Source: a phage | NCBI GenBank assembly: GCA_020773975.1 | Contig: GCA_020773975.1_3638.1 | Direction: 5' to 3' (one strand) | Length of the DNA: 64,000 nucleotides | Shown: in pieces, positions 1-64,000 of the stretch | Layout of the letters: each line of letters opens with the position of its first letter | How positions within the stretch are numbered: position 1 is the stretch's first letter | The notes under the pieces: model-generated | Told to the model about the DNA's origin: nothing | The model's database searches: none | The model's input: the letters and a program-made list of their open reading frames with translations, nothing else | Made by a program: the position numbers and the translations under genes

Positions 1-224
1 TGACAATCGGAGCATGGCCTGATCCACAGCAACCTTTCTCCGCTATGATTTATCTGACGCAGGATGCCACAGGTGGGCACAGTGTGACTCTGGATCCTAA
101 TTATGTTGTCCTTAACAGTGAAACTGTTAATACAACAGCAAATTCAGTCACCATCCTTCAATTAACCTTTAATGGTGTTGAAGGTGGGGTTATCGACACT
201 GTTATTGTCCGTAGACCACAATAA
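1..224 (+). CDS. 3' end of an upstream CDS (C-terminal fragment, function unknown, possibly structural)
   Basis: Frame 3 is open from the window edge to TAA at 222-224 (...NTTANSVTILQLTFNGVEGGVIDTVIVRRPQ*); a hairpin follows. Confidence 0.3.
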   Translation, partial: TIGAWPDPQQPFSAMIYLTQDATGGHSVTLDPNYVVLNSETVNTTANSVTILQLTFNGVEGGVIDTVIVRRPQ

Positions 225-227
225 TGT

Positions 228-255
228 AAAAGGCCACAGCAGTGGCCTTTGTTTT
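228..255 (+). terminator. putative rho-independent terminator
   Basis: GGCCAC-AGCA-GTGGCC stem-loop followed by TTTGTTTT. Confidence 0.4.
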
Positions 256-266
256 AGGAGGTTTAA

Positions 267-874
267 TGTATCCAATTCCTTGTTTCTATAATACAATTAT
301 TAACAAGATAGCGGCACAATCCATAACTTTACAACCTATAGGTATTGCATTAAAAGGTAGTTCTAAAAAGCTGGCGTATGCGGTTTCCCCCGAAGGGGCT
401 GATATATATGATATAACTTTTGAAGCTAATACGCCGGATTCGGTCTCTGTTAATAAAGATGGGGAAATATCCTTTATTTCAGAAGGTTACTTCAGTATAT
501 TAATGACAGCAAAGACAGTTGGAGATATAACTTTATCCGATGTTATAATTGGAAATGTAGAAGAGTTGAGATTGGACGTTGACCCTATAGGAAATAGACC
601 AATCGGGGACAGGTTCTGGTTTGTCTATAGAGGCGATCCTTCTTTTGATCCTGGCAACCCATCCCCTAATATGGTTGGTTTTGATGTATTCCCGCCAAAG
701 ATCATGGAAGAAGATGACTTCTTTGTCTATGGGTTTGCAGAAACACCTAACATCATAAGCATGGCTCCTAGCGGGATATTTACATGCATATCCTCTGGTG
801 AGGCACAATGTGGATTAAAAGGTACATACAAAGATGTTTCTGCCACCCACAAAGAAACAGTAACGGTGGTTTAA
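267..874 (+). CDS. Ig-like (Big_2-type) domain protein, function unknown
   Basis: ATG at 267 preceded by TAGGAGG; the ORF-track start at 242 is a GTG inside the upstream hairpin; beta-rich pattern reminiscent of bacterial Ig-like domains. Confidence 0.5.
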
Positions 875-1020
875 TAAAGCTCTTTTATAATTTTGTAGGA
901 CATCACTTATTTTTACAAGTAAATATTTATTACAAATAATCCACACTTTATAGGAGTATGTAATTATCATAAGATCGCCACTGTTGTATAAATCCCTAAT
1001 AAACACCTAGACTTTAATCA

Positions 1021-1052
1021 AAAAATGGAGGGGAGATCCCCTCCATTTTTAT
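1021..1052. terminator. bidirectional rho-independent terminator between convergent genes
   Basis: AAAAA-TGGAGGGGA-GA-TCCCCTCCA-TTTTT: perfect GC-rich stem flanked by an A-run and a T-run. Confidence 0.65.
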
Positions 1053-1059
1053 GAGGTAT

Positions 1060-2277
1060 TTACAGGATGTATACCCGATGTTTACCGTACTGTAGACCTA
1101 CAGGACTGAAAGGGATATCTTCATCATAGTCAAATTCAGGTGCTGGCGATTCCATATTCGGAATATCGCTATTGGAACTGTTCAAAGGTTCCTCAGCATG
1201 CTGTTTGTTCTTTTGTTGTGTCTTCCCATCACCTTTAGATAAGAACTCGTAAAACGGCTCTGATAGTGTTAGGTAAACATCTTTGGCGGCATTCAGAATA
1301 CTATCTTCTGTTATTTTATCGGTTTGATGATACAAAGCACAAGCCACTAAGATAGCATTACCCGCACTAGCGCCCACCGCATTAGATTCCACATCTTTTC
1401 CTGTTTTCTCTGCCACAAAAGCCTTCATAGCTACTGTAGCGTTGTGAACCATCTTCGCGGCAGAGAGACGATCCTCGATCTTAAAACCAGCTTTAATGAG
1501 TTCCTTCACACCGTTGATGCCGTGCCCACAAGCAACACCTAAAGCATCATAGCCGCCAGATGACTTCTTAGTCTGCCCAGCAGGACCATAGGCTTTAAAT
1601 CCACTTAAGACCGTACCATCACTTAGGTTAACAATCGCAGTGACACGACCACCTACTACAACTTGCGCCAATTGCTCATCTGTGAGGACAAGGTTTCCTT
1701 GACCATTCTTCTCATCATTAACTGTCACCACATTGCCAACGATTGCAGCAATCTCACCATAAATTTTAGTGCCTTTAACTTGGGCATTTGCAGGTGATTG
1801 GGTCGAAGATTGCTGGCGAGGAGCACTTTGACCAACTTTACTTTCATCGAGAATGCTGAAGGTCTTTCCGTTTAAAGTGCCGTTTGTATACGTTTTATCC
1901 CCACTCTTAGTAATTTTGAGAGGGAAAGAAACAACCATCCCCGCCACAATATCTTTGTATCCAGAATCAAATTTCACCTGAATTTTGTCTGCATGGCTTG
2001 GGTGAAGTTTTTTCTCACCCATAGAAATCCACTCACCTTGGCTCTGTGGGTCAATAACGTTGTTATTATCGTCAACCTCTTGCATCAGGAAACTGATTGA
2101 GTGCGTAGCCTCAATAACTTTAGCTGGTTGCCCGTTGCGAGCAGGGATATGGGTACGCCGGATACCATCTGCGTCAGCGTTTTTCACTGGACGAATATTA
2201 ACATACTTGATAAAACCTTTCGCAAAATAATCAACTTTTCCGTTGATTGGATTCTTAAATTCATTGATTACGCTCAT
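1060..2277 (-). CDS. hypothetical protein, possible ssDNA-binding protein (weak)
   Basis: 405 aa; C-proximal acidic motif FDYDEDIPF resembles the SSB C-terminal DDDIPF tail but is followed by 15 more residues. Confidence 0.4.
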   Translation of the reverse strand: MSVINEFKNPINGKVDYFAKGFIKYVNIRPVKNADADGIRRTHIPARNGQPAKVIEATHSISFLMQEVDDNNNVIDPQSQGEWISMGEKKLHPSHADKIQVKFDSGYKDIVAGMVVSFPLKITKSGDKTYTNGTLNGKTFSILDESKVGQSAPRQQSSTQSPANAQVKGTKIYGEIAAIVGNVVTVNDEKNGQGNLVLTDEQLAQVVVGGRVTAIVNLSDGTVLSGFKAYGPAGQTKKSSGGYDALGVACGHGINGVKELIKAGFKIEDRLSAAKMVHNATVAMKAFVAEKTGKDVESNAVGASAGNAILVACALYHQTDKITEDSILNAAKDVYLTLSEPFYEFLSKGDGKTQQKNKQHAEEPLNSSNSDIPNMESPAPEFDYDEDIPFSPVGLQYGKHRVYIL

Positions 2278-2291
2278 TCTCTCTCCTTTTA

Positions 2292-2633
2292 TTACTTAAC
2301 GCCTTCAGCAGTTTCGTTTCCAACGCTCAACATTTTATCTACCACTAAATCTTCAACTTGATTTAGCAGGTTCAATGCAAAAGTGGAAGCAGTATTTAAT
2401 TTCAACAAATTGTTGCGGTGTCCTCGGATCCATGAAATTGCATCCTCTACCGTTTTATAGTTACCACTTTGGATGAGCTTTAGCATCTCTTCTCGAATTT
2501 CTTTCGACCCGATTACTGTTCCCATCTGGTGACTGGCGCTGGACAAGTATACGATTGTTCCAAACTGCCCTTCATCAAGATCAAGAAAACGGATATCCTC
2601 TTTATTTTCAGGTGTTTGTTTTTCTTTAGGCAT
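2292..2633 (-). CDS. hypothetical protein
   Basis: ORF-track ORF in a tightly packed co-directional array; no recognisable motif. Confidence 0.5.
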   Translation of the reverse strand: MPKEKQTPENKEDIRFLDLDEGQFGTIVYLSSASHQMGTVIGSKEIREEMLKLIQSGNYKTVEDAISWIRGHRNNLLKLNTASTFALNLLNQVEDLVVDKMLSVGNETAEGVK

Positions 2634-2693
2634 GTCTATTCCTTACAAGGTTGTTGAGTATCACATCTTACACTATGCATGCATGCATGTATG

Positions 2694-2885
2694 TCAAGAT
2701 GATTTTTTGTCTTTTTCTTGGAGAAAAGACAGGACAAATGCTGTAACCGCTATAATCAAAGGGGGCATGACAACAATTGCCCATGGTAGGTATAGAGGGG
2801 CAAGAACTAACCACCAAGACCAGTCTATAATCTCACACAACTTCAACGCTATGAAGAGAATGCTTAACGCAGATAAAAATCTCAT
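2694..2885 (-). CDS. small membrane protein
   Basis: 63 aa with two hydrophobic segments (ILFIALKL..., WWLVLAPLYLPWAIVVMPPLIIAVTAFVL). Confidence 0.4.
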   Translation of the reverse strand: MRFLSALSILFIALKLCEIIDWSWWLVLAPLYLPWAIVVMPPLIIAVTAFVLSFLQEKDKKSS

Positions 2886-2892
2886 AAAAACC

Positions 2893-3174
2893 TCAAGAGA
2901 AAAACTCTTCTATAACTTCCCAAACCCTTTCCGAACCCCCTCCTGAAAGGATACTCCAAATAACCATATCTTGATAGCCTTTCTTACACACATCCACTTG
3001 TCGAAATGCTTTGTGGAAACCCTCTGGACAACCATATTCCACAGGGAGCATATCCACATTATCTTCGAAATATTTAAGTAGCAATTCCTCTTCCAAAGAG
3101 GGGTTGTTGCGAAGTTTCTCTTTGAGATTCTCAACAAGTTGTGCACCTGTTAACTTTTTGTTTGTCATGTCCAA
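2893..3174 (-). CDS. hypothetical protein
   Basis: ORF-track ORF in co-directional array. Confidence 0.5.
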   Translation of the reverse strand: MDMTNKKLTGAQLVENLKEKLRNNPSLEEELLLKYFEDNVDMLPVEYGCPEGFHKAFRQVDVCKKGYQDMVIWSILSGGGSERVWEVIEEFFS

Positions 3175-3521
3175 TCTCCATTTTTAATTTCCAGTATATC
3201 TACGCTCTCTGTTGGTACAAAGCCAACAACAGGCTTCATACATTTCTCTTTTACATTATCGAAGACATACATTTCATCCAATGCTTTTTGTGTTGTGCAC
3301 GATTCCCAGTTTTTTGTGTACTCTTTGTAGCCATCCTCGTAAAGGAGGAAGTAGTTAATAGTTGTTGCCCCAAGAATAACGAACATAACAAAAGAGACAA
3401 CAACGTGTTTCCATGTTCCTTTATACGATAAAATGAAAGCCCAAATAGAACACAACACATAAAACGATAAAGCAGGGAACCAGTTATTATGCACCTGTAC
3501 CCACTCTAAAAAAGACATCAT
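3165..3521 (-). CDS. membrane-anchored hypothetical protein
   Basis: N-terminal hydrophobic helices (FPALSFYVLCSIWAFILSY..., VVVSFVMFVILGATT). Confidence 0.5.
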   Translation of the reverse strand: MMSFLEWVQVHNNWFPALSFYVLCSIWAFILSYKGTWKHVVVSFVMFVILGATTINYFLLYEDGYKEYTKNWESCTTQKALDEMYVFDNVKEKCMKPVVGFVPTESVDILEIKNGDWT

Positions 3522-3525
3522 GTTT

Positions 3526-3819
3526 CTATCCTTTATTTATATATCTCTTCCAGTCAGAAACAATGTTAGATGCAAGCTGGTAAGTTCCGTTGGCATGTCC
3601 ATCAGTTTTTGCTGCCGCTTTTACATATGGTAGGGATTGTTCGAGAGCATCCACAATCAAGGGACACATTGCAATAGCCAAAGCTAGATTCCCGTTTTCA
3701 GCGGTACAGATTGGGGAGTAGCTCTCCATTCCGTTTCCGTATTTCTCAAGACTACCTTTAACAATAACTTGGTCTTCACCAAACAAATCCTCATGATGTT
3801 CCCACATTTCTTCGATCAT
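3526..3819 (-). CDS. hypothetical protein
   Basis: ORF-track ORF in co-directional array. Confidence 0.5.
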   Translation of the reverse strand: MIEEMWEHHEDLFGEDQVIVKGSLEKYGNGMESYSPICTAENGNLALAIAMCPLIVDALEQSLPYVKAAAKTDGHANGTYQLASNIVSDWKRYINKG

Positions 3820-4041
3820 CTAGTTGTTCCTCAATTTTGCCATTGCATTATTAAATATTTTTTCGAGTTTCCTGTATTTAATCTTTTGTTTTATGCTTAA
3901 CTTTTTTCTCTCTCCGGCAACCATTGCGCCATAATACTTAAATAAAACAACACGTCTATTGCTTACTTTTAATACTTGGGATTCCCTTTTCCTTGGCAGG
4001 AGAAGGATTTTAGCTTTGCGATTTTTCAACTTTACCTCCAA
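3820..4041 (-). CDS. small basic hypothetical protein
   Basis: 73 aa, Lys/Arg-rich. Confidence 0.4.
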   Translation of the reverse strand: MEVKLKNRKAKILLLPRKRESQVLKVSNRRVVLFKYYGAMVAGERKKLSIKQKIKYRKLEKIFNNAMAKLRNN

Positions 4042-4453
4042 TCATCTTATCCAGTTTTCGCCACATATCCCACACACCACCATTACCTATTGTGTTTTTC
4101 GATGGAGTCACACAGGCGATAAATTCCAGATCAGTGCCCTTATTCATAAGATATTCAGATACCAACCCTGAAGCGATCAGTTTTATATTTTCAAGGTCTT
4201 CTTCAAGCTCCTTAATACGAGCCTGTGCTTTTTCAATTTCTTCCTTATGTCTTTTGTATTCTTGAAAAGCGTGCCAAGATTGTCCTTTATGAACACTTTC
4301 ACAAATGGCCTCTACTTGCTCTTTTGAGAGCACAGTGAGTGGTTGAGATGGGAAAATCATTATTTGTCCACTATCCCAATCGAATCCTGCATGTATAGAT
4401 TGAACATCAACCGAAGGTGTTGCTCCAACAGTACCTGGGGAATGAATAACCAT
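4010..4453 (-). CDS. hypothetical protein (coiled-coil segment)
   Basis: 147 aa; heptad-like charged stretch EEIEKAQARIKELEEDLENIK. Confidence 0.5.
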   Translation of the reverse strand: MVIHSPGTVGATPSVDVQSIHAGFDWDSGQIMIFPSQPLTVLSKEQVEAICESVHKGQSWHAFQEYKRHKEEIEKAQARIKELEEDLENIKLIASGLVSEYLMNKGTDLEFIACVTPSKNTIGNGGVWDMWRKLDKMIGGKVEKSQS

Positions 4454-4634
4454 CGTTAATTTTAATCAAAGGGAAGTCAGTAATCAAGACATGATTTAAA
4501 CCAACGGCAGTAACAAGGTATTTCTGCTCTGGATCCCAAGACAATTTAGACTTGTACAAACAACCTTGTCTAATTTTAAAATCTTCCACACACCCACCCT
4601 TCACAGTTGTGATCACGACATCCTTCAAAATCAT
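4407..4634 (-). CDS. hypothetical protein
   Basis: 75-aa ORF; its 5' end overlaps the next gene so the start is uncertain. Confidence 0.35.
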   Translation of the reverse strand: MILKDVVITTVKGGCVEDFKIRQGCLYKSKLSWDPEQKYLVTAVGLNHVLITDFPLIKINDGYSFPRYCWSNTFG

Positions 4635-5262
4635 ATGGGCTGTACTGCCAGGTTATTTTTCCGCAGTGCGGACAATTCCAGCGCACTTTCCCGCTTCGTG
4701 ACCTCTTCCTTCTGTTCTGCTTTTTCAACCAATCAGGCATGACCAAACCTGCGCCCTGAACCATTGTTCTGCGGTTAAAGTTATTGATATTGAACGTCCG
4801 GCGCTTTGCTGCATCAGCAATGGAAAATGGCAACCAAACTATTCCTGGTTCGTTTTTGTTGGCGACGCTAAAGATGGTCGCTTTACTGAAGTCATCTGTT
4901 GGCAATCCACCGTGTTGAAGCCAGTAAACATCGTTGCCGTTCCAGCTACCTTTTTTGTAGGCCACATACGCAGTGCAATCTGACTCAATCAGGCTTTCTG
5001 TAGGGATGTACTGGCAATCAACGTGCCACACAGCCATTGCATCCACACTATCAGCGCAAACAGGTTGATCGATATCTCGACCACAATTCCAGGCTTTTTG
5101 GGCTTCTTCCAGCGTGTAAACATGAGCGCGATCGATATCATAACTGTAACCATTGCCGTTATGGCAATGGAATGAGGCGTTATTACCCACAGTTTCACGC
5201 AAGCACATCATGTAAAAACGGTTGCTCACTGGTTGCCTCCGTTGCGAAGCTGTTCCGCACAA
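4576..5262 (-). CDS. Cys/His-rich hypothetical protein
   Basis: 228 aa with CPHCG and HNCEGWVCG motifs near the C-terminus (possible Zn ribbon). Confidence 0.45.
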   Translation of the reverse strand: MCGTASQRRQPVSNRFYMMCLRETVGNNASFHCHNGNGYSYDIDRAHVYTLEEAQKAWNCGRDIDQPVCADSVDAMAVWHVDCQYIPTESLIESDCTAYVAYKKGSWNGNDVYWLQHGGLPTDDFSKATIFSVANKNEPGIVWLPFSIADAAKRRTFNINNFNRRTMVQGAGLVMPDWLKKQNRRKRSRSGKVRWNCPHCGKITWQYSPYDFEGCRDHNCEGWVCGRF

Positions 5263-5675
5263 TGCCGCAGGGCATCCGTAGCATCTTTAAGCGTAACCAT
5301 CTCGTCATCATCCAGTCCTGCTCCCCTCGCATCCATGACAAACGCTGCGCAAAGGTCGTTAAACACTTCAGCCCGTATTTCAGCCAGAAAAGCATCGGTG
5401 GCTGGGGTTTTGATATCATAAATTTCAGGAAGAATCTCTTCCCATGTGACGATATCACCATTCAAATGCCAATCGGCAATCCCACTGGAGTTATCAGCAA
5501 CATCGTGGACAGCTTTAATCGCTCTGTGCAGGGCTATATTCTCAGCAACCAATTCTGCACAACGAGTCTCCAGTTCTGAGATTTTCTTTTTATTATGGTA
5601 TCCCTTTTCTAAAAGAGTTGCGCATTTACTACCTAGGCGTTTGATTTCATTGGTGTACACTGATTTCTCAGTCAT
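5226..5675 (-). CDS. hypothetical protein
   Basis: ORF-track ORF in co-directional array. Confidence 0.5.
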   Translation of the reverse strand: MTEKSVYTNEIKRLGSKCATLLEKGYHNKKKISELETRCAELVAENIALHRAIKAVHDVADNSSGIADWHLNGDIVTWEEILPEIYDIKTPATDAFLAEIRAEVFNDLCAAFVMDARGAGLDDDEMVTLKDATDALRHCAEQLRNGGNQ

Positions 5676-5895
5676 GGTTGGCTACCCCTTTCTTCAACAA
5701 CTTGATGTTAGTTTTAAGTTCTGCAATTTGACACATAGCGTCAATATTTGTGTCTTCTAACTTCTTAATTTCATCAAGAAGTGTCAATACAACCTCCGGT
5801 GTTACCATACTACGATAATCCGTCACCTCTTGATAAGTACCGCCATCTCTTGCTATCTCTGCTAACTTACGTAATTCTTGGTAGTCAATTTTCAT
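5668..5895 (-). CDS. hypothetical protein
   Basis: ORF-track ORF in co-directional array. Confidence 0.5.
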   Translation of the reverse strand: MKIDYQELRKLAEIARDGGTYQEVTDYRSMVTPEVVLTLLDEIKKLEDTNIDAMCQIAELKTNIKLLKKGVANHD

Positions 5896-6289
5896 AACTT
5901 GATAAGTCCTGCGTTGTTTTATTTACTACATCATATGCCTCTTTGAGCACCCAGTCAACAGCATCTTTCCATGCTCCGGTTTCGACTGGTGGATTCTCAC
6001 GCTTAACCTGTTCATAGAAGCGCACTGCTTTAATCAATCCTTCTAAGGTTACAGGTGTGGTGTATAACGCCTGAATTTCGTAGTTTGGTCTGTCGTTACA
6101 ATCCTCTTTTGTCGGTACATATTTCCAGTCACCAACCCACGGCTCCCCCTGAGAGTCCGTAACGCCTTTTTTCACGTAGCGATATCGCCATGCAACTGGT
6201 TGTTGGGTTGCTGCTTTAAGGCTTGGTGACGAAGATGGAAGCGCAACATTAGTCATTTCCGAGATGACAGGTTGATAACCATTGCTCAT
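5885..6289 (-). CDS. hypothetical protein
   Basis: ORF-track ORF in co-directional array. Confidence 0.5.
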   Translation of the reverse strand: MSNGYQPVISEMTNVALPSSSPSLKAATQQPVAWRYRYVKKGVTDSQGEPWVGDWKYVPTKEDCNDRPNYEIQALYTTPVTLEGLIKAVRFYEQVKRENPPVETGAWKDAVDWVLKEAYDVVNKTTQDLSSYEN

Positions 6290-6464
6290 TTAAATCTCCT
6301 CCTGCCTCATATGCCACTTGTAACCAATACATAAATGTTTCAATAGAAACACAACCACAATCCACATCAATCTGGTCATGTTGTTGTTCCAACCACTGCT
6401 GAAAACGTGATTTTTGAGTATCATTCTCTGGTTGTTCTTTTATCATTATCACCCCCATCGGCAA
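6249..6464 (-). CDS. hypothetical protein
   Basis: ORF-track ORF in co-directional array. Confidence 0.45.
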   Translation of the reverse strand: MPMGVIMIKEQPENDTQKSRFQQWLEQQHDQIDVDCGCVSIETFMYWLQVAYEAGGDLNEQWLSTCHLGND

Positions 6465-6528
6465 ACTGAGTACACTGCAAAGGCTACAGCCATTACAACC
6501 CCTACCGTTGTGAATGCTTCAGGCCAAG

Positions 6529-7191
6529 TCATTGATTCATCCCCTTCTTTTTGAGCATAGCGGCACGACAGGCATTCCAGCCATCAACATAATCAAACGT
6601 ATTGCTATCGTCTGGCTCGATTTCATCTGGTACTGCCAATGTCGGCTGGGCGGCAGCATTGGCAAAGGCTGCACGCAACCCTGTCTTAATCTCCTCTACC
6701 TCATCAGCACCTAGCGATGAATCTGACAGTGCATGATGGAATGCGTATGCCATGTCGTCGTTTACTGTTATCGGTTCCACTTTCTTTACTGTAAGTGTTG
6801 GCGGTACATGATACAACGGGATTACACGACGCGGGTCTGTACCTTTACCTGGTGGGTACGGCATTATCCAGCCTAAACCAATCTGATCAACATCCCGCAA
6901 CTCCTCTTCGTCCGTCCATCCCACCGGTTCTGCTCTCAACTCCACCTGCGCATTAGGGGAGGTGTAGAGTGGGATTCCTTTCCTCCCACCAGAAAATTCA
7001 TTGCGAGCGTTATACTCACGACCATCTGCGTCCTCACACATCCATGCTACAGGCTCTGTTTCCAGCACTGCCAGAGCAATTCGAGCCAGTTCTTGCGCTT
7101 CTTCTGCTGGCAGTACAACGTTGCCACCAAGTCCGTATGTTTCGCGCCATTGCTTGATTGTCAGCAGACGTTCTTTGGTAATAGTGGTCAT
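6529..7191 (-). CDS. hypothetical protein
   Basis: 220 aa, acidic, no recognisable catalytic motif. Confidence 0.55.
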   Translation of the reverse strand: MTTITKERLLTIKQWRETYGLGGNVVLPAEEAQELARIALAVLETEPVAWMCEDADGREYNARNEFSGGRKGIPLYTSPNAQVELRAEPVGWTDEEELRDVDQIGLGWIMPYPPGKGTDPRRVIPLYHVPPTLTVKKVEPITVNDDMAYAFHHALSDSSLGADEVEEIKTGLRAAFANAAAQPTLAVPDEIEPDDSNTFDYVDGWNACRAAMLKKKGMNQ

Positions 7192-7193
7192 AA

Positions 7194-7454
7194 CTATTTC
7201 ACCTTAATCTCAACATTTCTCACATCTAGCTCTACGGGGAGTTCTGACTTTCCGGTCAGTGCTAATGCAAGATTTTCTGGGGTAACAAGGACAGTTATTG
7301 TTTTTCCTCTCTCCAGACGAATAGCCATTCTTATCTTGTCATCATCACCTGTGTTAGGTCGAGTAATTGATATTTGTCCGTTCATATATTTATCCTTTGT
7401 TATTAATATGCCAATCCTTAACAAATAGTTATGTGAATGAAAGAAAGCAACCAA
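7194..7454 (-). CDS. hypothetical protein
   Basis: ORF-track ORF in co-directional array. Confidence 0.45.
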   Translation of the reverse strand: MVAFFHSHNYLLRIGILITKDKYMNGQISITRPNTGDDDKIRMAIRLERGKTITVLVTPENLALALTGKSELPVELDVRNVEIKVK

Positions 7455-7785
7455 AGAATTGACTCAATAGCTGCCCAACCAATAACTGCACAAACAACAC
7501 CAAGAAACAAGAAAAAACCAGTACTGGGCAAATTATTGAACATCCTCACTCCCTTTTTTGTTATTAACACGCTGTTGGAGGTCTTTTAGATGGTCAATAT
7601 TAGAGCGAACATGCTTAAGTAGCTGCTCTTTTGTAAAGGTTTTCATGATTCCCCCTCATTGAACAGAATATCTCGTAATACAGGGACGCTTTTATCCATA
7701 CTTGCTTTAAATTGTTTACTGTTCGCACTTGCCCATGTATACACAACCATTTTAGCAGCGTCGCTCAAAGTTTCATACTTATTTC

Positions 7786-8127
7786 TTAAAGCTCCTTGAA
7801 CAAATCTATGTTGTCTTGTACCCATTGCAAGCGTTCTTTGTTCTCATGGCAAGCCTTTTTAAACATTTCTCTACTATAGGGACTTGTCTGGTTGAAAGGC
7901 AATCTTTTGTCTAGCCCCGCCTTTTCGAAATCATCATGCAGCATGTCTAGTAGGTCATCTCTGTAGCAGGACAAATGATTCACATTGCACCAATCAAATA
8001 AATTAGCGCACAAACCACAGTCACGAGAGAAAATATCAGAGTCTGGTGCTCCTCTTTTTACCCAAGCATCGTAAGAAAGGTAAAAACTTTGTAGTAAGAC
8101 ATGTAGCTTTGTAATATCAAAATTCAT
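7786..8127 (-). CDS. hypothetical protein
   Basis: ORF-track ORF in co-directional array. Confidence 0.5.
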   Translation of the reverse strand: MNFDITKLHVLLQSFYLSYDAWVKRGAPDSDIFSRDCGLCANLFDWCNVNHLSCYRDDLLDMLHDDFEKAGLDKRLPFNQTSPYSREMFKKACHENKERLQWVQDNIDLFKEL

Positions 8128-8585
8128 TGTTCGAAATCTCCATTACGAAGTTGTTCTGCATAAAGAAGGGCTTGCTTTCCCGCATAGATGATGCTTTCTT
8201 CTTGCTCCTGCTCTCCGATACGGATTGTGAGCATACCGTACATATGAACACCTTGAGCCATCATCTCTGTAGAAAACTTCTGTGTGGCTTCCAAACCAGG
8301 CATTAAAAGTGATTGATCTGCTGGGGTATATGCATCAGAGATATCAGATTGTTCCCCATCAAAAACATAACAACTCTCACGAATGAACTTCTTTAGGAGT
8401 GCATTTTCTGATGCTACGTCAATGAACATACCCTCCAGTTTCTTGTAGTCATCGTAAGAAACCATGTCTGTACAGAAGGAACTCCCTTGTACAGGGGGTG
8501 ATAAATAGTCACTTGGTATTGCATGTATCTTTACATTTCTCATAGAAATTCTCCACAAAGTGTCAGGTAGCGAAATGATACACAA
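8124..8585 (-). CDS. hypothetical protein
   Basis: ORF-track ORF; stop/start overlap with the downstream gene. Confidence 0.5.
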   Translation of the reverse strand: MCIISLPDTLWRISMRNVKIHAIPSDYLSPPVQGSSFCTDMVSYDDYKKLEGMFIDVASENALLKKFIRESCYVFDGEQSDISDAYTPADQSLLMPGLEATQKFSTEMMAQGVHMYGMLTIRIGEQEQEESIIYAGKQALLYAEQLRNGDFEQ

Positions 8586-8609
8586 ACAGATTGCCTATAG
8601 CAAGTGTTC

Positions 8610-8981
8610 TTAATTAGCCAATTCAGCATCCAACGACATTATATACTCAGGTAGCTTTCGGATGTTCTCATACAGCACAATCTCTCCGTGTGTCAATGGC
8701 CTGATTTCTTTATCCACACCAACATTATTATGGTAATCCCAATCGGCATCAACATGGACGAAGACCAGTGTTCCTCTATTGCCAGCCTTAGCGTCCTTTC
8801 TTACGATAATCTCTCCGTCTATTGAAGGTAGGCATCTTTTGAAGAATTTGTTTAAAAGTTTTTGTTGAATTGCTTCTGCCAAGATCATTTTGTCTTGGCT
8901 ATCTACGATTCTTTTGATTTCAGAGTCGTTTACTTCAACATCAATAAGTTGTGTTGTTGTCTGGGTTCCTTTTACTTTCAT
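8610..8981 (-). CDS. hypothetical protein
   Basis: ORF-track ORF in co-directional array. Confidence 0.5.
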   Translation of the reverse strand: MKVKGTQTTTQLIDVEVNDSEIKRIVDSQDKMILAEAIQQKLLNKFFKRCLPSIDGEIIVRKDAKAGNRGTLVFVHVDADWDYHNNVGVDKEIRPLTHGEIVLYENIRKLPEYIMSLDAELAN

Positions 8982-9026
8982 GCCACCTCTTCTTTTAAAA
9001 AGGTGCTTTTCAGCACCTTACCATTT

Positions 9027-9326
9027 TTAGTGAGAATCTGCCCATGTGTATCCACAAAGATATTCTCCTGTAATTAAAACTGGAAGCCCCATTATCTTAG
9101 ATGCTTTTTCTACACATTTTGTTGCAAGCTCTCCTACTGGGCAATGCAGTATCCTGTATTTCCCATACACATCAGGTTCAACAATAACTCTACCCGCTTT
9201 CACATAATGTCCGTCGAAACGATGACCTTTTTCAAGCATCATATCTACATAGCTTTGTGCCGCCTCTAAGTTAGAATGCTCCGTTATTGATTTAAATCTT
9301 TCCGGTACTTGTACCTGTATCTCATC
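9027..9326 (-). CDS. DNA polymerase, family A (T7 gp5-like), 3' exon carrying motif C
   Basis: Begins ...DEIQVQV (motif C, HDE of Pol A; T7 gp5 has WVHDEIQV as recalled) and ends ...YTWADSH, like the T7 polymerase C-terminus; ORF-track start 9329 includes the ATG whose G is proposed to be the intron 3' terminal G. Confidence 0.65.
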   Translation of the reverse strand, partial: DEIQVQVPERFKSITEHSNLEAAQSYVDMMLEKGHRFDGHYVKAGRVIVEPDVYGKYRILHCPVGELATKCVEKASKIMGLPVLITGEYLCGYTWADSH

Positions 9327-9644
9327 CATCAGTTCAGAGAGTTCGTTACGCTCTCCCGCACCATTACGTGCATAGCCACAAGATTTCTCCTGTGGGTCGG
9401 ACTATCTCATCCTCCTGATATTAAGGAGGCCTCCCGTTTCGACCGCACTTGCTGGCCTACTCTACTCGCTTTCACATTACTAGTGTGCTTTCGATAGTCT
9501 CTGAACGTTCATCCCATAGGGATGCTTCGCTGCGGATTAGCATATTGAACTTTTGCTACTTTTACGTATAAAAGCCAGCTTAGCCTTCCCGTCAATTAGA
9601 GAGGTTTTCGACATGCATTACTGCATGAAGCCACAATGTTATTT
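9327..9644 (-). ncRNA. putative self-splicing group I intron in the DNA polymerase gene (no ORF)
   Basis: 318 nt between codon His (9645-9647) and codon Asp (9324-9326); joining gives ...VIYYH|DEIQV in frame; 5' exon ends in U, insert ends in G; GUGG 11 nt into the insert can pair with exon CCAU giving a U-G wobble at the splice site. Confidence 0.5.
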
Positions 9645-12056
9645 ATGGTAGTAGATAACCCTCCTGACACCTTGGTCGTACCATCCCCATTTCACCAATT
9701 CCCAATGGAACAGGACTCCCATGAGGTCAAACAATGAAGCACCACCGTTTTGTTGGTAAGCATTCAGCAGAGAATGTTTAGAACGAGTCCAAATTTTACG
9801 CCCGTCCATGCCTGGAATATAGCGTCTCCCATTTGCCTCCCAGAATTTTTCCAACCACTCCCTACGCATTTTCAACCCGAAGTTACTATCCCAGAATGCA
9901 TCTATTACAGCCTGTGCTCTATTAAGGGGGATACCCAGCATTGCGGCTATCTTAGGAGCTTGTGCTCCATACATAATTCCATACGTAACCCCCTTTCCTC
10001 CAGAGCGTGTTACCTCCTTTCCTGCTGCTATTGTGTATGCTCTTGCGTTTCGTTCATGGGCATCCTCTTCCATCATGATACGTAAATACTCACCACCATC
10101 AAACTCAAAAGCCCCTGCCGCTGCAATCATACCTTCTAAGTTAGATCCATCACAACCCATCAGGTAGTAGCCTTCAGGGACTGTCCAAAGACCCCGCATT
10201 TCTTTTCCCAACAAAACCTTCGGATCAGGCTTGGGCATGTTTGCGCAAACAGTATGCTTGCACCTGCCCGTGTTAGTGATTCCAGAAAAACGTGCTGGAA
10301 GTTTTCCGTCAATGTCTAAACGAGGGTGATTTAATAACCCTGTATCCGTCTTATCCTCATCCATTGGGTCTAAAACAGATCGCCTGTTACGAAGTGATAG
10401 CCACTTAACAATCTGTTTTGCCATATGCACATCAATTTTCTCCAAATTTGGACACAGATGCCCAAAATTATCTTTTAATTGAGGAGATGTCGGTAACTGG
10501 CGTGCTTTACGCCGAAATTTCTTAAATATCTCTGAATAACCCCTTTCAGATGCATGGCGATGGTCAAACTTACGCTCTGAAATGTTGAATTTCTCATCTG
10601 AATCATTAAGGTAGTCAAGAATAAGAGATTTATACTCAGACTCTGCCAACTCTTCTATGTACTTCTTAACTAGTACATCAATTTCAGAATCTTCACGAGT
10701 CTTTTTAAATTGATCCTTAGTAACATCTTTTACGCGCCACAGTGTAGGTTTCCAACCAGCATCTTTGATCAAATATTTTTTAATATCATCCTGATTAGAG
10801 ATTTTCATTGGAACCATTAAATCTGGCATTTTTCTGTTTCGAAGGTCTTCTTTAGCCTTCTCTAGAAGATCCGGCGGTAAAGGTTCGAGTGTGTTCTCTT
10901 TGGTTCGCTGGGAACGAATGAAATCACCGTATAAAGCCGGATCTTCAATGCCATTCTGGATGCAATATCTCTCCCCTGCTGCACTTACATCCCCATTGCT
11001 CTTAAAAGCTGTTTTTGGTGGAGCTTTAAACTCCAGAGCTTCCCTGTTAACAGGATAGCCAAGTTTATATTCCAACCAATTCCACCCATGATGAGATATA
11101 TTACCCGCTGTGTCAAAAGGGTTAGCTGGGAATTTTGGTTGTTGAGATTTCGTCATCTCTTTTTTTGGAAGAAGTGGTTCTACCTCTTCTTCAATTTCTC
11201 GCATCATCTTATCTATGCGATCTCTTAATTTTTCTGCCTCCTCCCGATTAAAGTATACGCCTTGTATTTCTTGCTCTATCATCAAATAGTCTGTGAGCAT
11301 TCTCCTACGTAATGCATTTTTCCAATTAATCTGGTGCATCCCGTGAGGTTTATCAGTGTACATAAACTGCTTGTCATCAGGCCATCGCGTACCATTTGAC
11401 TCATCAATAAGAGCTTTCCACACAAGTTCGTTAATGATAACGTCTTCCCACACACGGTTTACATATTCCCACAATGGCTGATTACGCCAATCATCAATCT
11501 GCACTTTCTTGTTTGCTACACGATAACCCCATGCCAATAAGCCGTGTGGCCCAACCCTGTCACGTTTTCCTGTTACAGGGTTCAATACAGAATCTGGGCA
11601 GCCATTAGGCAATGGGCGATCTGGGTAAAGAACACGACTCATTGAAAGAGTGTCGTAAAGATTTACCTGTTTATTACCTATCGTCCCCATACATTTTAGG
11701 TCTTTGAACATGTCATATTCAATCCCAGAAAGTTTTTTCCACAGACGTAAATCATAGCCGAACAGGTTATGTATTGCTATCCCTCTTGGCTCGGTCTGCA
11801 ACCAAGAGTAAAAATCATCATAAGAAAGGATACGTAAATTAACACCTTCTTTGCTGCGTGCAAAATTAACTGCACTCTGGTATTCCTTGTGAGCAGGATC
11901 GAGAAACAACACCCAGTTATTTACAGCATATTCTTTAAAAAGTGTGCAGTGATATTTAGTTGCCTCTTCTAATAATCCGTCAGCTTCGTTATCTCCGACA
12001 AAAAGCCCTTTCATACTCCTCCTATTCAAGATGGGCTTGACTGTATCGTCGCCCAT
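9645..12056 (-). CDS. DNA polymerase, family A (T7 gp5-like), 5' exon
   Basis: N-terminal 3'-5' exo motif LFVGDNEADGLLEEATKYHC (T7 MIVSDIEANALLESVTKFHC as recalled); motif A GCDGSNLEGM; motif B RSGGKGVTYGIMYGA; ORF stops 2 codons after the expected motif-C His. Confidence 0.85.
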
Positions 12057-12209
12057 CTCTTAGTTGGTTATAGATTATGTGGAAAACTACCTATTTTTGA
12101 TTTATGTTTCTTTGCCAAAGGGCTTCTCTTGGCGGGAATGTACCCCTCAAGCCCCTTGGCAACACGAATAGCTAACTCATCATATTTTACATGTATCCTC
12201 TTTTTTCTC

Positions 12210-15182
12210 TCAAAATGGAGAATCGCTATCTAAATCTTCAGGTTGCTCAATCACAACAGCAGGTTCTTGTTGAGGAACAGAAACAGCAATTTTCCCCACA
12301 GGTGTTTCAAGTTCCAGACTTTGAATCATTGATTTAGGTCTTAGCATTACCTCCCCGTTGAGTTTAAACATATTGTCTTCCCACACCCATCCTGACGCAT
12401 CAGAAAACTGACCATTATCATCCATAATCAGGGTATCCGCTATGCCTAATTTTTTGTGTGGACGGTTTTTCAAAACAACACTACGAATACGCCCACGAGA
12501 TCGGTCAGGGAGTTCTTCAGGCTCGACACCTAAGACAACCCACGATAACTGTTCGAGTGCTGCACTATTTCCTGTGACAAAAATATGTCCGTTGCGGCGT
12601 GCCACCCACATACCGGATGGTAATGTAAAGCAATACTTGCGACCATCTGGGGAAGGTACACGTTTAATAGAAGATTTATTTTTCCCTCCTTTACGTATAT
12701 GCATATACTTTGTGGCACAAACTCTTACTACATACAGAGGTTTGTGATCATATTTACCATCAAACGCACCATTGCCATTTTTTACAACAGACACAGACGT
12801 TCTATGCCCACAAGCACTGTAAGCAAATTGTAGGAAATCTGCCTCAAATTTGTTAATGGTTGATACCCTGTTTCTGTTTACAGAATCACCATCCCAATAC
12901 ATGACTTCATCACAGATAATCTCCAACTCGTGCTGTTTAAGATTAAACCATTCCTTTGTCACCCCTTTATACCCACAAGGGGCTTTAAATTGGTACTCTG
13001 TTCTGCCTTCATGCTTCCCGTGCAAATCAAAACTCTTGTAAGGAGTGTTCGTCTTCTTCAGTAGCATCTCAAGGCGTTGTTTCTTACGTTCTTTTTTGAT
13101 GCGTACAGCTACCCTTCCCGTTGATTCAGTAAGAACCGTCCCATCAGCATTTACAGCTATCTGTAAACGTAGTTGATCATCAGTTAACCCTAATGAACCA
13201 TCACATCCAGTGGTGAATGTAGTAGGTATTTTACCACGCATACCTGATCGTTTATTGGTATGGTCATGAACAACCTCCTGCATAGTTTTCATACGAAAAA
13301 TATCAGGCGTTCGATCGTTTACATACACAACACGATGTTCATCGCTCAACATCATGTCTACAACATGGCTATTAGAAAGATGCCACATTTCATTACAAGG
13401 TAGATTAATGTACGCCTCGGGATTTACGAAGGTCATTACACCATTTTTATCGTGTTGTGCAACCAAATCTCCTTCTACGTATTCATCAATACGTTTCCAG
13501 CCTTGCGGGGTTAAGAACTCTGTGCTTGCATCAACACAACCACGGAGATCCTCTTTCCGCACAGGATACCAAAACGGTAACAAATTACCTTCTTTATCTT
13601 TCGGAATTTGTATATCAACACGCTTCATATGACTGATACTGAGGATAAACACGTCATATTTTTTGCAGAAGGCAGCCAATTCCGTCATGATGTTATCTAA
13701 ATCTCTTCGCTCGTTATCGGATTTTAATCCTGATATCACCATCGATAAGTGATCTAAGATAATCCATCTACACCCATCAAGGAAAACCATCTGTTTCAAT
13801 TTTTGTAGTAATTGGTCAGTTGGTATTGAACCAAAGTGATCGAAAATTTTAACCTTATCTTCGGCAATCCATCGTTGGTGTATAGCTAAGTGCTGCTCAT
13901 CGGTAAGGAATTGTTCTGGGTCTGCAACAAATGCTTTCGGGTCAATCTTTAGCTCCTCAGCATATAAACTGTTTACAGACTCCTCCTCATCCTCCTCTAG
14001 ACGAATAATTGCAATTTTCTCGTTCTCTTTCCAACCGTCTAATCGGGGAATATCCATGTTACGGAGGTACTCGATAATTGCATACTCAATCTTTCTTGAG
14101 AAAGTTGATTTCCCAGCTCCAGATGGGCCTGTCAGTGTCCACAATTCTCCTGTTCGTGGGCCTCTTGTTAGTTCATACAAACGAGGAAAGCACGGCAACG
14201 GAACGCCATCTTTTTTCTTTTTACGGAGATTTTCAATAGATATTCTCTCCAACCCAATCAATTTGTCTGGAACATATTTATCCTGCGCTTTAGCAAACAT
14301 ATTCCAGATATCCATCCATTTACCTTTTTTGTAAATATCCCGGATATCTTTAACACCATTTGGGTCATTGCGCTCATTTGGGTATCGTGCAACATAGATG
14401 TTGTCAGACAGTAAAAAACCTGCGACATCATCTGTGGCTTCCTTACCTTTCTTAATTCTGTGTTCTTTTTCCCTTGCTGTGGCTTCATCATTGTCTAAGC
14501 CAAGGACAATCTTTTCATATTCCCTGATAAACTTTTCGTTGTGGGCGAATGTATCCACAGCATTGGCTGTACCACAGTTCAACCCGATAAAAGGTAATGT
14601 CGGGCAATTAGAAACCTCTTCCCCATCCTGAATTGCTTTGATGCCTTTTAAAGCATTGTTTGCCCACTCACGTACTGAACGTGACGTGTTAGGATTGCTA
14701 TGAAGGAATTTAATATACTCAAACCCAGCTTGCCAGCCAGCCGTTACATCACCTTCCCCCTCAACAATAAAGATCTGTTTTTTACCAGATCCCATAGAGG
14801 CCTCATGTTGACCAAAAAATTGAGAGGAAGCCTTTACTGTGCCAACAACAGAGAAATGCCCCTTTTTCTCTTTCGGAACAGTCCAGTCTCGTTTTTTGTA
14901 CCCTGTCAATTTCCCATATTTGTCATAATATGGAAGATATGTTGCCACCACTGTAGTACCGTCTTTCAAATCTGTTGCAGATCTGATCTTGAAGTACTTA
15001 GCTGCATCTAAACTAATATCCATTTGGGGGACAGCCAAGATCCTTGTACTATCTAGGACAGACTCTACAGTTTCTTCTTCTTTTTTCTGATAATTCACTT
15101 TACCACCACTTTTTGTAGGTCGGAATGCTTTTGGGTTCTCACCTTCAAAGTATGCACCAGCCCCCCATTTTGTCATCTTCAT
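12210..15182 (-). CDS. bifunctional primase-helicase (T7 gp4-like) containing an intein
   Basis: Toprim motifs IFIVEGEGD and GLDNDEA; Walker A GPSGAGKST; helicase motif H4 split as DLRG|intein|SAALEQLSWVVLG (T7 gp4 LRGSGALRQLSDTIIAL as recalled); acidic C-terminal tail ending in F. Confidence 0.85.
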   Translation of the reverse strand: MKMTKWGAGAYFEGENPKAFRPTKSGGKVNYQKKEEETVESVLDSTRILAVPQMDISLDAAKYFKIRSATDLKDGTTVVATYLPYYDKYGKLTGYKKRDWTVPKEKKGHFSVVGTVKASSQFFGQHEASMGSGKKQIFIVEGEGDVTAGWQAGFEYIKFLHSNPNTSRSVREWANNALKGIKAIQDGEEVSNCPTLPFIGLNCGTANAVDTFAHNEKFIREYEKIVLGLDNDEATAREKEHRIKKGKEATDDVAGFLLSDNIYVARYPNERNDPNGVKDIRDIYKKGKWMDIWNMFAKAQDKYVPDKLIGLERISIENLRKKKKDGVPLPCFPRLYELTRGPRTGELWTLTGPSGAGKSTFSRKIEYAIIEYLRNMDIPRLDGWKENEKIAIIRLEEDEEESVNSLYAEELKIDPKAFVADPEQFLTDEQHLAIHQRWIAEDKVKIFDHFGSIPTDQLLQKLKQMVFLDGCRWIILDHLSMVISGLKSDNERRDLDNIMTELAAFCKKYDVFILSISHMKRVDIQIPKDKEGNLLPFWYPVRKEDLRGCVDASTEFLTPQGWKRIDEYVEGDLVAQHDKNGVMTFVNPEAYINLPCNEMWHLSNSHVVDMMLSDEHRVVYVNDRTPDIFRMKTMQEVVHDHTNKRSGMRGKIPTTFTTGCDGSLGLTDDQLRLQIAVNADGTVLTESTGRVAVRIKKERKKQRLEMLLKKTNTPYKSFDLHGKHEGRTEYQFKAPCGYKGVTKEWFNLKQHELEIICDEVMYWDGDSVNRNRVSTINKFEADFLQFAYSACGHRTSVSVVKNGNGAFDGKYDHKPLYVVRVCATKYMHIRKGGKNKSSIKRVPSPDGRKYCFTLPSGMWVARRNGHIFVTGNSAALEQLSWVVLGVEPEELPDRSRGRIRSVVLKNRPHKKLGIADTLIMDDNGQFSDASGWVWEDNMFKLNGEVMLRPKSMIQSLELETPVGKIAVSVPQQEPAVVIEQPEDLDSDSPF
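12567..13538 (-). mobile_element. intein (324 aa) inserted in helicase motif H4, probably with a LAGLIDADG-like endonuclease domain
   Basis: Starts CVDASTEF (block A), ends ...NGHIFVTGN with +1 Ser; flanking extein sequence reconstitutes DLRGSAALEQ; internal IAVNADGTV and MYWDGDSV resemble LAGLIDADG motifs. Confidence 0.6.
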
Positions 15183-15333
15183 CTCTTCTCCTTAGAAGGG
15201 TTTGCTAACTACAGCCATATACCAGCCATTACACACAGATATACCACCTGAAATACAGTAACCTTTTCTAAACCAAGTGTTTAGCTTTAATTCTAATTCT
15301 GAAATACTAGTTCCTGTGAGAATCTTGACATTT

Positions 15334-16056
15334 TTATCCACCAGCCCTCCTAAAATCATTATATAGGAATACAGCTTTGGCAAATCCTCTTGGGGTTAAC
15401 GATCTTATAACCTTTGTCTTTTTTGATTTACCACCCAATTTTAGGTGCTGCTCAGAATACCCGCTTACCACGGGAACAGGTAATTTCTCAGGCATCCTAA
15501 AACCATTGCCTGTCCACAAACAAGTCCTCTTAGGGTAGGCATCTCTGGGTTTTATGTATTCTGGAAAAAACGGATGAACATCATTCTCTGATAGATACCC
15601 GCCGTACTCATAAGGATGAAATGAATGATCTGGTTTACGCCACAGAGAAGATAGAACACTAACAGGATTTTCTATCATGTAAGGGCAGTCGTATTCATCT
15701 GCCAACCTTGCTGCCACCTTTGCTGTATTTACAGCCTTTATCTGGAATAAAGGGTCTTTTGCAGCTTTTCTTGCGAAATGCGCTGCACCACTAACAGCCA
15801 TGTCAGTACATGGTGGAGATGCGAATATAATACTTGGCTTACAGATCCCTATCTCTGTTGGGTTAAACTGGTCATCTATCCAAACATTAATGTATTCTAT
15901 ATTTTTATGTTTTACTCGGATACTTTCATAACCGCCGTGATCAGCGCCATCATAGTTAAGGCATATTACTTTGTACCCATTCTTTGCCCACTCATAACCC
16001 ATGATGCCTGATCCGTCAAACATGTACAAAACCGTATCACTCAATACACCTCCCAT
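15334..16056 (-). CDS. DNA (cytosine-5)-methyltransferase-like protein
   Basis: Motif I MFDGSGIMG (FxGxG), motif IV ASPPCTD (PC), motif VI MIENPV (ENV); compact 240 aa; 3' end overlaps a 63-aa ORF (15192-15383) so a C-terminal frameshift is possible. Confidence 0.5.
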   Translation of the reverse strand: MGGVLSDTVLYMFDGSGIMGYEWAKNGYKVICLNYDGADHGGYESIRVKHKNIEYINVWIDDQFNPTEIGICKPSIIFASPPCTDMAVSGAAHFARKAAKDPLFQIKAVNTAKVAARLADEYDCPYMIENPVSVLSSLWRKPDHSFHPYEYGGYLSENDVHPFFPEYIKPRDAYPKRTCLWTGNGFRMPEKLPVPVVSGYSEQHLKLGGKSKKTKVIRSLTPRGFAKAVFLYNDFRRAGG

Positions 16057-16102
16057 ACCAGAAAACAGGCCCGTAATGTGGGCCTTTTGAGTACACTAGA
16101 AA

Positions 16103-16324
16103 TCAATGCAATGCTGTATGGACAGGAGTTCCATCTGCACCGTATGGAATGTCTTGCACTTGGGAATGCTTTCTCACTAAAGTATACACCAGCCAACCTT
16201 CAGCTTCATGCTGTCCTGCAATGTCATAGCCATCATCAAGAAGTTCAGCCAGTTTGCTCTCTACTTCTTCTCTTTTTGTTTTGCTAATTTTGAACTCAAT
16301 GAGTTTAACAGTGTTTTTAACCAT
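16103..16324 (-). CDS. hypothetical protein
   Basis: ORF-track ORF in co-directional array. Confidence 0.4.
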   Translation of the reverse strand: MVKNTVKLIEFKISKTKREEVESKLAELLDDGYDIAGQHEAEGWLVYTLVRKHSQVQDIPYGADGTPVHTALH

Positions 16325-16328
16325 AATT

Positions 16329-16613
16329 CTAGAAACCTTCTTCTCTATTGTAACACCCGTTTATCTCTAGATCTCTTAGGTATTCTCTTAAATGATGGTA
16401 TAGCACATCATCTGGAATGTCAAGATAGATTTGCTTACCGTTTTTGAATACAGCGCAATATTCCAGTTCCTGAAAACCGTTGTAATCCCAGTCGCTTTCT
16501 TTACTGAAGAAGTCAGGTTTTTGAACAGAAAATAGAGCTTCGACAACCACCAATCCGCAATCCTCATGGTCGTATTCGAACTCAATGTCTACCATAGGGG
16601 ATTTGCTATTCAT
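16329..16613 (-). CDS. hypothetical protein
   Basis: ORF-track ORF in co-directional array. Confidence 0.45.
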   Translation of the reverse strand: MNSKSPMVDIEFEYDHEDCGLVVVEALFSVQKPDFFSKESDWDYNGFQELEYCAVFKNGKQIYLDIPDDVLYHHLREYLRDLEINGCYNREEGF

Positions 16614-17080
16614 ACTCCCCCCAACTCTTGTTTTAACTCAATATTTTCTTTTAACAGGGCATCCACAAAAGCTAATATGTGAACAAGAGAACTATGACAA
16701 CCATTAGCATATAGTTCGGCTTCTACACGCTTTTTCAATTCTGCGCCATAGCCGCCTAAGTTGTCGAGATGCTCTTTAATTTTATCATAAGCATCTCGTT
16801 TTCCTCTTAGCTCATTAATAATGTACAGAACATTATCTGGGCTTGCGGTGGCAATGTAACTGGCATCGTAGTCATTTTGCCAGTGAGATAAATTCCCGGT
16901 TCCCTCATGTCTCTTTGCCGGACCCATTTTAGGATCTGTGATGAAAACAGTTTCTATTTTATTATCATTTTGGAATGATACCATTGCATGTCCATGGCTA
17001 TCTATCCACCAGTGCCCTCTGGTGGCTTTCTTTGCCAGTTTCTCAATATCTCCGATTAAGATATCAGCTTTTGTCTGCAT
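16610..17080 (-). CDS. hypothetical protein
   Basis: 156 aa; overlapping stop/start with neighbours. Confidence 0.5.
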   Translation of the reverse strand: MQTKADILIGDIEKLAKKATRGHWWIDSHGHAMVSFQNDNKIETVFITDPKMGPAKRHEGTGNLSHWQNDYDASYIATASPDNVLYIINELRGKRDAYDKIKEHLDNLGGYGAELKKRVEAELYANGCHSSLVHILAFVDALLKENIELKQELGGV

Positions 17081-17390
17081 TGATATCCTCCTTCTTCAAG
17101 ACTAAACTTGCTCTTGAGATCTCAGAAGAAACATACTCTATGTGACTAATCACATATGTCGTTACTTCGCTTCCATCGCCAAAAATATTATCAAGATCTA
17201 CGATAACAAGATCACCATTCTCCGGTTTTTCTACATCCTCGGATAAGATGATAACAGCTTCTGCAACCTCACCAGATTGGTTGAGACGCAGTGTAATATC
17301 GTGACCATTACCCCTATACTTAGTAAAATCAAAAACTTTTTCTGCTTTTTGGTGTGGTGGGAAAAACCACTTAAAGAGCTTCTTCAACAT
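17064..17390 (-). CDS. hypothetical protein
   Basis: ORF-track ORF in co-directional array. Confidence 0.45.
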   Translation of the reverse strand: MLKKLFKWFFPPHQKAEKVFDFTKYRGNGHDITLRLNQSGEVAEAVIILSEDVEKPENGDLVIVDLDNIFGDGSEVTTYVISHIEYVSSEISRASLVLKKEDINADKS

Positions 17391-17545
17391 TCATTCGCTC
17401 CTTAATTTCATTTAGGATGTCTTCGTATCGCTGCCACGACTCTTCGGCAGACAACTTTGCTTCAAGAAAGTTGTCTCGTGCAACATCTCGTAATTTCAAC
17501 AATTTCTCAGTTGAAACTTGACTCAAATCTGTAAAGTCTTCGACT

Positions 17546-17917
17546 TTAAACATCTTTATTTTCCTTAAAGTAGTTAAACAGATCAGTGATCTTCTCTTCC
17601 ACACCTTTATAGAAGAGATACTTTGTGTCTGCCATACGAGAATTATATGCGTCTTGGCCTTTTTCTTGTAACCAAAAGAACGCCTGTGCAAACTCACCCT
17701 CTCTAAGGGTAGGGTCATATTCAAACCCTATTCGTTTACATGCTTGCAAACACTGAAAGATAAGAACATCCAATGAGTTTATTACATGTGCAGCTATCTC
17801 AACATCCCTTGCCATACGATGCTCTCCTTTTGCAGAGAGTTCTTTAGAAATCTCTATGAGTCTGCTGTAATTCTCTTCTGCCGCTGTCTTTGCTCTTTTG
17901 CTTGTAGATGTGCTCAT
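17546..17917 (-). CDS. hypothetical protein
   Basis: 123 aa; the overlapping ORF 17371-17724 most likely starts at an internal Met (MFKVEDF...) just downstream. Confidence 0.45.
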   Translation of the reverse strand: MSTSTSKRAKTAAEENYSRLIEISKELSAKGEHRMARDVEIAAHVINSLDVLIFQCLQACKRIGFEYDPTLREGEFAQAFFWLQEKGQDAYNSRMADTKYLFYKGVEEKITDLFNYFKENKDV

Positions 17918-17919
17918 AA

Positions 17920-18345
17920 TCAGTCCTCGAACTTAATCCAACGCTTCTGGGATTTGATCTGCCCTCGTTCACCTTTACCTTTCAAACGCTGGACAGCCAC
18001 CTGTTGTACAATTTTACTCCGTAAAGCAAAGCTGATAGCGTCAGGAGCTAAAACACGAGCTTTACAAACACAATTATTATGAAGTGACACAGCATCTTCA
18101 AAAGACAGGTTTAAAGGGTGTTTTTCAGAACCCCAAACACGATAATATCCAAAACGACCATCCTTAACATCTGGGTAGTTAGGTAGTAAACGAGGTGCAT
18201 ATCCTAATGCAGCCATCATTTCATCAACCGATGCCATCTGGATATGTGTGGTGTCTTTACCATGATGAGATTCTTTATTATCCCACCAACCCTTTAATTC
18301 AGCTTTAAATTTCTTCAAAAGTTCACTTTTTGAATATGAGGTCAT
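17920..18345 (-). CDS. hypothetical protein
   Basis: ORF-track ORF in co-directional array. Confidence 0.5.
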   Translation of the reverse strand: MTSYSKSELLKKFKAELKGWWDNKESHHGKDTTHIQMASVDEMMAALGYAPRLLPNYPDVKDGRFGYYRVWGSEKHPLNLSFEDAVSLHNNCVCKARVLAPDAISFALRSKIVQQVAVQRLKGKGERGQIKSQKRWIKFED

Positions 18346-18355
18346 CAGCTATCTC

Positions 18356-19660
18356 CTACTTACCAGGGAAAGTCTCTTCATAAAACTTAACAAGACGTTG
18401 ATCAACGATAATATCTTTATCCCTGATCCTACGTAATAACCTTAATCCTTTTGCACTTGTTGCTCTGCTAAAAGCCACGTATGCCATGCCTGGTGCAAAA
18501 GTCCCATTGCCAAAGTCAACATTAACTTCCGGTAATGTTAATCCTTGTGCTTTGTGTATTGTAACAGCCCACCCAAGACGAATCGGCAAAGCCCTGTACT
18601 CACCAATGATAATCTTCTCAATTTCTTCAGTTATTGTACCATCTGGGTTTTTCACCTTTATGGGGTTATACTCAACATTTTCCCACACATAAGGTTCTAC
18701 GTCAACAATATCACCATTCTCAAGGCGGACTTTAACACTGTATTTACGTAGTTCAACAATCTCCCCACGGGAACCATTCACATAACTTGGTTCATCCAGA
18801 CCTCTGGGGTCATTGACAGTAATCATCACCTGCGCCCCCTCTTTCAGATATAACTCTTCAGGTACAGGTGTCTGGTTAAATTGCCCTGTCTTTTTTGCCT
18901 TGTAAACTGTTGGGATTCCAGGTATTGCATCAAAACGTTTTTTGTTTATTTTGTCTGCTGCCGCGTTTGTTGAGGTTATTGTTATAGCATCCAAGGGTTT
19001 TCCCATGTTGTAGCAATAAGTATTCATAAACTCAACAATCTCTGGAATACGCTCTCCCTTGCGAAGGCAATTAAGAAGTGTTGAAAAATGAACACTACTT
19101 TGCCTGTATATTTTATCAAGAAATACAGGATATGGGTTCAATTCTTTCCATGTTTTAGAAAAGCAACAAAGTTCTGTGTCGTGGAACTGGTAGTAGATCT
19201 CTTTTTCTTCACCTTTCAAAACAGGTGGATTCTGTAAGAAATCCCCGAACATGCACACCTGCAAACCACCGAAAGGCTCTTTAGGTTTTTTACGTGCCAG
19301 ACGACATTTCATGTCCATTTCCCAAAGTTTGTCTGCCCTGAACATACTTATCTCTTCAATAATAAGAATCTTCAGTGCTTTACTTTTAAGCAACTTCTTA
19401 GCCTTTGCCTTTATCTCTTCTGCATCTTTTTTAGTGGACACGCCTAATGAAAGTCCGAAAGCTCTGTGTGCCGTCATACCATCCACATTAATGGCAGCAG
19501 CCCCTGTAGGGGCCACTGTCAAGACTGAACCTGCGTATAAGGATTGGATAGTTTTTATGGTATGGCTCTTTCCAGCACCTGCATAACCACTGATAAACAC
19601 ATTTTCACCGGACATTATAGCGCCAAGAGCTTCTTCAACGCCAACCCCGTATTGAGACAT
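18356..19660 (-). CDS. SF1B DNA helicase (Dda/RecD/Pif1-like)
   Basis: Walker A GYAGAGKSHT; C-terminal motif AVTIHKAQGLTLPEV and YVAFSRA typical of Dda/RecD-type helicases. Confidence 0.8.
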   Translation of the reverse strand: MSQYGVGVEEALGAIMSGENVFISGYAGAGKSHTIKTIQSLYAGSVLTVAPTGAAAINVDGMTAHRAFGLSLGVSTKKDAEEIKAKAKKLLKSKALKILIIEEISMFRADKLWEMDMKCRLARKKPKEPFGGLQVCMFGDFLQNPPVLKGEEKEIYYQFHDTELCCFSKTWKELNPYPVFLDKIYRQSSVHFSTLLNCLRKGERIPEIVEFMNTYCYNMGKPLDAITITSTNAAADKINKKRFDAIPGIPTVYKAKKTGQFNQTPVPEELYLKEGAQVMITVNDPRGLDEPSYVNGSRGEIVELRKYSVKVRLENGDIVDVEPYVWENVEYNPIKVKNPDGTITEEIEKIIIGEYRALPIRLGWAVTIHKAQGLTLPEVNVDFGNGTFAPGMAYVAFSRATSAKGLRLLRRIRDKDIIVDQRLVKFYEETFPGK

Positions 19661-20634
19661 CAGTCCTCCTTAGATTCTTGTAGATAAATCTCTTCAAGAA
19701 TTTTACCCTGTACACCAATGACAATAATATCTGGTGCACCTGCTGGTTTTGGTGTTCCTGTCAGAACTTCATAACGACAGCAACGGCATTTTTTCTGGTT
19801 ATAGTCATAAGGGACACTGACAATATCTGCCGGATCCACAGATACTTCTACAAGTGCCCTTGAAGTCTTCTCAAAGGTAGCGGCATAGTCAATAGATGCA
19901 ACATGCAAACCTTGGCTACATGTTCTATTGGGATTATCCTCAACCATATTACGTGGCATGGAAATCACTTGCCCTTTATAATTAGGAACTTTACCTGTAT
20001 GACAATCTCGTGGGCCATCTACAGTTATCTTAATTTTCTTGTATGCCTTAATATTTCCGTTTTCAAGGATCTCAAGATCATTATGTTTTACAAAATCATA
20101 AAGCATTTTAACAGAAGCATACGACGGGTTGTGTAGCAACTTCTGCATGAATTTGACATATCGTTCGTCAAAGCAATCATTCTCAATATCTTTAATGATT
20201 CGTTTAGCAATACTGCTTTCCTGTTTTTGACCGTGCCAATATAAAACGTTATCTATCAATACTAAATTATCACCAAAATCAATGGTCTTTTTCTTTTCTG
20301 CTTCTTTCTCTTCCAAAATACGTTGTACAGCAGCATCTATTCCTCCTGTCCAAAGGATAACACCAACTTCTTTGAAGATGGGGCTGCTACTATTTAGAGT
20401 ATATTGTTCACCATTTAACAAAGTGATATGGATATTGTCTTGGGTAACAAGGACAATTGGTTGTGCAAGAGTATGCACTGGCTTCATAATACCTACAGGA
20501 TCTTCCTTAGCCTTTTTGGTTGTCGGCATTCCTTTTTTGGGTGCAACTGTCCAGCGTTTAAGAACATTTAGACCACGATCAACAACCACCATATTATTTT
20601 TCTTAGCGTATTCACGAGCTTCACGACGTGACAT
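19660..20634 (-). CDS. rIIB: rIIB-like protein
   Basis: C-terminal region PRNMVEDNPNRTCSQGLHVAS...VSVPYDYNQKKCRCCRYEV matches the T4 rIIB C-terminus as recalled; lies directly downstream of the rIIA-like gene; first in-frame ATG at 20634 (ORF-track start 20673 is TTG). Confidence 0.7.
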   Translation of the reverse strand: MSRREAREYAKKNNMVVVDRGLNVLKRWTVAPKKGMPTTKKAKEDPVGIMKPVHTLAQPIVLVTQDNIHITLLNGEQYTLNSSSPIFKEVGVILWTGGIDAAVQRILEEKEAEKKKTIDFGDNLVLIDNVLYWHGQKQESSIAKRIIKDIENDCFDERYVKFMQKLLHNPSYASVKMLYDFVKHNDLEILENGNIKAYKKIKITVDGPRDCHTGKVPNYKGQVISMPRNMVEDNPNRTCSQGLHVASIDYAATFEKTSRALVEVSVDPADIVSVPYDYNQKKCRCCRYEVLTGTPKPAGAPDIIVIGVQGKILEEIYLQESKED

Positions 20635-20644
20635 GAATAAAGGA

Positions 20645-22657
20645 TTACTCACCTTTTTCTCCTTTGCTGTCAATAAATTTACGATACTCTAGCATCTCTG
20701 GAGTATTGAAATGCCTAATATTAATGTATTTTAACAATGGGTAACGATCTTTCTTAATCTGTAGTAGCTTTTTCCCAATTCTCTTCTTGGCCTCTATCAT
20801 CCTTAATGCTTTCTCACGACTATCTTCGTAGCCAGGAACTGACCAATAACTGGGTATGTTTACCTTCATCTCCCATTTTGGGAAACTAGCTACCATCACA
20901 CCAAAATAGCTAAGCTCTTTAACAATGTTATGATACTCATGATCTTTCCCCACTTCTTGATATAAATGATATTCAAGAAGGTTAGTTTTTGCAAGAGCAT
21001 GAATATCCTCCTCAGTTATAACCCGTGCCTCATCTGGCAGCCAACTTGATCTGTTTAAAGGCACAATATATAACTTACCAGCTACACCAAGATTCTTAAG
21101 AAATGTTGGTGGTTGCTTTCTCCAAGATGTTCTAAGATTTGTTCTAAGATTGGAAACGTATCCTAACGGGCATAATCCTTTCACCTGCCCACCCCAGTAG
21201 ACCATAGCCGCCTCAATATCTTCAAACTGAGCACGGGAAATGCGGGTTACATCTACGGAGCCATCTTGGTTGATTATCCAAACTTTATGACCCGGTTCGT
21301 AATAACCATAGCCACCATACTTTTTATCTGCTTTTTGCACTGGTCGTTTTTCAAGTTCAGATAACTTGAAAATCATCCCTTCAAAGAATTTATCACTGTA
21401 TAAGGACAGAGCGTAATCAGCATCGGTTATAAATGATCTCTTACCAAACTTCTCTGCGAGCCAGTTACATTTAGAGCGCACATACTTGTGATCATCATTG
21501 TAAACCAGTGGATGACCATTCATCAACTCTGCGTATGAATATCTCTCATCCTTACCACGGCGTGATCCTTCGCCACCATATGTTTCACAGTAATCTATGT
21601 AAGAACCATCAGTATAATTCTTGAACTTATTTGCAATAAAAGCAGCACCGTACTTTGTAGCGAAGTACCCGCCAATAAACTTCATATGATCAAGAACTGC
21701 TTTTAACGTTGGCAGATCGCTTAATTCTTTTGTGATTTCTTCTCCGCGAAGTCGGATAGCTTTCGTCACAAAACTTTCAAGTTTATCACGAAATCCCCCG
21801 TCATTCTTTCCTTCTACTGTCCACTCCCTGCCAGGATCTACATTACAATCCCCAATAGGGATAGATACCGTCATCATAGGCAGTTCTTTGCGAGTAGAGA
21901 GATAATCAGAGAGATATGGTTGTTGCCCCATGATGACAACACTATCAGCGTTTCTTGAAATGCTACTATACATCTCAAGAACCCAGCCAGTCTCCTCATC
22001 CTCATACCGATACTGAACAGGATAAGTGCGATCTTCAATCTGAGTTTTAACAAAAGGATCGTTAATAATATATGGGAATTTGGCATAACGAAGGCATTTT
22101 ACAATAGCCTGTCGATAAGCTCCTGTTTCCCAAGTGTTTACGTTAAATTTAACCTCTACACCATTCTCCTCTGTTGTTTCACAACAGAATAAAGGTACAA
22201 CCTCTGGTATTCCGCTGTTTTTGTGAACAGAGTATGTTGTTTTCACTCCATCTTTAACAGAAACAACTGTGAACATATCTGTTACTGCAAGAGGCGCTTT
22301 TGACCCAATACCTTTCGCGCCAATCAGATCATTACTGTTTCTTTTTGTGGACTTACCAATCATCATGAATGTACGTGTTACCATCTCATGATCCATACCT
22401 AACCCTGTATCCTTAACAGAATACCAAGGTTCCAAGTCTGTTGGTGAGTGGATGATGATGGGTTTATCAGAACACCCTGCCTCTGTATGAGCATCTACAG
22501 CGTTGAAGAGAGGCTCTCGTACTGCTGCCAAAGGTTTATCTTTATAAATTCCATCGATAAGAATACTGAAAGTCTCAGGATTCATTGCAATTGATGCTTG
22601 GTATCTTTCTACGTTCCCAGTTACCTGAACTTTGTTGTCAGATCTTTGAATAATCAT
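20645..22657 (-). CDS. rIIA: rIIA-like protein with N-terminal GHKL ATPase fold
   Basis: Bergerat-fold motifs FNAVDAH, VKDTGLGMD, IGAKGIGSKA in the N-terminal 130 aa; 670 aa; followed by rIIB-like gene. Confidence 0.7.
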   Translation of the reverse strand: MIIQRSDNKVQVTGNVERYQASIAMNPETFSILIDGIYKDKPLAAVREPLFNAVDAHTEAGCSDKPIIIHSPTDLEPWYSVKDTGLGMDHEMVTRTFMMIGKSTKRNSNDLIGAKGIGSKAPLAVTDMFTVVSVKDGVKTTYSVHKNSGIPEVVPLFCCETTEENGVEVKFNVNTWETGAYRQAIVKCLRYAKFPYIINDPFVKTQIEDRTYPVQYRYEDEETGWVLEMYSSISRNADSVVIMGQQPYLSDYLSTRKELPMMTVSIPIGDCNVDPGREWTVEGKNDGGFRDKLESFVTKAIRLRGEEITKELSDLPTLKAVLDHMKFIGGYFATKYGAAFIANKFKNYTDGSYIDYCETYGGEGSRRGKDERYSYAELMNGHPLVYNDDHKYVRSKCNWLAEKFGKRSFITDADYALSLYSDKFFEGMIFKLSELEKRPVQKADKKYGGYGYYEPGHKVWIINQDGSVDVTRISRAQFEDIEAAMVYWGGQVKGLCPLGYVSNLRTNLRTSWRKQPPTFLKNLGVAGKLYIVPLNRSSWLPDEARVITEEDIHALAKTNLLEYHLYQEVGKDHEYHNIVKELSYFGVMVASFPKWEMKVNIPSYWSVPGYEDSREKALRMIEAKKRIGKKLLQIKKDRYPLLKYINIRHFNTPEMLEYRKFIDSKGEKGE

Positions 22658-22677
22658 TCAATACCTCTATGAACTAA

Positions 22678-23223
22678 TTATGCGTCAGGATGCTTGTAAA
22701 AAATATGATTCCCAACCTTCACTGTTTTCACCATGACTTTTGCCCAAGATGGCCTAACAGTAGTTGCATGATAGTACGTTGCTGATTTTGTGTAGTCAAG
22801 AGCCTTGTATAAACTTTTGTGGTCTTTATGCAATCTCATCAAGATTTTAGCATAAAATTTAGCTCTTAACCACCTATCCTTTTCATAGACTTTAAAGGAT
22901 TGCCCACCGAATGTCCAAGAGAATTGCCCCGGCTGGTAAACTACTTTCTTGATAGTATGCGGGAAATTCTTGTCATCTTTTCTATTCAATGTGACAAAAG
23001 CGACACCCATCATTCCATAATCACCTTCTCCTCTTCCCTCTTTATACAAGTTACAGGCAAGAATATTAAGCTCTGTATCATTCTTCTTGCAAATGTGAAG
23101 AACTTGGGGCTTCTTTGCACTTTCTTTGGCTAGAACAGGGGTAATAGACAGAGAAAGTGCACAGCAAACTGCAAATAATAAAGATCTTATTTTCAAAACT
23201 AACTCCAGACAAATAAGCCCCAT
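22678..23223 (-). CDS. secreted cell-wall hydrolase (SleB/CwlJ-like)
   Basis: Signal peptide-like N-terminus (SLLFAVCCALSLSITPVLA) from the first ATG at 23223; motif NLYKEGRGEGDYGMMGVAFVTLNRK as in SleB-family hydrolases. Confidence 0.6.
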   Translation of the reverse strand: MGLICLELVLKIRSLLFAVCCALSLSITPVLAKESAKKPQVLHICKKNDTELNILACNLYKEGRGEGDYGMMGVAFVTLNRKDDKNFPHTIKKVVYQPGQFSWTFGGQSFKVYEKDRWLRAKFYAKILMRLHKDHKSLYKALDYTKSATYYHATTVRPSWAKVMVKTVKVGNHIFYKHPDA

Positions 23224-23237
23224 AAAGGGGCTTTCTG

Positions 23238-23579
23238 TTAACGATGGGTAATATCTCCAGATACTGTGTTTACACTTCCATGGATTGTATTTGCGCAAAC
23301 ATCGCCAGACACCGAAGACACATTGCCTAAGATATCTTTTTCAACATTAATATCCCCAGATGTTGAGATCACACCATTAGAGACATTTCCATAGACATTG
23401 ATACCACCTGATGTTGTACGTACCTCTTTAGCATCACCTTTGATAATAACTGTGATGTTTTTATCGTTTGTGGTATGAACTAAATCACCATTGATATAGA
23501 CATTATCACCCTTAGTGGTGATAGAGATACTACCATTGGTATAGTTTCCAGAAATTGTATTACCATTAATCGTAATCAT
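23238..23579 (-). CDS. beta-helical repeat protein, bactofilin-like (tentative)
   Basis: From ATG 23579: repeated G-N/D-V/I units (ITINGNTISGN...INGDLV...GINVYGNVSNGVISTSGDINV...GNVSSVSGDV...GSVNTVSGDI). Confidence 0.35.
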   Translation of the reverse strand: MITINGNTISGNYTNGSISITTKGDNVYINGDLVHTTNDKNITVIIKGDAKEVRTTSGGINVYGNVSNGVISTSGDINVEKDILGNVSSVSGDVCANTIHGSVNTVSGDITHR

Positions 23580-23754
23580 TGTTTTGTTTCTCTTTAACAA
23601 TAGGTGCTTTCTGAACAGAGTATACAAATGTTTTATTGTCTTCAATAAACTTTCTGCCCTGTTCTTCATCTTCAAAAATAATTGTGTCACACTTTGCCTT
23701 TAACATACCACGTTCTACAGTTGTGTGTGTCGTAGAAACAATTAAAGCCATCAA
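23566..23754 (-). CDS. hypothetical protein
   Basis: 62 aa, translationally coupled to neighbours. Confidence 0.35.
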   Translation of the reverse strand: MMALIVSTTHTTVERGMLKAKCDTIIFEDEEQGRKFIEDNKTFVYSVQKAPIVKEKQNNDYD

Positions 23755-24785
23755 GACACCTCGTTAAGTTGTTCCATGTACCAACTACGGGCTTTATTTG
23801 TTGTAAATTTTGCCACGTCTTTCATAGAAAGAGAATTGGCTTCTAACACATCTGCTTCTTCTTTGTTGATATCGCGGTTAACCCATGCGATAAATGCCCC
23901 CAGAGATGCGATGTCCAATCCAATTTCTTGCAACCCTTGTCGTAAACGGTTCTCAGTAACTGCATACTCCACAAAATCTTTGATAGATTGCAGTTTCACA
24001 GGATCAACAGCAGCCAGGGTTTTCACTTTAGAAACAGAATGTTTTTGCCCTTTCACTTTAAACCAAAGTGCAGAAACATGTGCCAAGTGGCGATCTTTAG
24101 GTGTCCATACCACACCCTCACCAACACCAGATACGCCAAAATATTTACCTACTGGACACTCTTTTTCCACACCTTCGGTAATCTGTGCAATTTCTGATTG
24201 CACTGTCTCTGGCATGTTAAAAGGAATATCCAGTTCCCACTTACCAAAAGTTAAAATATTATAAATACGTTGTTCTGGTAATCCAATGCCAAGAATATCG
24301 TTTAAAGCTAACCATTTCCGATGGTCATTCTCTTTTCCTACTGCCACACGGAAAATAGTAAAGAAAGGCATGATTTCAGATACCGCAACACCTTTCTGGA
24401 TACCTTTCCCTGCAAATTCCCCAGCGATTTCTACTGGGAACTTAAATTCAATACCACGATCTTCGCAGATCTGTTTGACTTGCTCCAACAGGCCTTTAGG
24501 GTCTTTTTCAACCATAAAGGCCATAAACCCATAATTATCTTCTTCCAGAGACAAAACGCGTTCTTTGGACTGGTATACAACCTCATTTTCAGAATTAAAG
24601 ACTACACGGCAATTAGTCCCGTGAATTTTAACTGTTCCTACATAAGGAATGAGATATTGGTCTGGAGAGGCAACCTTACGCTTTATATTGCCATTCTCAT
24701 CACGACCATCATAAGTCAGACGGTCATTAACCGCTCGGATAACATTGCGAAATTGACTAGTGCTTGGGTACTTAGTTGCTTGCAT
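23751..24785 (-). CDS. RNA ligase 2 family (T4 Rnl2-like)
   Basis: Nucleotidyltransferase lysine motif VKIHGTN (KxHGxN) near the N-terminus; 344 aa, same size class as T4 Rnl2. Confidence 0.7.
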   Translation of the reverse strand: MQATKYPSTSQFRNVIRAVNDRLTYDGRDENGNIKRKVASPDQYLIPYVGTVKIHGTNCRVVFNSENEVVYQSKERVLSLEEDNYGFMAFMVEKDPKGLLEQVKQICEDRGIEFKFPVEIAGEFAGKGIQKGVAVSEIMPFFTIFRVAVGKENDHRKWLALNDILGIGLPEQRIYNILTFGKWELDIPFNMPETVQSEIAQITEGVEKECPVGKYFGVSGVGEGVVWTPKDRHLAHVSALWFKVKGQKHSVSKVKTLAAVDPVKLQSIKDFVEYAVTENRLRQGLQEIGLDIASLGAFIAWVNRDINKEEADVLEANSLSMKDVAKFTTNKARSWYMEQLNEVS

Positions 24786-25158
24786 TACTATCTTCCTTAT
24801 TAATAAAAGTCACACCAAGAGTTGCCTGGGCAAGAAGTTTCGTGATCTCCTGGCTCCATACAGGACTGGAGATAAAATGTTGTAATTGGAGGCTACCTAA
24901 GCGATAGGCGCTGTTCATCGTAATAGCATAGATCTCCCCATCGTGCATAATCAGACTTTCGACAACAGAAGTCCTGATATTAGAACCACTAAATCCACGC
25001 TTTTTGAGGTCATCTGCTAAGTATCCGCAGATACAACGCACATCTTTTGTATCACCAAAACCGAAATAGGGTTCAGCACCAAACAGGATACCAGCGTATC
25101 TCTTCCCACAGACATAAGTATCTTTAGATACGCCTGTTACAGATTTACTTTCCATCAT
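24772..25158 (-). CDS. hypothetical protein
   Basis: ORF-track ORF in co-directional array. Confidence 0.5.
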   Translation of the reverse strand: MMESKSVTGVSKDTYVCGKRYAGILFGAEPYFGFGDTKDVRCICGYLADDLKKRGFSGSNIRTSVVESLIMHDGEIYAITMNSAYRLGSLQLQHFISSPVWSQEITKLLAQATLGVTFINKEDSNASN

Positions 25159-25340
25159 TGTCCCTCCACATCGTCAATATCTTCCATACCATCTTGCCAC
25201 AGAACTTCATAGCAAGCGTCATAAATTGCGCTCATAGCATCTTTACGATCTAACACATCTACAATTTTTGGATCAATACTTTTAATTGCTTCCGCAATTT
25301 TATCGTAAGCAATATCAGGATGCATGTTCTCTTTTGCCAT
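25155..25340 (-). CDS. hypothetical protein
   Basis: 61 aa acidic ORF. Confidence 0.4.
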   Translation of the reverse strand: MAKENMHPDIAYDKIAEAIKSIDPKIVDVLDRKDAMSAIYDACYEVLWQDGMEDIDDVEGQ

Positions 25341-25836
25341 CTGGGATCTCCTCTTCGTTTAAGACATAAATTGTCACATCACAATCATGGAGAACAGATT
25401 CTATCATAGTTTCTATGATTTTCCAATCCCCACCTGCTAGTCCAGCACCTATTTTTGGCAGCCCGATCTTATAATCAGACATAAAGCCATCTGTGTGCCT
25501 TTGCAAACAATCTCGCATTGCTGCTAAAGAATCGTAAAGGGCGTTATAATTCAGATCCCTCACACCCATTCTACGCCCATTATATCCGTATTGTGTGTAC
25601 AGATTAAAACCCGCCAGCTTACCTTCGTTCATGACAGCCCAAGTATAACTGCCCAGTTTTGTTCGATCACCTTTCTCTGTCTTTAAATCTTCAGCATACA
25701 TTTTTGGGAATGTATTCTTTATTTCTTTAGCAATTCCAGACCCCATGGTGCAAAATGTATTACAACCATGAGCTATCACATTAACATCCCTTTTAAGTGC
25801 TGCCTCTATTAAGCAACCAACTTTATACTTAAGCAT
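25315..25836 (-). CDS. macro-domain protein (ADP-ribose binding / ADP-ribosyl hydrolase-like)
   Basis: DVNVIAHGCNTFCTMGSGIA (cf. IVNAAN...GGGV) and GLPKIGAGLAGGDW (cf. P.IGTG.GG); start taken at the ATG at 25836 so that it abuts the upstream stop. Confidence 0.65.
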   Translation of the reverse strand: MLKYKVGCLIEAALKRDVNVIAHGCNTFCTMGSGIAKEIKNTFPKMYAEDLKTEKGDRTKLGSYTWAVMNEGKLAGFNLYTQYGYNGRRMGVRDLNYNALYDSLAAMRDCLQRHTDGFMSDYKIGLPKIGAGLAGGDWKIIETMIESVLHDCDVTIYVLNEEEIPDGKREHAS

Positions 25837-26011
25837 TGTCTGATACCTCTTCGCATTCGTATGGATAGATATCCAGTCTTTTCCCATTCCATTCGCAAGA
25901 GTAACACTCAAGAAAACTACCATTAAATATTTCTTCTCTTACTTCAAGAATATCTCCTGTTTTTGGATATCCATCAACATCCGAAAAATCAGAAATCATT
26001 TTAACCTTCAT
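25829..26011 (-). CDS. hypothetical protein
   Basis: 60 aa; part of a chain of translationally coupled small ORFs. Confidence 0.4.
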   Translation of the reverse strand: MKVKMISDFSDVDGYPKTGDILEVREEIFNGSFLECYSCEWNGKRLDIYPYECEEVSDNA

Positions 26012-26183
26012 TCACAACTCCTTTCAAGGAAGGCATTCATACTTTCCAATGCCTCGCTTTTATTTTTAGCACAAACAACAAACACACGCTTATTTTTATA
26101 GGTGTATCCTGCCATGACCATATCGGATCTTTCAACCCACCATTTCTCATGTAGCTGGTCTTTCTTAAATTTATGTTTTGCCA

Positions 26184-26600
26184 TCAACGATTATACCATA
26201 CCACATGTGTGGCCCAGTCTGGCTTTTTATCCCATACTGAAACGTCAGATTCATAGCTATCGTTAGGACACCAGTATCCATTCCCATCTTCAGGGCTAAA
26301 AATCGCCGCTTGGACACCGAAATTCCAATCATCAAGATCCATCACCTTAGCTCCAGCGGTCTTAAAATTAGCATCTGTTTTAAAATGCTCTTTCAGAAGA
26401 TTACTGACAGATGGTATAGGCATATAAGCAATGACAGGTTCACAATCAAAGTAGAAAGACCCATTGATGACATGAGCAATACAGTTATTGCCTTGATAGG
26501 ATTCACAAATGCCAATCTCACCATCTGCCAAGACTACAAGCCATCTACCAACATCAAGATCTTTAACACCATTTGGTGTTTTTATCCACATATCATTCAT
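26184..26600 (-). CDS. hypothetical protein
   Basis: ORF-track ORF in co-directional array. Confidence 0.5.
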   Translation of the reverse strand: MNDMWIKTPNGVKDLDVGRWLVVLADGEIGICESYQGNNCIAHVINGSFYFDCEPVIAYMPIPSVSNLLKEHFKTDANFKTAGAKVMDLDDWNFGVQAAIFSPEDGNGYWCPNDSYESDVSVWDKKPDWATHVVWYNR

Positions 26601-26640
26601 TCAGGTATTCCTGGGAAAAGCAGCCATTAGGCTGCTGTTA

Positions 26641-27849
26641 TTAATTTAAAATTGCATCTACATCTTTTGCAAAGTTCTTGTGATATTCAGTAATAATCTG
26701 CATGACAACAGGATACTTCTTAAGTAACTTCGCTGGCAGTCTGTCACGAAGGCCATCTAACAAAATACCCTTCCCTGTAGAACTGTCATTAATAAACATC
26801 ATGAAGACAGATGATACAAAATCACGGTTGGAATGAGCATCATCTTTACCAAAGTTATCATACAGATATTGCAAGAAATTGGCTGAGAAGTCAATAATCT
26901 GATCATCTGTGTAGTTGGTATTCTTCATAGCCTTACGTAGCCAGATGCAACCTTGTGATCCTAGCGTCCACAATACATCAGAGCTATCAGAGCCAGTGTG
27001 TTCCTTAATTGAACCATCCATTACTTTCTCAATGGGGACCATATCAGCAACGCGAGTATGGTAATACCATAACTCTTTCATTAACGGCCCACCAATACAC
27101 CCTTGCAAAGCAGCCATTGCAAGACGGGAAGTAAGATCACCATCCTCATACGCATACAGAATATCACTTGCAGTAACCCAAGTTCGTGGTGTGGCATATG
27201 CAGGACTGTTAATCTCATACATGGCCTCGAAGTTTTCCAGTTTATCGGGATTGGCCTGGATAAAACCAATTACTGATGGATGCACATTTTTACGCAACGC
27301 ATAATCCTGCATCCACACAGAGGCATCGTAATCAAGTTCCACAACAATAAAACGGTTAGCCAAAGGAGCTTCCATCATGGTCACTGCCGTACCATCACCA
27401 GGACGGTTCCCTGCCGCTGCAAAAACTGCACCTTTTGGAAAGGTGTACTTACCAATTTTATGATCCAAAACAATCTGGAAAGCTACTTTCTGTAAGTAGT
27501 TATCAGCATGTAAAAGTTCGTCAAGGAAAATAATACCTTCCCAATCTGGGTCTTCTGGCCAGAAATCTGGTAGCGCATAGACTGTACGTGTTTTTCCATT
27601 ATCGTCTGTTACAGGAATCTGTACACCTACTACGTCTGTCGGATCTTTATCCGCAAGACGAAAATCAACGAGATTATCATCTCGTTCACCAAACATCTCA
27701 TTGGCAACTTGCTTCATGACTTGACTCTTACCAAGCCCAGCACCACCAAACATCATAAGTGCTTTGTTTGCCTTCTTACAAAATTTCATGAGGCTTGGAA
27801 TATCACGGAGTGTAACACGATGATCTTCAAAAATATTTCTACTAGACAT
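26641..27849 (-). CDS. AAA+ ATPase, MoxR/CbbQ/CobS-like
   Basis: Walker A MMFGGAGLGKSQV, Walker B IIFLDELLHAD; 402 aa. Confidence 0.75.
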   Translation of the reverse strand: MSSRNIFEDHRVTLRDIPSLMKFCKKANKALMMFGGAGLGKSQVMKQVANEMFGERDDNLVDFRLADKDPTDVVGVQIPVTDDNGKTRTVYALPDFWPEDPDWEGIIFLDELLHADNYLQKVAFQIVLDHKIGKYTFPKGAVFAAAGNRPGDGTAVTMMEAPLANRFIVVELDYDASVWMQDYALRKNVHPSVIGFIQANPDKLENFEAMYEINSPAYATPRTWVTASDILYAYEDGDLTSRLAMAALQGCIGGPLMKELWYYHTRVADMVPIEKVMDGSIKEHTGSDSSDVLWTLGSQGCIWLRKAMKNTNYTDDQIIDFSANFLQYLYDNFGKDDAHSNRDFVSSVFMMFINDSSTGKGILLDGLRDRLPAKLLKKYPVVMQIITEYHKNFAKDVDAILN

Positions 27850-28084
27850 TCGTCTCGTTCCTTAAATCGTTCTTCTGCTCAAGATAACTTTCAATGATAC
27901 TGTCTATATCTGCTGATTCAATATCAGCATACAGATTCATAATGCTTGATGCAAGGTCTTTGGCAGAAAAATTGTCTACTCTTTCTGCACCAAAAACTAA
28001 AAACCATTGTCGTCGTGTCATCCTCGCTCTAACAACGGTTTTTAAATACTCCGCTCTCTCTGAAAAATCAAGAGGTTTTACCAC
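27842..28084 (-). CDS. hypothetical protein
   Basis: ORF-track ORF in co-directional array. Confidence 0.45.
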   Translation of the reverse strand: MVKPLDFSERAEYLKTVVRARMTRRQWFLVFGAERVDNFSAKDLASSIMNLYADIESADIDSIIESYLEQKNDLRNETNV

Positions 28085-28434
28085 TTATCCACCCAAACTC
28101 TGTTCTCATCACACCAGTCGTAGAACTCGTTCAAAGCTAGATTGAACTGCTGTAGAGGACTCACGATAAGGTTGGGGTTATCTTCTTTGCTACAGATTTC
28201 CAAGTATTCTTCATATGTGAGAATATGCTGCATTTCTTCAAGAATATCATACAACCACCCATCGAAGTCAGCATTCTCTTCATCAGTTTGCTTTGGTAAA
28301 AGTCGTTTTACTCTTTTTACAAGCATGTCCACAAACAGGTGAATATTATCATCTGCCCAAGGCTCTACCTTACCTTCTACGGGATTACCTTTCCAGATAT
28401 CACGTAAATCAAGTCGATGTTTCCACTGTGCCAT
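28078..28434 (-). CDS. hypothetical protein
   Basis: ORF-track ORF in co-directional array. Confidence 0.5.
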   Translation of the reverse strand: MAQWKHRLDLRDIWKGNPVEGKVEPWADDNIHLFVDMLVKRVKRLLPKQTDEENADFDGWLYDILEEMQHILTYEEYLEICSKEDNPNLIVSPLQQFNLALNEFYDWCDENRVWVDKW

Positions 28435-28435
28435 T

Positions 28436-28630
28436 TTATAACTCCTTAACAGATTCTAAATCAAGATATTCATCACCACCCACTCGTTTACCGTCTTTCT
28501 TACGGTATTTTGCCTTGCTTTCAAATGCTACCCAATAAGCACCTTCATCTTTTAACTTGTCTTCCCATACCCAACCGAACTGCTTTTTCCTAATGGTTCC
28601 TTTGTGGGTATATTGTTGTTTACAATACAT
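28436..28630 (-). CDS. hypothetical protein
   Basis: ORF-track ORF in co-directional array. Confidence 0.4.
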   Translation of the reverse strand: MYCKQQYTHKGTIRKKQFGWVWEDKLKDEGAYWVAFESKAKYRKKDGKRVGGDEYLDLESVKEL

Positions 28631-28631
28631 C

Positions 28632-28847
28632 CTAATCCTCCCATTTTATCCATAAAGGGTATTCTGCAACATGCACTTTCTTACCCTTTTTGTTAATAAA
28701 AGTATACTCAACAAACTTTGCTATGTAAAACCTATTGTAATCCTCTGTACCTTTAACAGGACAGTCTGTTTTCCTTCTCTCCACCCATTCTCTGTGGATC
28801 ACCGCTTTGTTCTTTGGATCAAATGGATGTGGTTGATAAACATTCAT
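28632..28847 (-). CDS. hypothetical protein
   Basis: ORF-track ORF in co-directional array. Confidence 0.4.
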   Translation of the reverse strand: MNVYQPHPFDPKNKAVIHREWVERRKTDCPVKGTEDYNRFYIAKFVEYTFINKKGKKVHVAEYPLWIKWED

Positions 28848-29344
28848 TATTTCCCCTCGAATCTTTTTCTTGCATCAGCAAGTTTAAGATGCATTTCATG
28901 GTATTTCTTTAACCTTGCCAAATCCTTATCAGATAAGGATTTAAGACGTTTTACGTCCATATTGTCTTTTAAATCAGCGAGTTTTACACGAATCGCATCA
29001 TAATTAGTACAGATGCCCTCAATGTACTCTTCTTCAGTCAGGCTCTGTTTCTTTGTTAGCAGAAGAACTGCATCTTTTACTCTGTTAGTGAACCCTAACA
29101 TTACCAAATCGTAAGCTGTAACTTTAGTATCCTCAAGGATATCGTGAAGGACACCGATTGCCATTAGCTGTAAGTCATCATTACCAAGTTCATGCATCAC
29201 CCTTAATGGGTGAAGAATGTATGGCATTCCACCACGATCTTTCTGCTTAAGATGGTTTTCAGAGGCCAACTTTACAGCTAAAGCCAACTCCTGATGGGGT
29301 CTTAAATCTTGCATATTACTGGGGACAGACTTCGATTGTACCAT
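28847..29344 (-). CDS. HD-domain (p)ppGpp hydrolase-like protein (small alarmone hydrolase, SpoT/MESH1-type)
   Basis: GGMPYILHPLRV ... AIGVLHDILEDT, matching the RelA/SpoT hydrolase HD motif (H.L.VA ... LLHD..EDT); 165 aa. Confidence 0.65.
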   Translation of the reverse strand: MVQSKSVPSNMQDLRPHQELALAVKLASENHLKQKDRGGMPYILHPLRVMHELGNDDLQLMAIGVLHDILEDTKVTAYDLVMLGFTNRVKDAVLLLTKKQSLTEEEYIEGICTNYDAIRVKLADLKDNMDVKRLKSLSDKDLARLKKYHEMHLKLADARKRFEGK

Positions 29345-30162
29345 TTATATGTCTCTTCCATGTTAAAGGGTTTTATACCGATATTATCAAAATCTACAAG
29401 AGAATCAAGAAAAAATTCTCCTTTGTACCCAGCCATTTCTATCATTGAGCGTTCCTCTTGGGTAGGGATCTCCCCCAAGATAAGCTCTTTTAGCTCCTTT
29501 TCTACAACACGATGGTACATTACTTCTTGGGTATTACACACCAAGTAGTAGTGCGATTTCTTATTCTCTACGTTTGGCGTGTTGGCTATCTTAATTGCAG
29601 CATGACCTACATAATCATACATCTTTGTTTGGTAAAACATTCCATAACAACCCGCCAGAGAAAAGGATCCAAAACTGGAGTTAATCTCCCTGATGTGGAG
29701 AATATCTGGGTTTGTTCTGACATAGGAAGCCTTTATGGAAAACATATTACCATCCCAATGCCCCAATTGGGACAAAACAGACAGGAATTTTTGTGTTCGT
29801 GCAGACAACGATCCTGCTAAACACATTCCATAATTAAAGCCTTGGAAAGAAATTGTTATTTGCCCACAAGTAATATCATAGCTTGAAAACTCATGCGTTA
29901 AGTTTACGCTTGCCATGTAAGCACGCTCGTCAGCTTCAACATAATATTTCCAGTAACATTTCCTATCCCGAGTATCAAAACACATAAGCACAGCATGTTT
30001 TATGAGTTCTATTAAAGGGTTTGGTTCATGGTGGCGACTTTCAACTTCCCTTATAATGGCTTCACGGAATACATTAAAATCTATTTTCATAGATTTTGTG
30101 TGATACAGGTAGGCATCAAAGTAAGAAGAAATGTTTTCGTCAGGTATCTTTGTCATGGTCAA
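29302..30162 (-). CDS. hypothetical protein
   Basis: 286 aa; first gene of the minus-strand block next to the divergent region. Confidence 0.5.
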   Translation of the reverse strand: MTMTKIPDENISSYFDAYLYHTKSMKIDFNVFREAIIREVESRHHEPNPLIELIKHAVLMCFDTRDRKCYWKYYVEADERAYMASVNLTHEFSSYDITCGQITISFQGFNYGMCLAGSLSARTQKFLSVLSQLGHWDGNMFSIKASYVRTNPDILHIREINSSFGSFSLAGCYGMFYQTKMYDYVGHAAIKIANTPNVENKKSHYYLVCNTQEVMYHRVVEKELKELILGEIPTQEERSMIEMAGYKGEFFLDSLVDFDNIGIKPFNMEETYKWYNRSLSPVICKI

Positions 30163-30267
30163 ACTCCAAAAATATTTTCATTGGTTATGAGGAATGTACA
30201 GAACTAAAAAATCAAAGTCAACGCTTGACAAACTGGAAATTTGTGAGATACTACGAACACAAGTTAA
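30163..30267. promoter_or_regulatory. divergent promoter region between the minus- and plus-strand blocks
   Basis: TTGACA at 30225-30230 followed at 15-17 nt by GATACT/TACTAC; AT-rich. Confidence 0.35.
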
Positions 30268-31083
30268 GTGACAGAGATATTCTGTATGAACTGGAATGAA
30301 GAGTTTACAACCAAAGAGATAAGGTATCTCAAAACACGACTCTTTTTCAAAAAGAGGAATACCAAAGCGAGAGGTATAGAGTTTAATCTGACAGAAGATG
30401 ACTGGTTTATGATGGGCAACGGATTACTTGGGAAAGGTGTTTGTGATTACACAGGCCTACCTTTTTCTGCAACACCTAATGACCCCCTCTACCCGTCTGT
30501 TGAACGAATAGATGACAAAAAAGGGTATGTTCGTGGAAACGTTTGTGTAGTCGGTAAGAGAGCAAACCAGTTAAAAGATTTTCTTGTAGACAAAAAGAAA
30601 GCTCTAACGATTGTAGATCCACTCGACATGGATATCGTCCAAGGAATGATGTTAAATATGTCAAAGGATCACTTGGAAAAGTTAAAACTTAAATACATAC
30701 CTACGGAAACAGATATGAAAGAGACAGAGAACGTAATTATTGATGAGCAGGTTGAAGAGATGAAAGAAAAATCTCTTCCTGACGATGTTGAAATTGCACT
30801 TGCATACGCAAACTACTGTAAAACATTTGCGGAAGCAGGTATGAATGTTAGCGTTACTTATGCACAATTTAAAGCTAAATATTCAAGAAACACCTGTTCT
30901 CTAACAGGGGAGAAGTTAACAAAAACACCAAAACCTATTCTCATTATGGATTTAGATCTTGGGTTCGCAAAAGACAACTTTATTATTGTTTCTGAAAAGA
31001 TGGAAACAGCATTAACACAACTCATGATCAATACGAAAATGAGTTTACCAAAAATTACAGCTATGCTGAACAAGGTGGTTTAA
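30268..31083 (+). CDS. hypothetical protein with two repeated domains, possible HNH-like endonuclease (tentative)
   Basis: ORF-track start is GTG; first ATG at 30286; motif PSVERIDDKKGYVRGNVCVVGKRAN recalls endonuclease/DNA-binding modules. Confidence 0.35.
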   Translation: MTEIFCMNWNEEFTTKEIRYLKTRLFFKKRNTKARGIEFNLTEDDWFMMGNGLLGKGVCDYTGLPFSATPNDPLYPSVERIDDKKGYVRGNVCVVGKRANQLKDFLVDKKKALTIVDPLDMDIVQGMMLNMSKDHLEKLKLKYIPTETDMKETENVIIDEQVEEMKEKSLPDDVEIALAYANYCKTFAEAGMNVSVTYAQFKAKYSRNTCSLTGEKLTKTPKPILIMDLDLGFAKDNFIIVSEKMETALTQLMINTKMSLPKITAMLNKVV

Positions 31084-31271
31084 TGAAAGATTCTCTACCA
31101 AAACCGTGTCCGTTTTGTAAAAATGATGCACTTCTGCTTAAACAATCACGCTCTGGTCAAACAATATTTCACTACATTTACTGCCAGAAATGTGGAACAT
31201 CTGGGCCACAGGCTCTGAGTGAGCCTACTGCTGTAAGTTGGTGGAATGTCGGTAATAAAGAGGTAAAATAA
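31083..31271 (+). CDS. Lar-family restriction alleviation protein (Zn ribbon)
   Basis: 62 aa; KPCPFC ... CQKCGTSGP ... AVSWWN matches the Lar-family pattern CPFCG...C..CG..GP...A...WN. Confidence 0.55.
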   Translation: MKDSLPKPCPFCKNDALLLKQSRSGQTIFHYIYCQKCGTSGPQALSEPTAVSWWNVGNKEVK

Positions 31272-31272
31272 T

Positions 31273-31536
31273 ATGTTTGAAGAGATTCTTGGAAGGCCAG
31301 CTACCGATCAAGAAGCCCAGATGATTGAATCTGGAAAGAAACCAAATTTTAAAGTTGGTGATAGGGTTCGTTATAAAAATGCCAGAAACGTTATAACTTC
31401 TGTAGAGGCTATAGTATTATTTATGTTCCCACACCAACCAACTGGAGGACAAGTTCCGGTATGGGGAGCCAGATTAACTGGCGGTAATAATTTTATGCCG
31501 CTTGATACCATAGAATTATTTACAAGTAAAAAATAA
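31273..31536 (+). CDS. hypothetical protein
   Basis: ORF-track ORF in co-directional array. Confidence 0.45.
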   Translation: MFEEILGRPATDQEAQMIESGKKPNFKVGDRVRYKNARNVITSVEAIVLFMFPHQPTGGQVPVWGARLTGGNNFMPLDTIELFTSKK

Positions 31537-31544
31537 CAAGTATA

Positions 31545-31573
31545 ATAGGCTGTCGAAAGATAGCCTATTTTTG
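31545..31573 (+). terminator. possible rho-independent terminator
   Basis: ATAGGCT-(10 nt loop)-AGCCTAT followed by TTTTTG. Confidence 0.4.
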
Positions 31574-31587
31574 TATGGAGCATAATT

Positions 31588-33024
31588 ATGCAAAAAGACG
31601 AACATGAAATGATTGCCAAGTTAGAGAAGGATGCTGTAAAAGTTATCCAATCGGCACGAATAGCTCTTTTAAAGTACAGACCATTTTACGGGACTTTGTT
31701 AAGTTCTCTACCCTTAGTTGCTAACTGGAAATGGTTGCCAACAGCAGCGACTGATCACAAAAACCTCTACTTCAACCCTGAGTTTATTATGGGTATGCCT
31801 GAAGAAAGGAAGAAGAAGGTTTTTGAGCGTGTGGATAATCACCCCACAATGACACAACAAGAAAAAGATGACTATAAAGACTATGTGAACGTATTTTATC
31901 GTAAGAAAACACCCAAAGAGGTTGTTGTTATTCTTATGCACGAGCTACGTCATATTACTAACGATCATTTATCCCGTGGAAAAGCATTTGATTCTAAAAC
32001 CTACAACACAGCAGCAGATCATTATATTAACACGGATTTAGTGGTGTCTGATCTTGGGCCACGCTCCAGCCAGATGTGTTTCTTCCCAATGGGGAAACAG
32101 ACAACCTTTGACAAAGGTAAAGAGTTTGGGTTTATGGCTTATTGCTACTGTGATTTTAATTTCCACGGTAAGACAGCGGAGGAGATTTACAGTCTCATAA
32201 ACAAAGGCCAACCGTCTGTTGGTAAACCTATGGGCACACACATAGGTGATTATGATCAAGACAGCAATATCCTAGGATATGAAGATCCTCACCCAGTGCC
32301 AAGCCAAGCAGAAAAAGATGATAATATGTCGTGGTCATCTGGTCTTATCGAGGCCGCGATGGAAGCAGCGGGAGGAGAGGGGCCGAAAGAGGTGCGTGAC
32401 GTTATTGCAAGAATGCGTAAACCACACATAAATTATCTTCAGATAATCAAACAGCGTATGCTTTCTCGGATCAAGTCTAACCTGACATACAGGAAACCAT
32501 CTCGTAGGTCTGGATCTATGACACAGGCACTTCGGCAGTATGGAGCTATTGGAAAAAAACAGCATATTGTTTTACCAGGAAGGGAGTACGATAATACTAT
32601 AGATATAGTTATTGGCTTCGATGTGTCTGGATCAATTTCGAAGGCGAATTTAGACAAAATCTTCGGAGAAATTGTAGGATTATGCCAGCTTTACCGCGTT
32701 TTTCGCGTGACATTGTTCTGTTGGTCAACAAAAGTCGGAGAGGTTAAAGTTTATACACATGATAATATCAAGGAAATGCTTGATTATAAAGTAAATTCTA
32801 CGGGTGGGACACTTGCAGCATCGGCTTTTGAGTATATTGAAAATAACATTTTTGATGCAAAAGACGTTATTATTTTTACAGACGGATATATAGAGGATTT
32901 AAGACACAAGAAAAAAGATTGGGGACGCAAATGGGATATTCTTTGGGTTATTTGTGGTCGCGGAAATAATAAATTTGTACCACCTTTCGGAAGGGCTGTA
33001 AATTTAGATGAACACGCAAAATAA
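31588..33024 (+). CDS. vWA-domain protein with N-terminal putative metallopeptidase-like domain
   Basis: HExxH-type motif LMHELRHI; MIDAS motif IVIGFDVSGSIS and FTDGY; 478 aa; candidate partner of the MoxR-like ATPase. Confidence 0.65.
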   Translation: MQKDEHEMIAKLEKDAVKVIQSARIALLKYRPFYGTLLSSLPLVANWKWLPTAATDHKNLYFNPEFIMGMPEERKKKVFERVDNHPTMTQQEKDDYKDYVNVFYRKKTPKEVVVILMHELRHITNDHLSRGKAFDSKTYNTAADHYINTDLVVSDLGPRSSQMCFFPMGKQTTFDKGKEFGFMAYCYCDFNFHGKTAEEIYSLINKGQPSVGKPMGTHIGDYDQDSNILGYEDPHPVPSQAEKDDNMSWSSGLIEAAMEAAGGEGPKEVRDVIARMRKPHINYLQIIKQRMLSRIKSNLTYRKPSRRSGSMTQALRQYGAIGKKQHIVLPGREYDNTIDIVIGFDVSGSISKANLDKIFGEIVGLCQLYRVFRVTLFCWSTKVGEVKVYTHDNIKEMLDYKVNSTGGTLAASAFEYIENNIFDAKDVIIFTDGYIEDLRHKKKDWGRKWDILWVICGRGNNKFVPPFGRAVNLDEHAK

Positions 33025-33442
33025 ATTAAAAGTTTTCGACATGTTAGTGGATATTCACTTCCTGTCTCTAGGGTGTGCCATAGATATATCATGGAAGAGT
33101 TGGAACGGTGGTAAATTTATTTTTGGGTCGCTTAGACAAGATACCACAAAATATTTTGTAAGTTGCACAAGGAAATCTCTTGAAATACAGAAATTTTTTG
33201 GGTCTGGTTGGAAAACATTAATTGATCCCAGCATGACACTTGACCCACAAAATATATCAGAGAGTGAAAAACTCTTGGTAAATATTCTCCCAGGACTCAC
33301 AGATTTTGAGAGGGAACTCTACGAAGTGGCTGGGAATGTGGCTAAAATGTGGGCAGATGACCACACACAAGAAACGGATGCAAGGGAGTACGTGAGGAAG
33401 TTTCTCCATAGTCATCTCGATTGGGATACACCAGAAGAGTAA
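33008..33442 (+). CDS. hypothetical protein
   Basis: ORF-track ORF in co-directional array. Confidence 0.45.
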   Translation: MNTQNKLKVFDMLVDIHFLSLGCAIDISWKSWNGGKFIFGSLRQDTTKYFVSCTRKSLEIQKFFGSGWKTLIDPSMTLDPQNISESEKLLVNILPGLTDFERELYEVAGNVAKMWADDHTQETDAREYVRKFLHSHLDWDTPEE

Positions 33443-33479
33443 AATTTAACCACACAGGGAGGCTAACGCACGTAGTCTC

Positions 33480-33535
33480 CCATATGTCCCCATTTCAGGG
33501 ACATGGGTATGTCCCTGTTTTGGGGACACAATACT
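33480..33535. promoter_or_regulatory. cluster of GTCCC/GGGAC palindromes
   Basis: ATGTCCCCATTTCAGGGACATGGGTATGTCCCTGTTTTGGGGACAC: four half-sites forming two palindromes. Confidence 0.45.
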
Positions 33536-33539
33536 AACT

Positions 33540-33740
33540 GATCAAATTAAACTAACTTATAAGATCTATTAAATATAATACTACGTATTATAATACTATG
33601 ATCTATTTAATATAATATATTATACTACGTATAATATAATTTAATATGATCTAATATAATATAATATAAATTATATAATATAATTTAATATAATACTACG
33701 TATTATATATTATAATATATATATTATATAAAATTTATTT
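33540..33740. repeat. AT-rich iteron region (candidate origin of replication)
   Basis: About 200 bp of roughly 90 percent A+T with three copies of GATCTA(T)TTAATATAATA and three copies of ACTACGTAT. Confidence 0.6.
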
Positions 33741-33750
33741 AAAATACACT

Positions 33751-33895
33751 AAGTCTTGAAGAATGTCAAGACTTGATTTTAAATATTTTTGTTGATATGA
33801 TTCGATTGAGTCGAATCGTATGGTTCGATGATTTCGAATCATAGAGTTCATAGTGTTTTGCCTGAAAGTGTGAGTCGATGAGACTCTTCAGGCAA
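33751..33895. promoter_or_regulatory. series of perfect palindromes/hairpins
   Basis: AAGTCTTGA-AGAATG-TCAAGACTT (33751-33774), GATTCGA-TTGAG-TCGAATC, TTCGAATC repeats, GCCTGAA...GAGTC-GATGA-GACTC...TTCAGGC. Confidence 0.5.
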
Positions 33896-34183
33896 TACGT
33901 GAGTGTGTAAGATGCTCACTGCGCTGATAGCTTGTGACCATCTAACCCTCATGAGCCATTCTGAGATAAACCCACATCAACAAACCCTACAGGTTTGTCT
34001 CTGTGTGTTGATCTCAATCATGGATTCGGGTTGTCACAGGTCACTATGTGACTCTGTGTGTGGGGGATTTTGAATGTGTACCGGAGCATGGCGCACAGGA
34101 CTGGTTCATCTGTCTGTCTCAACTGGGGCGCGGCGGGTGTCAAGGTTTAGTTTTACGTTTGTTTGGGTGTGGAGGAGAGTTTT

Positions 34184-34501
34184 ATGGCCTACGATGAAAA
34201 TTCTATCCGTGTGCTGTCACCTGAGGATATCAAACAACGATTTGACTGGGTACGCATCGGGGATTTGGTTCACGAATATAACTTACCTGTGGATTGGGTC
34301 AGACGTGGTTTTGAAGCGTGCTGGAGGTTAGACATCGATCCTGATTATTTTATCAACAAGTACATCCTCAAGCAGGATGTTGATCCTGTACCTGATTTTG
34401 AGGCTGTTTTTAAGGAGATTGTTATGGAGTCTCGATTCAAGGATCAGGTATGCACTCGGCAGTCTCAAAAACGCACCTACGAATCAGATTTGCAAATGTA
34501 G
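34184..34501 (+). CDS. hypothetical protein
   Basis: ATG at 34184 preceded by GGAGGAGAG; the ORF-track start at 34163 is TTG. Confidence 0.5.
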   Translation: MAYDENSIRVLSPEDIKQRFDWVRIGDLVHEYNLPVDWVRRGFEACWRLDIDPDYFINKYILKQDVDPVPDFEAVFKEIVMESRFKDQVCTRQSQKRTYESDLQM

Positions 34502-34580
34502 CCTACGGATAGGTAAAAACATCAACGAAAATCGATTCTCCGCTGGATCTACAGAGTAAATTTTCAATTTTCGGAGAAAA

Positions 34581-34955
34581 ATGATGAAACGTACCATGAC
34601 AGATAAAGAGCGCGAAATTGCCCTCCAGTTAGCAAGAGAAAAAAGAGAGCAACAAAAGCGAGAATGGACTGCGCTGGCAGAAGCGGGAAAAATACGCCAA
34701 CATTTCGCTGACGCTAATCACTGGACAAGGCTTCGTAGCAAGTATAGGATTTCGTCTCCGTACAAATTAGCTCCCGCAGAAAGTGAGCATGGAATGAAAA
34801 TTCTTAGACGAACGATCAGACTGACCGGAGGATTCGAGTGGTTCAATGAGTCTTTCGGTATGGACATCAAGCAGTTTGTCAGAATGAACCATACGTGGCC
34901 TGCATACGCCATTCAGGGGATCATCCTTGAAGAGTGGGATGATTATCAGAATTGA
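34581..34955 (+). CDS. hypothetical protein
   Basis: ATG preceded by GGAGA. Confidence 0.5.
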   Translation: MMKRTMTDKEREIALQLAREKREQQKREWTALAEAGKIRQHFADANHWTRLRSKYRISSPYKLAPAESEHGMKILRRTIRLTGGFEWFNESFGMDIKQFVRMNHTWPAYAIQGIILEEWDDYQN

Positions 34956-35048
34956 TTTTTGTTGTATTTCTGGTAGCCAACTGGTATGTTTATTACAGGG
35001 AGTGATAAACACCCCTGTGTTACTTGTTTTATACAGGAGAGTTGATAT

Positions 35049-35663
35049 ATGTCTTGGCCTTTTTTGATTTATCTTATTGATGTTCTTAGTACGGATGGGA
35101 AGTATGATGGCTGGGGATTCTTGTTGTTTCTGTGTGTTATTGTATACATGCTGATGCGTATTCTTCCAAAGATCCTCGAAAAACCTAAGCTGGATATCTA
35201 TCCAGGACAAAACCTTGTTTTAGCACAAGACTGGTCACGATTTAAAGCCGGAGATGTTCTTGTTGTGAAGGATACTGCGGGTGGTGATGTTCTTCTTCGC
35301 CACGGGGAGGAATCACTTGGTTATTGGGTGGGTAAGAGCATTTTACGAAAAGTGTGCAAACTTGATGAAAAACAAGAATATATCCCACAGCAAGATGCGA
35401 TGGAAACACCGCGAAAGTTAACTGTTATTGCTATGGTTGTCTGTGTAATAGGTATTCTATATGCCAACTTCATGCCGCAGAAAGAGACTTCTTACAAGAT
35501 GCTTGCTGCGTATGTAGGTCAAAACATTGTAGAATCTCCAAGGACTCAACAACTTGCAGACAGCACAATCAAGTATCTGGATGCCCAAATCAAGAAGTAC
35601 ACCCAAGAATTGGGTGACGAGGGGAGTAAGGAGTCTAAGCCTGGTGAGAAGGTGAAAGAATGA
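35049..35663 (+). CDS. membrane protein
   Basis: N-terminal TM (WGFLLFLCVIVYMLM) and a second TM (LTVIAMVVCVIGILYA); AGGAGAG SD. Confidence 0.5.
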   Translation: MSWPFLIYLIDVLSTDGKYDGWGFLLFLCVIVYMLMRILPKILEKPKLDIYPGQNLVLAQDWSRFKAGDVLVVKDTAGGDVLLRHGEESLGYWVGKSILRKVCKLDEKQEYIPQQDAMETPRKLTVIAMVVCVIGILYANFMPQKETSYKMLAAYVGQNIVESPRTQQLADSTIKYLDAQIKKYTQELGDEGSKESKPGEKVKE

Positions 35664-36025
35664 TGGGAAAGCCATTTGAAATAAAACGAATAGCGTTGGA
35701 CTTTGATGATACTTTCACGCTAGATACTGAGAGATGGTCACAATTTGTTGCTATATTCGCAGCAAAAGATTCAGGTTGGTGTGTTAAATTTGTTACTTAT
35801 CGATTCGACTCAGATGATAACTCTGATATCCAGTTTTGGGCTGAAAAACTAGGTATCGAAATAATTTATTGCAATGGTATCCAGAAAGCACAAGTTTGTG
35901 CAGAACTTGGTTGGATCCCAGATGTGTGGATAGACGATTTTCCTGTTCTCATTCCTGTGAAACAACAACTACAGGGTATGCTTTTAGGAATAGAAAATAA
36001 CGAAGAAAAACACAATGTTAAGTAG
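35660..36025 (+). CDS. hypothetical protein
   Basis: ATGATG start overlapping the upstream stop. Confidence 0.5.
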   Translation: MMGKPFEIKRIALDFDDTFTLDTERWSQFVAIFAAKDSGWCVKFVTYRFDSDDNSDIQFWAEKLGIEIIYCNGIQKAQVCAELGWIPDVWIDDFPVLIPVKQQLQGMLLGIENNEEKHNVK

Positions 36026-36262
36026 TTTAAGGGGGAGTGTTGAGAAGCGTTGCGTATTACAAATTCAAATGTTGGGAGAAACTCTATGATTTGAGCTACC
36101 TTATTTTTGGGAATCTCCCTGTCACTGAAGACATTAAACACAAAATGTATCTTGCATACATGAAATACCGTCTCCACGAAAGAAAGAGTGGTTGATGAGA
36201 ATGTTATGATGCCCTGTAGATACTCTCTACAGGGCTTGAATGCTTAATCACAGGACTTACCA

Positions 36263-37087
36263 ATGACAAGTATTTTACACACGACAGGTATTTTACCACA
36301 CTATCAGAAGGACTATTCTTTCCCTGATTTCTCTGGGGATATGTTGCAAATATACGACAAAGTGCAAGGCGAAGTGTCGGAGCTACAGTTTAGTTCAGAC
36401 CCTGATGATGAGCAAGAGTTTGATAAACAGATTTGTCGTGTAGAAAACGAGCTTATAGAGCTACAATCATTAGCCAAATCAACAGATATCGAAGACTTAA
36501 GGCGATACGTCGAGAATCTTGAAAATTTAGTGTTCGGGCTTTCGCAAGCTATTATAAACATTGGTGAAATTGCTAAAATTGCCTCTGACAAGTTGCCAGA
36601 CAACGCAGAAGATATTGAAGAAGCGTTGCAGAATATCTGCTATGAAGGAAGTTCTGCTCTCGGTTGTGAATGTAATCTAGGAAATGCTCTTGAAGAACGT
36701 GGGTGGAGCCTAGCCCAAAAAACTTTTGTTTATCTTGTTATTGGTGGTGAGTTCCCACGACTTTTACAACTTAATGCCCTTTTTGGAAACAGTCAGAGCG
36801 ATAATATTGCATTAGGTATTGATGGTTGGTTCTGCTTAAGAGGTAAAGAATTAACATTTTGTCGTGGCGATGATGTGTTAATTCTCAATGCTTCTAAACC
36901 TGGTGTTGGAATAACAGTAAGACTTAATGGTAAGTCCACTAATTTCCACACCACAGAATTGACAGATATTTTTATGGACATATTCGATCCTACAGAAGAC
37001 GAAATTCTTATGTATGAAATGACCAGTGGAAAAAGGTATGATATTTTGTTGTGGAGAAATATTTTCGGTAAGAAGAAAAGTTTATAG
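36263..37087 (+). CDS. hypothetical protein
   Basis: 274-aa acidic ORF. Confidence 0.5.
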   Translation: MTSILHTTGILPHYQKDYSFPDFSGDMLQIYDKVQGEVSELQFSSDPDDEQEFDKQICRVENELIELQSLAKSTDIEDLRRYVENLENLVFGLSQAIINIGEIAKIASDKLPDNAEDIEEALQNICYEGSSALGCECNLGNALEERGWSLAQKTFVYLVIGGEFPRLLQLNALFGNSQSDNIALGIDGWFCLRGKELTFCRGDDVLILNASKPGVGITVRLNGKSTNFHTTELTDIFMDIFDPTEDEILMYEMTSGKRYDILLWRNIFGKKKSL

Positions 37088-37114
37088 TATGATATTTTAT
37101 CGCTGATATTTGTT

Positions 37115-37142
37115 TTCCCTGTGATATTTTTGTCACAGGGAA
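37115..37142 (+). other. perfect 10-bp hairpin
   Basis: TTCCCTGTGA-TATTTTTG-TCACAGGGAA directly after the preceding stop; no U-tract. Confidence 0.4.
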
Positions 37143-37359
37143 AGTTTCAACAACAGATATTTTCTTGATACTTTAAAACTCTACCAGAATTTAAAATTCT
37201 GTAAATTTAGAAAACTATTACTTATAAGCGTTTCGACACAATTTTGTTATGAAAGCCTTGTTTTTATATAAAAACCTGTTTTAGCATGAGTGGTAGGATC
37301 ACACTCCATACTACCTTTATTCCTACAGATGAGCACCTCCATGTCCGAAAACTCGGTTC

Positions 37360-37560
37360 TCGATCGAAAATTCATTTTCCAGATCGTATTTGCTCCTTAC
37401 GGAGAAAATTTTTTAGGGCTACAAATTTCAGTTCTCGATCAGTTTTTCGATTTCAAAATCGTATTTGTTTTTTCTTGCGAAAAATTTCGCACGCTCAGTT
37501 CTCGATCGAGTTTTCAAAATCGAAATCGTATTTGCTCTATAGCGCGAAAAAATTTTTATG
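37360..37560. repeat. three imperfect direct repeats of about 65 bp (GTTCTCGATC ... ATCGTATTTG ... GMGAAAAATTTTT)
   Basis: GTTCTCGATC begins at 37366, 37431 and 37498; each unit also contains ATCGTATTTG and an A-run/T-run; a fourth diverged copy is at 45983. Confidence 0.6.
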
Positions 37561-37909
37561 GGTATCATAATTCTATCACACACTTAAACGCAAAGCAACA
37601 TAAAAATTTTTGTTGAATGATAATCATTCTTATTTGCATAATGACAGGCAGGAGCGGTGTCTTATCCTCCCCCGTTGACCATCGTCGCCGTAGTTTGAAG
37701 TTTATAGCCGTTCTCGGCTTATATCTTTGTTAGATATAGATTAGCATAATTGATAAAGAAAGCAAGTTTTAGGCATAATCTTTACGTTTCTTTACAAATT
37801 TATTTTTGACGAGTTACCGGCGATCGACCTTCCAACCAGCGCCCTGATATGTTAGCCCCGCCTTTACGCCGTGGGGATGGCGTTTCCTCTTCTGTATGTG
37901 AAACATTAT

Positions 37910-37932
37910 AAGCCCGACCCCCGGGCTTGTCA
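37910..37932 (-). terminator. hairpin downstream of the minus-strand HTH gene
   Basis: AAGCCCG-GGGGT-CGGGCTT on the minus strand followed by a partly T-rich tract. Confidence 0.4.
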
Positions 37933-37939
37933 AACATTT

Positions 37940-38206
37940 TTATTGTTTATTTTCTTGCCAGGTTAGGACACCTAGCCAGAAATGGCAATCACCTTTCGCC
38001 CATTGTGGTATATTGCTTTCTTTCCCACCTTCCCGCGCCCAGGAATAACCGCCCGTGTAACTTTGCAATTGATAACTATCCTCGACCTTATAATCTGACA
38101 GGCTGAGAACTGTTTCTACCTTTAAGCCCGTTGCGCTCGCTACCTGGTGGATAGTTCCCCCTTGCCAGCCTAACGCGTGCATAAGGTGCAATGTGGTAGT
38201 GGTCAT
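37940..38206 (-). CDS. small HTH-containing protein, candidate transcriptional regulator
   Basis: 88 aa; GGTIHQVASATGLKVETVLSL resembles a helix-turn-helix; GAGGAA SD 9 nt upstream of ATG; the only minus-strand gene inside the plus block, divergent from the small-ORF cassette. Confidence 0.45.
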   Translation of the reverse strand: MTTTTLHLMHALGWQGGTIHQVASATGLKVETVLSLSDYKVEDSYQLQSYTGGYSWAREGGKESNIPQWAKGDCHFWLGVLTWQENKQ

Positions 38207-38235
38207 TTTTTCTATTCCTCTGTTAGTTGGCTAGT

Positions 38236-38285
38236 TGTTAAAATTATATCTATAACCAGCCAGGTTAGCAAGGCAAATAAAAGAG
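38236..38285 (-). promoter_or_regulatory. putative sigma70 promoter for the HTH gene
   Basis: Minus strand TTGCTA-17 nt-TATAAT. Confidence 0.4.
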
Positions 38286-38340
38286 AAAAATTTTTTAAAA
38301 ATAGTATTGACAGCGGGGGTAGTATAGATCTACTATGTGC
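38286..38340 (+). promoter_or_regulatory. sigma70-like promoter with AT-rich UP element (copy 1 of a duplicated 27-bp module)
   Basis: AAAAATTTTTTAAAAATAGTATTGACA (38286-38312), then TACTAT at 38331-38336 (18-nt spacer). Confidence 0.5.
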
Positions 38341-38391
38341 ACATCAAGGCGATACACCGCCACCAACCAACCTAAAAAGGGGTGAATTAAT

Positions 38392-38739
38392 ATGAAAACC
38401 ATCGTTAACGCTGAGAATGTATCTTTTGATAAGTTGAGCGACGCACAAAAAGAAAAAGCCATTGATCTTATTCGTGAGCGTGAAAGAGAAAGTAATAATG
38501 ATTTCTTTGCTGATAGTGTCATTGAAGACTATAAGAATGACATTTTGCCAGAGTACGGGATCGATGACGCGGTTATCTATTGGTCAGGATTCTGGTCGCA
38601 AGGCGACGGCGCATCAATCAGCACTGACCGCGTGGATATTGAAAAATTTTTAAGAAAAGTTAAATCTTTAACAAAATTCAGAGGGATCCGCAAACTATTT
38701 GATATTGATGAAGATGGAAAAGTTTACGCTATCGCTTAA
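38392..38739 (+). CDS. hypothetical protein
   Basis: AGGGGTGA SD; 115 aa acidic. Confidence 0.55.
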   Translation: MKTIVNAENVSFDKLSDAQKEKAIDLIRERERESNNDFFADSVIEDYKNDILPEYGIDDAVIYWSGFWSQGDGASISTDRVDIEKFLRKVKSLTKFRGIRKLFDIDEDGKVYAIA

Positions 38740-38779
38740 AAGTGCTTGCATTCAGTTTTAAAATAGGAGGTAAATAAAA

Positions 38780-39136
38780 ATGGCAATCAAGGCAATCATG
38801 TTAGAACTTACAGACTTCCGTAATACTGTAAAAAATTTAACCAAAAAACAGGTTGATAATATTATCAACGGATACCGTAGCAAGATTAAAGATCTTCCGC
38901 TTAAACGCGATCAACATGCGGCTAATATGATGCTTGACGCTATGATCAAAAAGATGATTCAGTGCGATCTTACTCTGGCTTATGAATACGCTGGCGATCT
39001 CTTTGTAACGTATAATAAGCCAGTGCCAGGCATGTGCACCACGGAAGAATTGCACGCCCTGAATCTAAAACAAGATGCATGGGATAATATGCGCCGCGTT
39101 ATGGTGTGGGCAGAAAGCGGTAAAATTTATCAATAA
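38780..39136 (+). CDS. hypothetical protein
   Basis: AGGAGGT SD. Confidence 0.55.
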   Translation: MAIKAIMLELTDFRNTVKNLTKKQVDNIINGYRSKIKDLPLKRDQHAANMMLDAMIKKMIQCDLTLAYEYAGDLFVTYNKPVPGMCTTEELHALNLKQDAWDNMRRVMVWAESGKIYQ

Positions 39137-39142
39137 AGATAG

Positions 39143-39189
39143 TTGTCTTTTAGTTATGCCGTGGTAGAATACACGGCATAGATAAGAGA
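39143..39189 (+). promoter_or_regulatory. promoter-palindrome module (type B, copy 1)
   Basis: -35 TTGTCT (39143-39148), 16-nt spacer, -10 TAGAAT (39165-39170); inverted repeat TATGCCGTG (39155-39163) / CACGGCATA (39172-39180) brackets the -10; followed by GATAAGAGA. Confidence 0.5.
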
Positions 39190-39212
39190 AACTACTTATC
39201 AGAGTTTAAAAG

Positions 39213-39431
39213 ATGAAAAATATTACGGGTAAAACCGAGCTATTAAAGGCGCTTTCTGTCGGTGAGTCAGCTTTATGGGTATGTGAAAAAGATCGCCTAC
39301 CGTCGCGTGAGATGGCCTTGTTTAAGGCTTTATCTTTGAAGCTGAAAATTAAATTATCCCAAAAATTAGCGGTTGTTGCCGCACCTGGGGAAACTGCTTT
39401 CAGTATCGTAATGGTTAAAAGGTTGGAGTAG
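39213..39431 (+). CDS. hypothetical protein
   Basis: 72-aa ORF downstream of the promoter module. Confidence 0.45.
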   Translation: MKNITGKTELLKALSVGESALWVCEKDRLPSREMALFKALSLKLKIKLSQKLAVVAAPGETAFSIVMVKRLE

Positions 39432-39449
39432 AAAAAATTAAAAATTATA

Positions 39450-39478
39450 TTGACAAGCAAAACAGCAAAAATTAAACT
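39450..39478 (+). promoter_or_regulatory. sigma70-like promoter
   Basis: TTGACA-17 nt-TAAACT with an A-rich upstream tract. Confidence 0.4.
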
Positions 39479-39516
39479 TACACACAGTTAAATAAACAAT
39501 ATTAACGAGGTAAATC

Positions 39517-39888
39517 ATGAAACAGTTAACCGCTTCCCAAAAAGCAATGATCCGTGAGTATGTTTTAAACTCTCTTTCTTTCGATATTGAATCGGGTAGC
39601 GAGCAAGAGCAGATCAAAGAATTAAAAAACCGATTTGAATCTGAATACTGGTACGATAGCAACAAGAAACGCTATCAAAATGATAAAGTACAAGGCCTCA
39701 AAAATTGGTTGCAAGGCTTGCCGAGTGGTGTTAATATCGATTTCACTTATTACGATATTGAGCAACGCCTTAAAGATCTTGGAATCATTACCGAGACGAC
39801 CAGAGAAAGCACTATTGAAAAATATATATCTGAGTGGTGGGATCTGGTAGCGCCGTTTTATGCTGGGCTAATCGTCAACTTAAAATAA
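39517..39888 (+). CDS. hypothetical protein
   Basis: GAGG SD; 123 aa. Confidence 0.55.
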   Translation: MKQLTASQKAMIREYVLNSLSFDIESGSEQEQIKELKNRFESEYWYDSNKKRYQNDKVQGLKNWLQGLPSGVNIDFTYYDIEQRLKDLGIITETTRESTIEKYISEWWDLVAPFYAGLIVNLK

Positions 39889-39923
39889 TTATTGCAAACT
39901 ATCTAAAACTGGTTTAAATTAAA

Positions 39924-39945
39924 GGGAGTGAGTTTAATCACTCCC
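39924..39945 (+). other. perfect 8-bp hairpin upstream of the next start codon
   Basis: GGGAGTGA-GTTTAA-TCACTCCC; the ORF-track GTG start at 39928 lies inside it. Confidence 0.45.
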
Positions 39946-39966
39946 AACATGAAAGAGGTTAATCAA

Positions 39967-40278
39967 ATGAATACTTATTTTTCTACTCGTTCACTTGCAC
40001 GCATTGCAGCGAAAGAAACAGGCGGTAAAGTTTTAGATAATGGCAAAGATGCGCCGATCGGTAAACGTTGGCAAGTTATCCCTGGCTATGTTATTGAAGC
40101 CGTCCAGGATACAGCAAAACAACGCGCTGAGATGGAAAATAAACCAGTAGTCACCTTGTCCATTGGTAAGCGTAGCAATGTAGCGAATCAAGCCCGTAAG
40201 GCGCTTTATTACGCCATCAATTACGCAAGAAATAATAAAACTGTTCCGCTTTATCATAAGCGTTCATTTAAGAAATAA
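39967..40278 (+). CDS. hypothetical protein
   Basis: ATG at 39967 preceded by AAGAGG. Confidence 0.5.
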   Translation: MNTYFSTRSLARIAAKETGGKVLDNGKDAPIGKRWQVIPGYVIEAVQDTAKQRAEMENKPVVTLSIGKRSNVANQARKALYYAINYARNNKTVPLYHKRSFKK

Positions 40279-40347
40279 TTTTTAATTAGATAAAAAGCGC
40301 CCTAAGAAATGGGCGCTAAACAAAAACACTTAAAGAGGTAAATTATT

Positions 40348-40698
40348 ATGGCTAGCATTGTAGAAATTTTCAAAAAAGCTGTTGAAAATAAAAACGCTGA
40401 GTTGTCTTTAACGTCTTTGAATTTTACTGATGCTTACGGTAATACTTATTTTGTTTATGAGCTTGGTTTTACTTGTCCTGAGTTAAAAACATGGGAAACG
40501 TTGCATAAATCTCGCGATCTGCAATATGGATATGGTGATCACGTTTTAACTGTTGCAATGAAAGACCTTTCAACTATTACCGGGGTAAAATCTGAGGCCG
40601 CATATATTACCCGTTGGGCGCATGACAACGGCTTAAAAATTAGTGTCAACAAGCGCACCAATTGCCGGAAAAAAGATTTAAAACAGTTTATCGCTTGA
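40348..40698 (+). CDS. hypothetical protein
   Basis: AAGAGG SD; preceded by hairpin AGCGCCC...GGGCGCT. Confidence 0.55.
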
Positions 40699-40723
40699 TC
40701 CTGTTAATCATCTTGGTGGTTGT

Positions 40724-41074
40724 ATGATCCAGTTTTATATAATCATCGCGGCGCTTGCAATTTACTTAGGATTGCACCAAAAAGTATTCAGGGTAATTCT
40801 TTGGTTTTATTACGAGTACAGGATCAGAATGGGTTATCACTATATCGAATACTCTTTCCACGGCGAGAGATACCACACAAGGAGATCCGGCCCATTAAAT
40901 GATCTTGAGGGAAACGGTTTAATCTGTGAGGTCAAAAAGCGGGGCGGGAAAATTCTTTACCACAAAGAGGGCACTTTTGATTATATTGATGAGGTGATTA
41001 ATTTTAGGCAACAAGCCGTAAAAGATCACGCCAGCAAAATAATCAACGGCAGCTATAAACGCAAAGCGGGGTAA
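40724..41074 (+). CDS. membrane-anchored hypothetical protein
   Basis: N-terminal TM (FYIIIAALAIYLGL). Confidence 0.5.
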   Translation: MIQFYIIIAALAIYLGLHQKVFRVILWFYYEYRIRMGYHYIEYSFHGERYHTRRSGPLNDLEGNGLICEVKKRGGKILYHKEGTFDYIDEVINFRQQAVKDHASKIINGSYKRKAG

Positions 41075-41075
41075 T

Positions 41076-41258
41076 ATGCGGAATTTTGAAAAAATTGTTA
41101 AAGCTAATCGCCTGGAATACGGGGAAACAGACGAAAAACGGGAACGGGTAGGCAAACGCCATAAACCTAAAAAGGTTCCTAAATTGTGGTGTCCTGATAA
41201 ATACGATCACAAATTAAAACAGCGTATCGCTGAGAAACAGCGATTAAACGCAAGATAA
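41076..41258 (+). CDS. small basic hypothetical protein
   Basis: 60 aa, Lys/Arg-rich. Confidence 0.4.
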   Translation: MRNFEKIVKANRLEYGETDEKRERVGKRHKPKKVPKLWCPDKYDHKLKQRIAEKQRLNAR

Positions 41259-41264
41259 CAGACA

Positions 41265-41290
41265 AGGCCGGAACTATCCGGCCTTTTTAA
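41265..41290 (+). terminator. rho-independent terminator
   Basis: AGGCCGGA-ACTA-TCCGGCCT followed by TTTTTAA. Confidence 0.7.
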
Positions 41291-41371
41291 TGCCTGGTGG
41301 CGTTCAGAACGATTAAAACTATTAAAGATGGTCCGATGTACCACAAAATAAAATAGCTCGTTAGAGAGTGT

Positions 41372-41394
41372 TTTAGAGGCCTTAAAATCGATCC
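41372..41394 (+). promoter_or_regulatory. conserved 23-nt motif (copy 1) downstream of a terminator
   Basis: TTTAGAGGCCTTAAAATCGATCC; second copy TTTAGGCCGCTTAAAATCGATCC at 44842-44864. Confidence 0.45.
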
Positions 41395-41415
41395 TAAAAA
41401 TATCTATAAAAATGC

Positions 41416-41444
41416 TTGCAATGCTTTCCCGCTATCGTTATAGT
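41416..41444 (+). promoter_or_regulatory. sigma70-like promoter
   Basis: TTGCAA-17 nt-TATAGT. Confidence 0.45.
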
Positions 41445-41653
41445 GTTCCCAACAAGCAAGCAAACGAGGTTAACGGCAATGATTGAGATTCTTAAAAATC
41501 CTATTTTGTGTGGTATGGTTGTTTCTGTGTCACTTCCGATCGTGCTGTTAGTCGTTAGCGAAATAGATGATTTTATCTTTAATAAAAGACTTGCCAACAA
41601 GTCAAAAACAAATTAATATAGTATCAGCATACTAACTAGCGAGGTGATTTAAT

Positions 41654-41872
41654 ATGTTTGGTTTTATTGTTCTATCTTGTTCTCTTCCTGTCACTGCTGC
41701 AAAGGTAGAATGTAACTACACTGTAAAAGAGACTTTTAATGATGAAAAGTCTTGCAATGTATACGAAAATAATTATAAACTAGGAGACGGGGAGCAGTTC
41801 GGGATCTGTGATGAATTAAAGGACGGTATGAAGAAAGGCGATAAGCGCCCGATCCTGGTCCTGAAAAAATAA
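41654..41872 (+). CDS. small secreted protein
   Basis: Signal peptide-like MFGFIVLSCSLPVTAAK; GAGGTGA SD. Confidence 0.5.
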   Translation: MFGFIVLSCSLPVTAAKVECNYTVKETFNDEKSCNVYENNYKLGDGEQFGICDELKDGMKKGDKRPILVLKK

Positions 41873-41913
41873 TTTTTCTAATCATGTTGATCAATTCTTA
41901 AGAGGTGAATAAA

Positions 41914-42201
41914 ATGTTTGAAGTTTTCGCGGGTATGTGTTTTTATACAGCTTTGGCAGTTCGCCAATGTGATGATTATATCGTTGAATCATACGATGAT
42001 CAGTTGACTTGCGAAATAGTCGCTAATGACTACGGCAAAAAAGATCGCTGGATTAATCCGGCTTGCATACCATCCCCAGAGGTAGAAGCCATGCCGGAAG
42101 GGGAAGAGGTATCAAATCCAGTTGTAGCAGTATCCTCCTTTTTCGTTGACAACCTGGACGCCCAAGAATTGATCAACATGTATGTAAAAAATCAAAAATA
42201 A
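41914..42201 (+). CDS. hypothetical protein
   Basis: ATG at 41914 preceded by AAGAGGTGA; the ORF-track start at 41905 is GTG. Confidence 0.5.
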   Translation: MFEVFAGMCFYTALAVRQCDDYIVESYDDQLTCEIVANDYGKKDRWINPACIPSPEVEAMPEGEEVSNPVVAVSSFFVDNLDAQELINMYVKNQK

Positions 42202-42204
42202 CGC

Positions 42205-42240
42205 TTGACGTTGATTTGTGCCACCTTATAATAGGTGGCA
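42205..42240 (+). promoter_or_regulatory. promoter-palindrome module (type C)
   Basis: -35 TTGACG (42205-42210), -10 TATAAT (42227-42232) sitting exactly between the arms TGCCACCT (42219-42226) and AGGTGGCA (42233-42240). Confidence 0.5.
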
Positions 42241-42291
42241 TAGGTAAGCGAAAGCGGATCTAAGTCTTAAACAAGGTAAGAGAGGTAAATC

Positions 42292-42612
42292 ATGGAACAA
42301 GCTAATAAATTTTTCTTCCTGGCTGGGATCGTGGATAATGTGAAATGTGATTTCAAGCGTGAAAATGATAAGACGTTACTCACTTTCTGCGATATGCTTG
42401 ATCATGAGAATGCCGACAAGTTACGAATCGAGATCCGCACGATAACCAATATCGACAATTCAAGCCGTTTAATTTATAAATCTCATTCGATAGCTTACAG
42501 CTTGGAAACATCAACAAGCTGCATACAACAAGGTGAGAGCTTGCCCATTCTAAATAGTGCCGATGTATTTGGCGCGGTTGTTGCAATTGTAAATGATGTT
42601 TTTTCTCGTTGA
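42292..42612 (+). CDS. hypothetical protein
   Basis: AGAGAGG SD. Confidence 0.5.
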   Translation: MEQANKFFFLAGIVDNVKCDFKRENDKTLLTFCDMLDHENADKLRIEIRTITNIDNSSRLIYKSHSIAYSLETSTSCIQQGESLPILNSADVFGAVVAIVNDVFSR

Positions 42613-42729
42613 TTGGTGTTAATATTATGTTAGAGAATATCGTGTTTTGGTGTGGTGTCGTTATCGCTGTTATGGTTGGCATCCTGGCGACGATGGCGAA
42701 CATTGTGATCTCAAACAACCTGGCAGGGT

Positions 42730-42778
42730 AAAAATTTTTTAAAAATAGTATTGACATACTGGCGGCATATGGTATCAT
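42730..42778 (+). promoter_or_regulatory. sigma70-like promoter with AT-rich UP element (copy 2 of the duplicated 27-bp module)
   Basis: AAAAATTTTTTAAAAATAGTATTGACA (42730-42756), identical to 38286-38312, then TATCAT. Confidence 0.5.
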
Positions 42779-42910
42779 TTACCACATGAAGGGGCGAGAT
42801 TGACTTGCCTCACTAACGAAAGGTAAATAATGATGAACATTTCTAAAACTACTTTTAACTTTGCTAAAAAGCGTGGAATTTAGCTTGAGCTAGTCGAAGC
42901 AGATGATCGC

Positions 42911-43099
42911 TTGCTCCTGGCTTTTTATGAAGCTAAAAACGAATGTGAGTGGATGTTCTCTTATAATGTTAATCATGATTGCCTAACCTGGCGCGGAAAT
43001 ATCTATCTTTCAAACGAAGTGAAAGAGGAATTACCCGCCACGATCACGACTGAGAAAAAACTACGTGAGGTTATTGACTTCATCTCTAAAAGTATCTAA
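42911..43099 (+). CDS. hypothetical protein
   Basis: 62-aa ORF. Confidence 0.4.
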   Translation: MLLAFYEAKNECEWMFSYNVNHDCLTWRGNIYLSNEVKEELPATITTEKKLREVIDFISKSI

Positions 43100-43145
43100 G
43101 ATTACAGGGAAAGGGGCAAAAGCCCCCTACCGCAGAAGGTATAAA

Positions 43146-43370
43146 ATGGATAAATTAACAAAGATTGAACATGAAGTTATGGATCTTGCAAGGGCTAATA
43201 GGCCATTTGACAAGATTTTCTCTAAGGAGAATAAAGAGATCTTGAAAGATCTAACGCAAGGTCAAAAAGACGGCTTGCGCCGCTTATATCGTGAGGCGTA
43301 TGACTATTTTCGCTGGTGGGAAATAGAAGAGGCTAACGCGAAAATAGAAGGCCTAGAAAATTTAGTATAA
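43146..43370 (+). CDS. hypothetical protein
   Basis: ATG at 43146 preceded by GAAGGT; the ORF-track ORF 43065-43370 starts further upstream. Confidence 0.45.
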   Translation: MDKLTKIEHEVMDLARANRPFDKIFSKENKEILKDLTQGQKDGLRRLYREAYDYFRWWEIEEANAKIEGLENLV

Positions 43371-43376
43371 AAGTAG

Positions 43377-43423
43377 TTGACTTTTACTTATGCCGTGATA
43401 GAATGCACGGCATAGATAAGAGA
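43377..43423 (+). promoter_or_regulatory. promoter-palindrome module (type B, copy 2)
   Basis: -35 TTGACT (43377-43382), 16-nt spacer, -10 TAGAAT (43399-43404); arms TATGCCGTG (43389-43397) / CACGGCATA (43406-43414); followed by GATAAGAGA as in copy 1. Confidence 0.5.
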
Positions 43424-43465
43424 GACGGCACAAGCCATTGATTAAACTTAAAGAGGTAAATTATC

Positions 43466-43867
43466 ATGAATACTTACAAAACTGTTTTTAATTTCGACAA
43501 CTTCAAAGCTATCTGTGACGATCAGATCGGTAAGTGCCGTAAAGAAAAAGGATTCTATAAATCTTATAAATTGATTGCGGTTGTTGATGAAGAGATCACC
43601 GAAGTGGCAACGCTCAACCTGTACCACACCAACGCTACTAATTACGCTTGCCTGTGGATGCACTGGACCAATATTAAAGGTTGGGATCATGGCTATGTTG
43701 GCGGGAAAGCAAGCGGATACGGTTACGACAGGGAGGAGGCCGCGATCCATGTCGTAGCTAATAAGCTCGGTATTACTGGCAACTGGTTTAAAGGTGAGCA
43801 ATTGCTAGATGCGATGGCACGCCATTTTGATATGAAAGGCGCAAAGGTTATAACTTGCAACGCGTGA
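43466..43867 (+). CDS. hypothetical protein
   Basis: AAGAGG SD; 133 aa. Confidence 0.55.
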   Translation: MNTYKTVFNFDNFKAICDDQIGKCRKEKGFYKSYKLIAVVDEEITEVATLNLYHTNATNYACLWMHWTNIKGWDHGYVGGKASGYGYDREEAAIHVVANKLGITGNWFKGEQLLDAMARHFDMKGAKVITCNA

Positions 43868-43914
43868 TCATTCAATAGCGGGGAATATTCCCCGCTTATA
43901 GATAGGGCATAATC

Positions 43915-44166
43915 ATGATTTACGATCTTAAATATTACGACGAATTGAGCATTACAGCACAATTAACCGCCCGTGTCAATATTATAGCAGACCTTGAGAA
44001 TCACCACAGAAAGCGCATAGTCCAGACTATCGCAAGTTTTAAAAATAATCCTCATAAAGTGATTAATGACACGAAGCACATTCAACGCCTCAGAAACGGC
44101 GCAAAGGCGCTTTATAGTGTACAAGTTTTAACGAGATCGCCCCGCGTTTTGACTGGTCGAGCTTAA
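43915..44166 (+). CDS. hypothetical protein
   Basis: 83-aa ORF. Confidence 0.45.
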   Translation: MIYDLKYYDELSITAQLTARVNIIADLENHHRKRIVQTIASFKNNPHKVINDTKHIQRLRNGAKALYSVQVLTRSPRVLTGRA

Positions 44167-44241
44167 AAACAATAGTTTAAAATTAATTTAGTTATTGATA
44201 AAATCTTATATAAAACTTTAATCTAAAAGGGGTGAATTAAT

Positions 44242-44442
44242 ATGAAACGTTTTACCTATGGTGTTGTTGGTGGTTATGTTTCAAACCGGTTTTACAATAC
44301 CGAGCGTGGTGCTAAAAATGCGGCTACCCGTGGATATGGCAATAGTGCAAATTTACAAGTTGGCTACATTAGCAAAATTAGCGGTATGTTTATTCCGGTT
44401 GCTCAACGCGGCATGTATTGCATAAACTGGATGCCAATGTAA
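44242..44442 (+). CDS. hypothetical protein
   Basis: AAGGGGTGA SD. Confidence 0.45.
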   Translation: MKRFTYGVVGGYVSNRFYNTERGAKNAATRGYGNSANLQVGYISKISGMFIPVAQRGMYCINWMPM

Positions 44443-44457
44443 AAAGGAGTAATAAAA

Positions 44458-44649
44458 ATGGATGTATCACAAGTTAGAAAGGTATTAGCAGCGTTACGCT
44501 ATCACAATTATAGCAAGGTGAAGAATGATCCTGATTATGTTGATTCCAGCTTGGAGGAAGACACCTTGCAAGCTATAAGCCATATGCAGGAATTGCTTAA
44601 GCGTATGACAGAGAAGAACAGATCTGATTATATAGGTGAAGAGATTTAA
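44458..44649 (+). CDS. hypothetical protein
   Basis: AAGGAG SD; last ORF of the cassette. Confidence 0.45.
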   Translation: MDVSQVRKVLAALRYHNYSKVKNDPDYVDSSLEEDTLQAISHMQELLKRMTEKNRSDYIGEEI

Positions 44650-44682
44650 TCTCTTACAACCGCACAAAGTAAAATTGTACAA

Positions 44683-44709
44683 GGGGCGCATTAAGCGCCC
44701 TTTATTTTT
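44683..44709 (+). terminator. rho-independent terminator closing the small-ORF cassette
   Basis: GGGCGC-ATTAA-GCGCCC followed by TTTATTTTT. Confidence 0.7.
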
Positions 44710-44911
44710 GCCCTAACAAGCATGATAAGTTTTATCTATCAAAACACCACACAGAAAAAAGTGAATAAAACGCGGTATCGAGCTAAACGAGGGTAGGCAG
44801 TACAACGGCAAGGGTAAACAATTAAGGCCGTTATAACGCGATTTAGGCCGCTTAAAATCGATCCCCATCACGAACAACCCCCATAATCTGACCAAAACGA
44901 CACAACATGAC

Positions 44912-45000
44912 TTAAATGATAACCATTCTCAACAACATAAGAATTTTTATGCAATTTTAGTGAATATCTATTTAAATGATAATGACTCTCAACAACAAAA
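44912..45000. repeat. two direct repeats of about 29 bp
   Basis: TTAAATGATAACCATTCTCAACAACATAA (44912-44940) and TTTAAATGATAATGACTCTCAACAACAAAA (44971-45000). Confidence 0.55.
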
Positions 45001-45092
45001 TAACACGACCGAAGCGATTTAATCGCCTATCACAAAACAAATCAATTGTAAAGAACAATTTAAAAGCTGCGTAAGTGGCGCGACCGTAGGGA

Positions 45093-45320
45093 GCGACACA
45101 ATAACGCAGTAGTAACCCCTCCCCCTCACTCCTTACAGTCGCCCGGTATCGGGATAGCGTTATTATGTCGCTACGCGCCAACGCGTTAACAATTTTGCAA
45201 AGAAGCCTGCTTTGCAGGTTAAGCGCATTGCGCTTAATCGCGTAGCGACTATGTGAAATTATAACAGTTAAATTATTAATAAAATCTTGCAAAATTGTTA
45301 ACCTACTGCGTTATTGTGTC
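45093..45320. repeat. nested inverted-repeat element (18-bp perfect terminal inverted repeats around about 190 bp)
   Basis: GACACAATAACGCAGTAG (45095-45112) is the exact reverse complement of CTACTGCGTTATTGTGTC (45303-45320); inside, GTCGCTACGCG / CGCGTAGCGAC plus the palindromes ACGCGT, GTTAAC, CCTGC...GCAGG, AAGCGCATTGCGCTT. Confidence 0.6.
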
Positions 45321-45433
45321 CTGTATATAATTCGTTAAATTAACCAAATTAATCCCCGATTATTACGCAGTAAATCACCTGCTTTTAACCCTGTTAATGT
45401 GCCACGTAGTGATCTGCTATCTTGCCCAGGGAT

Positions 45434-45452
45434 AACCGCATGGCATGCGGTT
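45434..45452. repeat. perfect 9-bp-arm palindrome
   Basis: AACCGCATG-G-CATGCGGTT. Confidence 0.55.
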
Positions 45453-45530
45453 AAATGCTGTTAAGTGCTTGAAATGCCAGATCAATTTGGTCACTGCGTG
45501 ATTATGATTGCGACAATAATTTGCTATTTA

Positions 45531-45560
45531 TTTGTTATAATTTGTTATAATTTGTTAAAC
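45531..45560. repeat. tandem 10-mer repeat (3 copies)
   Basis: TTTGTTATAA TTTGTTATAA TTTGTTAAAC. Confidence 0.6.
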
Positions 45561-45659
45561 ACTCTTTTATCTTTTCTCTTACATTTTCGTTATATTTGAT
45601 TTGTTATCGTTTTCCCTCATTTCGCTTCGTTATTGAAAACAAGAATTATTATCATTGAT

Positions 45660-45960
45660 ACGCCTTAACAGGCTGGCGGGTCTGTTAGTGGTCTGGCTCT
45701 CTGTGTGGTCATGTTGTTATTGGTTGTGATAGCTTGGTTTTATTGTCTGGCCTGTTATTGTTAGCTTGCTTATTGTTGTGTGGTGTATGTATTAGTTAGC
45801 TAGTACATTAGCTGGTGCGCATAACGTGTATTATGTTAAATCAGGTGGCCCACAAGTAAGGTGGCTTGTCAATAACAATAAGTGCTATGTGCGGTAGTCT
45901 GGCCCATCAGTGTGCCCCTTTGTTGTGTGGTGCTCTCAGTGTGTGACCTGTCTGCTGTGT
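45660..45960 (+). other. strand-biased G+T-rich non-coding tract
   Basis: Top strand almost devoid of A and C runs; recurring TGTGTGG/CTCTGTGTGG; ends with a diverged fourth copy of the GTTCTCGATC repeat at 45983. Confidence 0.5.
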
Positions 45961-46190
45961 GCGCTGCGCCAAATCTCGAGCGGTTCTCGATCACAATAGC
46001 TGTAGGATATTTTCAAAACATCCGAATTTCCATCGACACCCCCAGCTCATCTGCCTGTCACCTCTGAGATAAAGCTGTAGATATTTTCACTCCTCACATC
46101 ATGCACAAGTTAATACATGCAAGTCTTTACAGACAGGGGTGGGTGGTGTAAAATACCTGTGCCAACAGTACAAAACACAGAGGAGGTTTA

Positions 46191-47651
46191 GTGGCAAAAC
46201 AGTTCTTTGACAAACATTACATGGAAACGCATTTTGTAGAGAAACCTCTGCATCGCCTGAACTTTACAGATTTAGAAGGAATGAGGTTTGGCAAGATAAC
46301 GGTGCACAAACTTAACAGAAGAGAGGATAAGTCTTTTGTGTGGTGGTGTACGTGTGATTGTAACCCATCCAGATATTTTATGGTTGTGCCTTACTCACTT
46401 AAAACAGGGGTGACAACATCTTGTGGTTGCAATTATAAAACTAATGGAGGGAATATACATGAAACACTCCAAGAGTTTCAAAAGAAAGTTGGTGGTGATT
46501 GGGAGATTATCTCATACCAAGGTAGAAAGCACGATTGTGTTGCCAAATGTACTATGTGTGGGAGTATTGTCACCAAACAAGGTGGCTCATTTATCTGCGG
46601 TGTGACGTGCCATTGCACTGATAAAAGAATAAAGAGGCGTGATGATATTTTGCATCTTGCGGGGTACAGTCTGATCAAAGAAGAGAAAGTTCAACAGCAG
46701 AATGGTGAATATATAATGCACTTGCGCTGTAAATCTTGTGGTGTTAAGAAACTGACGCGAAACACGGAGTTAAGGGATTTAAAGCCATGCCTGTGTAGAG
46801 GCGACCACACCAACAATGGGAAACCTTGCGCCATTTACCTGCTTTCACATAAAGATGGTAAGTATTGTAAGATTGGTAGGTCTTATAGCCCCTCCTCAAG
46901 ATTACGTATGATTAATGGTTCTGGTGGCGACTTTATATTGGAGCATGTTTGGTGGACACCTAACTATCACTACGCATCTGTGCTGGAGACAACACTCCAC
47001 AGGGAATTTTCTGAGCATCGCTTTGACGCTGGTGGTTTCGATGGGAGCACAGAGTGTTTCTACATAAAGCCTGACAAATTGGCAAAAGGAATATCTGAGA
47101 TAGTCGCCAAGTTGGTTGGGGATTACAAACCTGAAGATGGGGTGTTGACAAAAGATGTGAAGATAAGGAATAACTACAAGAACAGCGGTATGATTGTGAA
47201 GTCTAGGAGTTATCACTTCAAAGAGTCAGATGTGTGTTTGTGGATACCTTATAAAGGGTATCTCAGAAAGAAGAGATCCCCATTCTCCTCTTGGGAGATG
47301 GCAGAAGAGTGTCACTATTTAGCTGCAAATGTGCAGCCTTCCAAAAACTTAGATAGGTTTAAAATTTATGATGTGGATGGGGTTACTGACTCCATAGCAG
47401 GTTGGTCAAGGAGAACTGGAATCCCTGCTCAGACACTTACGTGGAGAATGCAACGCACAGGCATGACAATGAAAGAGGCGATTAATTATTGCAGACCAGA
47501 CACTGTTATTTGGTGTGGCGGGAAAATGGTTAAGAAGAGAGATCTTAAAAGCATTATCGGTGTTTCTTGGGAGTCGGTTTATACAGCATCCAGAAAAAGC
47601 AAGAAGTCCCCAGAACATATTATAGAAGAAATACTGAAAAGGGCCACTTAA
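46191..47651 (+). CDS. T5orf172 (GIY-YIG superfamily)-like protein with N-terminal Cys-rich Zn-finger repeats and C-terminal HTH-like module
   Basis: GTG start 4 nt after AGGAGG; core AIYLLSHKDGKYCKIGRSYSPSSRLRMING ... EHVWW ... ETTLHREF ... GSTECFYI; several CxxC/CxC clusters upstream; C-terminal GVTDSIAGWSRRTGIPAQTLTWRMQRTGMTMKEAI. Confidence 0.55.
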   Translation: MAKQFFDKHYMETHFVEKPLHRLNFTDLEGMRFGKITVHKLNRREDKSFVWWCTCDCNPSRYFMVVPYSLKTGVTTSCGCNYKTNGGNIHETLQEFQKKVGGDWEIISYQGRKHDCVAKCTMCGSIVTKQGGSFICGVTCHCTDKRIKRRDDILHLAGYSLIKEEKVQQQNGEYIMHLRCKSCGVKKLTRNTELRDLKPCLCRGDHTNNGKPCAIYLLSHKDGKYCKIGRSYSPSSRLRMINGSGGDFILEHVWWTPNYHYASVLETTLHREFSEHRFDAGGFDGSTECFYIKPDKLAKGISEIVAKLVGDYKPEDGVLTKDVKIRNNYKNSGMIVKSRSYHFKESDVCLWIPYKGYLRKKRSPFSSWEMAEECHYLAANVQPSKNLDRFKIYDVDGVTDSIAGWSRRTGIPAQTLTWRMQRTGMTMKEAINYCRPDTVIWCGGKMVKKRDLKSIIGVSWESVYTASRKSKKSPEHIIEEILKRAT

Positions 47652-48336
47652 GGCCCGTTGTGTTGTTGGTATGGGACACCCGACTTACCATTGACCAGGT
47701 AAACCAATATCAAGGCCAAATTCGTGACACTCATCCCAGTCAAGACTTTGATTCCAGTTTGTAACTGTCCTCTCTGTGTGGTGGGTGTATGATGCTCTCC
47801 GTGACTGCTTTGGCATCTTTTTTGTCTGAGATTTCCCGAAAAGAGGTGTGTTGTCATTGAGTCTTCCGGCAGCCTTTTCACCCTTTTTGACTTGTCTCCC
47901 ACGGGCATTCCACTGCTCCAGTGTCCTGTAACACATAAAATCATTCTCCTGTAATATCTGGTGTGGGGATAATGACAGATTGTACCAGAGGTGTCAAGTC
48001 TGTTGACCAGAGTGTGTGGGAGGGGTGTCGCTATAAAAAATTTTTGGAGAGCTTTCTATGGTTTATTCTGTAGCTTCAGACAGGCCATAAACCCAGATGT
48101 GACGGGGCTTTCAGCTATGTTGTGTGTTGATCGCAAATAAGGATAAAATAATCAATATAAATGCAGATAAATGTTGTTTTATTGTGTTTGTGTAACTGGG
48201 GTGTCATGTCTTGATAGGTTATGACCTGTACATATTTTGTACAGAAGTGTGGTGTGCAGAGTGGAGGTGGCAATTCCCCAGACGGGGGTGGGGGTAGGTC
48301 ATGGTGGAGAGCAGGGGCATGGTTAGCCCCATATGA

Positions 48337-48660
48337 TCAGGGTTGTGCGTCTGTTTGTTTGAACTGGTCTTTTGAACGTATTACATAACCACAACCATAT
48401 TTTCTCAGCCAGACCAGTTCCCATGGACTATCACTCAGGTTATTCCTGTTTATCTCTTTTAGCTGGGCAACCGCATCGTCCCATGATGTGACTTCGAGAT
48501 AACCGATAAGACTGTCCTCTCCAAAATCTCCATAATCAAATGTACATTTGACCTTGGCGATGAACTCTGTCTGTGGGTTTGTTGGTTTTACAAAAACCCA
48601 GTGGAAGATTTGTTCTGTGCAGTGCTCATTCACCCATCTGATTTGTGTGGTCATAATCAC
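48337..48660 (-). CDS. hypothetical protein
   Basis: 107-aa ORF. Confidence 0.5.
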   Translation of the reverse strand: MIMTTQIRWVNEHCTEQIFHWVFVKPTNPQTEFIAKVKCTFDYGDFGEDSLIGYLEVTSWDDAVAQLKEINRNNLSDSPWELVWLRKYGCGYVIRSKDQFKQTDAQP

Positions 48661-48663
48661 CTC

Positions 48664-49287
48664 TCATCGTATAATCTCGCCTCGAAAAACTGGCGCTTTC
48701 TCCTGGGGTTGCTTTGCCATGTAGTCTTTAATCCGATCATCAACCCATTTAATACGTTCTGGGTTGGTGTGACATTTATCATTGAGGCTTTCCAACCAGT
48801 AAGCCGCTTGGTCAGCGGTGAATGGAAAATTCAATGGGCGACCCGCAGCTACGAATTGTGCTTGCATCTCCCGAAGTAAGTTATCCCTTTCTCGCCATGA
48901 CCAGCGCCATTCTGCATAAGCCTTCAGATTGTTTTTCAGACCTGTCTGTTTTGAAAACTTATATCCTAGATATTCGTCAGGGTCATTAAGCCATTTCTGG
49001 TAAGCCGTGTAAAACTCATATAGTTTTTCACTTGAAACTTTTATCTTTGTTGTCTGCATTGGTGGCAGAGGCAGATATGCCCAGTGTGTTGGTTCACACA
49101 CAATACGTGTATCATCGTGGTAAGCATACTGGAATACACCTTGCCCAATATGAGCACCAACAAACATTTCTTTAGTGTCTGAACAAAACACCAACACATC
49201 TACAAAATCTGGTGGTAACTTATCGGAGCACATTACCCATGTATCTGTGTGATGGGTTTTTAATTCCGCAAAAAATTTATTGTTCAT
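48664..49287 (-). CDS. hypothetical protein (possibly DUF551-like N-terminal domain)
   Basis: ATG at 49287 preceded by AAGGGTG; motif PTHWAYLPLPP. Confidence 0.5.
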   Translation of the reverse strand: MNNKFFAELKTHHTDTWVMCSDKLPPDFVDVLVFCSDTKEMFVGAHIGQGVFQYAYHDDTRIVCEPTHWAYLPLPPMQTTKIKVSSEKLYEFYTAYQKWLNDPDEYLGYKFSKQTGLKNNLKAYAEWRWSWRERDNLLREMQAQFVAAGRPLNFPFTADQAAYWLESLNDKCHTNPERIKWVDDRIKDYMAKQPQEKAPVFRGEIIR

Positions 49288-49480
49288 ACTTACACCCTTA
49301 AAAATAAGGAAAACAGACAGGCGACCCCAGCAAATACACTGACACAACTTAGAAGAATACTCCACAATCTTTTCCAGCCTTTAACAGCAGCACTTTCCGA
49401 GAATCCGCAGAGTGCCAATATGAAATTGGAAATTCCAAGAAAGGCCAGTAGTAAATTTAATAGTATATCTATCATCGGCA

Positions 49481-49837
49481 TCACCCAAACCACATTACTA
49501 TCCCTAATACTACGAAAAGAAACCCAAGTAGGCAAAAGGAGGTTATTCTCTCTTTCTTTTTAAACTCTTTTGTTGGGTTGTAATTTTCCTGTTTTAATAC
49601 AAGGTTCTCATCATACCAAGTAATCCGTTGCCCGTTCAGGTTATGATACCGCTTATGAAGCTGCACAGCTTTTTTGGCAATATCTCCTGTTGGGTATGGG
49701 TTTGAGTACATGGCCTCGCCATCATCTGAAACTACTGTTTGGTTTATCGCATTACCATCGTAGTACACTTCCCAGCAGGATTTAGTTATAACCCCATCAA
49801 CCATGTCTTCTATGTGGTATATATTGTACTTGCTCAT
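49481..49837 (-). CDS. C-terminally membrane-anchored hypothetical protein
   Basis: C-terminal TM SFCLLGFLFVVLGIVMWFG. Confidence 0.45.
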   Translation of the reverse strand: MSKYNIYHIEDMVDGVITKSCWEVYYDGNAINQTVVSDDGEAMYSNPYPTGDIAKKAVQLHKRYHNLNGQRITWYDENLVLKQENYNPTKEFKKKERITSFCLLGFLFVVLGIVMWFG

Positions 49838-50205
49838 GCGTACTCTTTTATCTCCTGGATTGCATCTTTCGATAGCCAGCTATCAACAGGAATACTACTG
49901 AAATCTTTGTGCCACCGATGGGGCTTGTGCCCCTCCCTATGGTCAAGGGGGCATATATCCTCTGGCACTTTAAAATGAATGCCTTCGATATCGTAATAGT
50001 TTCCGTCTATAAGGGTATAGACGTGCCCTTGTATCCTGCTATAGCATATCTGTGCTTGTGGGAAAATGTGTTTAAGTACTAATGCCACTTGGTAGCACTT
50101 CCCATTCTGACCAATCCACACACTATCTACTTGTGGTGGGAAAATATCCCTGATTTTTCTTATCAGGGATGTTATATGGTTTTCTACACAACCTGCCATA
50201 CTCAT
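49834..50205 (-). CDS. hypothetical protein
   Basis: 123-aa ORF, overlapping stop/start. Confidence 0.5.
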   Translation of the reverse strand: MSMAGCVENHITSLIRKIRDIFPPQVDSVWIGQNGKCYQVALVLKHIFPQAQICYSRIQGHVYTLIDGNYYDIEGIHFKVPEDICPLDHREGHKPHRWHKDFSSIPVDSWLSKDAIQEIKEYA

Positions 50206-50477
50206 CGCCTTGCTTTTAGCAGTGCCTTGAAAAATTTTCTCGCTGCTTTTTCTGCCTGTCCTTTACGAGAAAACTCGTTCTCTCTGAATCTCCATTTTCC
50301 CGTATCTTCATCCTTCCAGACTTCTGCGTTAAGGAAATCAAGAATATTATCTGGAATCAATTCAATATCCTCATCTGTAAACCAATATTTTATAGCCCCG
50401 CTATAGACTTCCCGGAGGTACTCTCTACAGTCATTACCAGAAATCATACTTTTCCCTGATAGCTGCTCCCAGTCCAA
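50202..50477 (-). CDS. hypothetical protein
   Basis: 91-aa ORF. Confidence 0.45.
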   Translation of the reverse strand: MDWEQLSGKSMISGNDCREYLREVYSGAIKYWFTDEDIELIPDNILDFLNAEVWKDEDTGKWRFRENEFSRKGQAEKAARKFFKALLKARR

Positions 50478-50619
50478 TACCGATAACTAATAATATTGCC
50501 ACAGTGATCAACCAAAAGAGATAGGCATTGCCAAAAAAGGTTATTGGAAACACAACAATAAACAAAGCAAGCAGTACGACAGGAACCCCGATACACAAAT
50601 TCTTTAACACTTCCTTCAT
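50434..50619 (-). CDS. small membrane protein
   Basis: 61 aa, two TM helices. Confidence 0.35.
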   Translation of the reverse strand: MKEVLKNLCIGVPVVLLALFIVVFPITFFGNAYLFWLITVAILLVIGIGLGAAIREKYDFW

Positions 50620-50621
50620 AA

Positions 50622-50807
50622 TTACAAACTACCTTTTTTCTTTGGTAATGGCTTGAAACATGGGGGTAATTCACCACCTAACGACCAACGCAGCAGATTG
50701 TTATATCCAGGAAGTCTTTTTCTACCACCTTCTCCTTTATACACCCACGGAACATGCGTAGTTTCAAACTTTCTCTCACCTGTCTTTGATTCGTACAATA
50801 GCCACAT
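50622..50807 (-). CDS. hypothetical protein
   Basis: 61-aa ORF. Confidence 0.3.
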   Translation of the reverse strand: MWLLYESKTGERKFETTHVPWVYKGEGGRKRLPGYNNLLRWSLGGELPPCFKPLPKKKGSL

Positions 50808-51069
50808 ACCTAATGTGAGGGTTTCTGTGTCTGTCCAGTTTATCTGCTACTCAGATGTGCCTATTAATTCGAAATTGTCTTTTTCTTTCTTTTTCTTAAA
50901 CCATCCGAACATTATTCAATCCTCACTGATACATATCGCCATGTTCTTTTGTAGTATTCTACGGTTTCCACCAATTTGTCAAGAGGTACTCTTGTTTTCA
51001 ATATCCACCAGCTACCAAGATACTCTGTAGAACATGCACTCATCCTGCCACATATGGTATACGTTGCCA

Positions 51070-51270
51070 CTACATCCTCCACGTTAGTTTCTGAGCGATC
51101 TCTAACAAAGCATCTATCTTGTGTATATACTCTTTCCTTTTCTCACTGCCAGGAGGGAATTGGTCTCTCGTTTGCATCAAGGTTTTTATCTCTTCAGACA
51201 GATGATTAAGGATTTCAACGCGCTCACGTTTTCGACCTAGTTGTTCAATTTCTTTATCACTACAATTCAT
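51070..51270 (-). CDS. hypothetical protein
   Basis: 66-aa ORF. Confidence 0.4.
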   Translation of the reverse strand: MNCSDKEIEQLGRKRERVEILNHLSEEIKTLMQTRDQFPPGSEKRKEYIHKIDALLEIAQKLTWRM

Positions 51271-51283
51271 AACACACCCTACA

Positions 51284-51631
51284 GTGTTGTCAAACTATGA
51301 GAGTATGATAATATATGGTGCAACAACTTACAATAGCAGGAGACAATTTATGACTGTGAAAATACCTAAAGGCGGCAGACCAGATAGAAATGCATGTGAC
51401 ATGCGTGTAAGGGTAGGGAGAATGTGTCTAATTTATGGAATAACTTATCCACCAATGGTGCGACTTAATGGTAAAATATGTAAGGTCATCGACATACCAA
51501 AAGATAGAACAACACGCTTCTTGTGCAAGGTCAAAGGTGAAGAGAAGGTTTTTAACATCTCACACAAAAACCTAACAGTTTTGGATCTTAATGACAACAT
51601 TGTTATCTCCAAATACCGTTGTATAAACTAA
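51284..51631 (+). CDS. hypothetical protein (lone plus-strand ORF)
   Basis: Ends immediately before the bidirectional terminator; likely starts at the internal ATG (MTVKIPKGGRP...). Confidence 0.35.
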   Translation: MLSNYESMIIYGATTYNSRRQFMTVKIPKGGRPDRNACDMRVRVGRMCLIYGITYPPMVRLNGKICKVIDIPKDRTTRFLCKVKGEEKVFNISHKNLTVLDLNDNIVISKYRCIN

Positions 51632-51632
51632 A

Positions 51633-51665
51633 ATAAAAGCCCCGCATGGGGCTTTTATTTTTATT
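51633..51665. terminator. bidirectional rho-independent terminator
   Basis: AAATAAAAGCCCCGCATGGGGCTTTTATTTTTATT: GC stem flanked by an A-run and a T-run, between convergent ORFs. Confidence 0.7.
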
Positions 51666-52401
51666 CAAAATCATCAACACCGCTATCGGTAAGGTTTTCT
51701 CTGCTCGAAGGTTTTGTCGAAAGAACTTGCTCAAGCAGAGAGGAAAATTTCTGCAAATTACTTACAGAAGAAGTCCCTGCTGCCATGGCAAGCATATCCA
51801 CTTCTTTTTCGGTAGGTTGCGTCCAGTCTAGAAACATCTCTTTCATGTACAACGTTGATATCCCTATTGGTGTGGCGTGGTCAACCCTATCAGTACGGAC
51901 CCAGAAAAGAACTTCTTTCTCTATACATACACACAAAGCAGCACCCAACGAGTATCCTGTAACGATGGATGGATAACTTGCAACGAGGATCTCGACATTC
52001 AGGTCATCCCAGTGAAATACAACACCCAAACACTTCATATCCACAATGTCTTCCACTGCGGGTCTTAGCTCCTCATGGGAAGAAAGGGAGTCATAGTTAA
52101 TATTCTTTATGAATTTAAGAACGTCTTGGCGGTTGTAGGCACAATCGTTATTACCTTGCTTCCAGTAGCCCCAAAATGAAGTCGATAAATTCAACCAAAA
52201 ACTTGCAGTTGTCCCTAATGTCTCAGCCAGTTTTTCAGCCACATCTTCTGATACTTCTTCCATGTTATATAGGATAGTTCTTAACTTATTTACAGGTATA
52301 CCAGATCTGTCGGCAAGATCATCCACACACCAACCTAATGGATCCAGATATTCGTGGATAATAACCTCCCCTGGTGACACTGGTGCTCTTTCTTTCTGCA
52401 T
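51661..52401 (-). CDS. HigA/XRE-family HTH protein fused to a C-terminal domain of unknown function
   Basis: From ATG 52401 (AAGGAG SD): PGEVIIHEYLDPLGWCVDDLADRSGIPVNKLRTILYNMEEVSEDVAEKLAETLGTTASFWLNL matches the HigA antitoxin HTH pattern; about 170 further residues with no recognisable motif. Confidence 0.6.
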   Translation of the reverse strand: MQKERAPVSPGEVIIHEYLDPLGWCVDDLADRSGIPVNKLRTILYNMEEVSEDVAEKLAETLGTTASFWLNLSTSFWGYWKQGNNDCAYNRQDVLKFIKNINYDSLSSHEELRPAVEDIVDMKCLGVVFHWDDLNVEILVASYPSIVTGYSLGAALCVCIEKEVLFWVRTDRVDHATPIGISTLYMKEMFLDWTQPTEKEVDMLAMAAGTSSVSNLQKFSSLLEQVLSTKPSSRENLTDSGVDDFE

Positions 52402-52421
52402 TCTCTCTCCTTTCTCTCTAC

Positions 52422-52448
52422 CAGAAAACCCTGCAAAGCAGGGTTTTG
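52422..52448 (-). promoter_or_regulatory. hairpin just upstream of the HigA-like gene (terminator/attenuator-like)
   Basis: Minus strand AACCCTGC-TTTG-CAGGGTT followed by TTCTGG; sits between the upstream stop and the SD. Confidence 0.4.
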
Positions 52449-52454
52449 TTACTA

Positions 52455-52658
52455 TCAGCATTTAGGCGAGCATTTATCGCACGGGCATGAAATTCCGTGG
52501 AAACACAAACCTGTTCCGTCTTTCTTGACCCCTGTTCCACCACATTGGGGACAACTATCGTGTAAGCATTTTGTTTTTGTTGTCTCCTCTTTATCTTTAT
52601 TAAAGAGGTTTTTCATAATCATTTTCTGTTGCTCAATCGTAAACATTTTCGTCCCCAA
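52455..52658 (-). CDS. small Cys-rich (Zn-ribbon-like) protein
   Basis: CLHDSCPQCGG ... CFHGISCPCDKCSPKC. Confidence 0.45.
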   Translation of the reverse strand: MGTKMFTIEQQKMIMKNLFNKDKEETTKTKCLHDSCPQCGGTGVKKDGTGLCFHGISCPCDKCSPKC

Positions 52659-52827
52659 AATCTTTCAAGTGCTTCTACCTCTCCCATGTTTGGGAAGATA
52701 CCACAGAGACTTTTATAGCCTCTTTAATACTTTTATCCCACTGATGCGCCATTTACAGGCTTTTAAGTACCCACTACTATTGTAAAAGCCTACTCTCCGA
52801 AAGATACTGGTGAGGAACTTTTTATTT

Positions 52828-53133
52828 TTACGAATAATCTTCTTTTTCACTCAAAAACCTCGTTTCTTCAAACTGCTCTGGTGTCAATAAACTTGTTCCT
52901 ACACGACTGCCATTACCACACATAATGGGCACGGCAATCATGTGGCTATCCTTTTCTGCATTAGCTGTATCAAGGTACTGCCCATAACGTTTGATAAGTC
53001 GGATACTCATTTTTGAATTAGCTAAAGCCCTTGTATTATAGAGATAATCCTCAATGTACAAACGCAATGCGTTTGCGGATTTTAAGGATTTCGATAAGAA
53101 TAATTTATTACGCCGTACCAGTTTTTTCTTCAT
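52828..53133 (-). CDS. hypothetical protein
   Basis: 101-aa ORF. Confidence 0.45.
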   Translation of the reverse strand: MKKKLVRRNKLFLSKSLKSANALRLYIEDYLYNTRALANSKMSIRLIKRYGQYLDTANAEKDSHMIAVPIMCGNGSRVGTSLLTPEQFEETRFLSEKEDYS

Positions 53134-53326
53134 GCAACCCTCGCTTGTGCCTGTACATTGCTAGGGGCCATACAGAACTCACTATAAAGCATTTCCATGC
53201 CCAACCCCATGCAGTTTTTGGTGCATATACCTGCTCAAGTATTTTACTATTCTCCATCTCTGCGGTATGTACAAACCATACAGCAATATACAATGTAACT
53301 ATAATGTAGATAAAGCCATTAATCAT
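53108..53326 (-). CDS. small membrane protein
   Basis: 72 aa, two hydrophobic segments. Confidence 0.35.
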   Translation of the reverse strand: MINGFIYIIVTLYIAVWFVHTAEMENSKILEQVYAPKTAWGWAWKCFIVSSVWPLAMYRHKRGLHEEKTGTA

Positions 53327-54380
53327 TCATCTTATCCCAACACATTTGTTGTGCTGTCATCAAAACATCGGCAGCAAAGTTAAGATCTGTTGTTTTCGGT
53401 AAATGCGTGTTCTTGTACAGAGTGTTACGAATATAATCATCCTTCTCTTCTGCCCAAGCCAAGAGCTTCTCCAAAGACCATGCGCCATTCCTGATTGCAA
53501 GAAGCTCCTGAGCATCAGGTCTTTTTACTAAGACTTTCCCTTCCGTCAGGATTTCTTCCGCTTGACGCATCAGCCTAACCAAGTGCATACCATGCTTTGA
53601 ATCGAAGCCATACTTTTCTTCTAACTCATGACGTGCTGGGTTTCTGTTTTCAACCCATGTCCAGTAGTTCTTATGCTTTTCCTTTGCTTGTTTATGCTCA
53701 TCTGCCAGATATTTAACGATTAAAATTGGCTTACGTTTCTTATCTTCGTCAGAGAACTGCTCGTATGGAACTTTACGAATAGAACCATCAGAGTTAAACA
53801 AACCAGCATTGTCGCGTGTTCCGATTACACCATAGATATTATCACCCATGGGTAAAAAGACACACAACTTGTTAAGATCATCCAACATTTTCTGGAAGTC
53901 TTTGTGTTTTGTAAGATTATCATCCATCCACGAGTGTGTCAAGCGCATGAACTCTTTTTGTGTTGGTTGCTCTTTAGGCTGCGGGTTATTAATCCATTTA
54001 TTATGGCCTTTGATACGCTTCAGTTGCGCCATCGCATACCCAGAAAAAGTAAAAGCAACTTTACTGGATAGGAGTTTTGGCGCTTGCTCGCGTAGGTACT
54101 CGTAAACATCTGAAGTTTGCAGAATGTCACTTCTATCAACAAACATAAGCTCGATGATGTTTGGGTTCATATCAACGAACAACTTCATGTAGTTTGTTAG
54201 CTCATACAGCTTACCATCCTCTTCATCAATAAGAGTCATTTCTCTGTCAACGAAAAACGGGGTAAGAATGCTTTTAGGCTCTGCACAATAAATTCCGCGA
54301 ATATCCACATCGGATGTTGGTAAGTTAGTTCCATAGGCAATGCTACCACTGTAGCAGCGCATTAGTTCTAGTTTCTTCAT
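53319..54380 (-). CDS. nucleotidyltransferase-fold protein (Pol-beta-like NTase superfamily)
   Basis: GSIAYGTNLPTSDVDIRGIY = GS...G...SDxD signature of the minimal nucleotidyltransferase fold; 353 aa. Confidence 0.55.
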   Translation of the reverse strand: MKKLELMRCYSGSIAYGTNLPTSDVDIRGIYCAEPKSILTPFFVDREMTLIDEEDGKLYELTNYMKLFVDMNPNIIELMFVDRSDILQTSDVYEYLREQAPKLLSSKVAFTFSGYAMAQLKRIKGHNKWINNPQPKEQPTQKEFMRLTHSWMDDNLTKHKDFQKMLDDLNKLCVFLPMGDNIYGVIGTRDNAGLFNSDGSIRKVPYEQFSDEDKKRKPILIVKYLADEHKQAKEKHKNYWTWVENRNPARHELEEKYGFDSKHGMHLVRLMRQAEEILTEGKVLVKRPDAQELLAIRNGAWSLEKLLAWAEEKDDYIRNTLYKNTHLPKTTDLNFAADVLMTAQQMCWDKMND

Positions 54381-54757
54381 TCTTGTACCTTTGTGCTTTT
54401 TCTTACATTATCCCAAAAATCAAGGATATTTTGGTAACGGATTTTGTCTTCCATATATTCAGCTTCATCCCGAAGATCGCACACATGTTCTATTAAGGCA
54501 CACACTTCATTGTGGTATGTTGTATCACTTGTGATGTGCTTAATCATACAAGATCCTGCTTTCCACTTTGAAAGTGAGTATCTCAGATTATCATCTTTCT
54601 CTGTTGGAAAAGCATCAACTAGCACCTTTGCCCTATTCCCTTGTATCGTTTGTATTGTTCCTTGGCGCAACTCGTTTCCACCCCAATAGATAAACACAGT
54701 ATCACCAACAAATAATCTAGTTCCACTTGCGTCTCTCATTTTATGCCTCCAACCCAA
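54377..54757 (-). CDS. hypothetical protein
   Basis: 126-aa ORF, ATGA overlap with the downstream gene. Confidence 0.45.
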   Translation of the reverse strand: MGWRHKMRDASGTRLFVGDTVFIYWGGNELRQGTIQTIQGNRAKVLVDAFPTEKDDNLRYSLSKWKAGSCMIKHITSDTTYHNEVCALIEHVCDLRDEAEYMEDKIRYQNILDFWDNVRKSTKVQE

Positions 54758-55085
54758 AGAAATAATAAATTGTTACCGCTGCAAAGTAAAGTGTTTTGGA
54801 AATCAGCCGTAACCAACAATCTCTGTTTGTATACACTTTTCCTGCTAAGATATTACTACCTGTTACGATATGTCCCCACACCCACACACCAAACAGGAAT
54901 CCTCCTAGCAAACCCCCTGTTGGTGGTGTTAATGTGGTAATCATTGCAATACCTTCTAGGATGGTGAATATGAAGAAATATGAGAATGCCTCTCTTACAC
55001 ATTTTATTCCTTTGCCAGTAACGCAGGTATTGACTAAACCTATAAGACAAAAGATCGTCCAAAGTACATACAATGTATAAACCAT
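54741..55085 (-). CDS. integral membrane protein
   Basis: Four predicted TM helices. Confidence 0.45.
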   Translation of the reverse strand: MVYTLYVLWTIFCLIGLVNTCVTGKGIKCVREAFSYFFIFTILEGIAMITTLTPPTGGLLGGFLFGVWVWGHIVTGSNILAGKVYTNRDCWLRLISKTLYFAAVTIYYFFGLEA

Positions 55086-55150
55086 AAACCACTTAACCCC
55101 GAGAATGTTAACCTCTCCAACCCTATCAGAGAGGTTTCAGAAATGATCTG

Positions 55151-55561
55151 TTACTCACCTTTCAGCTTAAAACTTTTCAATGTTTTGATAAAGTTTTTCT
55201 CTGCTGGTGTGTAAGTGTGAACGAAACCTGTTTCTTCACAGGTGTAGGTATCATTAACCTCCATTGCGTGTGGAGGGATAAATGCACCATCAGGAACAGA
55301 CTTATATTCCGGGTTGTAGATAAATTCCGGCAGTACAACAGCTACAGCAGTCATTGCTCCGTTCAAGGCTTTCTTTTCTTCACGCCACCACGCTACTGGG
55401 TAAGTCTCTAAAGACATTGCCTGGGTAAGAAAATCTTCAAGCACGGACTGATAACCGCCATTCAAAACAATAATGGTCTTATCTTCTTCTTTCCAGCATT
55501 TCAGCCAATGGTGTGCAGTGATCTGCTCTGGTGTATATGCTTCACCACTATGCAAAACCAT
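55151..55561 (-). CDS. hypothetical protein, possibly PTH2 (peptidyl-tRNA hydrolase 2)-like; 5' end uncertain
   Basis: The 27 in-frame codons upstream of the ATG encode ...YISGIHAGIQSAHAIAEL (cf. the PTH2 motif GK.AAQC.HAA) with no ATG/GTG/TTG; downstream WLKCWKEEDKTIIVLN also recalls PTH2; weak. Confidence 0.4.
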   Translation of the reverse strand: MVLHSGEAYTPEQITAHHWLKCWKEEDKTIIVLNGGYQSVLEDFLTQAMSLETYPVAWWREEKKALNGAMTAVAVVLPEFIYNPEYKSVPDGAFIPPHAMEVNDTYTCEETGFVHTYTPAEKNFIKTLKSFKLKGE

Positions 55562-55639
55562 AAGCTCTGCAATGGCGTGTGCTGATTGGATACCCGCATG
55601 GATACCGGAGATATATTGATTAACAATACATTCTTGTTT

Positions 55640-55858
55640 TCATTTTTGTTTTTTCCTCAGAATTATTCTATCTTCACTAAAAATTTCCTGTAACCCAGCA
55701 GCAATCAGAGCAAATATTGCTACCCACCATACAACTAACAGGAGTGCCCCAACAAGCAAATCTCTACCTGTGATCTGTTGCTCAATCCTGTAGGTAAAAA
55801 TAAAGAAAGCTACGGATACTAAAGCACCAACAAAGAAGTAGATAAACACTTCAGTCAT
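55640..55858 (-). CDS. small membrane protein
   Basis: 72 aa, two TM helices; in frame with 55151-55561 across a single TGA. Confidence 0.4.
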   Translation of the reverse strand: MTEVFIYFFVGALVSVAFFIFTYRIEQQITGRDLLVGALLLVVWWVAIFALIAAGLQEIFSEDRIILRKKQK

Positions 55859-56186
55859 TATCTCTTTTCTCCAAATCCCGTTTCTCCAAGTATCCTTTTA
55901 CCATAAGTGCTACAGCGTAAATCCCCACAAGACAAATACAAAATGTGAAAATAATAGGTAAAACCATTACCGCAAACATCATAAATAGCGGTCCTGCAAC
56001 AGTAATGAATGCTTCTCCAAGCAACAGCAAAAATACTACATATTTATTTGCCGTCTCATCCACCTTCTTAAGATACACACCTAAACACACAGAAGACAAC
56101 AGGAATGACAGAATGGACAGCAATAGATACCAATTATCAATAAAGATGATAATTGGACCAGCAACATTTTCTAACCACCACATCAT
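55851..56186 (-). CDS. integral membrane protein
   Basis: 111 aa, three TM helices. Confidence 0.45.
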   Translation of the reverse strand: MMWWLENVAGPIIIFIDNWYLLLSILSFLLSSVCLGVYLKKVDETANKYVVFLLLLGEAFITVAGPLFMMFAVMVLPIIFTFCICLVGIYAVALMVKGYLEKRDLEKRDND

Positions 56187-56200
56187 ATATACTTACCTCT

Positions 56201-57445
56201 TTAGAATAACATATCTCTGCTGATTGCTTTACGAATAGCATCAATACGGGCTACTCGCACAGCTTCACCAATCTCTTTACCCTTCTTACCCTTTTCCAGA
56301 AGGGGTTTTGTTATAGCTTTAGAATCAACTTTTGTCATAGCGTCGTAGGCTTCCAACAAAAAATGACCTTGAAGATAAGGTTTATGTCTAAAATCACCAC
56401 CTCTTCCTTTAGCATCACAATAACACGCATCTGCAAGTGTGTAAACCTTCATTTTCTGGTCAGCTTGTCCAGCAGCTTCAAATATTTTCATGATGCTTTT
56501 TGGTTTCAAACCGTTGTTACCATCTCTGGGAGAGATGGTGTGCACTTTTGTGTGATTTTCTGCAACATATTTTGCCGTGTCACGATAGATATTATAAATC
56601 TTCAACCTTTCACACAAGGATTGGATAACATCTACCCCAGCTTTCTCATGACCATGAAGATTACCATTGTCCTTGTAAGTTATAGCTTTGCCAAAATCAT
56701 GGCACAGCACAGCAAACTTGGTCAGTGGATCAGCTTCTAATTCATCAGCAACCCGTAACGCTAGAATTGTATGGGTGTAAGCATCCCCCTCTGGGTGATG
56801 TTCTTTAGGTTGTTGCACACGACGTAGGGCTTCCAGTTCAGGAAGTTCGCCAATACGTCCCATATTGACAGCAAAAGACCTGAAATAACCACTCTTTAAG
56901 GCTTTCAACATTTCCTTCCATTTACGATAGGCGCTTATTTCTGCCAAAGAGTGTCGGTTGTCATAAGCCAGTTTAAAAGTTTCTGGATGGATATGCCATT
57001 CTTCCCCAAGCTGGGCTTTAAATCTAAACAGGCGTAGAATACGTAATGGATCTTCAATAAACGCCTCCGATGTATGACGTAATGTTTTAAGTCCTAAGTC
57101 AACCTGACCACCAAAAGGATCAATAATCTCACCACTGTCAACATCCATCGCCATGGAGTTGATGGTAAGATCTCTACGTGCCAAATCCTCTTCCAGAGTT
57201 ACATCTGGACTAAAGCATACCTCAAATCCTTTATGGCCTTCGCCTGTTTTTCTTTCTGTGCGTGCAAGAGCGTACTCTTCTTTTGTTTCTGGGTGAAGAT
57301 AAACTGGAAAAGATGCGCCAACTTGTGTGAACCCTCTTTTCAGCATCTCTTCATGCGTAGCACCAACAACCACATAATCACGGTCTGATATTTCACGACC
57401 TAACAATTTATCTCTTACTGCGCCACCTACCAAGTATACCTTCAT
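56201..57445 (-). CDS. cca: tRNA nucleotidyltransferase (CCA-adding enzyme) with HD domain
   Basis: From ATG 57445: MKVYLVGGAVRDKLLG...DRDYVVVG (class II CCA motif, cf. E. coli Cca MKIYLVGGAVRD as recalled), RRDLTINSMA, HD motif VLCHDFGK; about 415 aa. Confidence 0.8.
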   Translation of the reverse strand: MKVYLVGGAVRDKLLGREISDRDYVVVGATHEEMLKRGFTQVGASFPVYLHPETKEEYALARTERKTGEGHKGFEVCFSPDVTLEEDLARRDLTINSMAMDVDSGEIIDPFGGQVDLGLKTLRHTSEAFIEDPLRILRLFRFKAQLGEEWHIHPETFKLAYDNRHSLAEISAYRKWKEMLKALKSGYFRSFAVNMGRIGELPELEALRRVQQPKEHHPEGDAYTHTILALRVADELEADPLTKFAVLCHDFGKAITYKDNGNLHGHEKAGVDVIQSLCERLKIYNIYRDTAKYVAENHTKVHTISPRDGNNGLKPKSIMKIFEAAGQADQKMKVYTLADACYCDAKGRGGDFRHKPYLQGHFLLEAYDAMTKVDSKAITKPLLEKGKKGKEIGEAVRVARIDAIRKAISRDMLF

Positions 57446-57768
57446 TTCTTCGCCCACGTATTCATATAATTAACAATATCTTTTACGGTTCTCTTTCCGT
57501 CCAGTGGATAAACCATGTCATCGCTCATCCCACCGTGTTTTAGCATTGCTACCAGTCTAGTATATACCTCTTTTGGTCTTTTGCAAGTTCTTTTCTTCCA
57601 TTTATGACCGTCTGGGAAGTACTCCTTATCTTCAAGAGAGATATGAAGGATGTCCCCTATAAACTCTTTAGCCTGTGTGCTGTAAAGTGGACGGTGGAAT
57701 ATGTAGAATTTCATTGCTTGCTCCTTTGTTGTAATAACAATATCAGTGCAAGCCACCTGTGTCAACAC
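57442..57768 (-). CDS. hypothetical protein
   Basis: ATGA overlap with cca. Confidence 0.4.
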   Translation of the reverse strand: MLTQVACTDIVITTKEQAMKFYIFHRPLYSTQAKEFIGDILHISLEDKEYFPDGHKWKKRTCKRPKEVYTRLVAMLKHGGMSDDMVYPLDGKRTVKDIVNYMNTWAKK

Positions 57769-57803
57769 ATAAAGAAAAACCCGCTAAAAAGCGGGTTAAT
57801 CTC

Positions 57804-58085
57804 TTACCATGTTACAAATATGTTTATAGATGTGCCTTGTTTTGTTGGTCGATAGCTAATAATATCTACCGTGAAGCCACCACCACGAAGATCGCCAACA
57901 ATATGAGGCAGGTAATCACCCATTTCCTCCGGGAACTGTAGTGACATACCCATTCCAAATAGACCTTTCTTTGCACATTGGCTGATCCCGTTTACTATCT
58001 GGTCGTACAGTTCCACCAGAGATTTTGGGGTATCCTTTTTCGACTTGTTCGCTATCTCTCTCATTTTGCTGGCGACATTTGCCAT
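57804..58085 (-). CDS. hypothetical protein
   Basis: 93-aa ORF; overlaps the 3' 170 nt of the MTase ORF in another frame. Confidence 0.35.
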   Translation of the reverse strand: MANVASKMREIANKSKKDTPKSLVELYDQIVNGISQCAKKGLFGMGMSLQFPEEMGDYLPHIVGDLRGGGFTVDIISYRPTKQGTSINIFVTW

Positions 58086-58596
58086 CTTTACCTCTTAAAA
58101 AATAGAAAGGCTTCAAATTAAGGGTGTTCTTTTTGTCCCACACATACCATGCATACCCGCTCCCATCGGTTTTACCATCCTCTGTAAAAGATGGTCTTTG
58201 AGAAAGTACAAGCAGAGATGTTGGGGGATTATCTTGCCACCACTCCCACCTTTTCATACTTTCAAGAAAACCAAGACGTAGAAGCATGATAACGACATCA
58301 GCATCACGTAGAGCTTTCTCAACAAATTCTTGAGCCAGTGAGTATGGGGGGTTAGAGATTATGATGTCTGTGTGATTATACTCTGTTGTCAGATAATCAA
58401 CACCTTGACGTATTTCTCCCCAAGCACTTCCAATAGGTAGAAAATTGTAGATCCTACCAGAAGCCCTGCAAGGCTCCATATATTTCTTTTTCATATCTAT
58501 AGGGATAACTTCCAACAGGGCTTCAACAGCCCACACTGGTGTTTCATATGTGTCGTATTCTCTTCGCTCACCCTTCTTTTTCAGCGGAGCTGCCAT
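57916..58596 (-). CDS. DNA N6-adenine methyltransferase
   Basis: Motif I-like EPCRASGRI and motif IV DIIISNPPY; first ATG at 58596; the low-complexity C-terminal tail past about 58085 may not be real. Confidence 0.6.
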   Translation of the reverse strand: MAAPLKKKGERREYDTYETPVWAVEALLEVIPIDMKKKYMEPCRASGRIYNFLPIGSAWGEIRQGVDYLTTEYNHTDIIISNPPYSLAQEFVEKALRDADVVIMLLRLGFLESMKRWEWWQDNPPTSLLVLSQRPSFTEDGKTDGSGYAWYVWDKKNTLNLKPFYFLRGKDGKCRQQNERDSEQVEKGYPKISGGTVRPDSKRDQPMCKERSIWNGYVTTVPGGNG

Positions 58597-59522
58597 CAAT
58601 TACCAACCTTTTCGACAGTTTCTTTCAGAATACCTTCGGAAACACTAAGAATTTGATTCAATAGAATATCTCTTTTGTGTGGTATTACTCTAGTTTCATT
58701 CTCCCCATATTGCAGATTGTTTAGTTGTGCAAGAATTTCTTTTAACTCGTCAACATTAAAACCATCAAAATCACGTTCGTTCAGAGTTGACATATTGAAA
58801 CTAAAATTCTCACCACCAACCGAGATGTTCATAAGCATTTCTTGCACCTCACCTTTAGGAACAGCACCTATGTTTTGTGGTGTGACATTCTTGACCACTG
58901 TTGTTTTTGTGGTTTTGGGGCCAGTTACATACCGCAACCCTTGCTGTTCTCTTCGGATATTCTCTTTATCCAGTAAAGCTGCGTCTGTGCGTACCAAAAT
59001 ATCTTCTTCTGTCAGCCACACTTCCCCACCACCTTTAATGGTTTCCATTTCTTCAGGTGTCAGTACATCTTTATAGAAATGGTCGAAGACACGATCAAAG
59101 TAGTCTTTTTGGAACACAGCCTGACGATAGATATTGGAACCATCACCACCTATCCAACCCTGATAATTATGGAACATAAAAATTGTCAGTGGTGAAACAG
59201 TTCGACGCTCACATGCCAACCATAATACTGTCCCTGCTGAACACACTTGGCCTTCTGCATGAACAATAACCATGGCCTGACTTTCTCGGATAGCACTAAC
59301 GTATGCCATTGCTATGGCAACATCACCACCCAATGTGTTTATAATAATTCTTACTGTGTCCTCTGGATTGGCTGCACGAATTGTTTGTAACCGCTCTTGG
59401 TGGTCTTCCAACCAATGCATCTCGTTAACATATATGACATGATTATTGGCATGAGCACGATATGTAAAAACATTAGCAGTCTCTACACGGTTAACATTAA
59501 AACCGTTATTCAGTTTTTGCAT
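58596..59522 (-). CDS. ClpP-family serine peptidase with C-terminal extension
   Basis: IIINTLGGDVAIAMAYVSAIRES and VHAEGQVCSAGTVLWLA (ClpP active-site Ser region), His in TIFMFHN; about 130 extra C-terminal residues. Confidence 0.6.
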   Translation of the reverse strand: MQKLNNGFNVNRVETANVFTYRAHANNHVIYVNEMHWLEDHQERLQTIRAANPEDTVRIIINTLGGDVAIAMAYVSAIRESQAMVIVHAEGQVCSAGTVLWLACERRTVSPLTIFMFHNYQGWIGGDGSNIYRQAVFQKDYFDRVFDHFYKDVLTPEEMETIKGGGEVWLTEEDILVRTDAALLDKENIRREQQGLRYVTGPKTTKTTVVKNVTPQNIGAVPKGEVQEMLMNISVGGENFSFNMSTLNERDFDGFNVDELKEILAQLNNLQYGENETRVIPHKRDILLNQILSVSEGILKETVEKVGN

Positions 59523-60003
59523 CACAACCCTCTCCGTTTTTAATGAGAATATCTCTCAAAATATGGCTATTACTCAAAAGCCAATCTATATTTATGCCAC
59601 ACTCTTCATCAACAATAACTTTATCACTATATCTAGAGCATCGAAGGACTCTCTTGGCATACTCAGCCGCTATCGTTGCTTGGTGTATGATTGTAAATTT
59701 GTCAAGATCATCTTTAGTAAGACAAATGAACTTAGATTTACCATTCATACAGATGAGATGCTCTAGCAACTCAATTCTGTTAGAGAACATCAATTCGGCA
59801 TCCTTCTTAGCAGCACTTTCAGAATAAAACATACTAGCTAAGAAGCCTTTATTAACAATTCTTAAAGAATTAGCTACTGTGGTCATATATCTAGTATAAA
59901 GCTCAGTAGCCATCTCTTCGAACACGTCAGGCTCTACAACACCGCAATTCTGTAACTTTACCAAGGTATCGTTTGTTAAGACACTGTAGACAGTACTTTT
60001 CAT
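59506..60003 (-). CDS. hypothetical protein
   Basis: 165-aa ORF. Confidence 0.45.
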   Translation of the reverse strand: MKSTVYSVLTNDTLVKLQNCGVVEPDVFEEMATELYTRYMTTVANSLRIVNKGFLASMFYSESAAKKDAELMFSNRIELLEHLICMNGKSKFICLTKDDLDKFTIIHQATIAAEYAKRVLRCSRYSDKVIVDEECGINIDWLLSNSHILRDILIKNGEGCDAKTE

Positions 60004-60009
60004 TGTCCC

Positions 60010-60318
60010 CTACCTAGCAATTAGATATCGTATCTTTCCGTCATCTTCCTGATACCCAACATCCACAACATAGTATTCTCCAACATCAGGAATCAACAAC
60101 TTATCCCCAACCTCGTACTCTTTTGGGGTATGGTATACCATTGATTCTGTAAAATATTTGTACTTATCCGTATCGTTAATGTTGCATGAAATTTCCATTT
60201 CTCCGTTGTTGTTGGGTATGAGAATATCCTCACCATTCTTTTTCCCAACCACATAACCACCTACCAATGTTTTAACTAAGCACAGTGTTTTATTGAGTTT
60301 GTCTTGGAACTTTGGCAA
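60010..60318 (-). CDS. hypothetical protein
   Basis: 102-aa ORF. Confidence 0.45.
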   Translation of the reverse strand: MPKFQDKLNKTLCLVKTLVGGYVVGKKNGEDILIPNNNGEMEISCNINDTDKYKYFTESMVYHTPKEYEVGDKLLIPDVGEYYVVDVGYQEDDGKIRYLIAR

Positions 60319-60934
60319 AAGAATCCTCCATTTTGTCCAGGAATGTTTCCAGGATTTTTATTCTTTCTGGTGTGTTAAGATTAAGAGTTTTAATCCCTTT
60401 CATTTTAGCCAGATTGACAGCAGTGGCTGTACCTCCTTTCGGGTTTCCGTTCTTATCTTCTTTTGCAAAGTAAAGCACAAAGGAAGATGGTTTTGGGTTG
60501 TTAATATCCACTCCCAACACTTGATGCACATTCCTGGAATGTAAAGCAAATGCTGCTCTGTTTCTCAGTAATGCTTGTGGGTTGGGATGCACCTTTTGCA
60601 CCAATTCATCTCGGTGCTCTATTTGTTCGGTATACAGATGGTTAATATATTGTAAGCCATAATCCCAGTTATCGTACAAATCCGCTTCTTTATCACCAAA
60701 ACCTTTCCATGGTATGTAAATTTCTGCGAGTCTGTTACCATACAACATTTTTGTTTTATCGTCAAGGCTATCGAAATATCGCTGCATCCCTCTCTGGAAC
60801 GCCGTATCAGCCCCTTCTGCCTTGCCACTCCGCAATGTAAACCCTAAACCAGCCAACCGGAAAGCAGCGTCCTCCATGACGCTGATAACCTCTGGGGGTG
60901 TTTCACGGGAACCCACCCCAGTATAATAACGCAT
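60290..60934 (-). CDS. DprA/SLOG-family Rossmann-fold protein
   Basis: YTGVGSRETPPEV ... LRSGKAEGADTAFQRG resembles the DprA/Smf motif GSR...SGxAxGxD. Confidence 0.45.
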   Translation of the reverse strand: MRYYTGVGSRETPPEVISVMEDAAFRLAGLGFTLRSGKAEGADTAFQRGMQRYFDSLDDKTKMLYGNRLAEIYIPWKGFGDKEADLYDNWDYGLQYINHLYTEQIEHRDELVQKVHPNPQALLRNRAAFALHSRNVHQVLGVDINNPKPSSFVLYFAKEDKNGNPKGGTATAVNLAKMKGIKTLNLNTPERIKILETFLDKMEDSFAKVPRQTQ

Positions 60935-60942
60935 AAACCCCC

Positions 60943-61728
60943 TTATGATGCCATTGGTGTGTAAATACCTTTATCTCTGTCTTTCAACAATCCCTTGGCG
61001 ATCTCCTTGACAACACCACCACGGACTACATCCTGTAGTTGATTAAATTGAACAATACCTACACCAGAAATATTATGTCTGTGGAGAAAATCTTCAACCC
61101 ATTCCAAACCAGAGACACCACGTATATCTTTTTGACTTTCATCTCCCATGATGACAAGAGTGCAATTATCTGAAATACGAGTTACAATACTCAGCATTTC
61201 TTCTGGAGTGCTTTGTTGTGCCTCGTCAATCAGTAGAAAGCTGTTTTCATCAAACGACCTTCCTCTAATACTCTCCAACTCTTGCACCTCGATACGTCCA
61301 TGCAGTCCATCTTTCAATGAATTATAATACGCCCCATCACCCATTCTTTTACGAATTGTATCGAGCATATTCCTTACGTAAGGATATAGTTTCTCCAGAG
61401 TAGAACCAGGTTTGAAGCCCGATGTCTTTCCCGTTTGCACATATGGCCTTGCCACAATGATTTTATCTATCTCGTTTTTCCTGAGAAGATCTGCTGCATA
61501 TGCAGAGGCGAGATATGTTTTTCCTGTTCCAAAAATCCCTTTGGCTATAATGATGTTACATGTCTTAAGTTTTTGGAGATAATCTTGTTGTTTTTTATTC
61601 ATAGCAACAAGTGCTGGGGCGCTGTTTCTATCTTCCTCAAACTTAGGGTTGTATTTCATCTTTCTTTCAGCACGTTCTTTCTTCCTTGCTGCAAGTTTTA
61701 AAGCACGCGTCTCTTTGCTTCTTCCCAT
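60943..61728 (-). CDS. phoH: PhoH-like ATPase
   Basis: Walker A GIFGTGKTYLA, ARPYVQTGKTSGFKPGS, Walker B LIDEAQQSTPEEM, VIMGDESQ; AAGGAGA SD. Confidence 0.8.
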   Translation of the reverse strand: MGRSKETRALKLAARKKERAERKMKYNPKFEEDRNSAPALVAMNKKQQDYLQKLKTCNIIIAKGIFGTGKTYLASAYAADLLRKNEIDKIIVARPYVQTGKTSGFKPGSTLEKLYPYVRNMLDTIRKRMGDGAYYNSLKDGLHGRIEVQELESIRGRSFDENSFLLIDEAQQSTPEEMLSIVTRISDNCTLVIMGDESQKDIRGVSGLEWVEDFLHRHNISGVGIVQFNQLQDVVRGGVVKEIAKGLLKDRDKGIYTPMAS

Positions 61729-61740
61729 CAGGGGTTCTCC

Positions 61741-62445
61741 TTAAGAGTTCAGGACAGATTTAGCTTTATTATAGTATGCAGTTCTTTCAGACAGGTGATT
61801 TGTCCCACCATTCACAAGTTTTGTTATTTTGACAATATCATCAGCATCACAAGCTGCATTAATATCCCGAGATTGCCAGTACCACCCAGCACTTAATACA
61901 GCGTATTCCGGCTGCTCAAGAAGCTCTGGGTGATTAATCAAATCTATACCTAGAGCTTTGCCACAATCTCTATAATTAGCATAACCTGTAATCTGGATAA
62001 GACCTCTTCCTTTATACTTTGCCCCATCACCATCTTTTTCCGGTGTGTTGCCGAGTTTTTTTGCTAGGCTACCTGTATCATACTTATCAAAGTATGCGTC
62101 ATTACCAAGTTCCCTAACATATTTAAACTCAGCGGATTCAACACCTATCTGGGATAAGAAACCAGCTATCCTGTTTGGGGTGTTAATATCTGTTTTCAAG
62201 AAAAGATTGTTTAGAGGCCCAAGAAATTTAGAATTTCTGTTTGCTTTTGCTCCGATAGGAAAGATCTTGTCCAATTGTGTTTGTGTTAGTAGTGTATTTC
62301 CCCCGTTTGTCGAGTTAGCTTTCTGTATGCATTTTTCCAATGCGGATTTAGTGGCGGGGCCATAGATGCCATCAGCCCCTGACTTTCCTACACTAAAACC
62401 ACCATTAATCAGCATACGTTGAATTTCGGCTATCGCAGAGTTCAT
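61741..62445 (-). CDS. endolysin: N-terminal peptidoglycan-binding domain plus GH19 (chitinase-like) catalytic domain
   Basis: DGIYGPATKSALEKCIQ (PG_binding_1-like); KGRGLIQITGYANYRDCGKALGIDLINHPELL ... AGWYW (GH19 signature). Confidence 0.8.
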   Translation of the reverse strand: MNSAIAEIQRMLINGGFSVGKSGADGIYGPATKSALEKCIQKANSTNGGNTLLTQTQLDKIFPIGAKANRNSKFLGPLNNLFLKTDINTPNRIAGFLSQIGVESAEFKYVRELGNDAYFDKYDTGSLAKKLGNTPEKDGDGAKYKGRGLIQITGYANYRDCGKALGIDLINHPELLEQPEYAVLSAGWYWQSRDINAACDADDIVKITKLVNGGTNHLSERTAYYNKAKSVLNS

Positions 62446-62918
62446 TTTTCCTCTTCTGTGTTAGCCCTCTCCAATGCCTCATTAAAAACTGTTGGAAAAC
62501 TGGAAGCGACCCCAGTAAGTTTAATCGTAATTCTTTCTTGATAAATTGCATACGCTAGCTCATCTGGTGAAAGAGCTTCTTTCAGATGGTCAGCCATTAC
62601 ACCCATTACTTTCTCAAGTGTATCTTCAGATAGCATCTTCTTGAGCCGTTTCTGGGCTGTATCCAACTCTTTCTCAAGAGTTGGGTTAGAGTCTTTCTTA
62701 GCTTGCGCTTTCATCCTCTTCATGGAATCAATCATTAACTGAGTGTCCTCAGTCACCTGATTAATCAGTCTTGGGAAGATCAATTCTGCGAAGATATAGG
62801 CCAACTCTTCATGAGTTTTAAGAAGTAGGCTATCAATCGCTAATTTTGGTGCGTACAAGTTTTCTTCATTAATGATATCTGTCATAATATTATCCTCTAC
62901 GGGTTGCTCGTGCTGCAT
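62442..62918 (-). CDS. hypothetical protein
   Basis: 158-aa acidic ORF. Confidence 0.45.
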   Translation of the reverse strand: MQHEQPVEDNIMTDIINEENLYAPKLAIDSLLLKTHEELAYIFAELIFPRLINQVTEDTQLMIDSMKRMKAQAKKDSNPTLEKELDTAQKRLKKMLSEDTLEKVMGVMADHLKEALSPDELAYAIYQERITIKLTGVASSFPTVFNEALERANTEEEK

Positions 62919-63036
62919 TATCTGCCATTACCTGAAACAATTCCTCTTCGGTAATTTTTCTTTTCTTGCGTTTTCCACTACGCAGTGCCAGCGCAAGCTC
63001 TTTTTCATATGCTTTTCGTAGAGTTTTCTTACTCAT

Positions 63037-63510
63037 CTAAATCCCCTCTTTCCACAAACCATCTTTTTTAACCCACATTTTTTGGTTATCAGAACCCCTG
63101 AACCTTTTGGTTGTAGGCTTAGACATATCATACTTACCATCTATAACAATGTCAACAAGATTTTTAATCCTTTCAGGTATTTCGTCAAATAAATATCCTG
63201 TCCATAGCCAAATGTCTTTATCATCTCCGTAAACTGAACGTACCTTTAAAATAATCTTTATAACACCATCAATATTTTGCGGGTCAAGTGGTTCTCCCCC
63301 TAAAATTGAGAGTCCTTTTATTTGCTTACGTGCCAAATCCTTTATAATTCTATCTAAGTGTTCATCTGTAAACATTTCTCCGTAATTATATGACCAAGCT
63401 CTTTGATTAAAGCAGCCACGGCAACCATGACTGCAACCGCTTACCCAGAGGGAGCATCGCACTCCCTCTCCGTTGATCATATCTGTTGGTTCATAACCGC
63501 AGAAATTCAT
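63037..63510 (-). CDS. nrdG: anaerobic ribonucleotide reductase activating protein (radical SAM)
   Basis: GEGVRCSLWVSGCSHGCRGCFN (CxxxCxxC radical-SAM cluster in the NrdG arrangement); 157 aa. Confidence 0.8.
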   Translation of the reverse strand: MNFCGYEPTDMINGEGVRCSLWVSGCSHGCRGCFNQRAWSYNYGEMFTDEHLDRIIKDLARKQIKGLSILGGEPLDPQNIDGVIKIILKVRSVYGDDKDIWLWTGYLFDEIPERIKNLVDIVIDGKYDMSKPTTKRFRGSDNQKMWVKKDGLWKEGI

Positions 63511-64000
63511 GTATGTTTCACTCTCTCCACAACTTCTTGCATCTTACCCTTGTTATAAGGACGGCTGTTTGGGGCAGACAAATAGCCAGACACACGTCTG
63601 ATAACACTTATTGTTTCTTCATTGTGATTTCCACAAGAAGGACACTCAAATCCCTTAGCTGTGGCCTTAAACTCACCGGAAAAACCGCACTCATAGCATC
63701 TATCACAAGCACTGTTTATACCAAAATAAGGGATGTTTTCATATCCATAATCCACTAAGGCTTCCAATGCTTGCATGTTGTTTTTTAGATTAGGAACTTC
63801 CACATAACCTATGTTACCACCATTACTTATCTCAGCAAACCCACATTCATAATCCCATTTGGAGAATGGATCAGACTTTTTCCACACTGGTTGGTGAAAC
63901 GAGTTTGTCAGGTAATCTCTTTCAATTAGCCCAGGGTATGCTTCTTTAAGTTTTGTAGCAAATTTATAACACAGAGATTCTGCCGATGTACCGCTGCTTT
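63507..64000 (-). CDS. nrdD: anaerobic ribonucleoside-triphosphate reductase, 3' part (5' end beyond the window)
   Basis: Frame stays open upstream of the ORF-track GTG to the window edge (...GTSAESLCYKFATKLKEAYPGLIERDYL...); C-terminal CDRCYECGF ... CPSCGN ... RRVSGYL glycyl-radical region; ATGA overlap with nrdG. Confidence 0.75.
   Translation of the reverse strand, partial: SSGTSAESLCYKFATKLKEAYPGLIERDYLTNSFHQPVWKKSDPFSKWDYECGFAEISNGGNIGYVEVPNLKNNMQALEALVDYGYENIPYFGINSACDRCYECGFSGEFKATAKGFECPSCGNHNEETISVIRRVSGYLSAPNSRPYNKGKMQEVVERVKHT

Follow-up and report, generated by a model that had tools for sequence, protein, structure and literature searches.

Promoter modules overlapping putative sense-RNA hairpins in the small-gene cassette of a Vequintavirinae-like phage

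The small-gene cassette and its relatives

We analysed a 64-kb stretch of phage DNA (the window) that is ~94% identical to the Vequintavirinae phages TH18 and Av-05. Its ORF list holds a small-gene cassette at 38392–44649, comprising 19 plus-strand ORFs of 34–133 amino acids (aa); an earlier note on this DNA had described about 20 such ORFs of 60–130 aa, and the run of small ORFs stands while that size range is too narrow. ORF1 (38392–38739), ORF2 (38780–39136), ORF3 (39213–39431), ORF4 (39517–39888), ORF5 (39967–40278), ORF6 (40348–40698), ORF7 (40724–41074) and ORF8 (41076–41258) are followed by a plus-strand intrinsic terminator with a 9-bp GC-rich stem and TTTTT (41264–41290), which ends the first sub-operon. 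The cassette continues with ORF9 (41479–41616), ORF10 (41654–41872), ORF11 (41914–42201), ORF12 (42292–42612), ORF13 (42627–42731), ORF14 (42830–43099), ORF15 (43146–43370), ORF16 (43466–43867), ORF17 (43915–44166), ORF18 (44242–44442) and ORF19 (44458–44649), and is closed by a second plus-strand intrinsic terminator (44681–44709). Both terminators had been noted earlier.

All 19 ORFs match PHROG families (E 1e-5 to 1e-59), every one of unknown function, and we therefore regard them as real genes. Their counterparts in TH18 and Av-05 are all annotated as hypothetical proteins, and the sole Pfam match among the 19 is that of ORF8 to Phage_1_1, T7 early protein 1.1 (27.9 bits against a cut-off of 21). 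The Pfam search found no HigA-like protein, as mentioned earlier, in the cassette, the nearest hit, Unstab_antitox, being sub-threshold (17.3 bits against 23.3). The strong SD claimed for each ORF is clear in ~14 of the 19 (GAGG/GGAG/AAGG) and weak in ORFs 3, 7, 8, 13 and 17. ORF17 is truncated, and ORF14 carries an amber codon at 42881, a GAG to TAG nonsense change relative to TH18 and Av-05. A 23-nt SD-plus-start repeat at 44225–44247 is identical to 38375–38397.

Beside the cassette, a divergent gene for an 88-aa protein lies on the minus strand (37940–38206) with its own promoter-like site (38271 to 38243). The protein is conserved, five-helix and of unknown function; the small divergent gene noted earlier thus exists, although the helix-turn-helix (HTH) ascribed to it was not detectable. 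We read the cassette as a hyperplastic accessory-gene block, probably an early one, in an rV5-like E. coli phage of the Vequintavirinae that resembles Av-05 and TH18. In Certrevirus phages, the corresponding region carries promoters of this kind and has been described as probably early (PMC7344957).

Promoters, terminators and three hairpin-embedded modules

The overall layout noted earlier, small accessory genes with duplicated sigma70-type promoter modules, UP-like AT tracts and terminators at the bounds, was recovered. The 27-nt UP/-35 block A, AAAAATTTTTTAAAAATAGTATTGACA, occurs in exactly two copies, at 38286 and 42730, as the earlier note had stated, with 0 matches in 100 shuffles. In promoter A1 (38286–38336, plus strand), this AT-rich UP-like block leads into TTGACA (38307–38312) and a TACTAT -10 (38331–38336), with CACAT and then a small GGCG/CGCC hairpin downstream. 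Promoter A2 (42730–42811, plus strand) shares the block and has an extended -10, TGgTATCAT (42773–42778), which sits within an imperfect dyad, CATATGGTA/TACCACATG (42766–42788); CACATG and a hairpin at 42791–42811 follow, and this hairpin covaries among the window, TH18 and Av-05.

Further plus-strand sites lie between the genes. A plain sigma70-like promoter, TTGACA-17-TAAACT (39450–39478), has an AT-rich tract upstream and lacks a hairpin, and a promoter-like site, TTGCAA-17-TATAGT (41416–41444), would restart the cassette after the first terminator. The sequence scan also returned a weak promoter-like TTGCAA-17-TTAAAT with a hairpin (39892–39945) and an AT-rich promoter-like region with an SD-plus-start repeat (44176–44247). 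At 38746–38766, a degraded half-module retains only a TTGCAT -35 and spacer, joined directly to the SD of the following gene; in TH18, by junction comparison, this site holds a complete promoter, then gene 119 and another promoter. A generic promoter scan of the cassette region found 40 sites against 27.6 +/- 6.3 expected, a mild enrichment, so the evidence for the internal sigma70-like promoters claimed earlier rests on the repeated, conserved modules and not on the scan count.

Four hairpins without a T tract, missed by the earlier note, occupy other plus-strand gaps: GGGAGTGA/TCACTCCC at 39924–39945, directly 3' of the weak promoter-like site; the GC hairpin AGCGCCC/GGGCGCT at 40296–40317 (no T tract on the plus strand); the small GGGGC/GCCCC at 43113–43126; and AGCGGGGA/TCCCCGCT at 43877–43896. 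GC hairpins lacking a T tract adjoin promoters in other gaps of this cassette and in nearly every cassette gap of phi92 and JEP1.

Three plus-strand modules, B1 (39137–39200), C (42199–42262) and B2 (43371–43434), have a more elaborate anatomy. Block B, TATGCCGTG-N8-CACGGCATA, is present in exactly two copies (39155–39180 and 43389–43414; 0 in shuffles), both inside the copies of an 81-nt direct repeat with 79% identity, and the TTGTCT/TTGACT-16-TAGAAT reported there is correct, with a TG extended -10 in addition in B1 and B2. B1 has its -35 at 39143–39148, its -10 at 39165–39170 and inner arms at 39155–39163 and 39172–39180, while an outer helix pairs TCTTTTA (39146–39152) with TAAGAGA (39183–39189); its fold has a dG of -25.3 kcal/mol (z = -8.5). 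In B2, the -35 (43377–43382) and -10 (43399–43404) are accompanied by arms at 43389–43397 and 43406–43414. GATAAGAGA, recorded earlier as a downstream block, is the 3' strand of the outer helix, whose TCTTTTA partner just after the -35 had been missed. Module C has TTGACG at 42205–42210 and block C, TGCCACCT-TATAAT-AGGTGGCA, at 42219–42240, with the TATAAT -10 (42227–42232) exactly in the palindrome loop, as previously described; its arms (42219–42226 and 42233–42240) extend to 13 pairs including three G.U, flanked by outer helices CGTT/AGCG and CGCTT/AAGCG, and its dG is -29.4 for the plus strand versus -18.9 for the minus strand.

Families B and C, previously listed as separate, both exist but are homologous copies of a single module. 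In each of the three, a hairpin of ~24 pairs encloses the whole promoter, from the -35 to about +20, and its loop holds the -10 hexamer. Across the module family the promoter features are an AT-rich tract, TTGACN, a TAnnnT -10 and a predicted start at the A of a conserved CATAG, with a -35 to -10 spacer of 16 nt in B1, B2 and C and of 16–18 nt overall. The pairs form three stacked helices of 5, 6–7 and 11–13 pairs, about two turns of dsRNA, all of which covary. No U tract follows the module hairpins, which are thus not canonical intrinsic terminators.

Covariation and distribution of the module

A covariance model found exactly three copies in the window (B1, 78.1 bits; C, 74.4 bits; B2, 69.9 bits) and seven in SSBI34, whose genome is complete (141 kb). 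The SSBI34 copies are all gene-strand, intergenic and within 7.3 kb of the small-ORF cassette; elsewhere in that genome the model found none. By alignment, copies occur in at least 8 other phages of two subfamilies, Vequintavirinae (TH18, Av-05, SSBI34, PcCB7V, ChuuTotoro and CR3) and Stephanstirmvirinae (KP13-26, FBKp34, ASO2A and Tr1). The module already carries labels given by independent annotators, 'promoter' in FBKp34 but 'rho-independent terminator' in ASO2A.

The arms vary between copies, even inside one genome, yet stay complementary, as in ATGCCGTG/CACGGCAT, GTGCCACC/GGTGGCAT, ATAGCGCC/GGCGCTAT, ATGTGGGG/CCCCACAT and AATGGCTGT/ACAGCCATT. Among 13 aligned sequences, 85.6% of pairing cells were paired, compared with 39.7–45.2% with slid partners, and 11 of 24 pairs showed double-sided, compensatory changes. 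The covariation score was 0.358 against 0.025–0.093 for slid partners and was reached by 0 of 500 shuffles, a significance that is inflated because the sequences are related, making the slid-partner control the fairer one. RNAalifold independently recovered the same fold from 24 sequences, with compensatory changes at 11 of 18 pairs, and even the close comparison with TH18 contains one compensatory G-C to A-T pair, in module C. These data indicate that base pairing of the module is under selection. The -35 TTGNC is invariant and the -10 consensus is kept in the loop, which argues that the promoter reading is selected as well.

The plus-strand fold was more stable than the minus-strand fold in 12 of 13 sequences, by about 6 kcal/mol (typically 5–10), and z-scores ranged from -4.2 to -8.5. 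All 13 sequences have U.G at pair 19-49, and at pair 14-54 they divide into 7 with U.G and 6 with U-A. An invariant U.G together with the stabler sense strand favours a sense-strand RNA over a symmetric duplex site, although constraints on the spacer T and the CATAG G could by themselves have produced the U.G, which would then not be evidence for RNA.

Modules also coincide with mosaic boundaries. A single chimeric module in CR3 corresponds to module-gene-module in PcCB7V; ASO2A-Tr1 homology ends at the 3' edge of a module; and ORF2 shares DNA homology with phi92-like phages as far as its stop codon, where B1 starts. Upstream of the ORF16 family, the module retains 77–86% nucleotide identity across subfamilies, compared with 39–43% for the protein.

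Possible roles of the module hairpin

We favour, as the likelier account, a model in which the modules are promoters whose sense-RNA hairpin acts as a transcript-boundary element and which double as homology patches. Host sigma70 RNA polymerase would read the cassette from a series of internal promoters. B1, B2 and C would then be dual-coded, serving as a promoter in DNA and, when transcribed from an upstream promoter, as a ~58-nt RNA hairpin, long and interrupted, whose ~24 pairs enclose a loop carrying the -10 hexamer. Such a hairpin may attenuate or terminate transcription arriving from upstream, shield the 3' end of the preceding message, or do both, thereby insulating promoter-gene units while the embedded promoter restarts transcription. 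Conservation of the module amid turnover of the surrounding genes suggests that it may also be a homology patch for gene gain, loss and swap, although the four indels by which the window and TH18 differ do not use the modules. Promoter activity, start sites, hairpin formation in vivo and the effect on RNA are inferred here from sequence; a literature search found no transcript study of these phages.

The earlier note had argued that the palindromes cannot be 5' RNA hairpins and must be DNA-level elements. The first step holds for transcripts initiated at B or C, which begin in the right arm and so cannot form the hairpin themselves. The second fails because it ignored read-through RNA started at promoters further up the same operon. 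The stretches from A1 to B1, from the 41416 promoter to C and from A2 to B2 all lack an intrinsic terminator, so read-through into the modules is possible.

The hairpin on read-through RNA might instead be an RNase III-type processing site that cuts polycistronic early RNA into units, so that the message upstream keeps a 3' stem that stabilises it. In T7, RNase III cleaves the early RNA at hairpins between cistrons, some of them adjoining promoters. The three stacked covarying helices spanning about two dsRNA turns, the missing U tract and z-scores down to -8.5 suit this possibility, and ~24 conserved pairs exceed what termination needs, fitting processing equally or better. We nonetheless consider it unlikely, if a serious contender: RNase III sites are not reliably predictable from sequence, and the sole experimental precedent for promoter-embedded stem-loops, the promoter-early stem-loops (PeSLs) of T4-like phages, is terminator-like (PMC2839356).

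Alternatively, the modules may be primarily DNA-level recombination devices, portable linkers that promote template switching or homologous exchange, perhaps as ssDNA hairpins at replication, and so spread promoter-gene cassettes, with any RNA effect secondary. Their position at mosaic breakpoints, their greater conservation than neighbouring genes across subfamilies and their duplication inside one genome are consistent with this, as are PeSL crossovers mapped within the loop and the mini-circles detected (PMC2839356). It is nevertheless improbable, since selection for evolvability is weak relative to tight covariation over 24 pairs and homology alone would suffice without a hairpin; moreover, each of the four indels between the window and TH18 is a deletion flanked by short, imperfect repeats and not a clean module-to-module exchange.

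That the palindromes are operators at which a dimeric regulator, the divergent 88-aa protein or another, covers the -10 and shuts the early promoters off, as proposed earlier, seems very improbable. Outer half-sites TATGCC/GGCATA do recur in most copies, the element overlaps the -10, where repressors act, and a conserved small divergent gene accompanies the cassette in the window, phi92 and SSBI34. However, the arms differ within SSBI34 (ATGCCGCT, ATGCCGCC, ATGCCTGGTA, ATGTGGGG) and KP13-26 (ATGCCGTGC, ATAGCGTCC, AATGGCTGT) with compensatory changes that retain pairing, which disfavours a single operator sequence; the pairing spans 24 positions, including the -35 and +10 to +20, that an operator does not need, and G.U pairs and strand asymmetry are unlike a symmetric duplex site.

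Engineered palindromic promoters can be silenced by cruciform extrusion, and perfect inner arms of 8–13 bp do bracket the -10 here. DNA hairpin or cruciform promoters, whether N4-like with a phage polymerase, as also proposed earlier, or supercoil-sensing sigma70 promoters silenced by extrusion, are just as hard to credit, given loops of 6–8 nt and G.T-containing outer helices that disfavour extrusion, a strand asymmetry unexpected where both strands must fold, a loop formed by a sigma70 -10 with a consensus -35 16–18 nt before it, unlike the 3-nt loop and 5–7-bp stem read by the N4 virion RNA polymerase, and relatives reported to encode no RNA polymerase (PMC7344957).

For promoters with a sense-RNA boundary hairpin, the closest known counterpart is the PeSL, a promoter plus stem-loop in which the two often overlap at the -10. 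PeSLs showed terminator-like activity in reporters, with loss of downstream expression (PMC2839356), and the homology-patch role proposed here for the module, conserved amid gene turnover, is one described for PeSLs too.

Promoters and hairpins in the cassette gaps

We found the promoter motifs described by the earlier note for the small-gene cassette of this Vequintavirinae phage (ORF1-ORF19, 38392-44649, plus strand) at the positions reported for families A, B and C. The 27-nt block shared by the two family A promoters (A1, 38286-38336; A2, 42730-42811) occurs exactly twice, as does the family B dyad TATGCCGTG-N8-CACGGCATA (B1, 39137-39200; B2, 43371-43434), while the family C dyad around TATAAT (42199-42262) occurs once; none of them is found in shuffled sequence. 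The B copies sit within an 81-nt repeat (79% identical), the first ~25 nt of which belong to the upstream genes. The reported pattern is genuine and non-random, and the part of the interpretation in which duplicated promoters drive the cassette stands.

Folding each intergenic gap revealed a longer hairpin, of which the 9-bp arms are just the core. The motif GATAAGAGA of B1, listed in the earlier note, pairs with TCTTTTA directly after the -35, while in a third helix the TT of the -35 and its 5' neighbours pair with AAAC at ~+15. Module C has three helices in the register of B1, and B and C therefore form one family of promoter-in-hairpin modules. Copies of the module have an invariant -35 (TTGNC), a TAnnnT -10 and a spacer of 16-18 nt, with an AT-rich tract and the stop codon of the upstream gene directly preceding the -35. 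The stem-loops are stable (dG -20 to -30 kcal/mol, z -4.2 to -8.5), and their loops of 6-8 nt contain the sigma70 -10. A1 and A2 belong to a second promoter class, of the phi92/JEP1 type, with the hairpin downstream of CACATAG. Nearly every gap of the equivalent cassette in phi92 and JEP1 consists of a stop codon, TTGACA, 16 nt, TAnnnT, CACATAG, a GC hairpin, a Shine-Dalgarno (SD) sequence and ATG. The hairpin downstream of A2 covaries among the window, TH18 and Av-05, and further cassette gaps hold GC hairpins without T tracts.

Covariation argues that the module stem is under selection. Across 13 sequences, 85.6% of the cells of the 24-pair structure are paired, compared with 39.7-45.2% with slid partners, and both sides have changed in 11 of the 24 pairs. 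The covariation score was 0.358, against 0.025-0.093 at most in controls, and was reached by 0/500 shuffles. RNAalifold recovered the same fold from 24 sequences (11/18 pairs compensatory), and in module C a double change (G-C to A-T) separates the window from TH18. Moreover, a covariance model built from these sequences detected extra copies absent from the training set, the arms of which are quite different, for example ATGTGGGG/CCCCACAT, AATGGCTGT/ACAGCCATT and GTCCCGCT/AGCGGGAC.

All 13 sequences have a U.G pair at the base of the inner stem, half of them have U.G at a second pair, and module C of the window has three U.G pairs. In keeping with these pairs, 12 of 13 modules form a more stable fold from the sense strand than from the antisense strand, the usual difference being 5-10 kcal/mol; every copy is also co-oriented with its genes. 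Such a strand bias is expected of a sense-strand RNA hairpin, not of a symmetric protein site or a cruciform. The earlier note had argued that the palindromes cannot be 5' RNA hairpins and must be DNA-level elements. Its premise holds, as a module's own transcript lacks the left arm, but the conclusion does not: upstream of every module, within its operon, there is a further promoter that no terminator separates from it, so read-through RNA contains the whole hairpin.

GenBank annotators disagree on the module, one phage having it labelled 'promoter' and another 'terminator'. An intrinsic (rho-independent) terminator was rejected because all modules lack a T run (U tract) after the hairpin, unlike the two clean terminators of the cassette, both of which are real and have a T run after the stem (41264-41290 and 44681-44709).

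Distribution of the modules and decay of the cassette

BLAST searches of GenBank phages with the short modules retrieved copies from Vequintavirinae (Salmonella phage SSBI34, Pectobacterium phage PcCB7V, Serratia phage ChuuTotoro and Cronobacter phage CR3) and Stephanstirmvirinae (Klebsiella phages KP13-26 and FBKp34, E. coli phage ASO2A and Citrobacter phage Tr1). TTGNC is retained in all of these copies, as are the -10 consensus that occupies the loop and, where the start is expected, a CATAG-like motif; the arms vary yet remain complementary. IMG/VR was of little use, since pattern scans for the module returned only Av-05 and unrelated GC-rich palindromes, and Rfam 15 gave no match in 37000-46300 at the gathering threshold or at E <= 1. 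The covariance model located three copies in the 64-kb window and seven in the complete SSBI34 genome (141 kb), all seven within 7.3 kb of small-ORF cassette and none in the replication and structural regions. Each SSBI34 copy is intergenic, lies on the gene strand, begins at the upstream stop codon and ends shortly before the next start.

Some modules also lie at mosaic boundaries. PcCB7V has a module-gene-module arrangement where CR3 has a single chimeric module, divergence between ASO2A and Tr1 begins exactly at the module 3' edge, and the DNA homology of ORF2 to phi92-like phages ends at its stop codon, which is the start of B1. ORF2 (38897-39137) and ORF19 (44444-44659) are 87-92% identical in DNA to many distant phi92-like and phAPEC8-like phages; matches to Enterococcus and Campylobacter phage records probably reflect contamination or mislabelling. 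With unrelated flanks, the two genes appear to have been exchanged horizontally in recent times, each as a single gene cassette.

Escherichia phages vB_EcoM_TH18, 18-1-2 and Av-05 (Vequintavirinae, Avunavirus-like) match 98% of the 38236-44709 region at ~94% identity, and every gene that they carry there is annotated as hypothetical. By comparison with TH18 and Av-05, ORF1 has a ~260-bp in-frame deletion (38690-38770 region), ORF14 an amber nonsense codon (42881), and ORF17 is truncated with the loss of three genes (44122-44162). Gene 119 of TH18 and its promoters are missing from the 38690-38770 region and gene 141 from the 44650-44660 region, giving a total of five TH18 genes absent from the window cassette. 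Each deletion falls between short imperfect direct repeats. The pattern fits a cassette of dispensable accessory genes that is decaying relative to TH18 and Av-05. Recombination in the style of the promoter-early stem-loops (PeSLs) of T4-like phages was rejected as the source of the differences from TH18 at 4/4 junctions, which are deletions between short unrelated repeats; one of them leaves a half-module with only the -35 at 38746-38766.

The run of small plus-strand genes was largely as described, although it comprises 19 genes of 34-133 aa rather than about 20 of 60-130 aa, and a strong SD for every ORF proved too generous: ~14/19 have a clear one, often as the recurring unit AGAGGTAAAT-N-ATG, and the remainder a weak one. 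All 19 proteins match PHROG families of unknown function. Pfam placed 41076-41258 in the T7 protein 1.1 family (Phage_1_1) and gave a probably spurious TPK_B1_binding match (24.1 bits, cut-off 22) and a sub-threshold Unstab_antitox match; the two databases yielded nothing further for the 19 proteins. Among the larger flanking genes, Pfam recognized one DUF2201 metallopeptidase/VWA protein and one T5orf172 protein. A HigA-like protein, which the earlier note had proposed to test for binding to the palindromes, was found neither in the cassette nor in the scanned flanking genes. A search for tRNA genes in the window found none.

Non-coding regions and possible mobile elements in the window

On the minus strand beside the cassette, a perfect-consensus sigma70 promoter (TTGACA-17-TATAAT, 37933->37905), the spacer of which is the hairpin AAGCCCG/CGGGCTT, faces ~800 nt of ORF-free DNA (37100-37935) that is conserved at the nucleotide level in phi92 (~700-1100 of the compared stretch). 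From its sequence, 37100-37935 is a candidate non-coding RNA, with no Rfam match at E <= 1. It contains three tandem copies of a ~63-75-nt unit (37352-37556; 67-75% identical), and TTAAATGATAAyCATTCTCA repeats are dispersed on both sides of the cassette (37613-37644, 44912-44943 and 44972-45003); the phi92 non-coding region has similar GATAATCATTCTCA repeats. The repeats of 37352-37644 and 44912-45003 look like iteron-like or protein-binding arrays. A further ORF-free stretch, 33440-34180, contains a dense AT-rich block of direct and inverted repeats with TATAATACTACGTATTATA units, especially at 33573-33740, and is possibly an origin or packaging-related region.

Beyond the cassette terminator, 44710-46190 is ORF-free and contains perfect inverted repeats (45095-45112/45303-45320 and 45185-45200/45287-45302). 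The segments 45201-45252 and 45256-45302 are inverted relative to TH18, which suggests an invertible or rearranging segment. Just past this non-coding region, a 486-aa ORF with T5orf172/MUG113 domains (GIY-YIG-like family; 46191-47651, plus strand) is possibly a mobile or homing-type gene. The sole Rfam match in the window is a group I catalytic intron (RF00028, 81.2 bits, full-length model; 9379-9654, minus strand), which adjoins or overlaps an 805-aa ORF at 9639-12056; phage CB7 and similar relatives reportedly have many intron-associated homing endonucleases.

Interpretation and comparison with known systems

The best explanation of the module appears to be a PeSL-like composite element, a host-type promoter written within a conserved sense-RNA hairpin. 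In read-through transcripts, the hairpin would serve for attenuation, for protection of the 3' end or for RNase III-type processing; the module may double as a recombination linker. No new regulator and no new kind of promoter is revealed. A bolder reading, which we consider very improbable, has the element dual-coded, selected both for its promoter role in DNA and for a long RNA hairpin in which the -10 (UAUAAU) is exposed single-stranded on a duplex stalk, so that multi-copy read-through RNAs would regulate the early programme while the cassette moves genes between two subfamilies. Such an RNA could titrate sigma70 holoenzyme as an open-promoter mimic, like 6S RNA; alternatively, a phage or host RNase could time early shut-off by cleaving it.

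The composite-element reading would extend the PeSL idea, of cassettes that insulate and shuffle accessory genes, to two more large enterobacterial myovirus groups. What it adds to the original PeSL work is clear covariation as evidence of selection on the stem, and a signature pointing to sense-strand RNA; it also explains the opposite automated annotation of one sequence as promoter and terminator. The covariance model marks accessory early regions in these phages, and the modules indicate where rV5-like and phi92-like therapeutic phages could naturally be cut for engineering; they also offer predicted compact, strong promoter/insulator parts for E. coli.

The early region of T7 has intercistronic RNase III sites, at which processing insulates and stabilizes individual messages. 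Like the modules, these sites separate small early genes, form long interrupted hairpins and lack U tracts, and some of them are beside promoters; unlike the modules, for which cleavage is only a candidate role, they are not wrapped around host-type promoters.

The operator for a dimeric repressor proposed by the earlier note resembles a lambda-type switch, in that dyad symmetry covers the promoter and a small divergent gene lies nearby. However, module arms differ and covary within genomes instead of keeping their sequence, and no helix-turn-helix (HTH) was detected when looked for in the 88-aa product of the divergent gene (37940-38206, minus strand). This gene is conserved (35 homologues, with WQGGT.HQ and FWLGV motifs), and its product has a confident five-helix predicted fold (pLDDT 95.3), which leaves the label of HTH regulator unsupported.

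The early promoters of phage N4, the other suggested model, have a 5-7-bp stem and a 3-nt loop and are recognized by a giant virion RNA polymerase in the form of extruded DNA. They share with the modules an inverted repeat at the promoter core, but the module loop is 6-8 nt and holds a sigma70 -10, with a consensus -35 upstream. No phage polymerase is known in the module-bearing group. The absence of an RNA polymerase gene reported for Certrevirus relatives (PMC7344957) also speaks against the N4 reading, the present phage being represented by the 64-kb window only.

Promoters of the same kind have been described within the subfamily: Certrevirus early promoters have the sigma70-like consensus AAAA(N3-4)TGTTGAC(N17-19)TATAAT (Buttimer et al. 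2020, PMC7344957), and 33 sigma70 promoters are predicted in rV5 (PMC3606486). Like the modules, they have a UP-like tract and are concentrated among short hypothetical ORFs taken as early, and the CR3 and PcCB7V module copies are among them. Both papers give the promoter consensus only and mention no stem-loop, hairpin or PeSL; a search of the literature turned up neither transcription start data for Vequintavirinae nor any mention of hairpin promoters in them.

PeSLs are known from the T4-like phages RB49/phi1, T4/PST and KVP40/nt-1 (Arbiol et al. 2010, PMC2839356; Comeau et al. 2014, PMC4122927). Reporters placed downstream of them lose expression as they would behind a strong terminator; PeSLs also border ORFans and bring about indels, at times leaving half elements (PMC2839356, PMC4122927). 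Both PeSLs and modules are short cassettes in the intergenic gaps of hyperplastic regions, flanked by small ORFan genes and present in many copies per genome; PeSLs, and modules in some comparisons of relatives, are located at indel or replacement boundaries. PeSLs and modules share a layout of stop codon in an AT-rich tract, sigma70-like -35 and -10, stem-loop, SD and ATG; the stem-loop is stable and, in PeSLs, often overlaps the -10 or lies between the boxes. Degraded half elements beside deletions have their counterpart at 38746-38766. In contrast, the lineages differ (T4-like phages versus Vequintavirinae and Stephanstirmvirinae), and the modules have no sequence similarity to the published PeSL consensus stems, with TATGCC...GGCATA-type stems as opposed to Gn-loop-Cn, A3-4G3-loop-C3T3-4 and AGNA-loop-TCNT. 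Specific to the module are the inclusion of the entire promoter, from -35 to +20, in a covarying hairpin of ~24 pairs, the -10 hexamer as loop and the conserved CATAG start. Promoter activity, terminator activity and mini-circles are demonstrated properties of PeSLs and candidate ones of the modules. Judged on these features, the module is an analogue of PeSLs, not a homologue.

Follow-up and report, generated by a model that had tools for sequence, protein, structure and literature searches.

A probable genome-terminus region with a conserved nested inverted repeat in an rV5/Av-05-like coliphage

The noncoding gap at 44.7-46.2 kb of the phage DNA analysed here (64,000 nt, hereafter the window) is probably the genome-terminus, or concatemer-junction, region of an rV5/Av-05-like E. 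coli phage whose DNA would be non-permuted and bounded by short exact direct terminal repeats (DTRs). On the evidence of short motif and block homology, the predicted DTR, ~498 bp long, lies at about 45,558-46,055 on the + strand, give or take a few bp at either boundary; it includes a T-rich stretch and a GT-rich tract. A packaging site or genome-end proximal sequence had been among several functions suggested for the region in a preliminary description, and this suggestion is supported by synteny and block homology with the mapped terminal repeats of relatives. Terminal repeat regions have been documented in related phages before; the conserved hairpin element adjoining this one goes beyond the published accounts consulted.

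The window derives from a Vequintavirinae-like coliphage, the closest relatives of which, Av-05 and TH18, are 85-91% identical to it across the region. The gap lies at the end of a small-gene cassette, between convergent transcription units, and its position is syntenic with the mapped termini of relatives. The last upstream gene (44,458-44,649, 63 aa) is 81% identical to LL12 gp164, which adjoins the noncoding gap of LL12, and the genes flanking the region match phi92 gp242, gp006 and gp010, which flank the phi92 termini. An intrinsic terminator at 44,681-44,703 (+ strand), a 9-pair stem followed by a T-run, closes the upstream + strand cassette and delimits the noncoding region on the left; it is conserved in Av-05, TH18 and phi92. 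Noncoding blocks common to phi92-like phages then occupy 44,684-44,860 with spacing kept to the base. Identity with phi92 is 78% over 44,684-44,792 (109 nt, E 8e-21) and 81% over 44,823-44,854, the register is ungapped over 331 nt, and the first 93 nt are matched by ~120 phage records. A conserved small ORF within this shared part was considered and rejected, as all frames are interrupted by stops and the substitutions lack 3-periodicity. More generally, the gap had been described as holding no credible ORF. ORFs do exist there, one of 106 aa (44,972-45,292, - strand, TTG start) and another of ~60 aa, and the former crosses a stretch that close relatives have in inverted form or have lost. No tRNA or tmRNA was found in the region. 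Its G+C content, ~0.37-0.41, is the same as that of the remaining window. Among the ten large window ORFs scanned against Pfam there is no terminase; replication genes are present in the window.

Several relatives have DTRs of defined length. The DTR of KPP-1, a Klebsiella phage of the genus Mydovirus, measures 514 bp according to coverage and PhageTerm (PMC9862379). LL12 has a DTR of 459 bp and BME3 one of 342 bp, and the phi92 record annotates 343-bp DTRs in the homologous gap. Many independent records begin or end exactly at the mapped DTR boundaries of these relatives. The window and the KPP-1 DTR have five collinear blocks in common, in either phage 31 nt separate the last of these from the right boundary, and the context of the left boundary is identical in the two phages, TA standing before it and AACAC after it. 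The predicted right boundary is bracketed by two copies of GATATTTTCA on the + strand (46,006-46,015 and 46,080-46,089). A matching pair, AAAATATCATGG, with one copy inside and one outside, surrounds the mapped boundary of KPP-1, the GATATTTT pair being a likeness of the two phages around the right boundary, and LL12 carries GATATTT on both sides. Just outside the right boundary, TGTCACC in the window corresponds to TAGCACC in KPP-1, TGGCAGC in LL12 and AGCACC in phi92. The part of the DTR most conserved across genera is a core at 45,808-45,841 (+ strand; GGTGCGCATAACGTGTATTATGTTAAAT), which matches the KPP-1 DTR at 91% identity (34 nt, E 3.6e-9) and the LL12 DTR at 93% (29 nt, E 3e-7). Global DTR identity is low (0.50-0.53), the value of 0.53 with KPP-1 comparing with 0.47 in shuffled controls. 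In close relatives, indel hot spots lie on both sides of 45,558-46,055.

The same layout recurs in the phages compared, each with its own departures. In LL12/rV5 (Vequintavirus), where the DTR lies in a box labelled 'non-coding' between genes 163 and 164, the syntenic gap between convergent units shows, when read in the window orientation, an inverted repeat, ~200 bp of sequence, ~10-bp tandem repeats, the DTR and a G-rich repeat zone, and it has both the DTR core block and the TTGTTGTGTGG motif in common with the window. Unlike in the window, four extra genes separate the common gene from the gap in LL12, there is no strong G+T skew, the record runs in the opposite orientation, and nucleotide similarity of LL12/rV5 to the window is confined to short blocks. 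KPP-1 agrees in the start of the inverted-repeat arm, besides the DTR blocks and left-boundary context; it differs in host genus, in an inverted-repeat interior unrelated in sequence, and in a DTR free of G+T skew. In phi92 (Justusliebigvirus), the terminator, the conserved blocks and a two-box module stand at the same offsets within a base over 290 bp, and an inverted-repeat element is found 249 bp before the DTR. However, phi92 belongs to Stephanstirmvirinae, its genes beyond the terminus on the right side run on the opposite strand, its DTR is shorter and its Fur-box matches, at 16-17 of 19 positions, are much stronger.

A contig from run SRR16760863 has 100% identity to the window over 44,400-47,999. 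Among the close relatives, contigs traverse the region and none ends inside it, and no public record of the Av-05/TH18 clade is opened at this site. The deposited sequence would be a circularised or concatemer form with the DTR in single copy, while virion DNA would have it at both ends; in a circularised form the DTR appears once. A contig break at ~33.6 kb in TH18-type assemblies was evaluated as a terminus and rejected, since it falls in an extreme AT low-complexity stretch.

Tandem 10-mers, ATAATTTGTT, abut the predicted left DTR boundary. They had been reported as three copies at 45,531-45,560; the repeat is real and amounts to 4.1 copies at 45,516-45,557 (+ strand), with copy number differing among relatives. 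Repeats also stand directly before the DTR start in phi92 (TATTTGTT) and, as ~10-bp tandem repeats, in FV3 and LL12. Further upstream, the variable spacer contains a perfect palindrome, TAACCGCATG-G-CATGCGGTTA, which extends over 21 bp (45,433-45,453) and not the 19 bp first noticed; TH18 retains its stem with a different loop. A block of ~70 bp at 45,455-45,525 is near-identical in close relatives (0.95 in the 45,450 block) and lies between indel-rich stretches.

Wholly inside the predicted DTR is a G+T-skewed tract of GTCTGG...TTGTTGTGTGG modules (45,660-45,960, + strand). Its description as almost only G and T was an overstatement, as the tract is 67% G+T with 16% A and 17% C, but the skew is real: these are the most G+T-skewed 300 nt of the window (300-nt mean 0.495, sd 0.04). 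The skew is specific to the clade of the window, with values of 0.49-0.54 in other genera. G+T skew as a general property of DTRs was rejected because the other three genera lack it.

Two direct repeats upstream of the hairpin element, first recorded as 29 bp long, are present and measure 32 nt (44,912-44,943 and 44,972-45,003, + strand; 84% identical, 60 nt apart). Each contains a AATGATAA-NN-A-N-TCT box, and the two-box module recurs at the same offset in phi92. Motif search yields a third AATGATAA box within the predicted DTR (45,642-45,656, - strand), and comparable boxes sit inside the phi92, LL12 and KPP-1 DTRs. At the place of one such palindrome of KPP-1, relatives have different palindromes, so that it behaves like a hairpin at this site. 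The core motif of the box has five matches at ≤1 mismatch (4 exact) versus 0.87 expected. The boxes resemble the 19-bp Fur-box consensus GATAATGATAATCATTATC at 13-14 of 19 positions in the window and at 14-17 of 19 in phi92. Fur-box matches in the whole window number 24, which is not significant against shuffles (mean 16.7, max 28); five of them fall between 44,718 and 45,635.

The adjoining hairpin element is a nested inverted repeat at 45,092-45,320, ~240 bp upstream of the predicted DTR. Its perfect 18-nt outer arms (45,095-45,112 and 45,303-45,320), already noted in the preliminary description, were confirmed; these are the only two copies in 64 kb, with 0.01 expected from shuffles. The second inverted repeat reported inside them is likewise perfect, with arms of 16 nt at 45,185-45,200 and 45,287-45,302, and is accompanied by several small hairpins. 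The left arm of the element can pair alternatively with 45,157-45,172, and a C-rich loop follows it. Folded as single-stranded DNA, the element reaches -53.3 kcal/mol (z = -7.4 versus shuffles). The fold is better on the - strand, as it is in 17/17 elements, which represent four independent clades only. Equivalent elements stand upstream of the mapped DTRs in LL12 (by 205 bp), phi92 (249 bp) and KPP-1 (309 bp), which makes four genera counting that of the window. The stems show compensatory base changes across genera. Over its first 14 nt, AGCGACACAATAAC, the arm is identical in the window and KPP-1, and the inner stem positions co-vary. A cruciform-forming site, as had been proposed, is plausible in view of the compensatory changes, the strong z-scores of the fold and the inversion of the core.

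The comparison with relatives that had been recommended finds the element in 7/7 genomes examined from the clade of the window. It is also kept in 118/120 rV5-like records. Phage FV3 has no such element, which means that it is dispensable or was lost during cloning. In IMG/VR, an exact 20-mer of the arm finds Av-05 only; a 14-mer scan gave mostly chance matches, and a gapped two-arm pattern proved effective.

Between the inner arms lies an 86-bp core (45,201-45,286) that is reverse-complemented in Av-05, where 84/86 positions match as reverse complement versus 45/86 in direct orientation. The core is reduced to 33-34 nt in TH18 and metagenome relatives. L011 has the orientation of the window, whereas the short form present in L138 and L140 is oriented as in Av-05. 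Judged from these sequences, the inversion can be explained by one evolutionary event separating the window and L011 from Av-05, TH18, L138 and L140. Inversion of the whole element in KPP-1-type phages was sought and dismissed, L136 being a reversed locus, and phi92-like and rV5-like elements show loop deletions only, with no inversions.

A further parallel is the T7 concatemer junction, in which an inverted repeat and short repeats likewise precede the terminal repeat (160 bp). Its inverted repeat (39,568-39,608), where the hairpin end of T7 concatemers presumably forms, has its centre 190 bp to the left of the right terminal repeat, and the same strand folds better as in the window. However, T7 belongs to an unrelated family without sequence similarity, and a simple imperfect 19-nt hairpin stands there in place of a branched element of ~230 nt, whose role is assigned by analogy. 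The T7 literature reports a hairpin end on concatemers as a possible intermediate in repeat duplication (Chung, Nardone & Hinkle 1990, cited in PMC11482910 and described in PMC4281155). In virion DNA of the phage analysed here, the left end would be at ~45,558, and the right end would consist of the terminator, an A/C-rich spacer with AATGATAA boxes, the nested inverted repeat, a spacer, the tandem 10-mers and the DTR. The 10-mers and the GATATTT pairs at the boundaries are probably recognition and positioning sites of the terminase. The most likely T7-like route would start with a nick on the - strand, followed by fold-back on the inverted repeat and priming of synthesis across the DTR, whereby the single junction copy could be duplicated before or during cutting. 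In its general form, that a branched inverted repeat ~200-310 bp inside the right end is a conserved fold-back primer duplicating the DTR in Vequintavirinae/Stephanstirmvirinae myophages, with core flips as a by-product, we regard this proposal as speculative and on balance rather unlikely. Parvovirus ITR flip/flop hairpins and the small hairpin-associated inversions of chloroplasts offer another comparison. In these, too, an outer palindrome encloses smaller ones and the core occurs in both orientations among near-identical genomes. Unlike the parvovirus ITR, which is terminal, the element of the window is internal, with ~240 bp between it and the predicted end, and its two orientations are known from separate genomes.

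Other readings of the region have to be weighed against a genome terminus. The preliminary description likened the element to a MITE, and the perfect 18-nt terminal inverted repeats do have that appearance; moreover, rV5-like phages contain the element within a 293-bp unit bounded by a 20-bp direct repeat, and FV3 lacks the unit and has one copy of the repeat. Those 20-bp repeats do not abut the arms, however, which points to deletion by repeat slippage. There is a single arm pair in the 64-kb window, and a search for flanking duplications, one of the checks proposed, detected neither a target-site duplication nor any direct repeat beside the arms. The element occurs in all seven examined genomes of the clade, across four genera it keeps its place with respect to the DTR, and its arms have not stayed identical but co-vary. 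A mobile insertion is therefore very improbable, the least credible of the readings considered. Scarcely more credible is an invertible promoter switch, in which a flip of the core would send transcription away from the DTR in one case (window) and towards it in the other (Av-05-type). A -35 hexamer (TTAACA) lies in the inner arm and a -10 hexamer (AATAAT) at the end of the core, together matching 10/12 consensus positions at 45,301-45,272 on the - strand; both core orientations are found among genomes, and every short variant retains the part of the core that bears the -10. Against this, the promoter is a consensus match only, one ancestral inversion would account for how the orientations are distributed, and no recombinase gene was noticed near the element.

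Alternatively, the element could be transcribed from the - strand, as a noncoding RNA with a defined structure or as an insulator or terminator of transcription, and serve in protecting or regulating the end of the genome. An RNA would fit the compensatory stem changes as well as the better - strand fold with its larger number of G-U pairs; the element sits between convergent transcription units, and the Murica record carries a 'terminator' annotation over the homologous element. However, Rfam covariance models give no match at E ≤ 1 over 43,500-47,500, neither arm is followed by a U-run, and no convincing promoter is directed into the element. Core inversion and deletion among close relatives would alter an RNA, and the T7 counterpart works at the DNA level. 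The structured RNA locus of the preliminary description, for a region downstream of a strong terminator, gained no positive evidence, and we rate this family of explanations as unlikely. About equally unlikely is a replication origin, instead of or besides a packaging site, to which the iteron-like repeats, palindromes and skewed composition might belong. In its favour are the tandem 10-mers with many inverted repeats, and a top strand that turns from A/C-rich to G/T-rich across the element; a skew change at the homologous place is noted in the rV5 paper, but its authors ascribe it to the change in transcription direction. A second origin, as earlier proposed, likewise received no positive evidence: no DnaA box (TTWTNCACA) occurs in 44.7-46.2 kb, the region is not unusually AT-rich, and the low-complexity gap at 33,540-33,740 is far richer in AT. 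In addition, all conserved features follow the mapped DTRs of relatives.

Identification of a genome terminus here matters in practice, because the public records of Av-05-like genomes open arbitrarily and their orientation and annotation depend on the true ends. The ends are likewise relevant for the engineering, packaging mode and transduction risk of therapeutic coliphages. Beyond this, a DTR architecture fixed in four genera, with a branched hairpin 205-309 bp away, tandem repeats at the left cut and paired motifs at the right cut, adds to the published accounts consulted and mirrors the T7 concatemer junction. It provides a concrete handle on the duplication of short terminal repeats in the course of packaging, a question unresolved even for T7. 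If both core orientations were to coexist in one lysate, this would point to a rolling-hairpin-like step in the maturation of large tailed phages.

The noncoding stretch at 44,704–46,190 is bounded on the left by a strong intrinsic terminator (44,681–44,703) and on the right by a gene that starts with GTG at 46,191. Judged by its sequence, it is most likely the terminus and packaging region of a myophage with a short direct terminal repeat (DTR), ordinary and unannotated. The nearest identity of the region (85–91%) is to Escherichia phages Av-05 (Avunavirus, Vequintavirinae) and vB_EcoM_TH18, in which it is an unannotated gap of ~1.9 kb with a plus-strand cassette on one side and minus-strand genes on the other. 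The window matches a Logan contig from SRR16760863 at 100% identity; outside this region, the window encodes a DNA polymerase of family A and two helicases, one DnaB-like and one PIF1. The repeats listed in the preliminary description were all recovered, namely, two direct repeats (32 nt each, 60 nt apart), a perfect 18-nt inverted-repeat pair around a perfect 16-nt pair, a palindrome of 21 bp and a tandem 10-mer in four copies. The G+T tract is indeed the window extreme (~4 sd), but 'almost only G and T' overstates the measured 67% G+T. Similarly, the lack of a credible ORF holds in the sense that none is conserved in relatives, although ORFs of up to 106 aa do exist. Rfam and tRNA searches of the region gave no match.

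Among the functions initially considered, a packaging site or genome end agrees with the synteny and block homology with the mapped DTRs of relatives. Around 120 phage records, phi92 among them, match the first ~100 nt of the region. The phi92 record is annotated with 343-bp direct terminal repeats, the left boundary of which is located in the same gap, ~1.1 kb downstream of the matching ~100 nt. The DTR is 342 bp in BME3, 459 bp in LL12 and 514 bp in Mydovirus KPP-1 (PMC9862379), and the rV5 paper draws a 'non-coding' box at the corresponding place. The LL12 boundaries coincide with the exact starts or ends of the independent GenBank records bov11CS3, HdK5, ECP2309, CM1, Pr121LW and ECP2303, and those of phi92 with the records UAB_1, BME3, VEcB, PHB05, PD06, PD114 and W22. 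Synteny is also kept: the product of the last gene left of the gap (44,458–44,649) is 81% identical to LL12 gp164. The LL12 record has gp164 on its other strand, so LL12 and KPP-1 were compared with the window in reverse. Many of the MG0656xx records ('Campylobacter phage' C9, A150 and others) share ~93% identity here with coliphages of the rV5-like or phi92-like type, suggesting wrong host labels or contamination in that data set.

In window orientation, a common order is found in four genera, represented by Av-05/TH18, LL12/rV5, KPP-1 and phi92: terminator, spacer, branched inverted repeat, 205–309 bp, short tandem repeats and DTR. The KPP-1 DTR has five collinear blocks in common with the window, the best at 45,808–45,841 (91% identity, E 3.6e-9) and the last lying 31 nt from the right boundary in both phages; the LL12 DTR contributes a 29-nt block (93% identity, E 3e-7). 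Written in window orientation with a slash at the boundary, the left contexts are TTTGTTA/AACACTC in the window, TTGCTA/AACACAA in KPP-1 and GTGTCA/GACAAG in LL12, and the right contexts are CATCTGC/CTGTCACC, GTCCGTC/TAGCACC and GTCCGCC/TGGCAGC, respectively; for phi92, the right boundary is CGTTA/AGCACC. In the window, KPP-1 and LL12, the right boundary is bracketed by GATATTTT, with one copy inside and one outside; tandem repeats of ~10 bp adjoin the left boundary in the window, FV3, LL12 and phi92. Among close relatives, a conserved block (45,550–46,050) lies between indel hot spots on both sides. Based on the common order, collinear blocks, boundary motifs, tandem repeats and flanking indel hot spots, we predict a DTR of ~498 bp at 45,558–46,055, which encloses a T-rich stretch and the entire G+T tract. 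Immediately beyond the right edge of this predicted DTR lies what looks to be an inserted homing-endonuclease gene (46,191–47,651, plus strand): its 486-aa product has a T5orf172/MUG113 (GIY-YIG-like) domain and weakly matches PHROG families that carry the annotations HNH endonuclease and homing endonuclease. The gene is absent from Av-05, TH18 and the close relative L011, and was not detected in two further relatives, L138 and L140; the L011 alignment persists over its first ~160 nt.

Left of the predicted DTR is the nested inverted repeat at 45,092–45,320. Its 18-mer arm forms the only such pair in 64 kb (0.01 expected), and folded as single-stranded DNA the element has z = −7.4, with z = −10.3 and −12.1 for the equivalent elements of phi92 and LL12, respectively. 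Each equivalent element has a left arm followed by TAAC or TAC and a C-rich loop. The first 14 nt of the window's arm are common to KPP-1 and five IMG/VR relatives, in which the inner stem varies as GGGAG/CTCCC, TAGGG/CCCTA, GAGGG/CCCTC and GAGAG/CTCTC, its positions changing together and thus covarying. Sub-hairpins are altered on both sides, with double changes at 9 pairs and none disrupting the outer stem. In window orientation, the minus strand has the more stable fold in all 17 elements, with RNA and DNA energy parameters alike. The element is kept in 118 of 120 rV5-like records. FV3 (locus L008, 1,248–1,285; compared with loci L005 and L007) lacks a 293-bp unit holding it, bounded in LL12, rV5, RudolfGeigy and naswa by the 20-bp direct repeat ATGCAAACGAATGGCATGGC, and retains a single copy of this repeat with one mismatch. 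The unit was either deleted naturally through repeat slippage or lost as an artefact of cloning; the FV3 case argues that the element is not strictly essential. Top-strand composition flips across the element, from 62% A+C (44,710–45,090) to 61% G+T (45,558–46,055), and the left ACCACACA-type motifs are inverted copies of the right TGTGTGGT-type motifs (inverted-repeat pairs I5, I10, I15 and I17–I19).

The 86-bp core (45,201–45,286) is reverse-complemented in Av-05, where 84/86 positions match in reverse versus 45/86 directly. L011 has the window's orientation, and TH18, L138 and L140 have cores of 33–34 nt in the Av-05 orientation; one ancestral inversion could account for this distribution. 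At 45,272–45,301 (minus strand), and at the homologous site in locus L001, the inner arm supplies the −35 and the end of the core the −10 of a promoter-like TTAACA-18-AATAAT. Its direction accordingly follows that of the core: leftward in the window and in L011, but rightward, toward the DTR, in Av-05, TH18, L138 and L140. That the element serves as an invertible promoter is nevertheless very doubtful, its sole basis being a 10/12 consensus match with the inner arm as −35. A noncoding RNA, insulator or terminator is improbable: Rfam has no match, U-runs are missing and the core differs among relatives. The element can hardly be the MITE initially suggested, because it is present in one copy in the 64-kb window, lacks a target-site duplication and occurs in all seven genomes of the clade that were compared.

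It is also unlikely that the region is a replication origin, since it contains no DnaA boxes and an AT-rich candidate at 33.5–33.7 kb is much better. The latter belongs to a second ORF-free gap (33,443–34,073), plausibly a DNA-unwinding element or origin, in which a stretch of extreme AT low complexity (33,540–33,740; TATAAT-type repeats) precedes hairpins and TTCGAAT-type repeats. Phages 18-1-2, 19-1-2 and 24-2-1 were each assembled as two contigs that break in this gap, and 79,447 + 54,435 add up to the length of the TH18 record, which has its junction at the same position.

Each direct repeat of the terminus region holds a AATGATAA-NN-A-N-TCT box, with exact copies at 44,915, 44,975, 45,642 (minus strand) and 37,616 (a promoter-like site); with at most one mismatch tolerated, the count is 5 versus 0.87 expected. 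The box overlaps the centre of the E. coli Fur box, scoring 13–14/19 in the window and 16–17/19 in phi92; the Fur-box count over the whole window shows no significant excess. One such palindrome of KPP-1 is swapped for other palindromes in its relatives. The boxes are putative Fur or terminase sites. In a third gap (37,090–37,900), a direct repeat of ~57 bp (copies near 37,430 and 37,487) is accompanied by a promoter-like TTGAAT-N18-CATAAT (~37,613–37,642), and AATGATAATCATTCT, a further instance of the Fur-box-like motif of the terminus region, overlaps the latter.

The window resembles the T7 junction in its layout of inverted repeat, short repeats and terminal repeat. T7 has an imperfect 19-nt inverted repeat (39,568–39,608) whose centre lies 190 bp to the left of the right-hand terminal repeat (39,778–39,937), with ACCTAAAG short repeats in between; we take it to be the site where the T7 hairpin forms. 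It favours the same strand as the element (−11.1 versus −7.2 kcal/mol, DNA parameters). The hairpin end on T7 concatemers was proposed as the primer of terminal-repeat duplication (Chung, Nardone & Hinkle 1990, as cited by PMC11482910 and outlined in PMC4281155). Because the geometry fits, we propose by analogy that the element may be a fold-back primer for DTR duplication: once nicked left of the element, the minus strand would snap back on itself and be extended through the spacer and the DTR, copying both. Terminus regions with short DTRs are of a known kind (LL12, phi92, KPP-1). What is added is the conserved architecture around the DTR, comprising the T7-like layout and the branched hairpin together with its inversion, which we did not find described in the literature.

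Follow-up and report, generated by a model that had tools for sequence, protein, structure and literature searches.

A predicted T5orf172-family homing-endonuclease gene, optional and free-standing, at the border of a conserved non-coding phage locus

Introduction

Homing-endonuclease genes (HEGs) of the T5orf172 type encode proteins in which repeated CxxC...CxC zinc fingers accompany a T5orf172 domain; they are free-standing, and lie beside essential loci and at boundaries of genetic exchange (PMC10448857). They were described in ICP1, T5-like, Plateaulakevirus, and Vibrio phages, and that description names neither Vequintavirinae nor Stephanstirmvirinae (PMC10448857). Related proteins act on other targets as well: the T5orf172 domain of ICP1 Odn cuts the replication origin of a satellite, and PLE CapR uses a zinc finger of the HEG type as a repressor (PMC8263062, PMC8096241, PMC10448857). 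This is a precedent for turning the family onto cis-acting non-coding DNA.

Here, we analyzed a 64,000-nucleotide stretch of phage DNA (the window), which encodes a 486-aa protein of this kind. The gene is probably a free-standing HEG of the T5orf172 branch of the GIY-YIG superfamily, with an activity predicted from its sequence, and fits as a new member of the kind described by Barth, Dunham and Seed (2023) (PMC10448857). As in the described HEGs, the nuclease core is joined to repeated zinc modules, apparently of a similar kind, and the gene is free-standing, patchily distributed, located beside an apparently indispensable locus and at boundaries of sequence exchange. Its homologues occur in the same groups, namely in Plateaulakevirus phiA009 and in eugene/helene-type Vibrio phages. 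In contrast to the described HEGs, it neighbors a non-coding locus and not an essential gene that codes for a protein, and the first of its three zinc modules reads CxC...CxC, only the other two being exactly CxxC...CxC. Moreover, it has two additional C-terminal helical modules, which are common to a PHROG annotated as HNH endonuclease, and its zinc modules did not match Pfam DUF723 or DUF4397, both named for the described HEGs (PMC10448857), at E ≤ 1.

The protein also resembles T4-type GIY-YIG homing endonucleases (I-TevI, SegA-G) in combining a catalytic domain with separate DNA-binding modules, including zinc finger and helix-turn-helix (HTH) ones, in being encoded by a free-standing cassette between genes, and in the signs of co-conversion of the flanks. 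However, it matches T5orf172/MUG113 profiles and not Pfam GIY-YIG, and thus represents a different branch of the superfamily, and its catalytic domain is central rather than N-terminal, with the array of zinc modules at the N-terminus. Unlike Odn, it contains no RepA_N domain or other initiator or origin-binding domain detectable with Pfam, NCBIfam, or PHROGs. Unlike in the case of Odn and CapR, the gene is optional, the adjacent locus is the phage's own, and nothing points to a satellite target.

Results

The gene and the modules of its product are as follows.

46191-47651, plus strand: T5orf172-family nuclease gene (486 aa, GTG start)
Residues ~25-205 of the 486-aa protein: three Cys4 zinc modules
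Residues 211-305: T5orf172/GIY-YIG core
Residues 390-486: two helical HTH-like modules

The open reading frame (ORF) proposed in the first-pass annotation of this DNA turned out to be real: its GTG start codon is preceded by a GAGGAGG ribosome-binding site at 46180-46186. The proposed T5orf172/GIY-YIG core held as well, as residues 215-304 match Pfam MUG113 (PF13455; 30.7 bits, cut-off 22.3) and Pfam T5orf172 (PF10544; 28.4 bits, cut-off 20) above the curated cut-offs, and the core residues quoted in support of it are invariant. The relatives P0006, P0009, P0013, and P0041 match the profiles of the same branch. Among 16 family members that are 23-95% identical, Y216, K227, G229, R237, E266, H270, E288, and F290 do not vary, and the core has the conserved catalytic residues (Tyr, K/Y-I-G motif, Arg, Glu) and the alpha/beta fold of the GIY-YIG superfamily. 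The Cys clusters, first described as zinc-finger-like repeats, correspond to three conserved Cys4 sites (C55/C57/C78/C80, C120/C123/C140/C142, and C180/C183/C200/C202), in which all zinc-ligand cysteines (12/12) are kept across the 16 members. The first zinc module is repeated 3-11 times in thousands of proteins. Comparison with 95%-identical copies gave a dN/dS of 0.12; the protein is under purifying selection. No match was found in NCBIfam or, at E ≤ 0.1, among the PADLOC models of defense systems, PDB sequence and profile searches returned chance matches only, and the 64-kb window contains no paralogue of the gene. The nuclease activity of the protein and its target are inferred.

The region to the right of the nuclease gene has the following features.

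47685-47936, minus strand: 83-aa gene (phrog_25175), in which an ArdC-N-like motif scores below the threshold
47997 to 47969, minus strand: predicted promoter-like site upstream of the 83-aa gene
47937-48336: G+T-rich intergenic stretch upstream of the 83-aa gene

The nuclease gene had been taken for the only gene in a 3.6-kb interval, framed by two non-coding islands. This description does not hold, since the right island contains the coding sequence of the minus-strand 83-aa gene, which gives a match to phrog_25175 (E = 7e-38), remains intact in 5/5 related genomes, and has a dN/dS of 0.11-0.18. The switch from plus- to minus-strand genes at the nuclease gene was confirmed. The reported G+T skew of the flanks is real on both sides (45550-46000: GC skew of +0.20 to +0.24, AT skew of -0.35 to -0.41; 47950-48400: GC skew of about +0.37 to +0.39, all for the plus strand).

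The nuclease gene is part of a compact unit with signals of its own.

46144-47683, plus strand: optional 1.54-kb cassette consisting of a 5' leader, ribosome-binding site, ORF, and terminator
46126-46154, plus strand: predicted sigma-70-like promoter (TTTACA-17-TAAAAT)
47641-47656: bidirectional terminator hairpin overlapping the nuclease stop codon, shared by the nuclease gene and the 83-aa gene, which converge on it

The left junction of the cassette directly follows a G-rich block (46134-46144). The predicted promoter straddles the junction, with its -35 box on the side of the conserved flank and its -10 box within the cassette. Metagenomic contigs L003-L005 carry the cassette at 92-97% identity. 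In contrast, it is absent from Av-05, 18-1-2, 19-1-2, 24-2-1, and TH18: in the empty Avunavirus alleles 190 bp (18-1-2) or 378 bp (Av-05; empty site within ~27.7-28.3 kb of KM190144) stand in place of 46144-47683. Decayed remnants of the gene were found in none of the empty alleles of seven genomes, and among 50,697 records we found no homologue in any E. coli phage. The comparison of related phages thus revealed a clean presence/absence polymorphism with defined junctions; as the closest isolates lack the gene, it is not universally conserved in its syntenic position. The empty alleles bear duplicated G-rich or GGGTATAT blocks around the insertion site. For ~0.5 kb to the left and right of the cassette, gene-carrying genomes are more similar to one another than the gene-less ones are, as co-conversion would give. 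We also asked whether the 5' leader (46144-46190) is homologous to the filler that the empty alleles contain. Apart from a 22-nt match at the G-rich block, the similarity is at the chance level (p ~0.96), and we dropped this idea.

A free-standing cassette present or absent at a fixed site is not specific to Avunavirus, as the same was observed in Seunavirus-like phages and Phapecoctavirus. The Seunavirus-like L006 and L015 carry nuclease copies that are 47-49% identical to that of the window, while their relatives 4MG and FENT2 have 65-146 bp where the gene would be. The left junction lies again ~46 nt upstream of the start codon, just past a G-rich block. In Phapecoctavirus L048, a 28%-identical member takes the place of the first gene or genes that follow the non-coding locus in phAPEC8 and TSP7_1. 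T5orf172 genes are also present in distant relatives, including ICP1 and eugene-like Vibrio phages, whose DNA polymerases are ~50% identical.

Taken together, the domain content and fold of the protein, the presence/absence pattern, the cassette's own -10 box and terminator, and the sporadic occurrence of diverged family members in two other phage lineages at the same landmark, the right-hand edge of a conserved non-coding locus, support the initial view of a self-contained inserted module of the homing-endonuclease type.

To the left of the cassette lies a conserved non-coding locus (NCR).

44650-46143, no strand assigned: conserved ORF-free locus (NCR), recognized by its skew profile and by homologous ORF-free regions
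44681-44703, plus strand: intrinsic terminator closing the upstream plus-strand gene block, conserved in phAPEC8 and annotated there as a terminator
44917-44931: Fur-box-like 7-1-7 palindrome TGATAACCATTCTCA, within a 60-bp direct repeat
44977-44991: Fur-box-like 7-1-7 palindrome TGATAATGACTCTCA, within a 60-bp direct repeat
45095-45112 / 45303-45320: outer perfect inverted repeat, 18 nt
45185-45200 / 45287-45302: inner perfect inverted repeat, 16 nt, nested
45813-45845: conserved ~30-nt element TGGTGCGCATAACGTGTATTATGTTAAATCAGG

The NCR (~1.5 kb) is conserved across Vequintavirinae and Stephanstirmvirinae, and comprises two arms, A+C-rich on the left (~44710-45060) and G+T-rich on the right (~45670-45960), with a cluster of inverted repeats between them; the right arm is what was first seen as the left island. 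Homologous ORF-free regions are present in Av-05, 18-1-2, rV5 (104013-106618), phAPEC8, TSP7_1, 4MG, and FENT2, and the first ~137 nt of the NCR are ~85% conserved in 198 phage records. A 'non-coding' box is marked in the rV5 paper (PMC3606486). In Bas54 (Vequintavirinae), a ~2-kb intergenic region (bas54_0134/0135), likened to the NCR by its position, received no transposon insertions in a 2025 screen (10.1101/2025.11.20.689424).

Eight NCRs contain 19 Fur-box-like sites, as compared with 0.36 expected from dinucleotide shuffles, and only one such site occurs in the other 60 kb of the window; our literature search returned no report of Fur boxes in intergenic regions of lytic phages. The region of the nested inverted repeats (45095-45320) folds with z = -6.2, and a 7-nt extension of the arms covaries, being GCAGTAG in Avunavirus and ACGAGGG in Seunavirus. 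The segment between the inner repeats is inverted relative to Av-05, and at least partly relative to other relatives. The element TGGTGCGCATAACGTGTATTATGTTAAATCAGG is invariant among Avunavirus relatives and occurs also in L006 (93.5% identity), in L015, and, in the opposite orientation, in rV5 (90% identity). Rfam searches of 44600-48400 (gathering cut-off and E ≤ 1) yielded nothing except one chance-level match, no tRNA genes were found, and the literature on ICP1 packaging was of no help in identifying the NCR.

An ORF-free region of 1.4-1.9 kb directly adjoins every family member whose surroundings are readable, i.e., those of the window, L003, L004, L006, L015, L048, the Vibrio phages eugene 12A10 and 1.161.O, and the Aeromonas phage phiA009. 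This adjacency was judged from annotated or called genes, as random ORFs of at least 60 aa break up a mechanical measure of ORF-free length; the contigs of P0006 and P0013 are too short to show the context and are outside this set.

Discussion

The gene is optional and probably mobile, and belongs to a family of phage nuclease genes that was known before (zinc-finger array plus T5orf172/GIY-YIG nuclease); the NCR beside it appears to matter more than the gene itself. The suggestion that we deal with a genome-organizing locus suits the adjacent NCR better than the gene. The NCR is also present in phages that lack the gene.

If the gene is a HEG, host RNA polymerase would transcribe it early in infection. 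The DNA-binding modules of its product would recognize an extended, asymmetric sequence in genomes that lack the gene, located at the G-rich block bordering the NCR or close to it, and the GIY-YIG domain would nick or cut there. In a mixed infection, the break would be repaired from a gene-carrying genome, and the cassette would be copied together with some flanking DNA. A target that belongs to an apparently indispensable cis-acting locus could not easily be mutated away, and this would account for the fact that the family has long been associated with the NCR.

The constant adjacency would also fit a protein that works on the NCR. Instead of being selfish, the protein might be a domesticated or dedicated factor that binds the NCR and nicks, cleaves, or represses there, for instance by modulating initiation, be it at an origin or at a packaging site, or by destroying the counterpart of the NCR in competing phages. 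There are precedents for the domestication of proteins of the T5orf172 and CapR types (PMC10448857, PMC8263062), and the purifying selection on the protein, its position next to the ORF-free region in each readable case, and the Fur-box-like palindromes that these regions have in common all agree with such a role. Nevertheless, we consider it unlikely. The NCR is conserved in phages without the gene (Av-05, rV5, 4MG, phAPEC8, ~200 records), and therefore does not need the nuclease protein; the missing RepA_N or other origin-binding domain also argues against it, patchy occurrence at a single site typifies selfish elements, and the killing of competitors is not really distinct from homing.

The divergence of the copies raises another question. 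The DNA polymerases of the Avunavirus and Seunavirus-like lineages are 85% identical, whereas the nuclease copies are only 47-49% identical, so a recent transfer of the gene between these phages is not demonstrated, and the HEG interpretation must assume either that the gene was acquired independently or that it evolved fast. Among the Avunavirus contigs that carry it, the gene is roughly as diverged as the remaining genome, as plain vertical descent would give likewise. One could imagine an ancestral accessory gene at a recombination-prone border, repeatedly deleted and not actively mobile, whose nuclease might serve another role, for instance the degradation of host DNA. The large divergence between the lineage copies (47-49% and 28%) and the T5orf172 genes of the distant relatives would be in line with such an origin, the duplicated blocks of the empty alleles could mediate deletions, and inversions and indels do occur in the region. 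Still, this scenario seems improbable, as the empty alleles contain unrelated filler (190-378 bp) and no trace of the gene, and many independent clean losses with near-identical junctions would be required in at least three lineages. Furthermore, in L006 and L015 similarity to the window is detectable for the nuclease gene but not for the early genes that flank it, which is unexpected for passive co-inheritance.

The HEG interpretation extends the range of T5orf172 HEGs by one lineage and two subfamilies, Vequintavirinae and Stephanstirmvirinae. Phages of both subfamilies are used in phage therapy work. The address of the gene is more useful than the gene itself, as the family recurs at the border of a large conserved NCR; if the nuclease recognizes the NCR, mapping its site would point to the functional core of this element. 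Pairs of gene-carrying and gene-less phages would provide a ready system for studying homing on non-coding DNA.

A bolder extension, which we regard as tentative and rather doubtful, is that the zinc-finger/T5orf172 lineage has specialized over a long time in one cis-acting element, homing on its border or acting on it directly. This element would be the ORF-free locus of 1.5-2.6 kb, with its Fur-box-like palindromes and covarying inverted repeats, common to Vequintavirinae, Stephanstirmvirinae, and related Vibrio and Aeromonas myoviruses. Were this so, the recognition site would show where a functional core lies in an element that is undescribed so far and probably essential; the element might be an origin, a packaging site, or a control region that responds to iron. 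The Fur-box-like palindromes of the NCR in any case raise the possibility that the iron status of the host is connected with this phage group.

Related motifs had been noted in both flanks of the gene and proposed as binding or cleavage sites of its product. The pair itself exists: the 13-mer CTCTCTGTGTGGT has just two exact occurrences in the 64 kb, at 45697 and at 47770, and four matches are found with one mismatch allowed, as compared with 0.22 expected. However, the right-hand motifs (47770 and 47793) are both inside the 83-aa coding sequence, and the second motif pair is a weak match (71%). With one copy of the 13-mer coding and the left one dispensable, being lost in Av-05 through a 47-bp deletion, we rejected these motifs as sites of binding or cleavage. 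They reflect a general local excess of TGTGTGG, of which the flanks contain five copies, as compared with 0.29 expected.

Gene Order and the Nuclease Gene

The source of the window is an Avunavirus-like E. coli myovirus of the Vequintavirinae. The closest database records are Av-05 and the group 18-1-2, 19-1-2, 24-2-1 and TH18, whose flanks are ~86-92% identical overall, with matches that leave about half of the 3.8-kb query uncovered. The gene order is as follows:

up to 44649, plus strand: small genes (gene calls)
44650-46143: non-coding locus, ~1.5 kb, ORF-free, with an A+C-rich left arm and a G+T-rich right arm
44681-44703: good intrinsic terminator, following the small plus-strand genes
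45095-45320: nested perfect inverted repeats (outer 18 nt, inner 16 nt)
45813-45845: ~30-nt element TGGTGCGCATAACGTGTATTATGTTAAATCAGG
46134-46144: G-rich block GGGGTGGGTGG, with the left junction of the cassette just past it
46191-47651, plus strand: 486-aa ORF (nuclease gene), directly after which minus-strand genes start
47641-47656: bidirectional terminator, which also closes the convergent 83-aa gene
47684/47685: right junction of the cassette, at the end of the 83-aa gene
47685-47936, minus strand: 83-aa gene, annotated in Av-05 and 18-1-2

The 486-aa ORF and its motifs are present as described in the first-pass annotation. Residues 215-304 matched Pfam T5orf172 and MUG113, both over the curated cut-offs, and the same stretch matched a homing-endonuclease family in PHROGs. 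Residues 374-469 matched a PHROGs family annotated as HNH endonuclease, which we read as a putative shared DNA-binding tail. In an exhaustive profile-free search, 8164 proteins matched the nuclease at E <= 0.001, most of them through the first ~60-aa Cys module alone, present in them 3-11 times; full-length alignments, with 23-31% identity, were obtained for about a dozen. The twelve Cys residues of three Cys4 sites (C55xC57...C78xC80, C120xxC123...C140xC142 and C180xxC183...C200xC202) were invariant in a 16-sequence alignment, as were Y216, K227, G229, R237, E266, H270, G285, E288 and F290. The gene is under purifying selection, with dN/dS = 0.12 against the copies in three metagenomic Avunavirus contigs, and its active site is intact.

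Barth, Dunham and Seed reported homing-endonuclease genes (HEGs) of the T5orf172 type from ICP1, from T5-like and Vibrio phages and from Plateaulakeviruses (PMC10448857). They are mostly free-standing, clustered beside essential genes and found at the boundaries of exchanged sequences; their zinc-finger motif is CxxC...CxC, often repeated, and 87% of those in the data set carried at least one CapR-like, DUF723 or DUF4397 zinc-finger domain (PMC10448857). The nuclease gene of the window is like them on every point except for a Pfam zinc-finger match, as a comparison with the Pfam zinc-finger families gave none. Since it matches this description, we assign it to that known kind: it is an optional T5orf172-type HEG, real and ordinary as a gene, with activity and homing predicted from its sequence.

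Distribution of the Cassette

The 46144-47683 cassette had no counterpart in Av-05 or 18-1-2 by blastn. The empty site holds unrelated sequence, 190 bp in 18-1-2 and 378 bp in Av-05, and neither protein- nor nucleotide-level searches of the empty alleles revealed a gene remnant. The cassette contains a promoter -10 box, a ribosome-binding site, the ORF and the bidirectional terminator, while the -35 box of the promoter (TTTACA-17-TAAAAT) lies in the conserved flank. No homologue encoded by E. coli phages was found among 50,697 records; a 95%-identical protein in the same synteny was present in three metagenomic Avunavirus contigs. Over some 0.5 kb to either side of the cassette, carriers are more alike than are carriers and gene-less genomes (at 45601-45800, 90% identity among carriers versus 72-76% between carriers and gene-less genomes), a pattern that may reflect co-conversion, which it fits but does not prove.

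At this site, gene-less Avunavirus genomes have two G-rich blocks, GGGGTGGGGTAA and GACAGGGGTGGGGTGTGGAAAA, about 150 bp apart (18-1-2 contig 6189-6378, Av-05 contig 5590-5967), and the window has a single one, resembling their second copy. A comparable duplicated block, GGGTATAT/GGGTTATG, occurs in 4MG and FENT2.

The same site is patchily occupied in three lineages. Two contigs related to Seunavirus and other Vequintavirinae, L006 and L015, encode proteins 49% and 47% identical to the window nuclease, respectively, within an extra 1.57-1.62 kb that stands in place of the 65-146 bp of 4MG and FENT2. Their left junction again precedes the start codon by about 46 nt, right after a G-rich block. 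The nuclease gene is missing from every one of the 80 database relatives that the L006 contig matched; it is also the sole detectable protein-level similarity between the window locus and that of L006 or L015. A member with 28% identity, P0009, occurs in a contig of Phapecoctavirus, L048, which shares 90-97% identity with phAPEC8 and TSP7_1, and there takes the place of the first gene(s) past the long non-coding region of these two phages. Homologues 26-30% identical are encoded by Vibrio phages eugene 12A10 and 1.161.O and Aeromonas phage phiA009, where each is directly followed by a 1.4-1.6-kb stretch without an annotated gene; in the eugene group, the homologue marks the point where the homology of related phages breaks.

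The phages with these homologues are distant relatives: the family-A DNA polymerase of the window shares 85% identity with that of 4MG, 57% with those of rV5-like phages, about 52% with that of ICP1 and about 50% with those of eugene-type Vibrio phages. As the nuclease is far more diverged than the polymerase, its copies either evolve fast or were acquired separately. The polymerase gene is itself split by a group I intron (Rfam RF00028, 81 bits; 9327-9654, minus strand), apparently without an ORF and positioned exactly at motif C: an 805-aa ORF ends ...VIYYH and the next begins (M)DEIQVQV.... The 18-1-2 polymerase match is likewise in two pieces.

Explanations for the Cassette

Homing by a T5orf172 HEG is, taken as a whole, a probable explanation, for which the domain set, intact active site, purifying selection, compact expression cassette and patchy occupancy were all observed. 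The gene would be transcribed early by host RNA polymerase; the zinc and helical modules would bind gene-less genomes at a long site close to the G-rich edge of the adjoining non-coding locus, where the GIY-YIG domain would nick or cleave the genome; and a co-infecting carrier genome would serve as the template for recombinational repair, so that the cassette and its flanks would be copied.

What is unusual is how faithfully the family keeps to the edge of a non-coding locus that is conserved and unexplained, and further study would be rewarding there. A second idea, that the protein acts on the adjacent locus (as a domesticated nuclease, as a regulator, or by attacking the copies of competing phages), we regard as unlikely. 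The patchy occupancy could also be that of an ancestral, non-mobile accessory gene, repeatedly lost; this seems less likely still.

The 83-aa Gene and the Flanking Motifs

The nuclease gene had been taken for the only gene in its interval, which is incorrect, as the minus-strand 83-aa ORF is a second one. It is intact and 93-98% identical in 5/5 related genomes, evolves with dN/dS = 0.11-0.18, and its product matches phrog_25175 over the full length (E = 7e-38). The N-terminal motif of the protein, YRTLEQWNARGRQVKKGEKA, resembles the ArdC N-terminal domain (E = 0.0023) and Rad4 BHD_2 at sub-threshold level; a DNA-binding function is possible for this small protein.

The G+T excess of the plus strand on both sides of the nuclease gene is real. 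The 13-mer CTCTCTGTGTGGT indeed has exact copies only at 45697 and 47770 in the 64 kb, but it does not specifically frame the gene: both right-hand motifs lie inside the 83-aa coding gene, the left 13-mer is missing from Av-05 through a 47-bp deletion, and the second motif pair matches at only 71%. We therefore rejected these motifs as specific framing sites; they are part of a local enrichment in TGTGTGG, of which 1.15 kb of flank contains 5 copies versus 0.29 expected.

The Non-Coding Locus

The left "island" of the first-pass annotation is G+T-rich as proposed, but it is the right arm of the larger ORF-free locus. With an A+C-rich left arm, strand composition thus switches near 45300-45450. 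Homologous ORF-free regions were found in Av-05, 18-1-2, rV5, 4MG, FENT2, phAPEC8 and TSP7_1, the last two belonging to the Stephanstirmvirinae. That of rV5 spans 2.6 kb (104013-106618), and a box drawn there in the rV5 genome paper bears the label 'non-coding' (PMC3606486). In 198 phage records, conservation of the first ~137 nt of the locus (44654-44786) is about 85%. These records include Phapecoctavirus, Justusliebigvirus and Klebsiella phages; the segment, consisting of the terminator plus ...CACCACACAGAAAAAAGTGAATAAAACGCGGTATCGAGCTAA..., is conserved far better than the rest of the locus. In Bas54 (Vequintavirinae), transposon insertions were absent from a similarly placed ~2-kb intergenic region between oppositely transcribed gene blocks, for which the authors of that 2025 preprint suggest an important function (10.1101/2025.11.20.689424).

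Within the nested inverted repeats, which fold with z = -6.2, a 118-bp segment bounded by the inner repeat has the opposite orientation in Av-05 and is reversed in part in 18-1-2 and two metagenomic Avunavirus contigs (L003, L004). The repeat-arm core GACACAATAAC has a 7-nt extension, GCAGTAG in Avunavirus and ACGAGGG in Seunavirus, which covaries, being the same in both arms within each genus. Across Avunavirus, Seunavirus-like contigs and rV5, no piece of the right arm is better conserved than the ~30-nt element (also at L006 2404-2434, L015 693-720 and, on the minus strand of the rV5 locus L010, 4671-4643), whose orientation relative to the flanking gene blocks is reversed in rV5.

Palindromes near the Fur-box 7-1-7 consensus TGATAATnATTATCA occurred in 8 loci of enterobacterial, Vibrio and Aeromonas phages (window 44650-46143, L006 1208-2749, L007 4112-5622, L010 3514-6119, L012 4901-6305, L013 4620-6236, L014 4620-6268 and L044 2410-4163). 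Together, these loci contain 19 sites with at least 12/14 matches versus 0.36 expected from dinucleotide shuffles, and the other 60 kb of the window contain one only. The best matches to the 19-nt consensus were GAAAATGATAATGATTATC (L006 2219) and AATAATGATAATCGTTATC (L013 5833), 17/19 each. We found no published description of such palindromes in phage loci of this kind, and Rfam gave no known RNA family within the locus. Candidate roles for the locus are as a replication origin, as a packaging site, or in regulation through binding of Fur, the iron regulator of the host.

Other Repeats

The octamer GATATTTT has five plus-strand copies within about 200 bp (36965-37163), four of them in 37040-37163, at an ORF end and the following intergenic region. 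It recurs twice just upstream of the cassette (46006-46013 and 46080-46087), as AGCTGTAG(G)ATATTTTCA, and the same (C/T)AGATATTTT motif is found in L006, 4MG and phAPEC8 close to where the non-coding locus ends on the right. A phage-specific function in regulation or as a promoter element is possible for this octamer motif. A second ORF-free stretch, 33443-34185, carries, at 33540-33740, ~200 bp of extremely A+T-rich DNA arrayed in TATAAT/ACTACGTATTATA-type repeats, with several hairpins after it, and may act as an origin or as a cluster of promoters. It is flanked by inverted one-mismatch copies (33450, minus; 34052, plus) of a 12-mer from the first-pass annotation.
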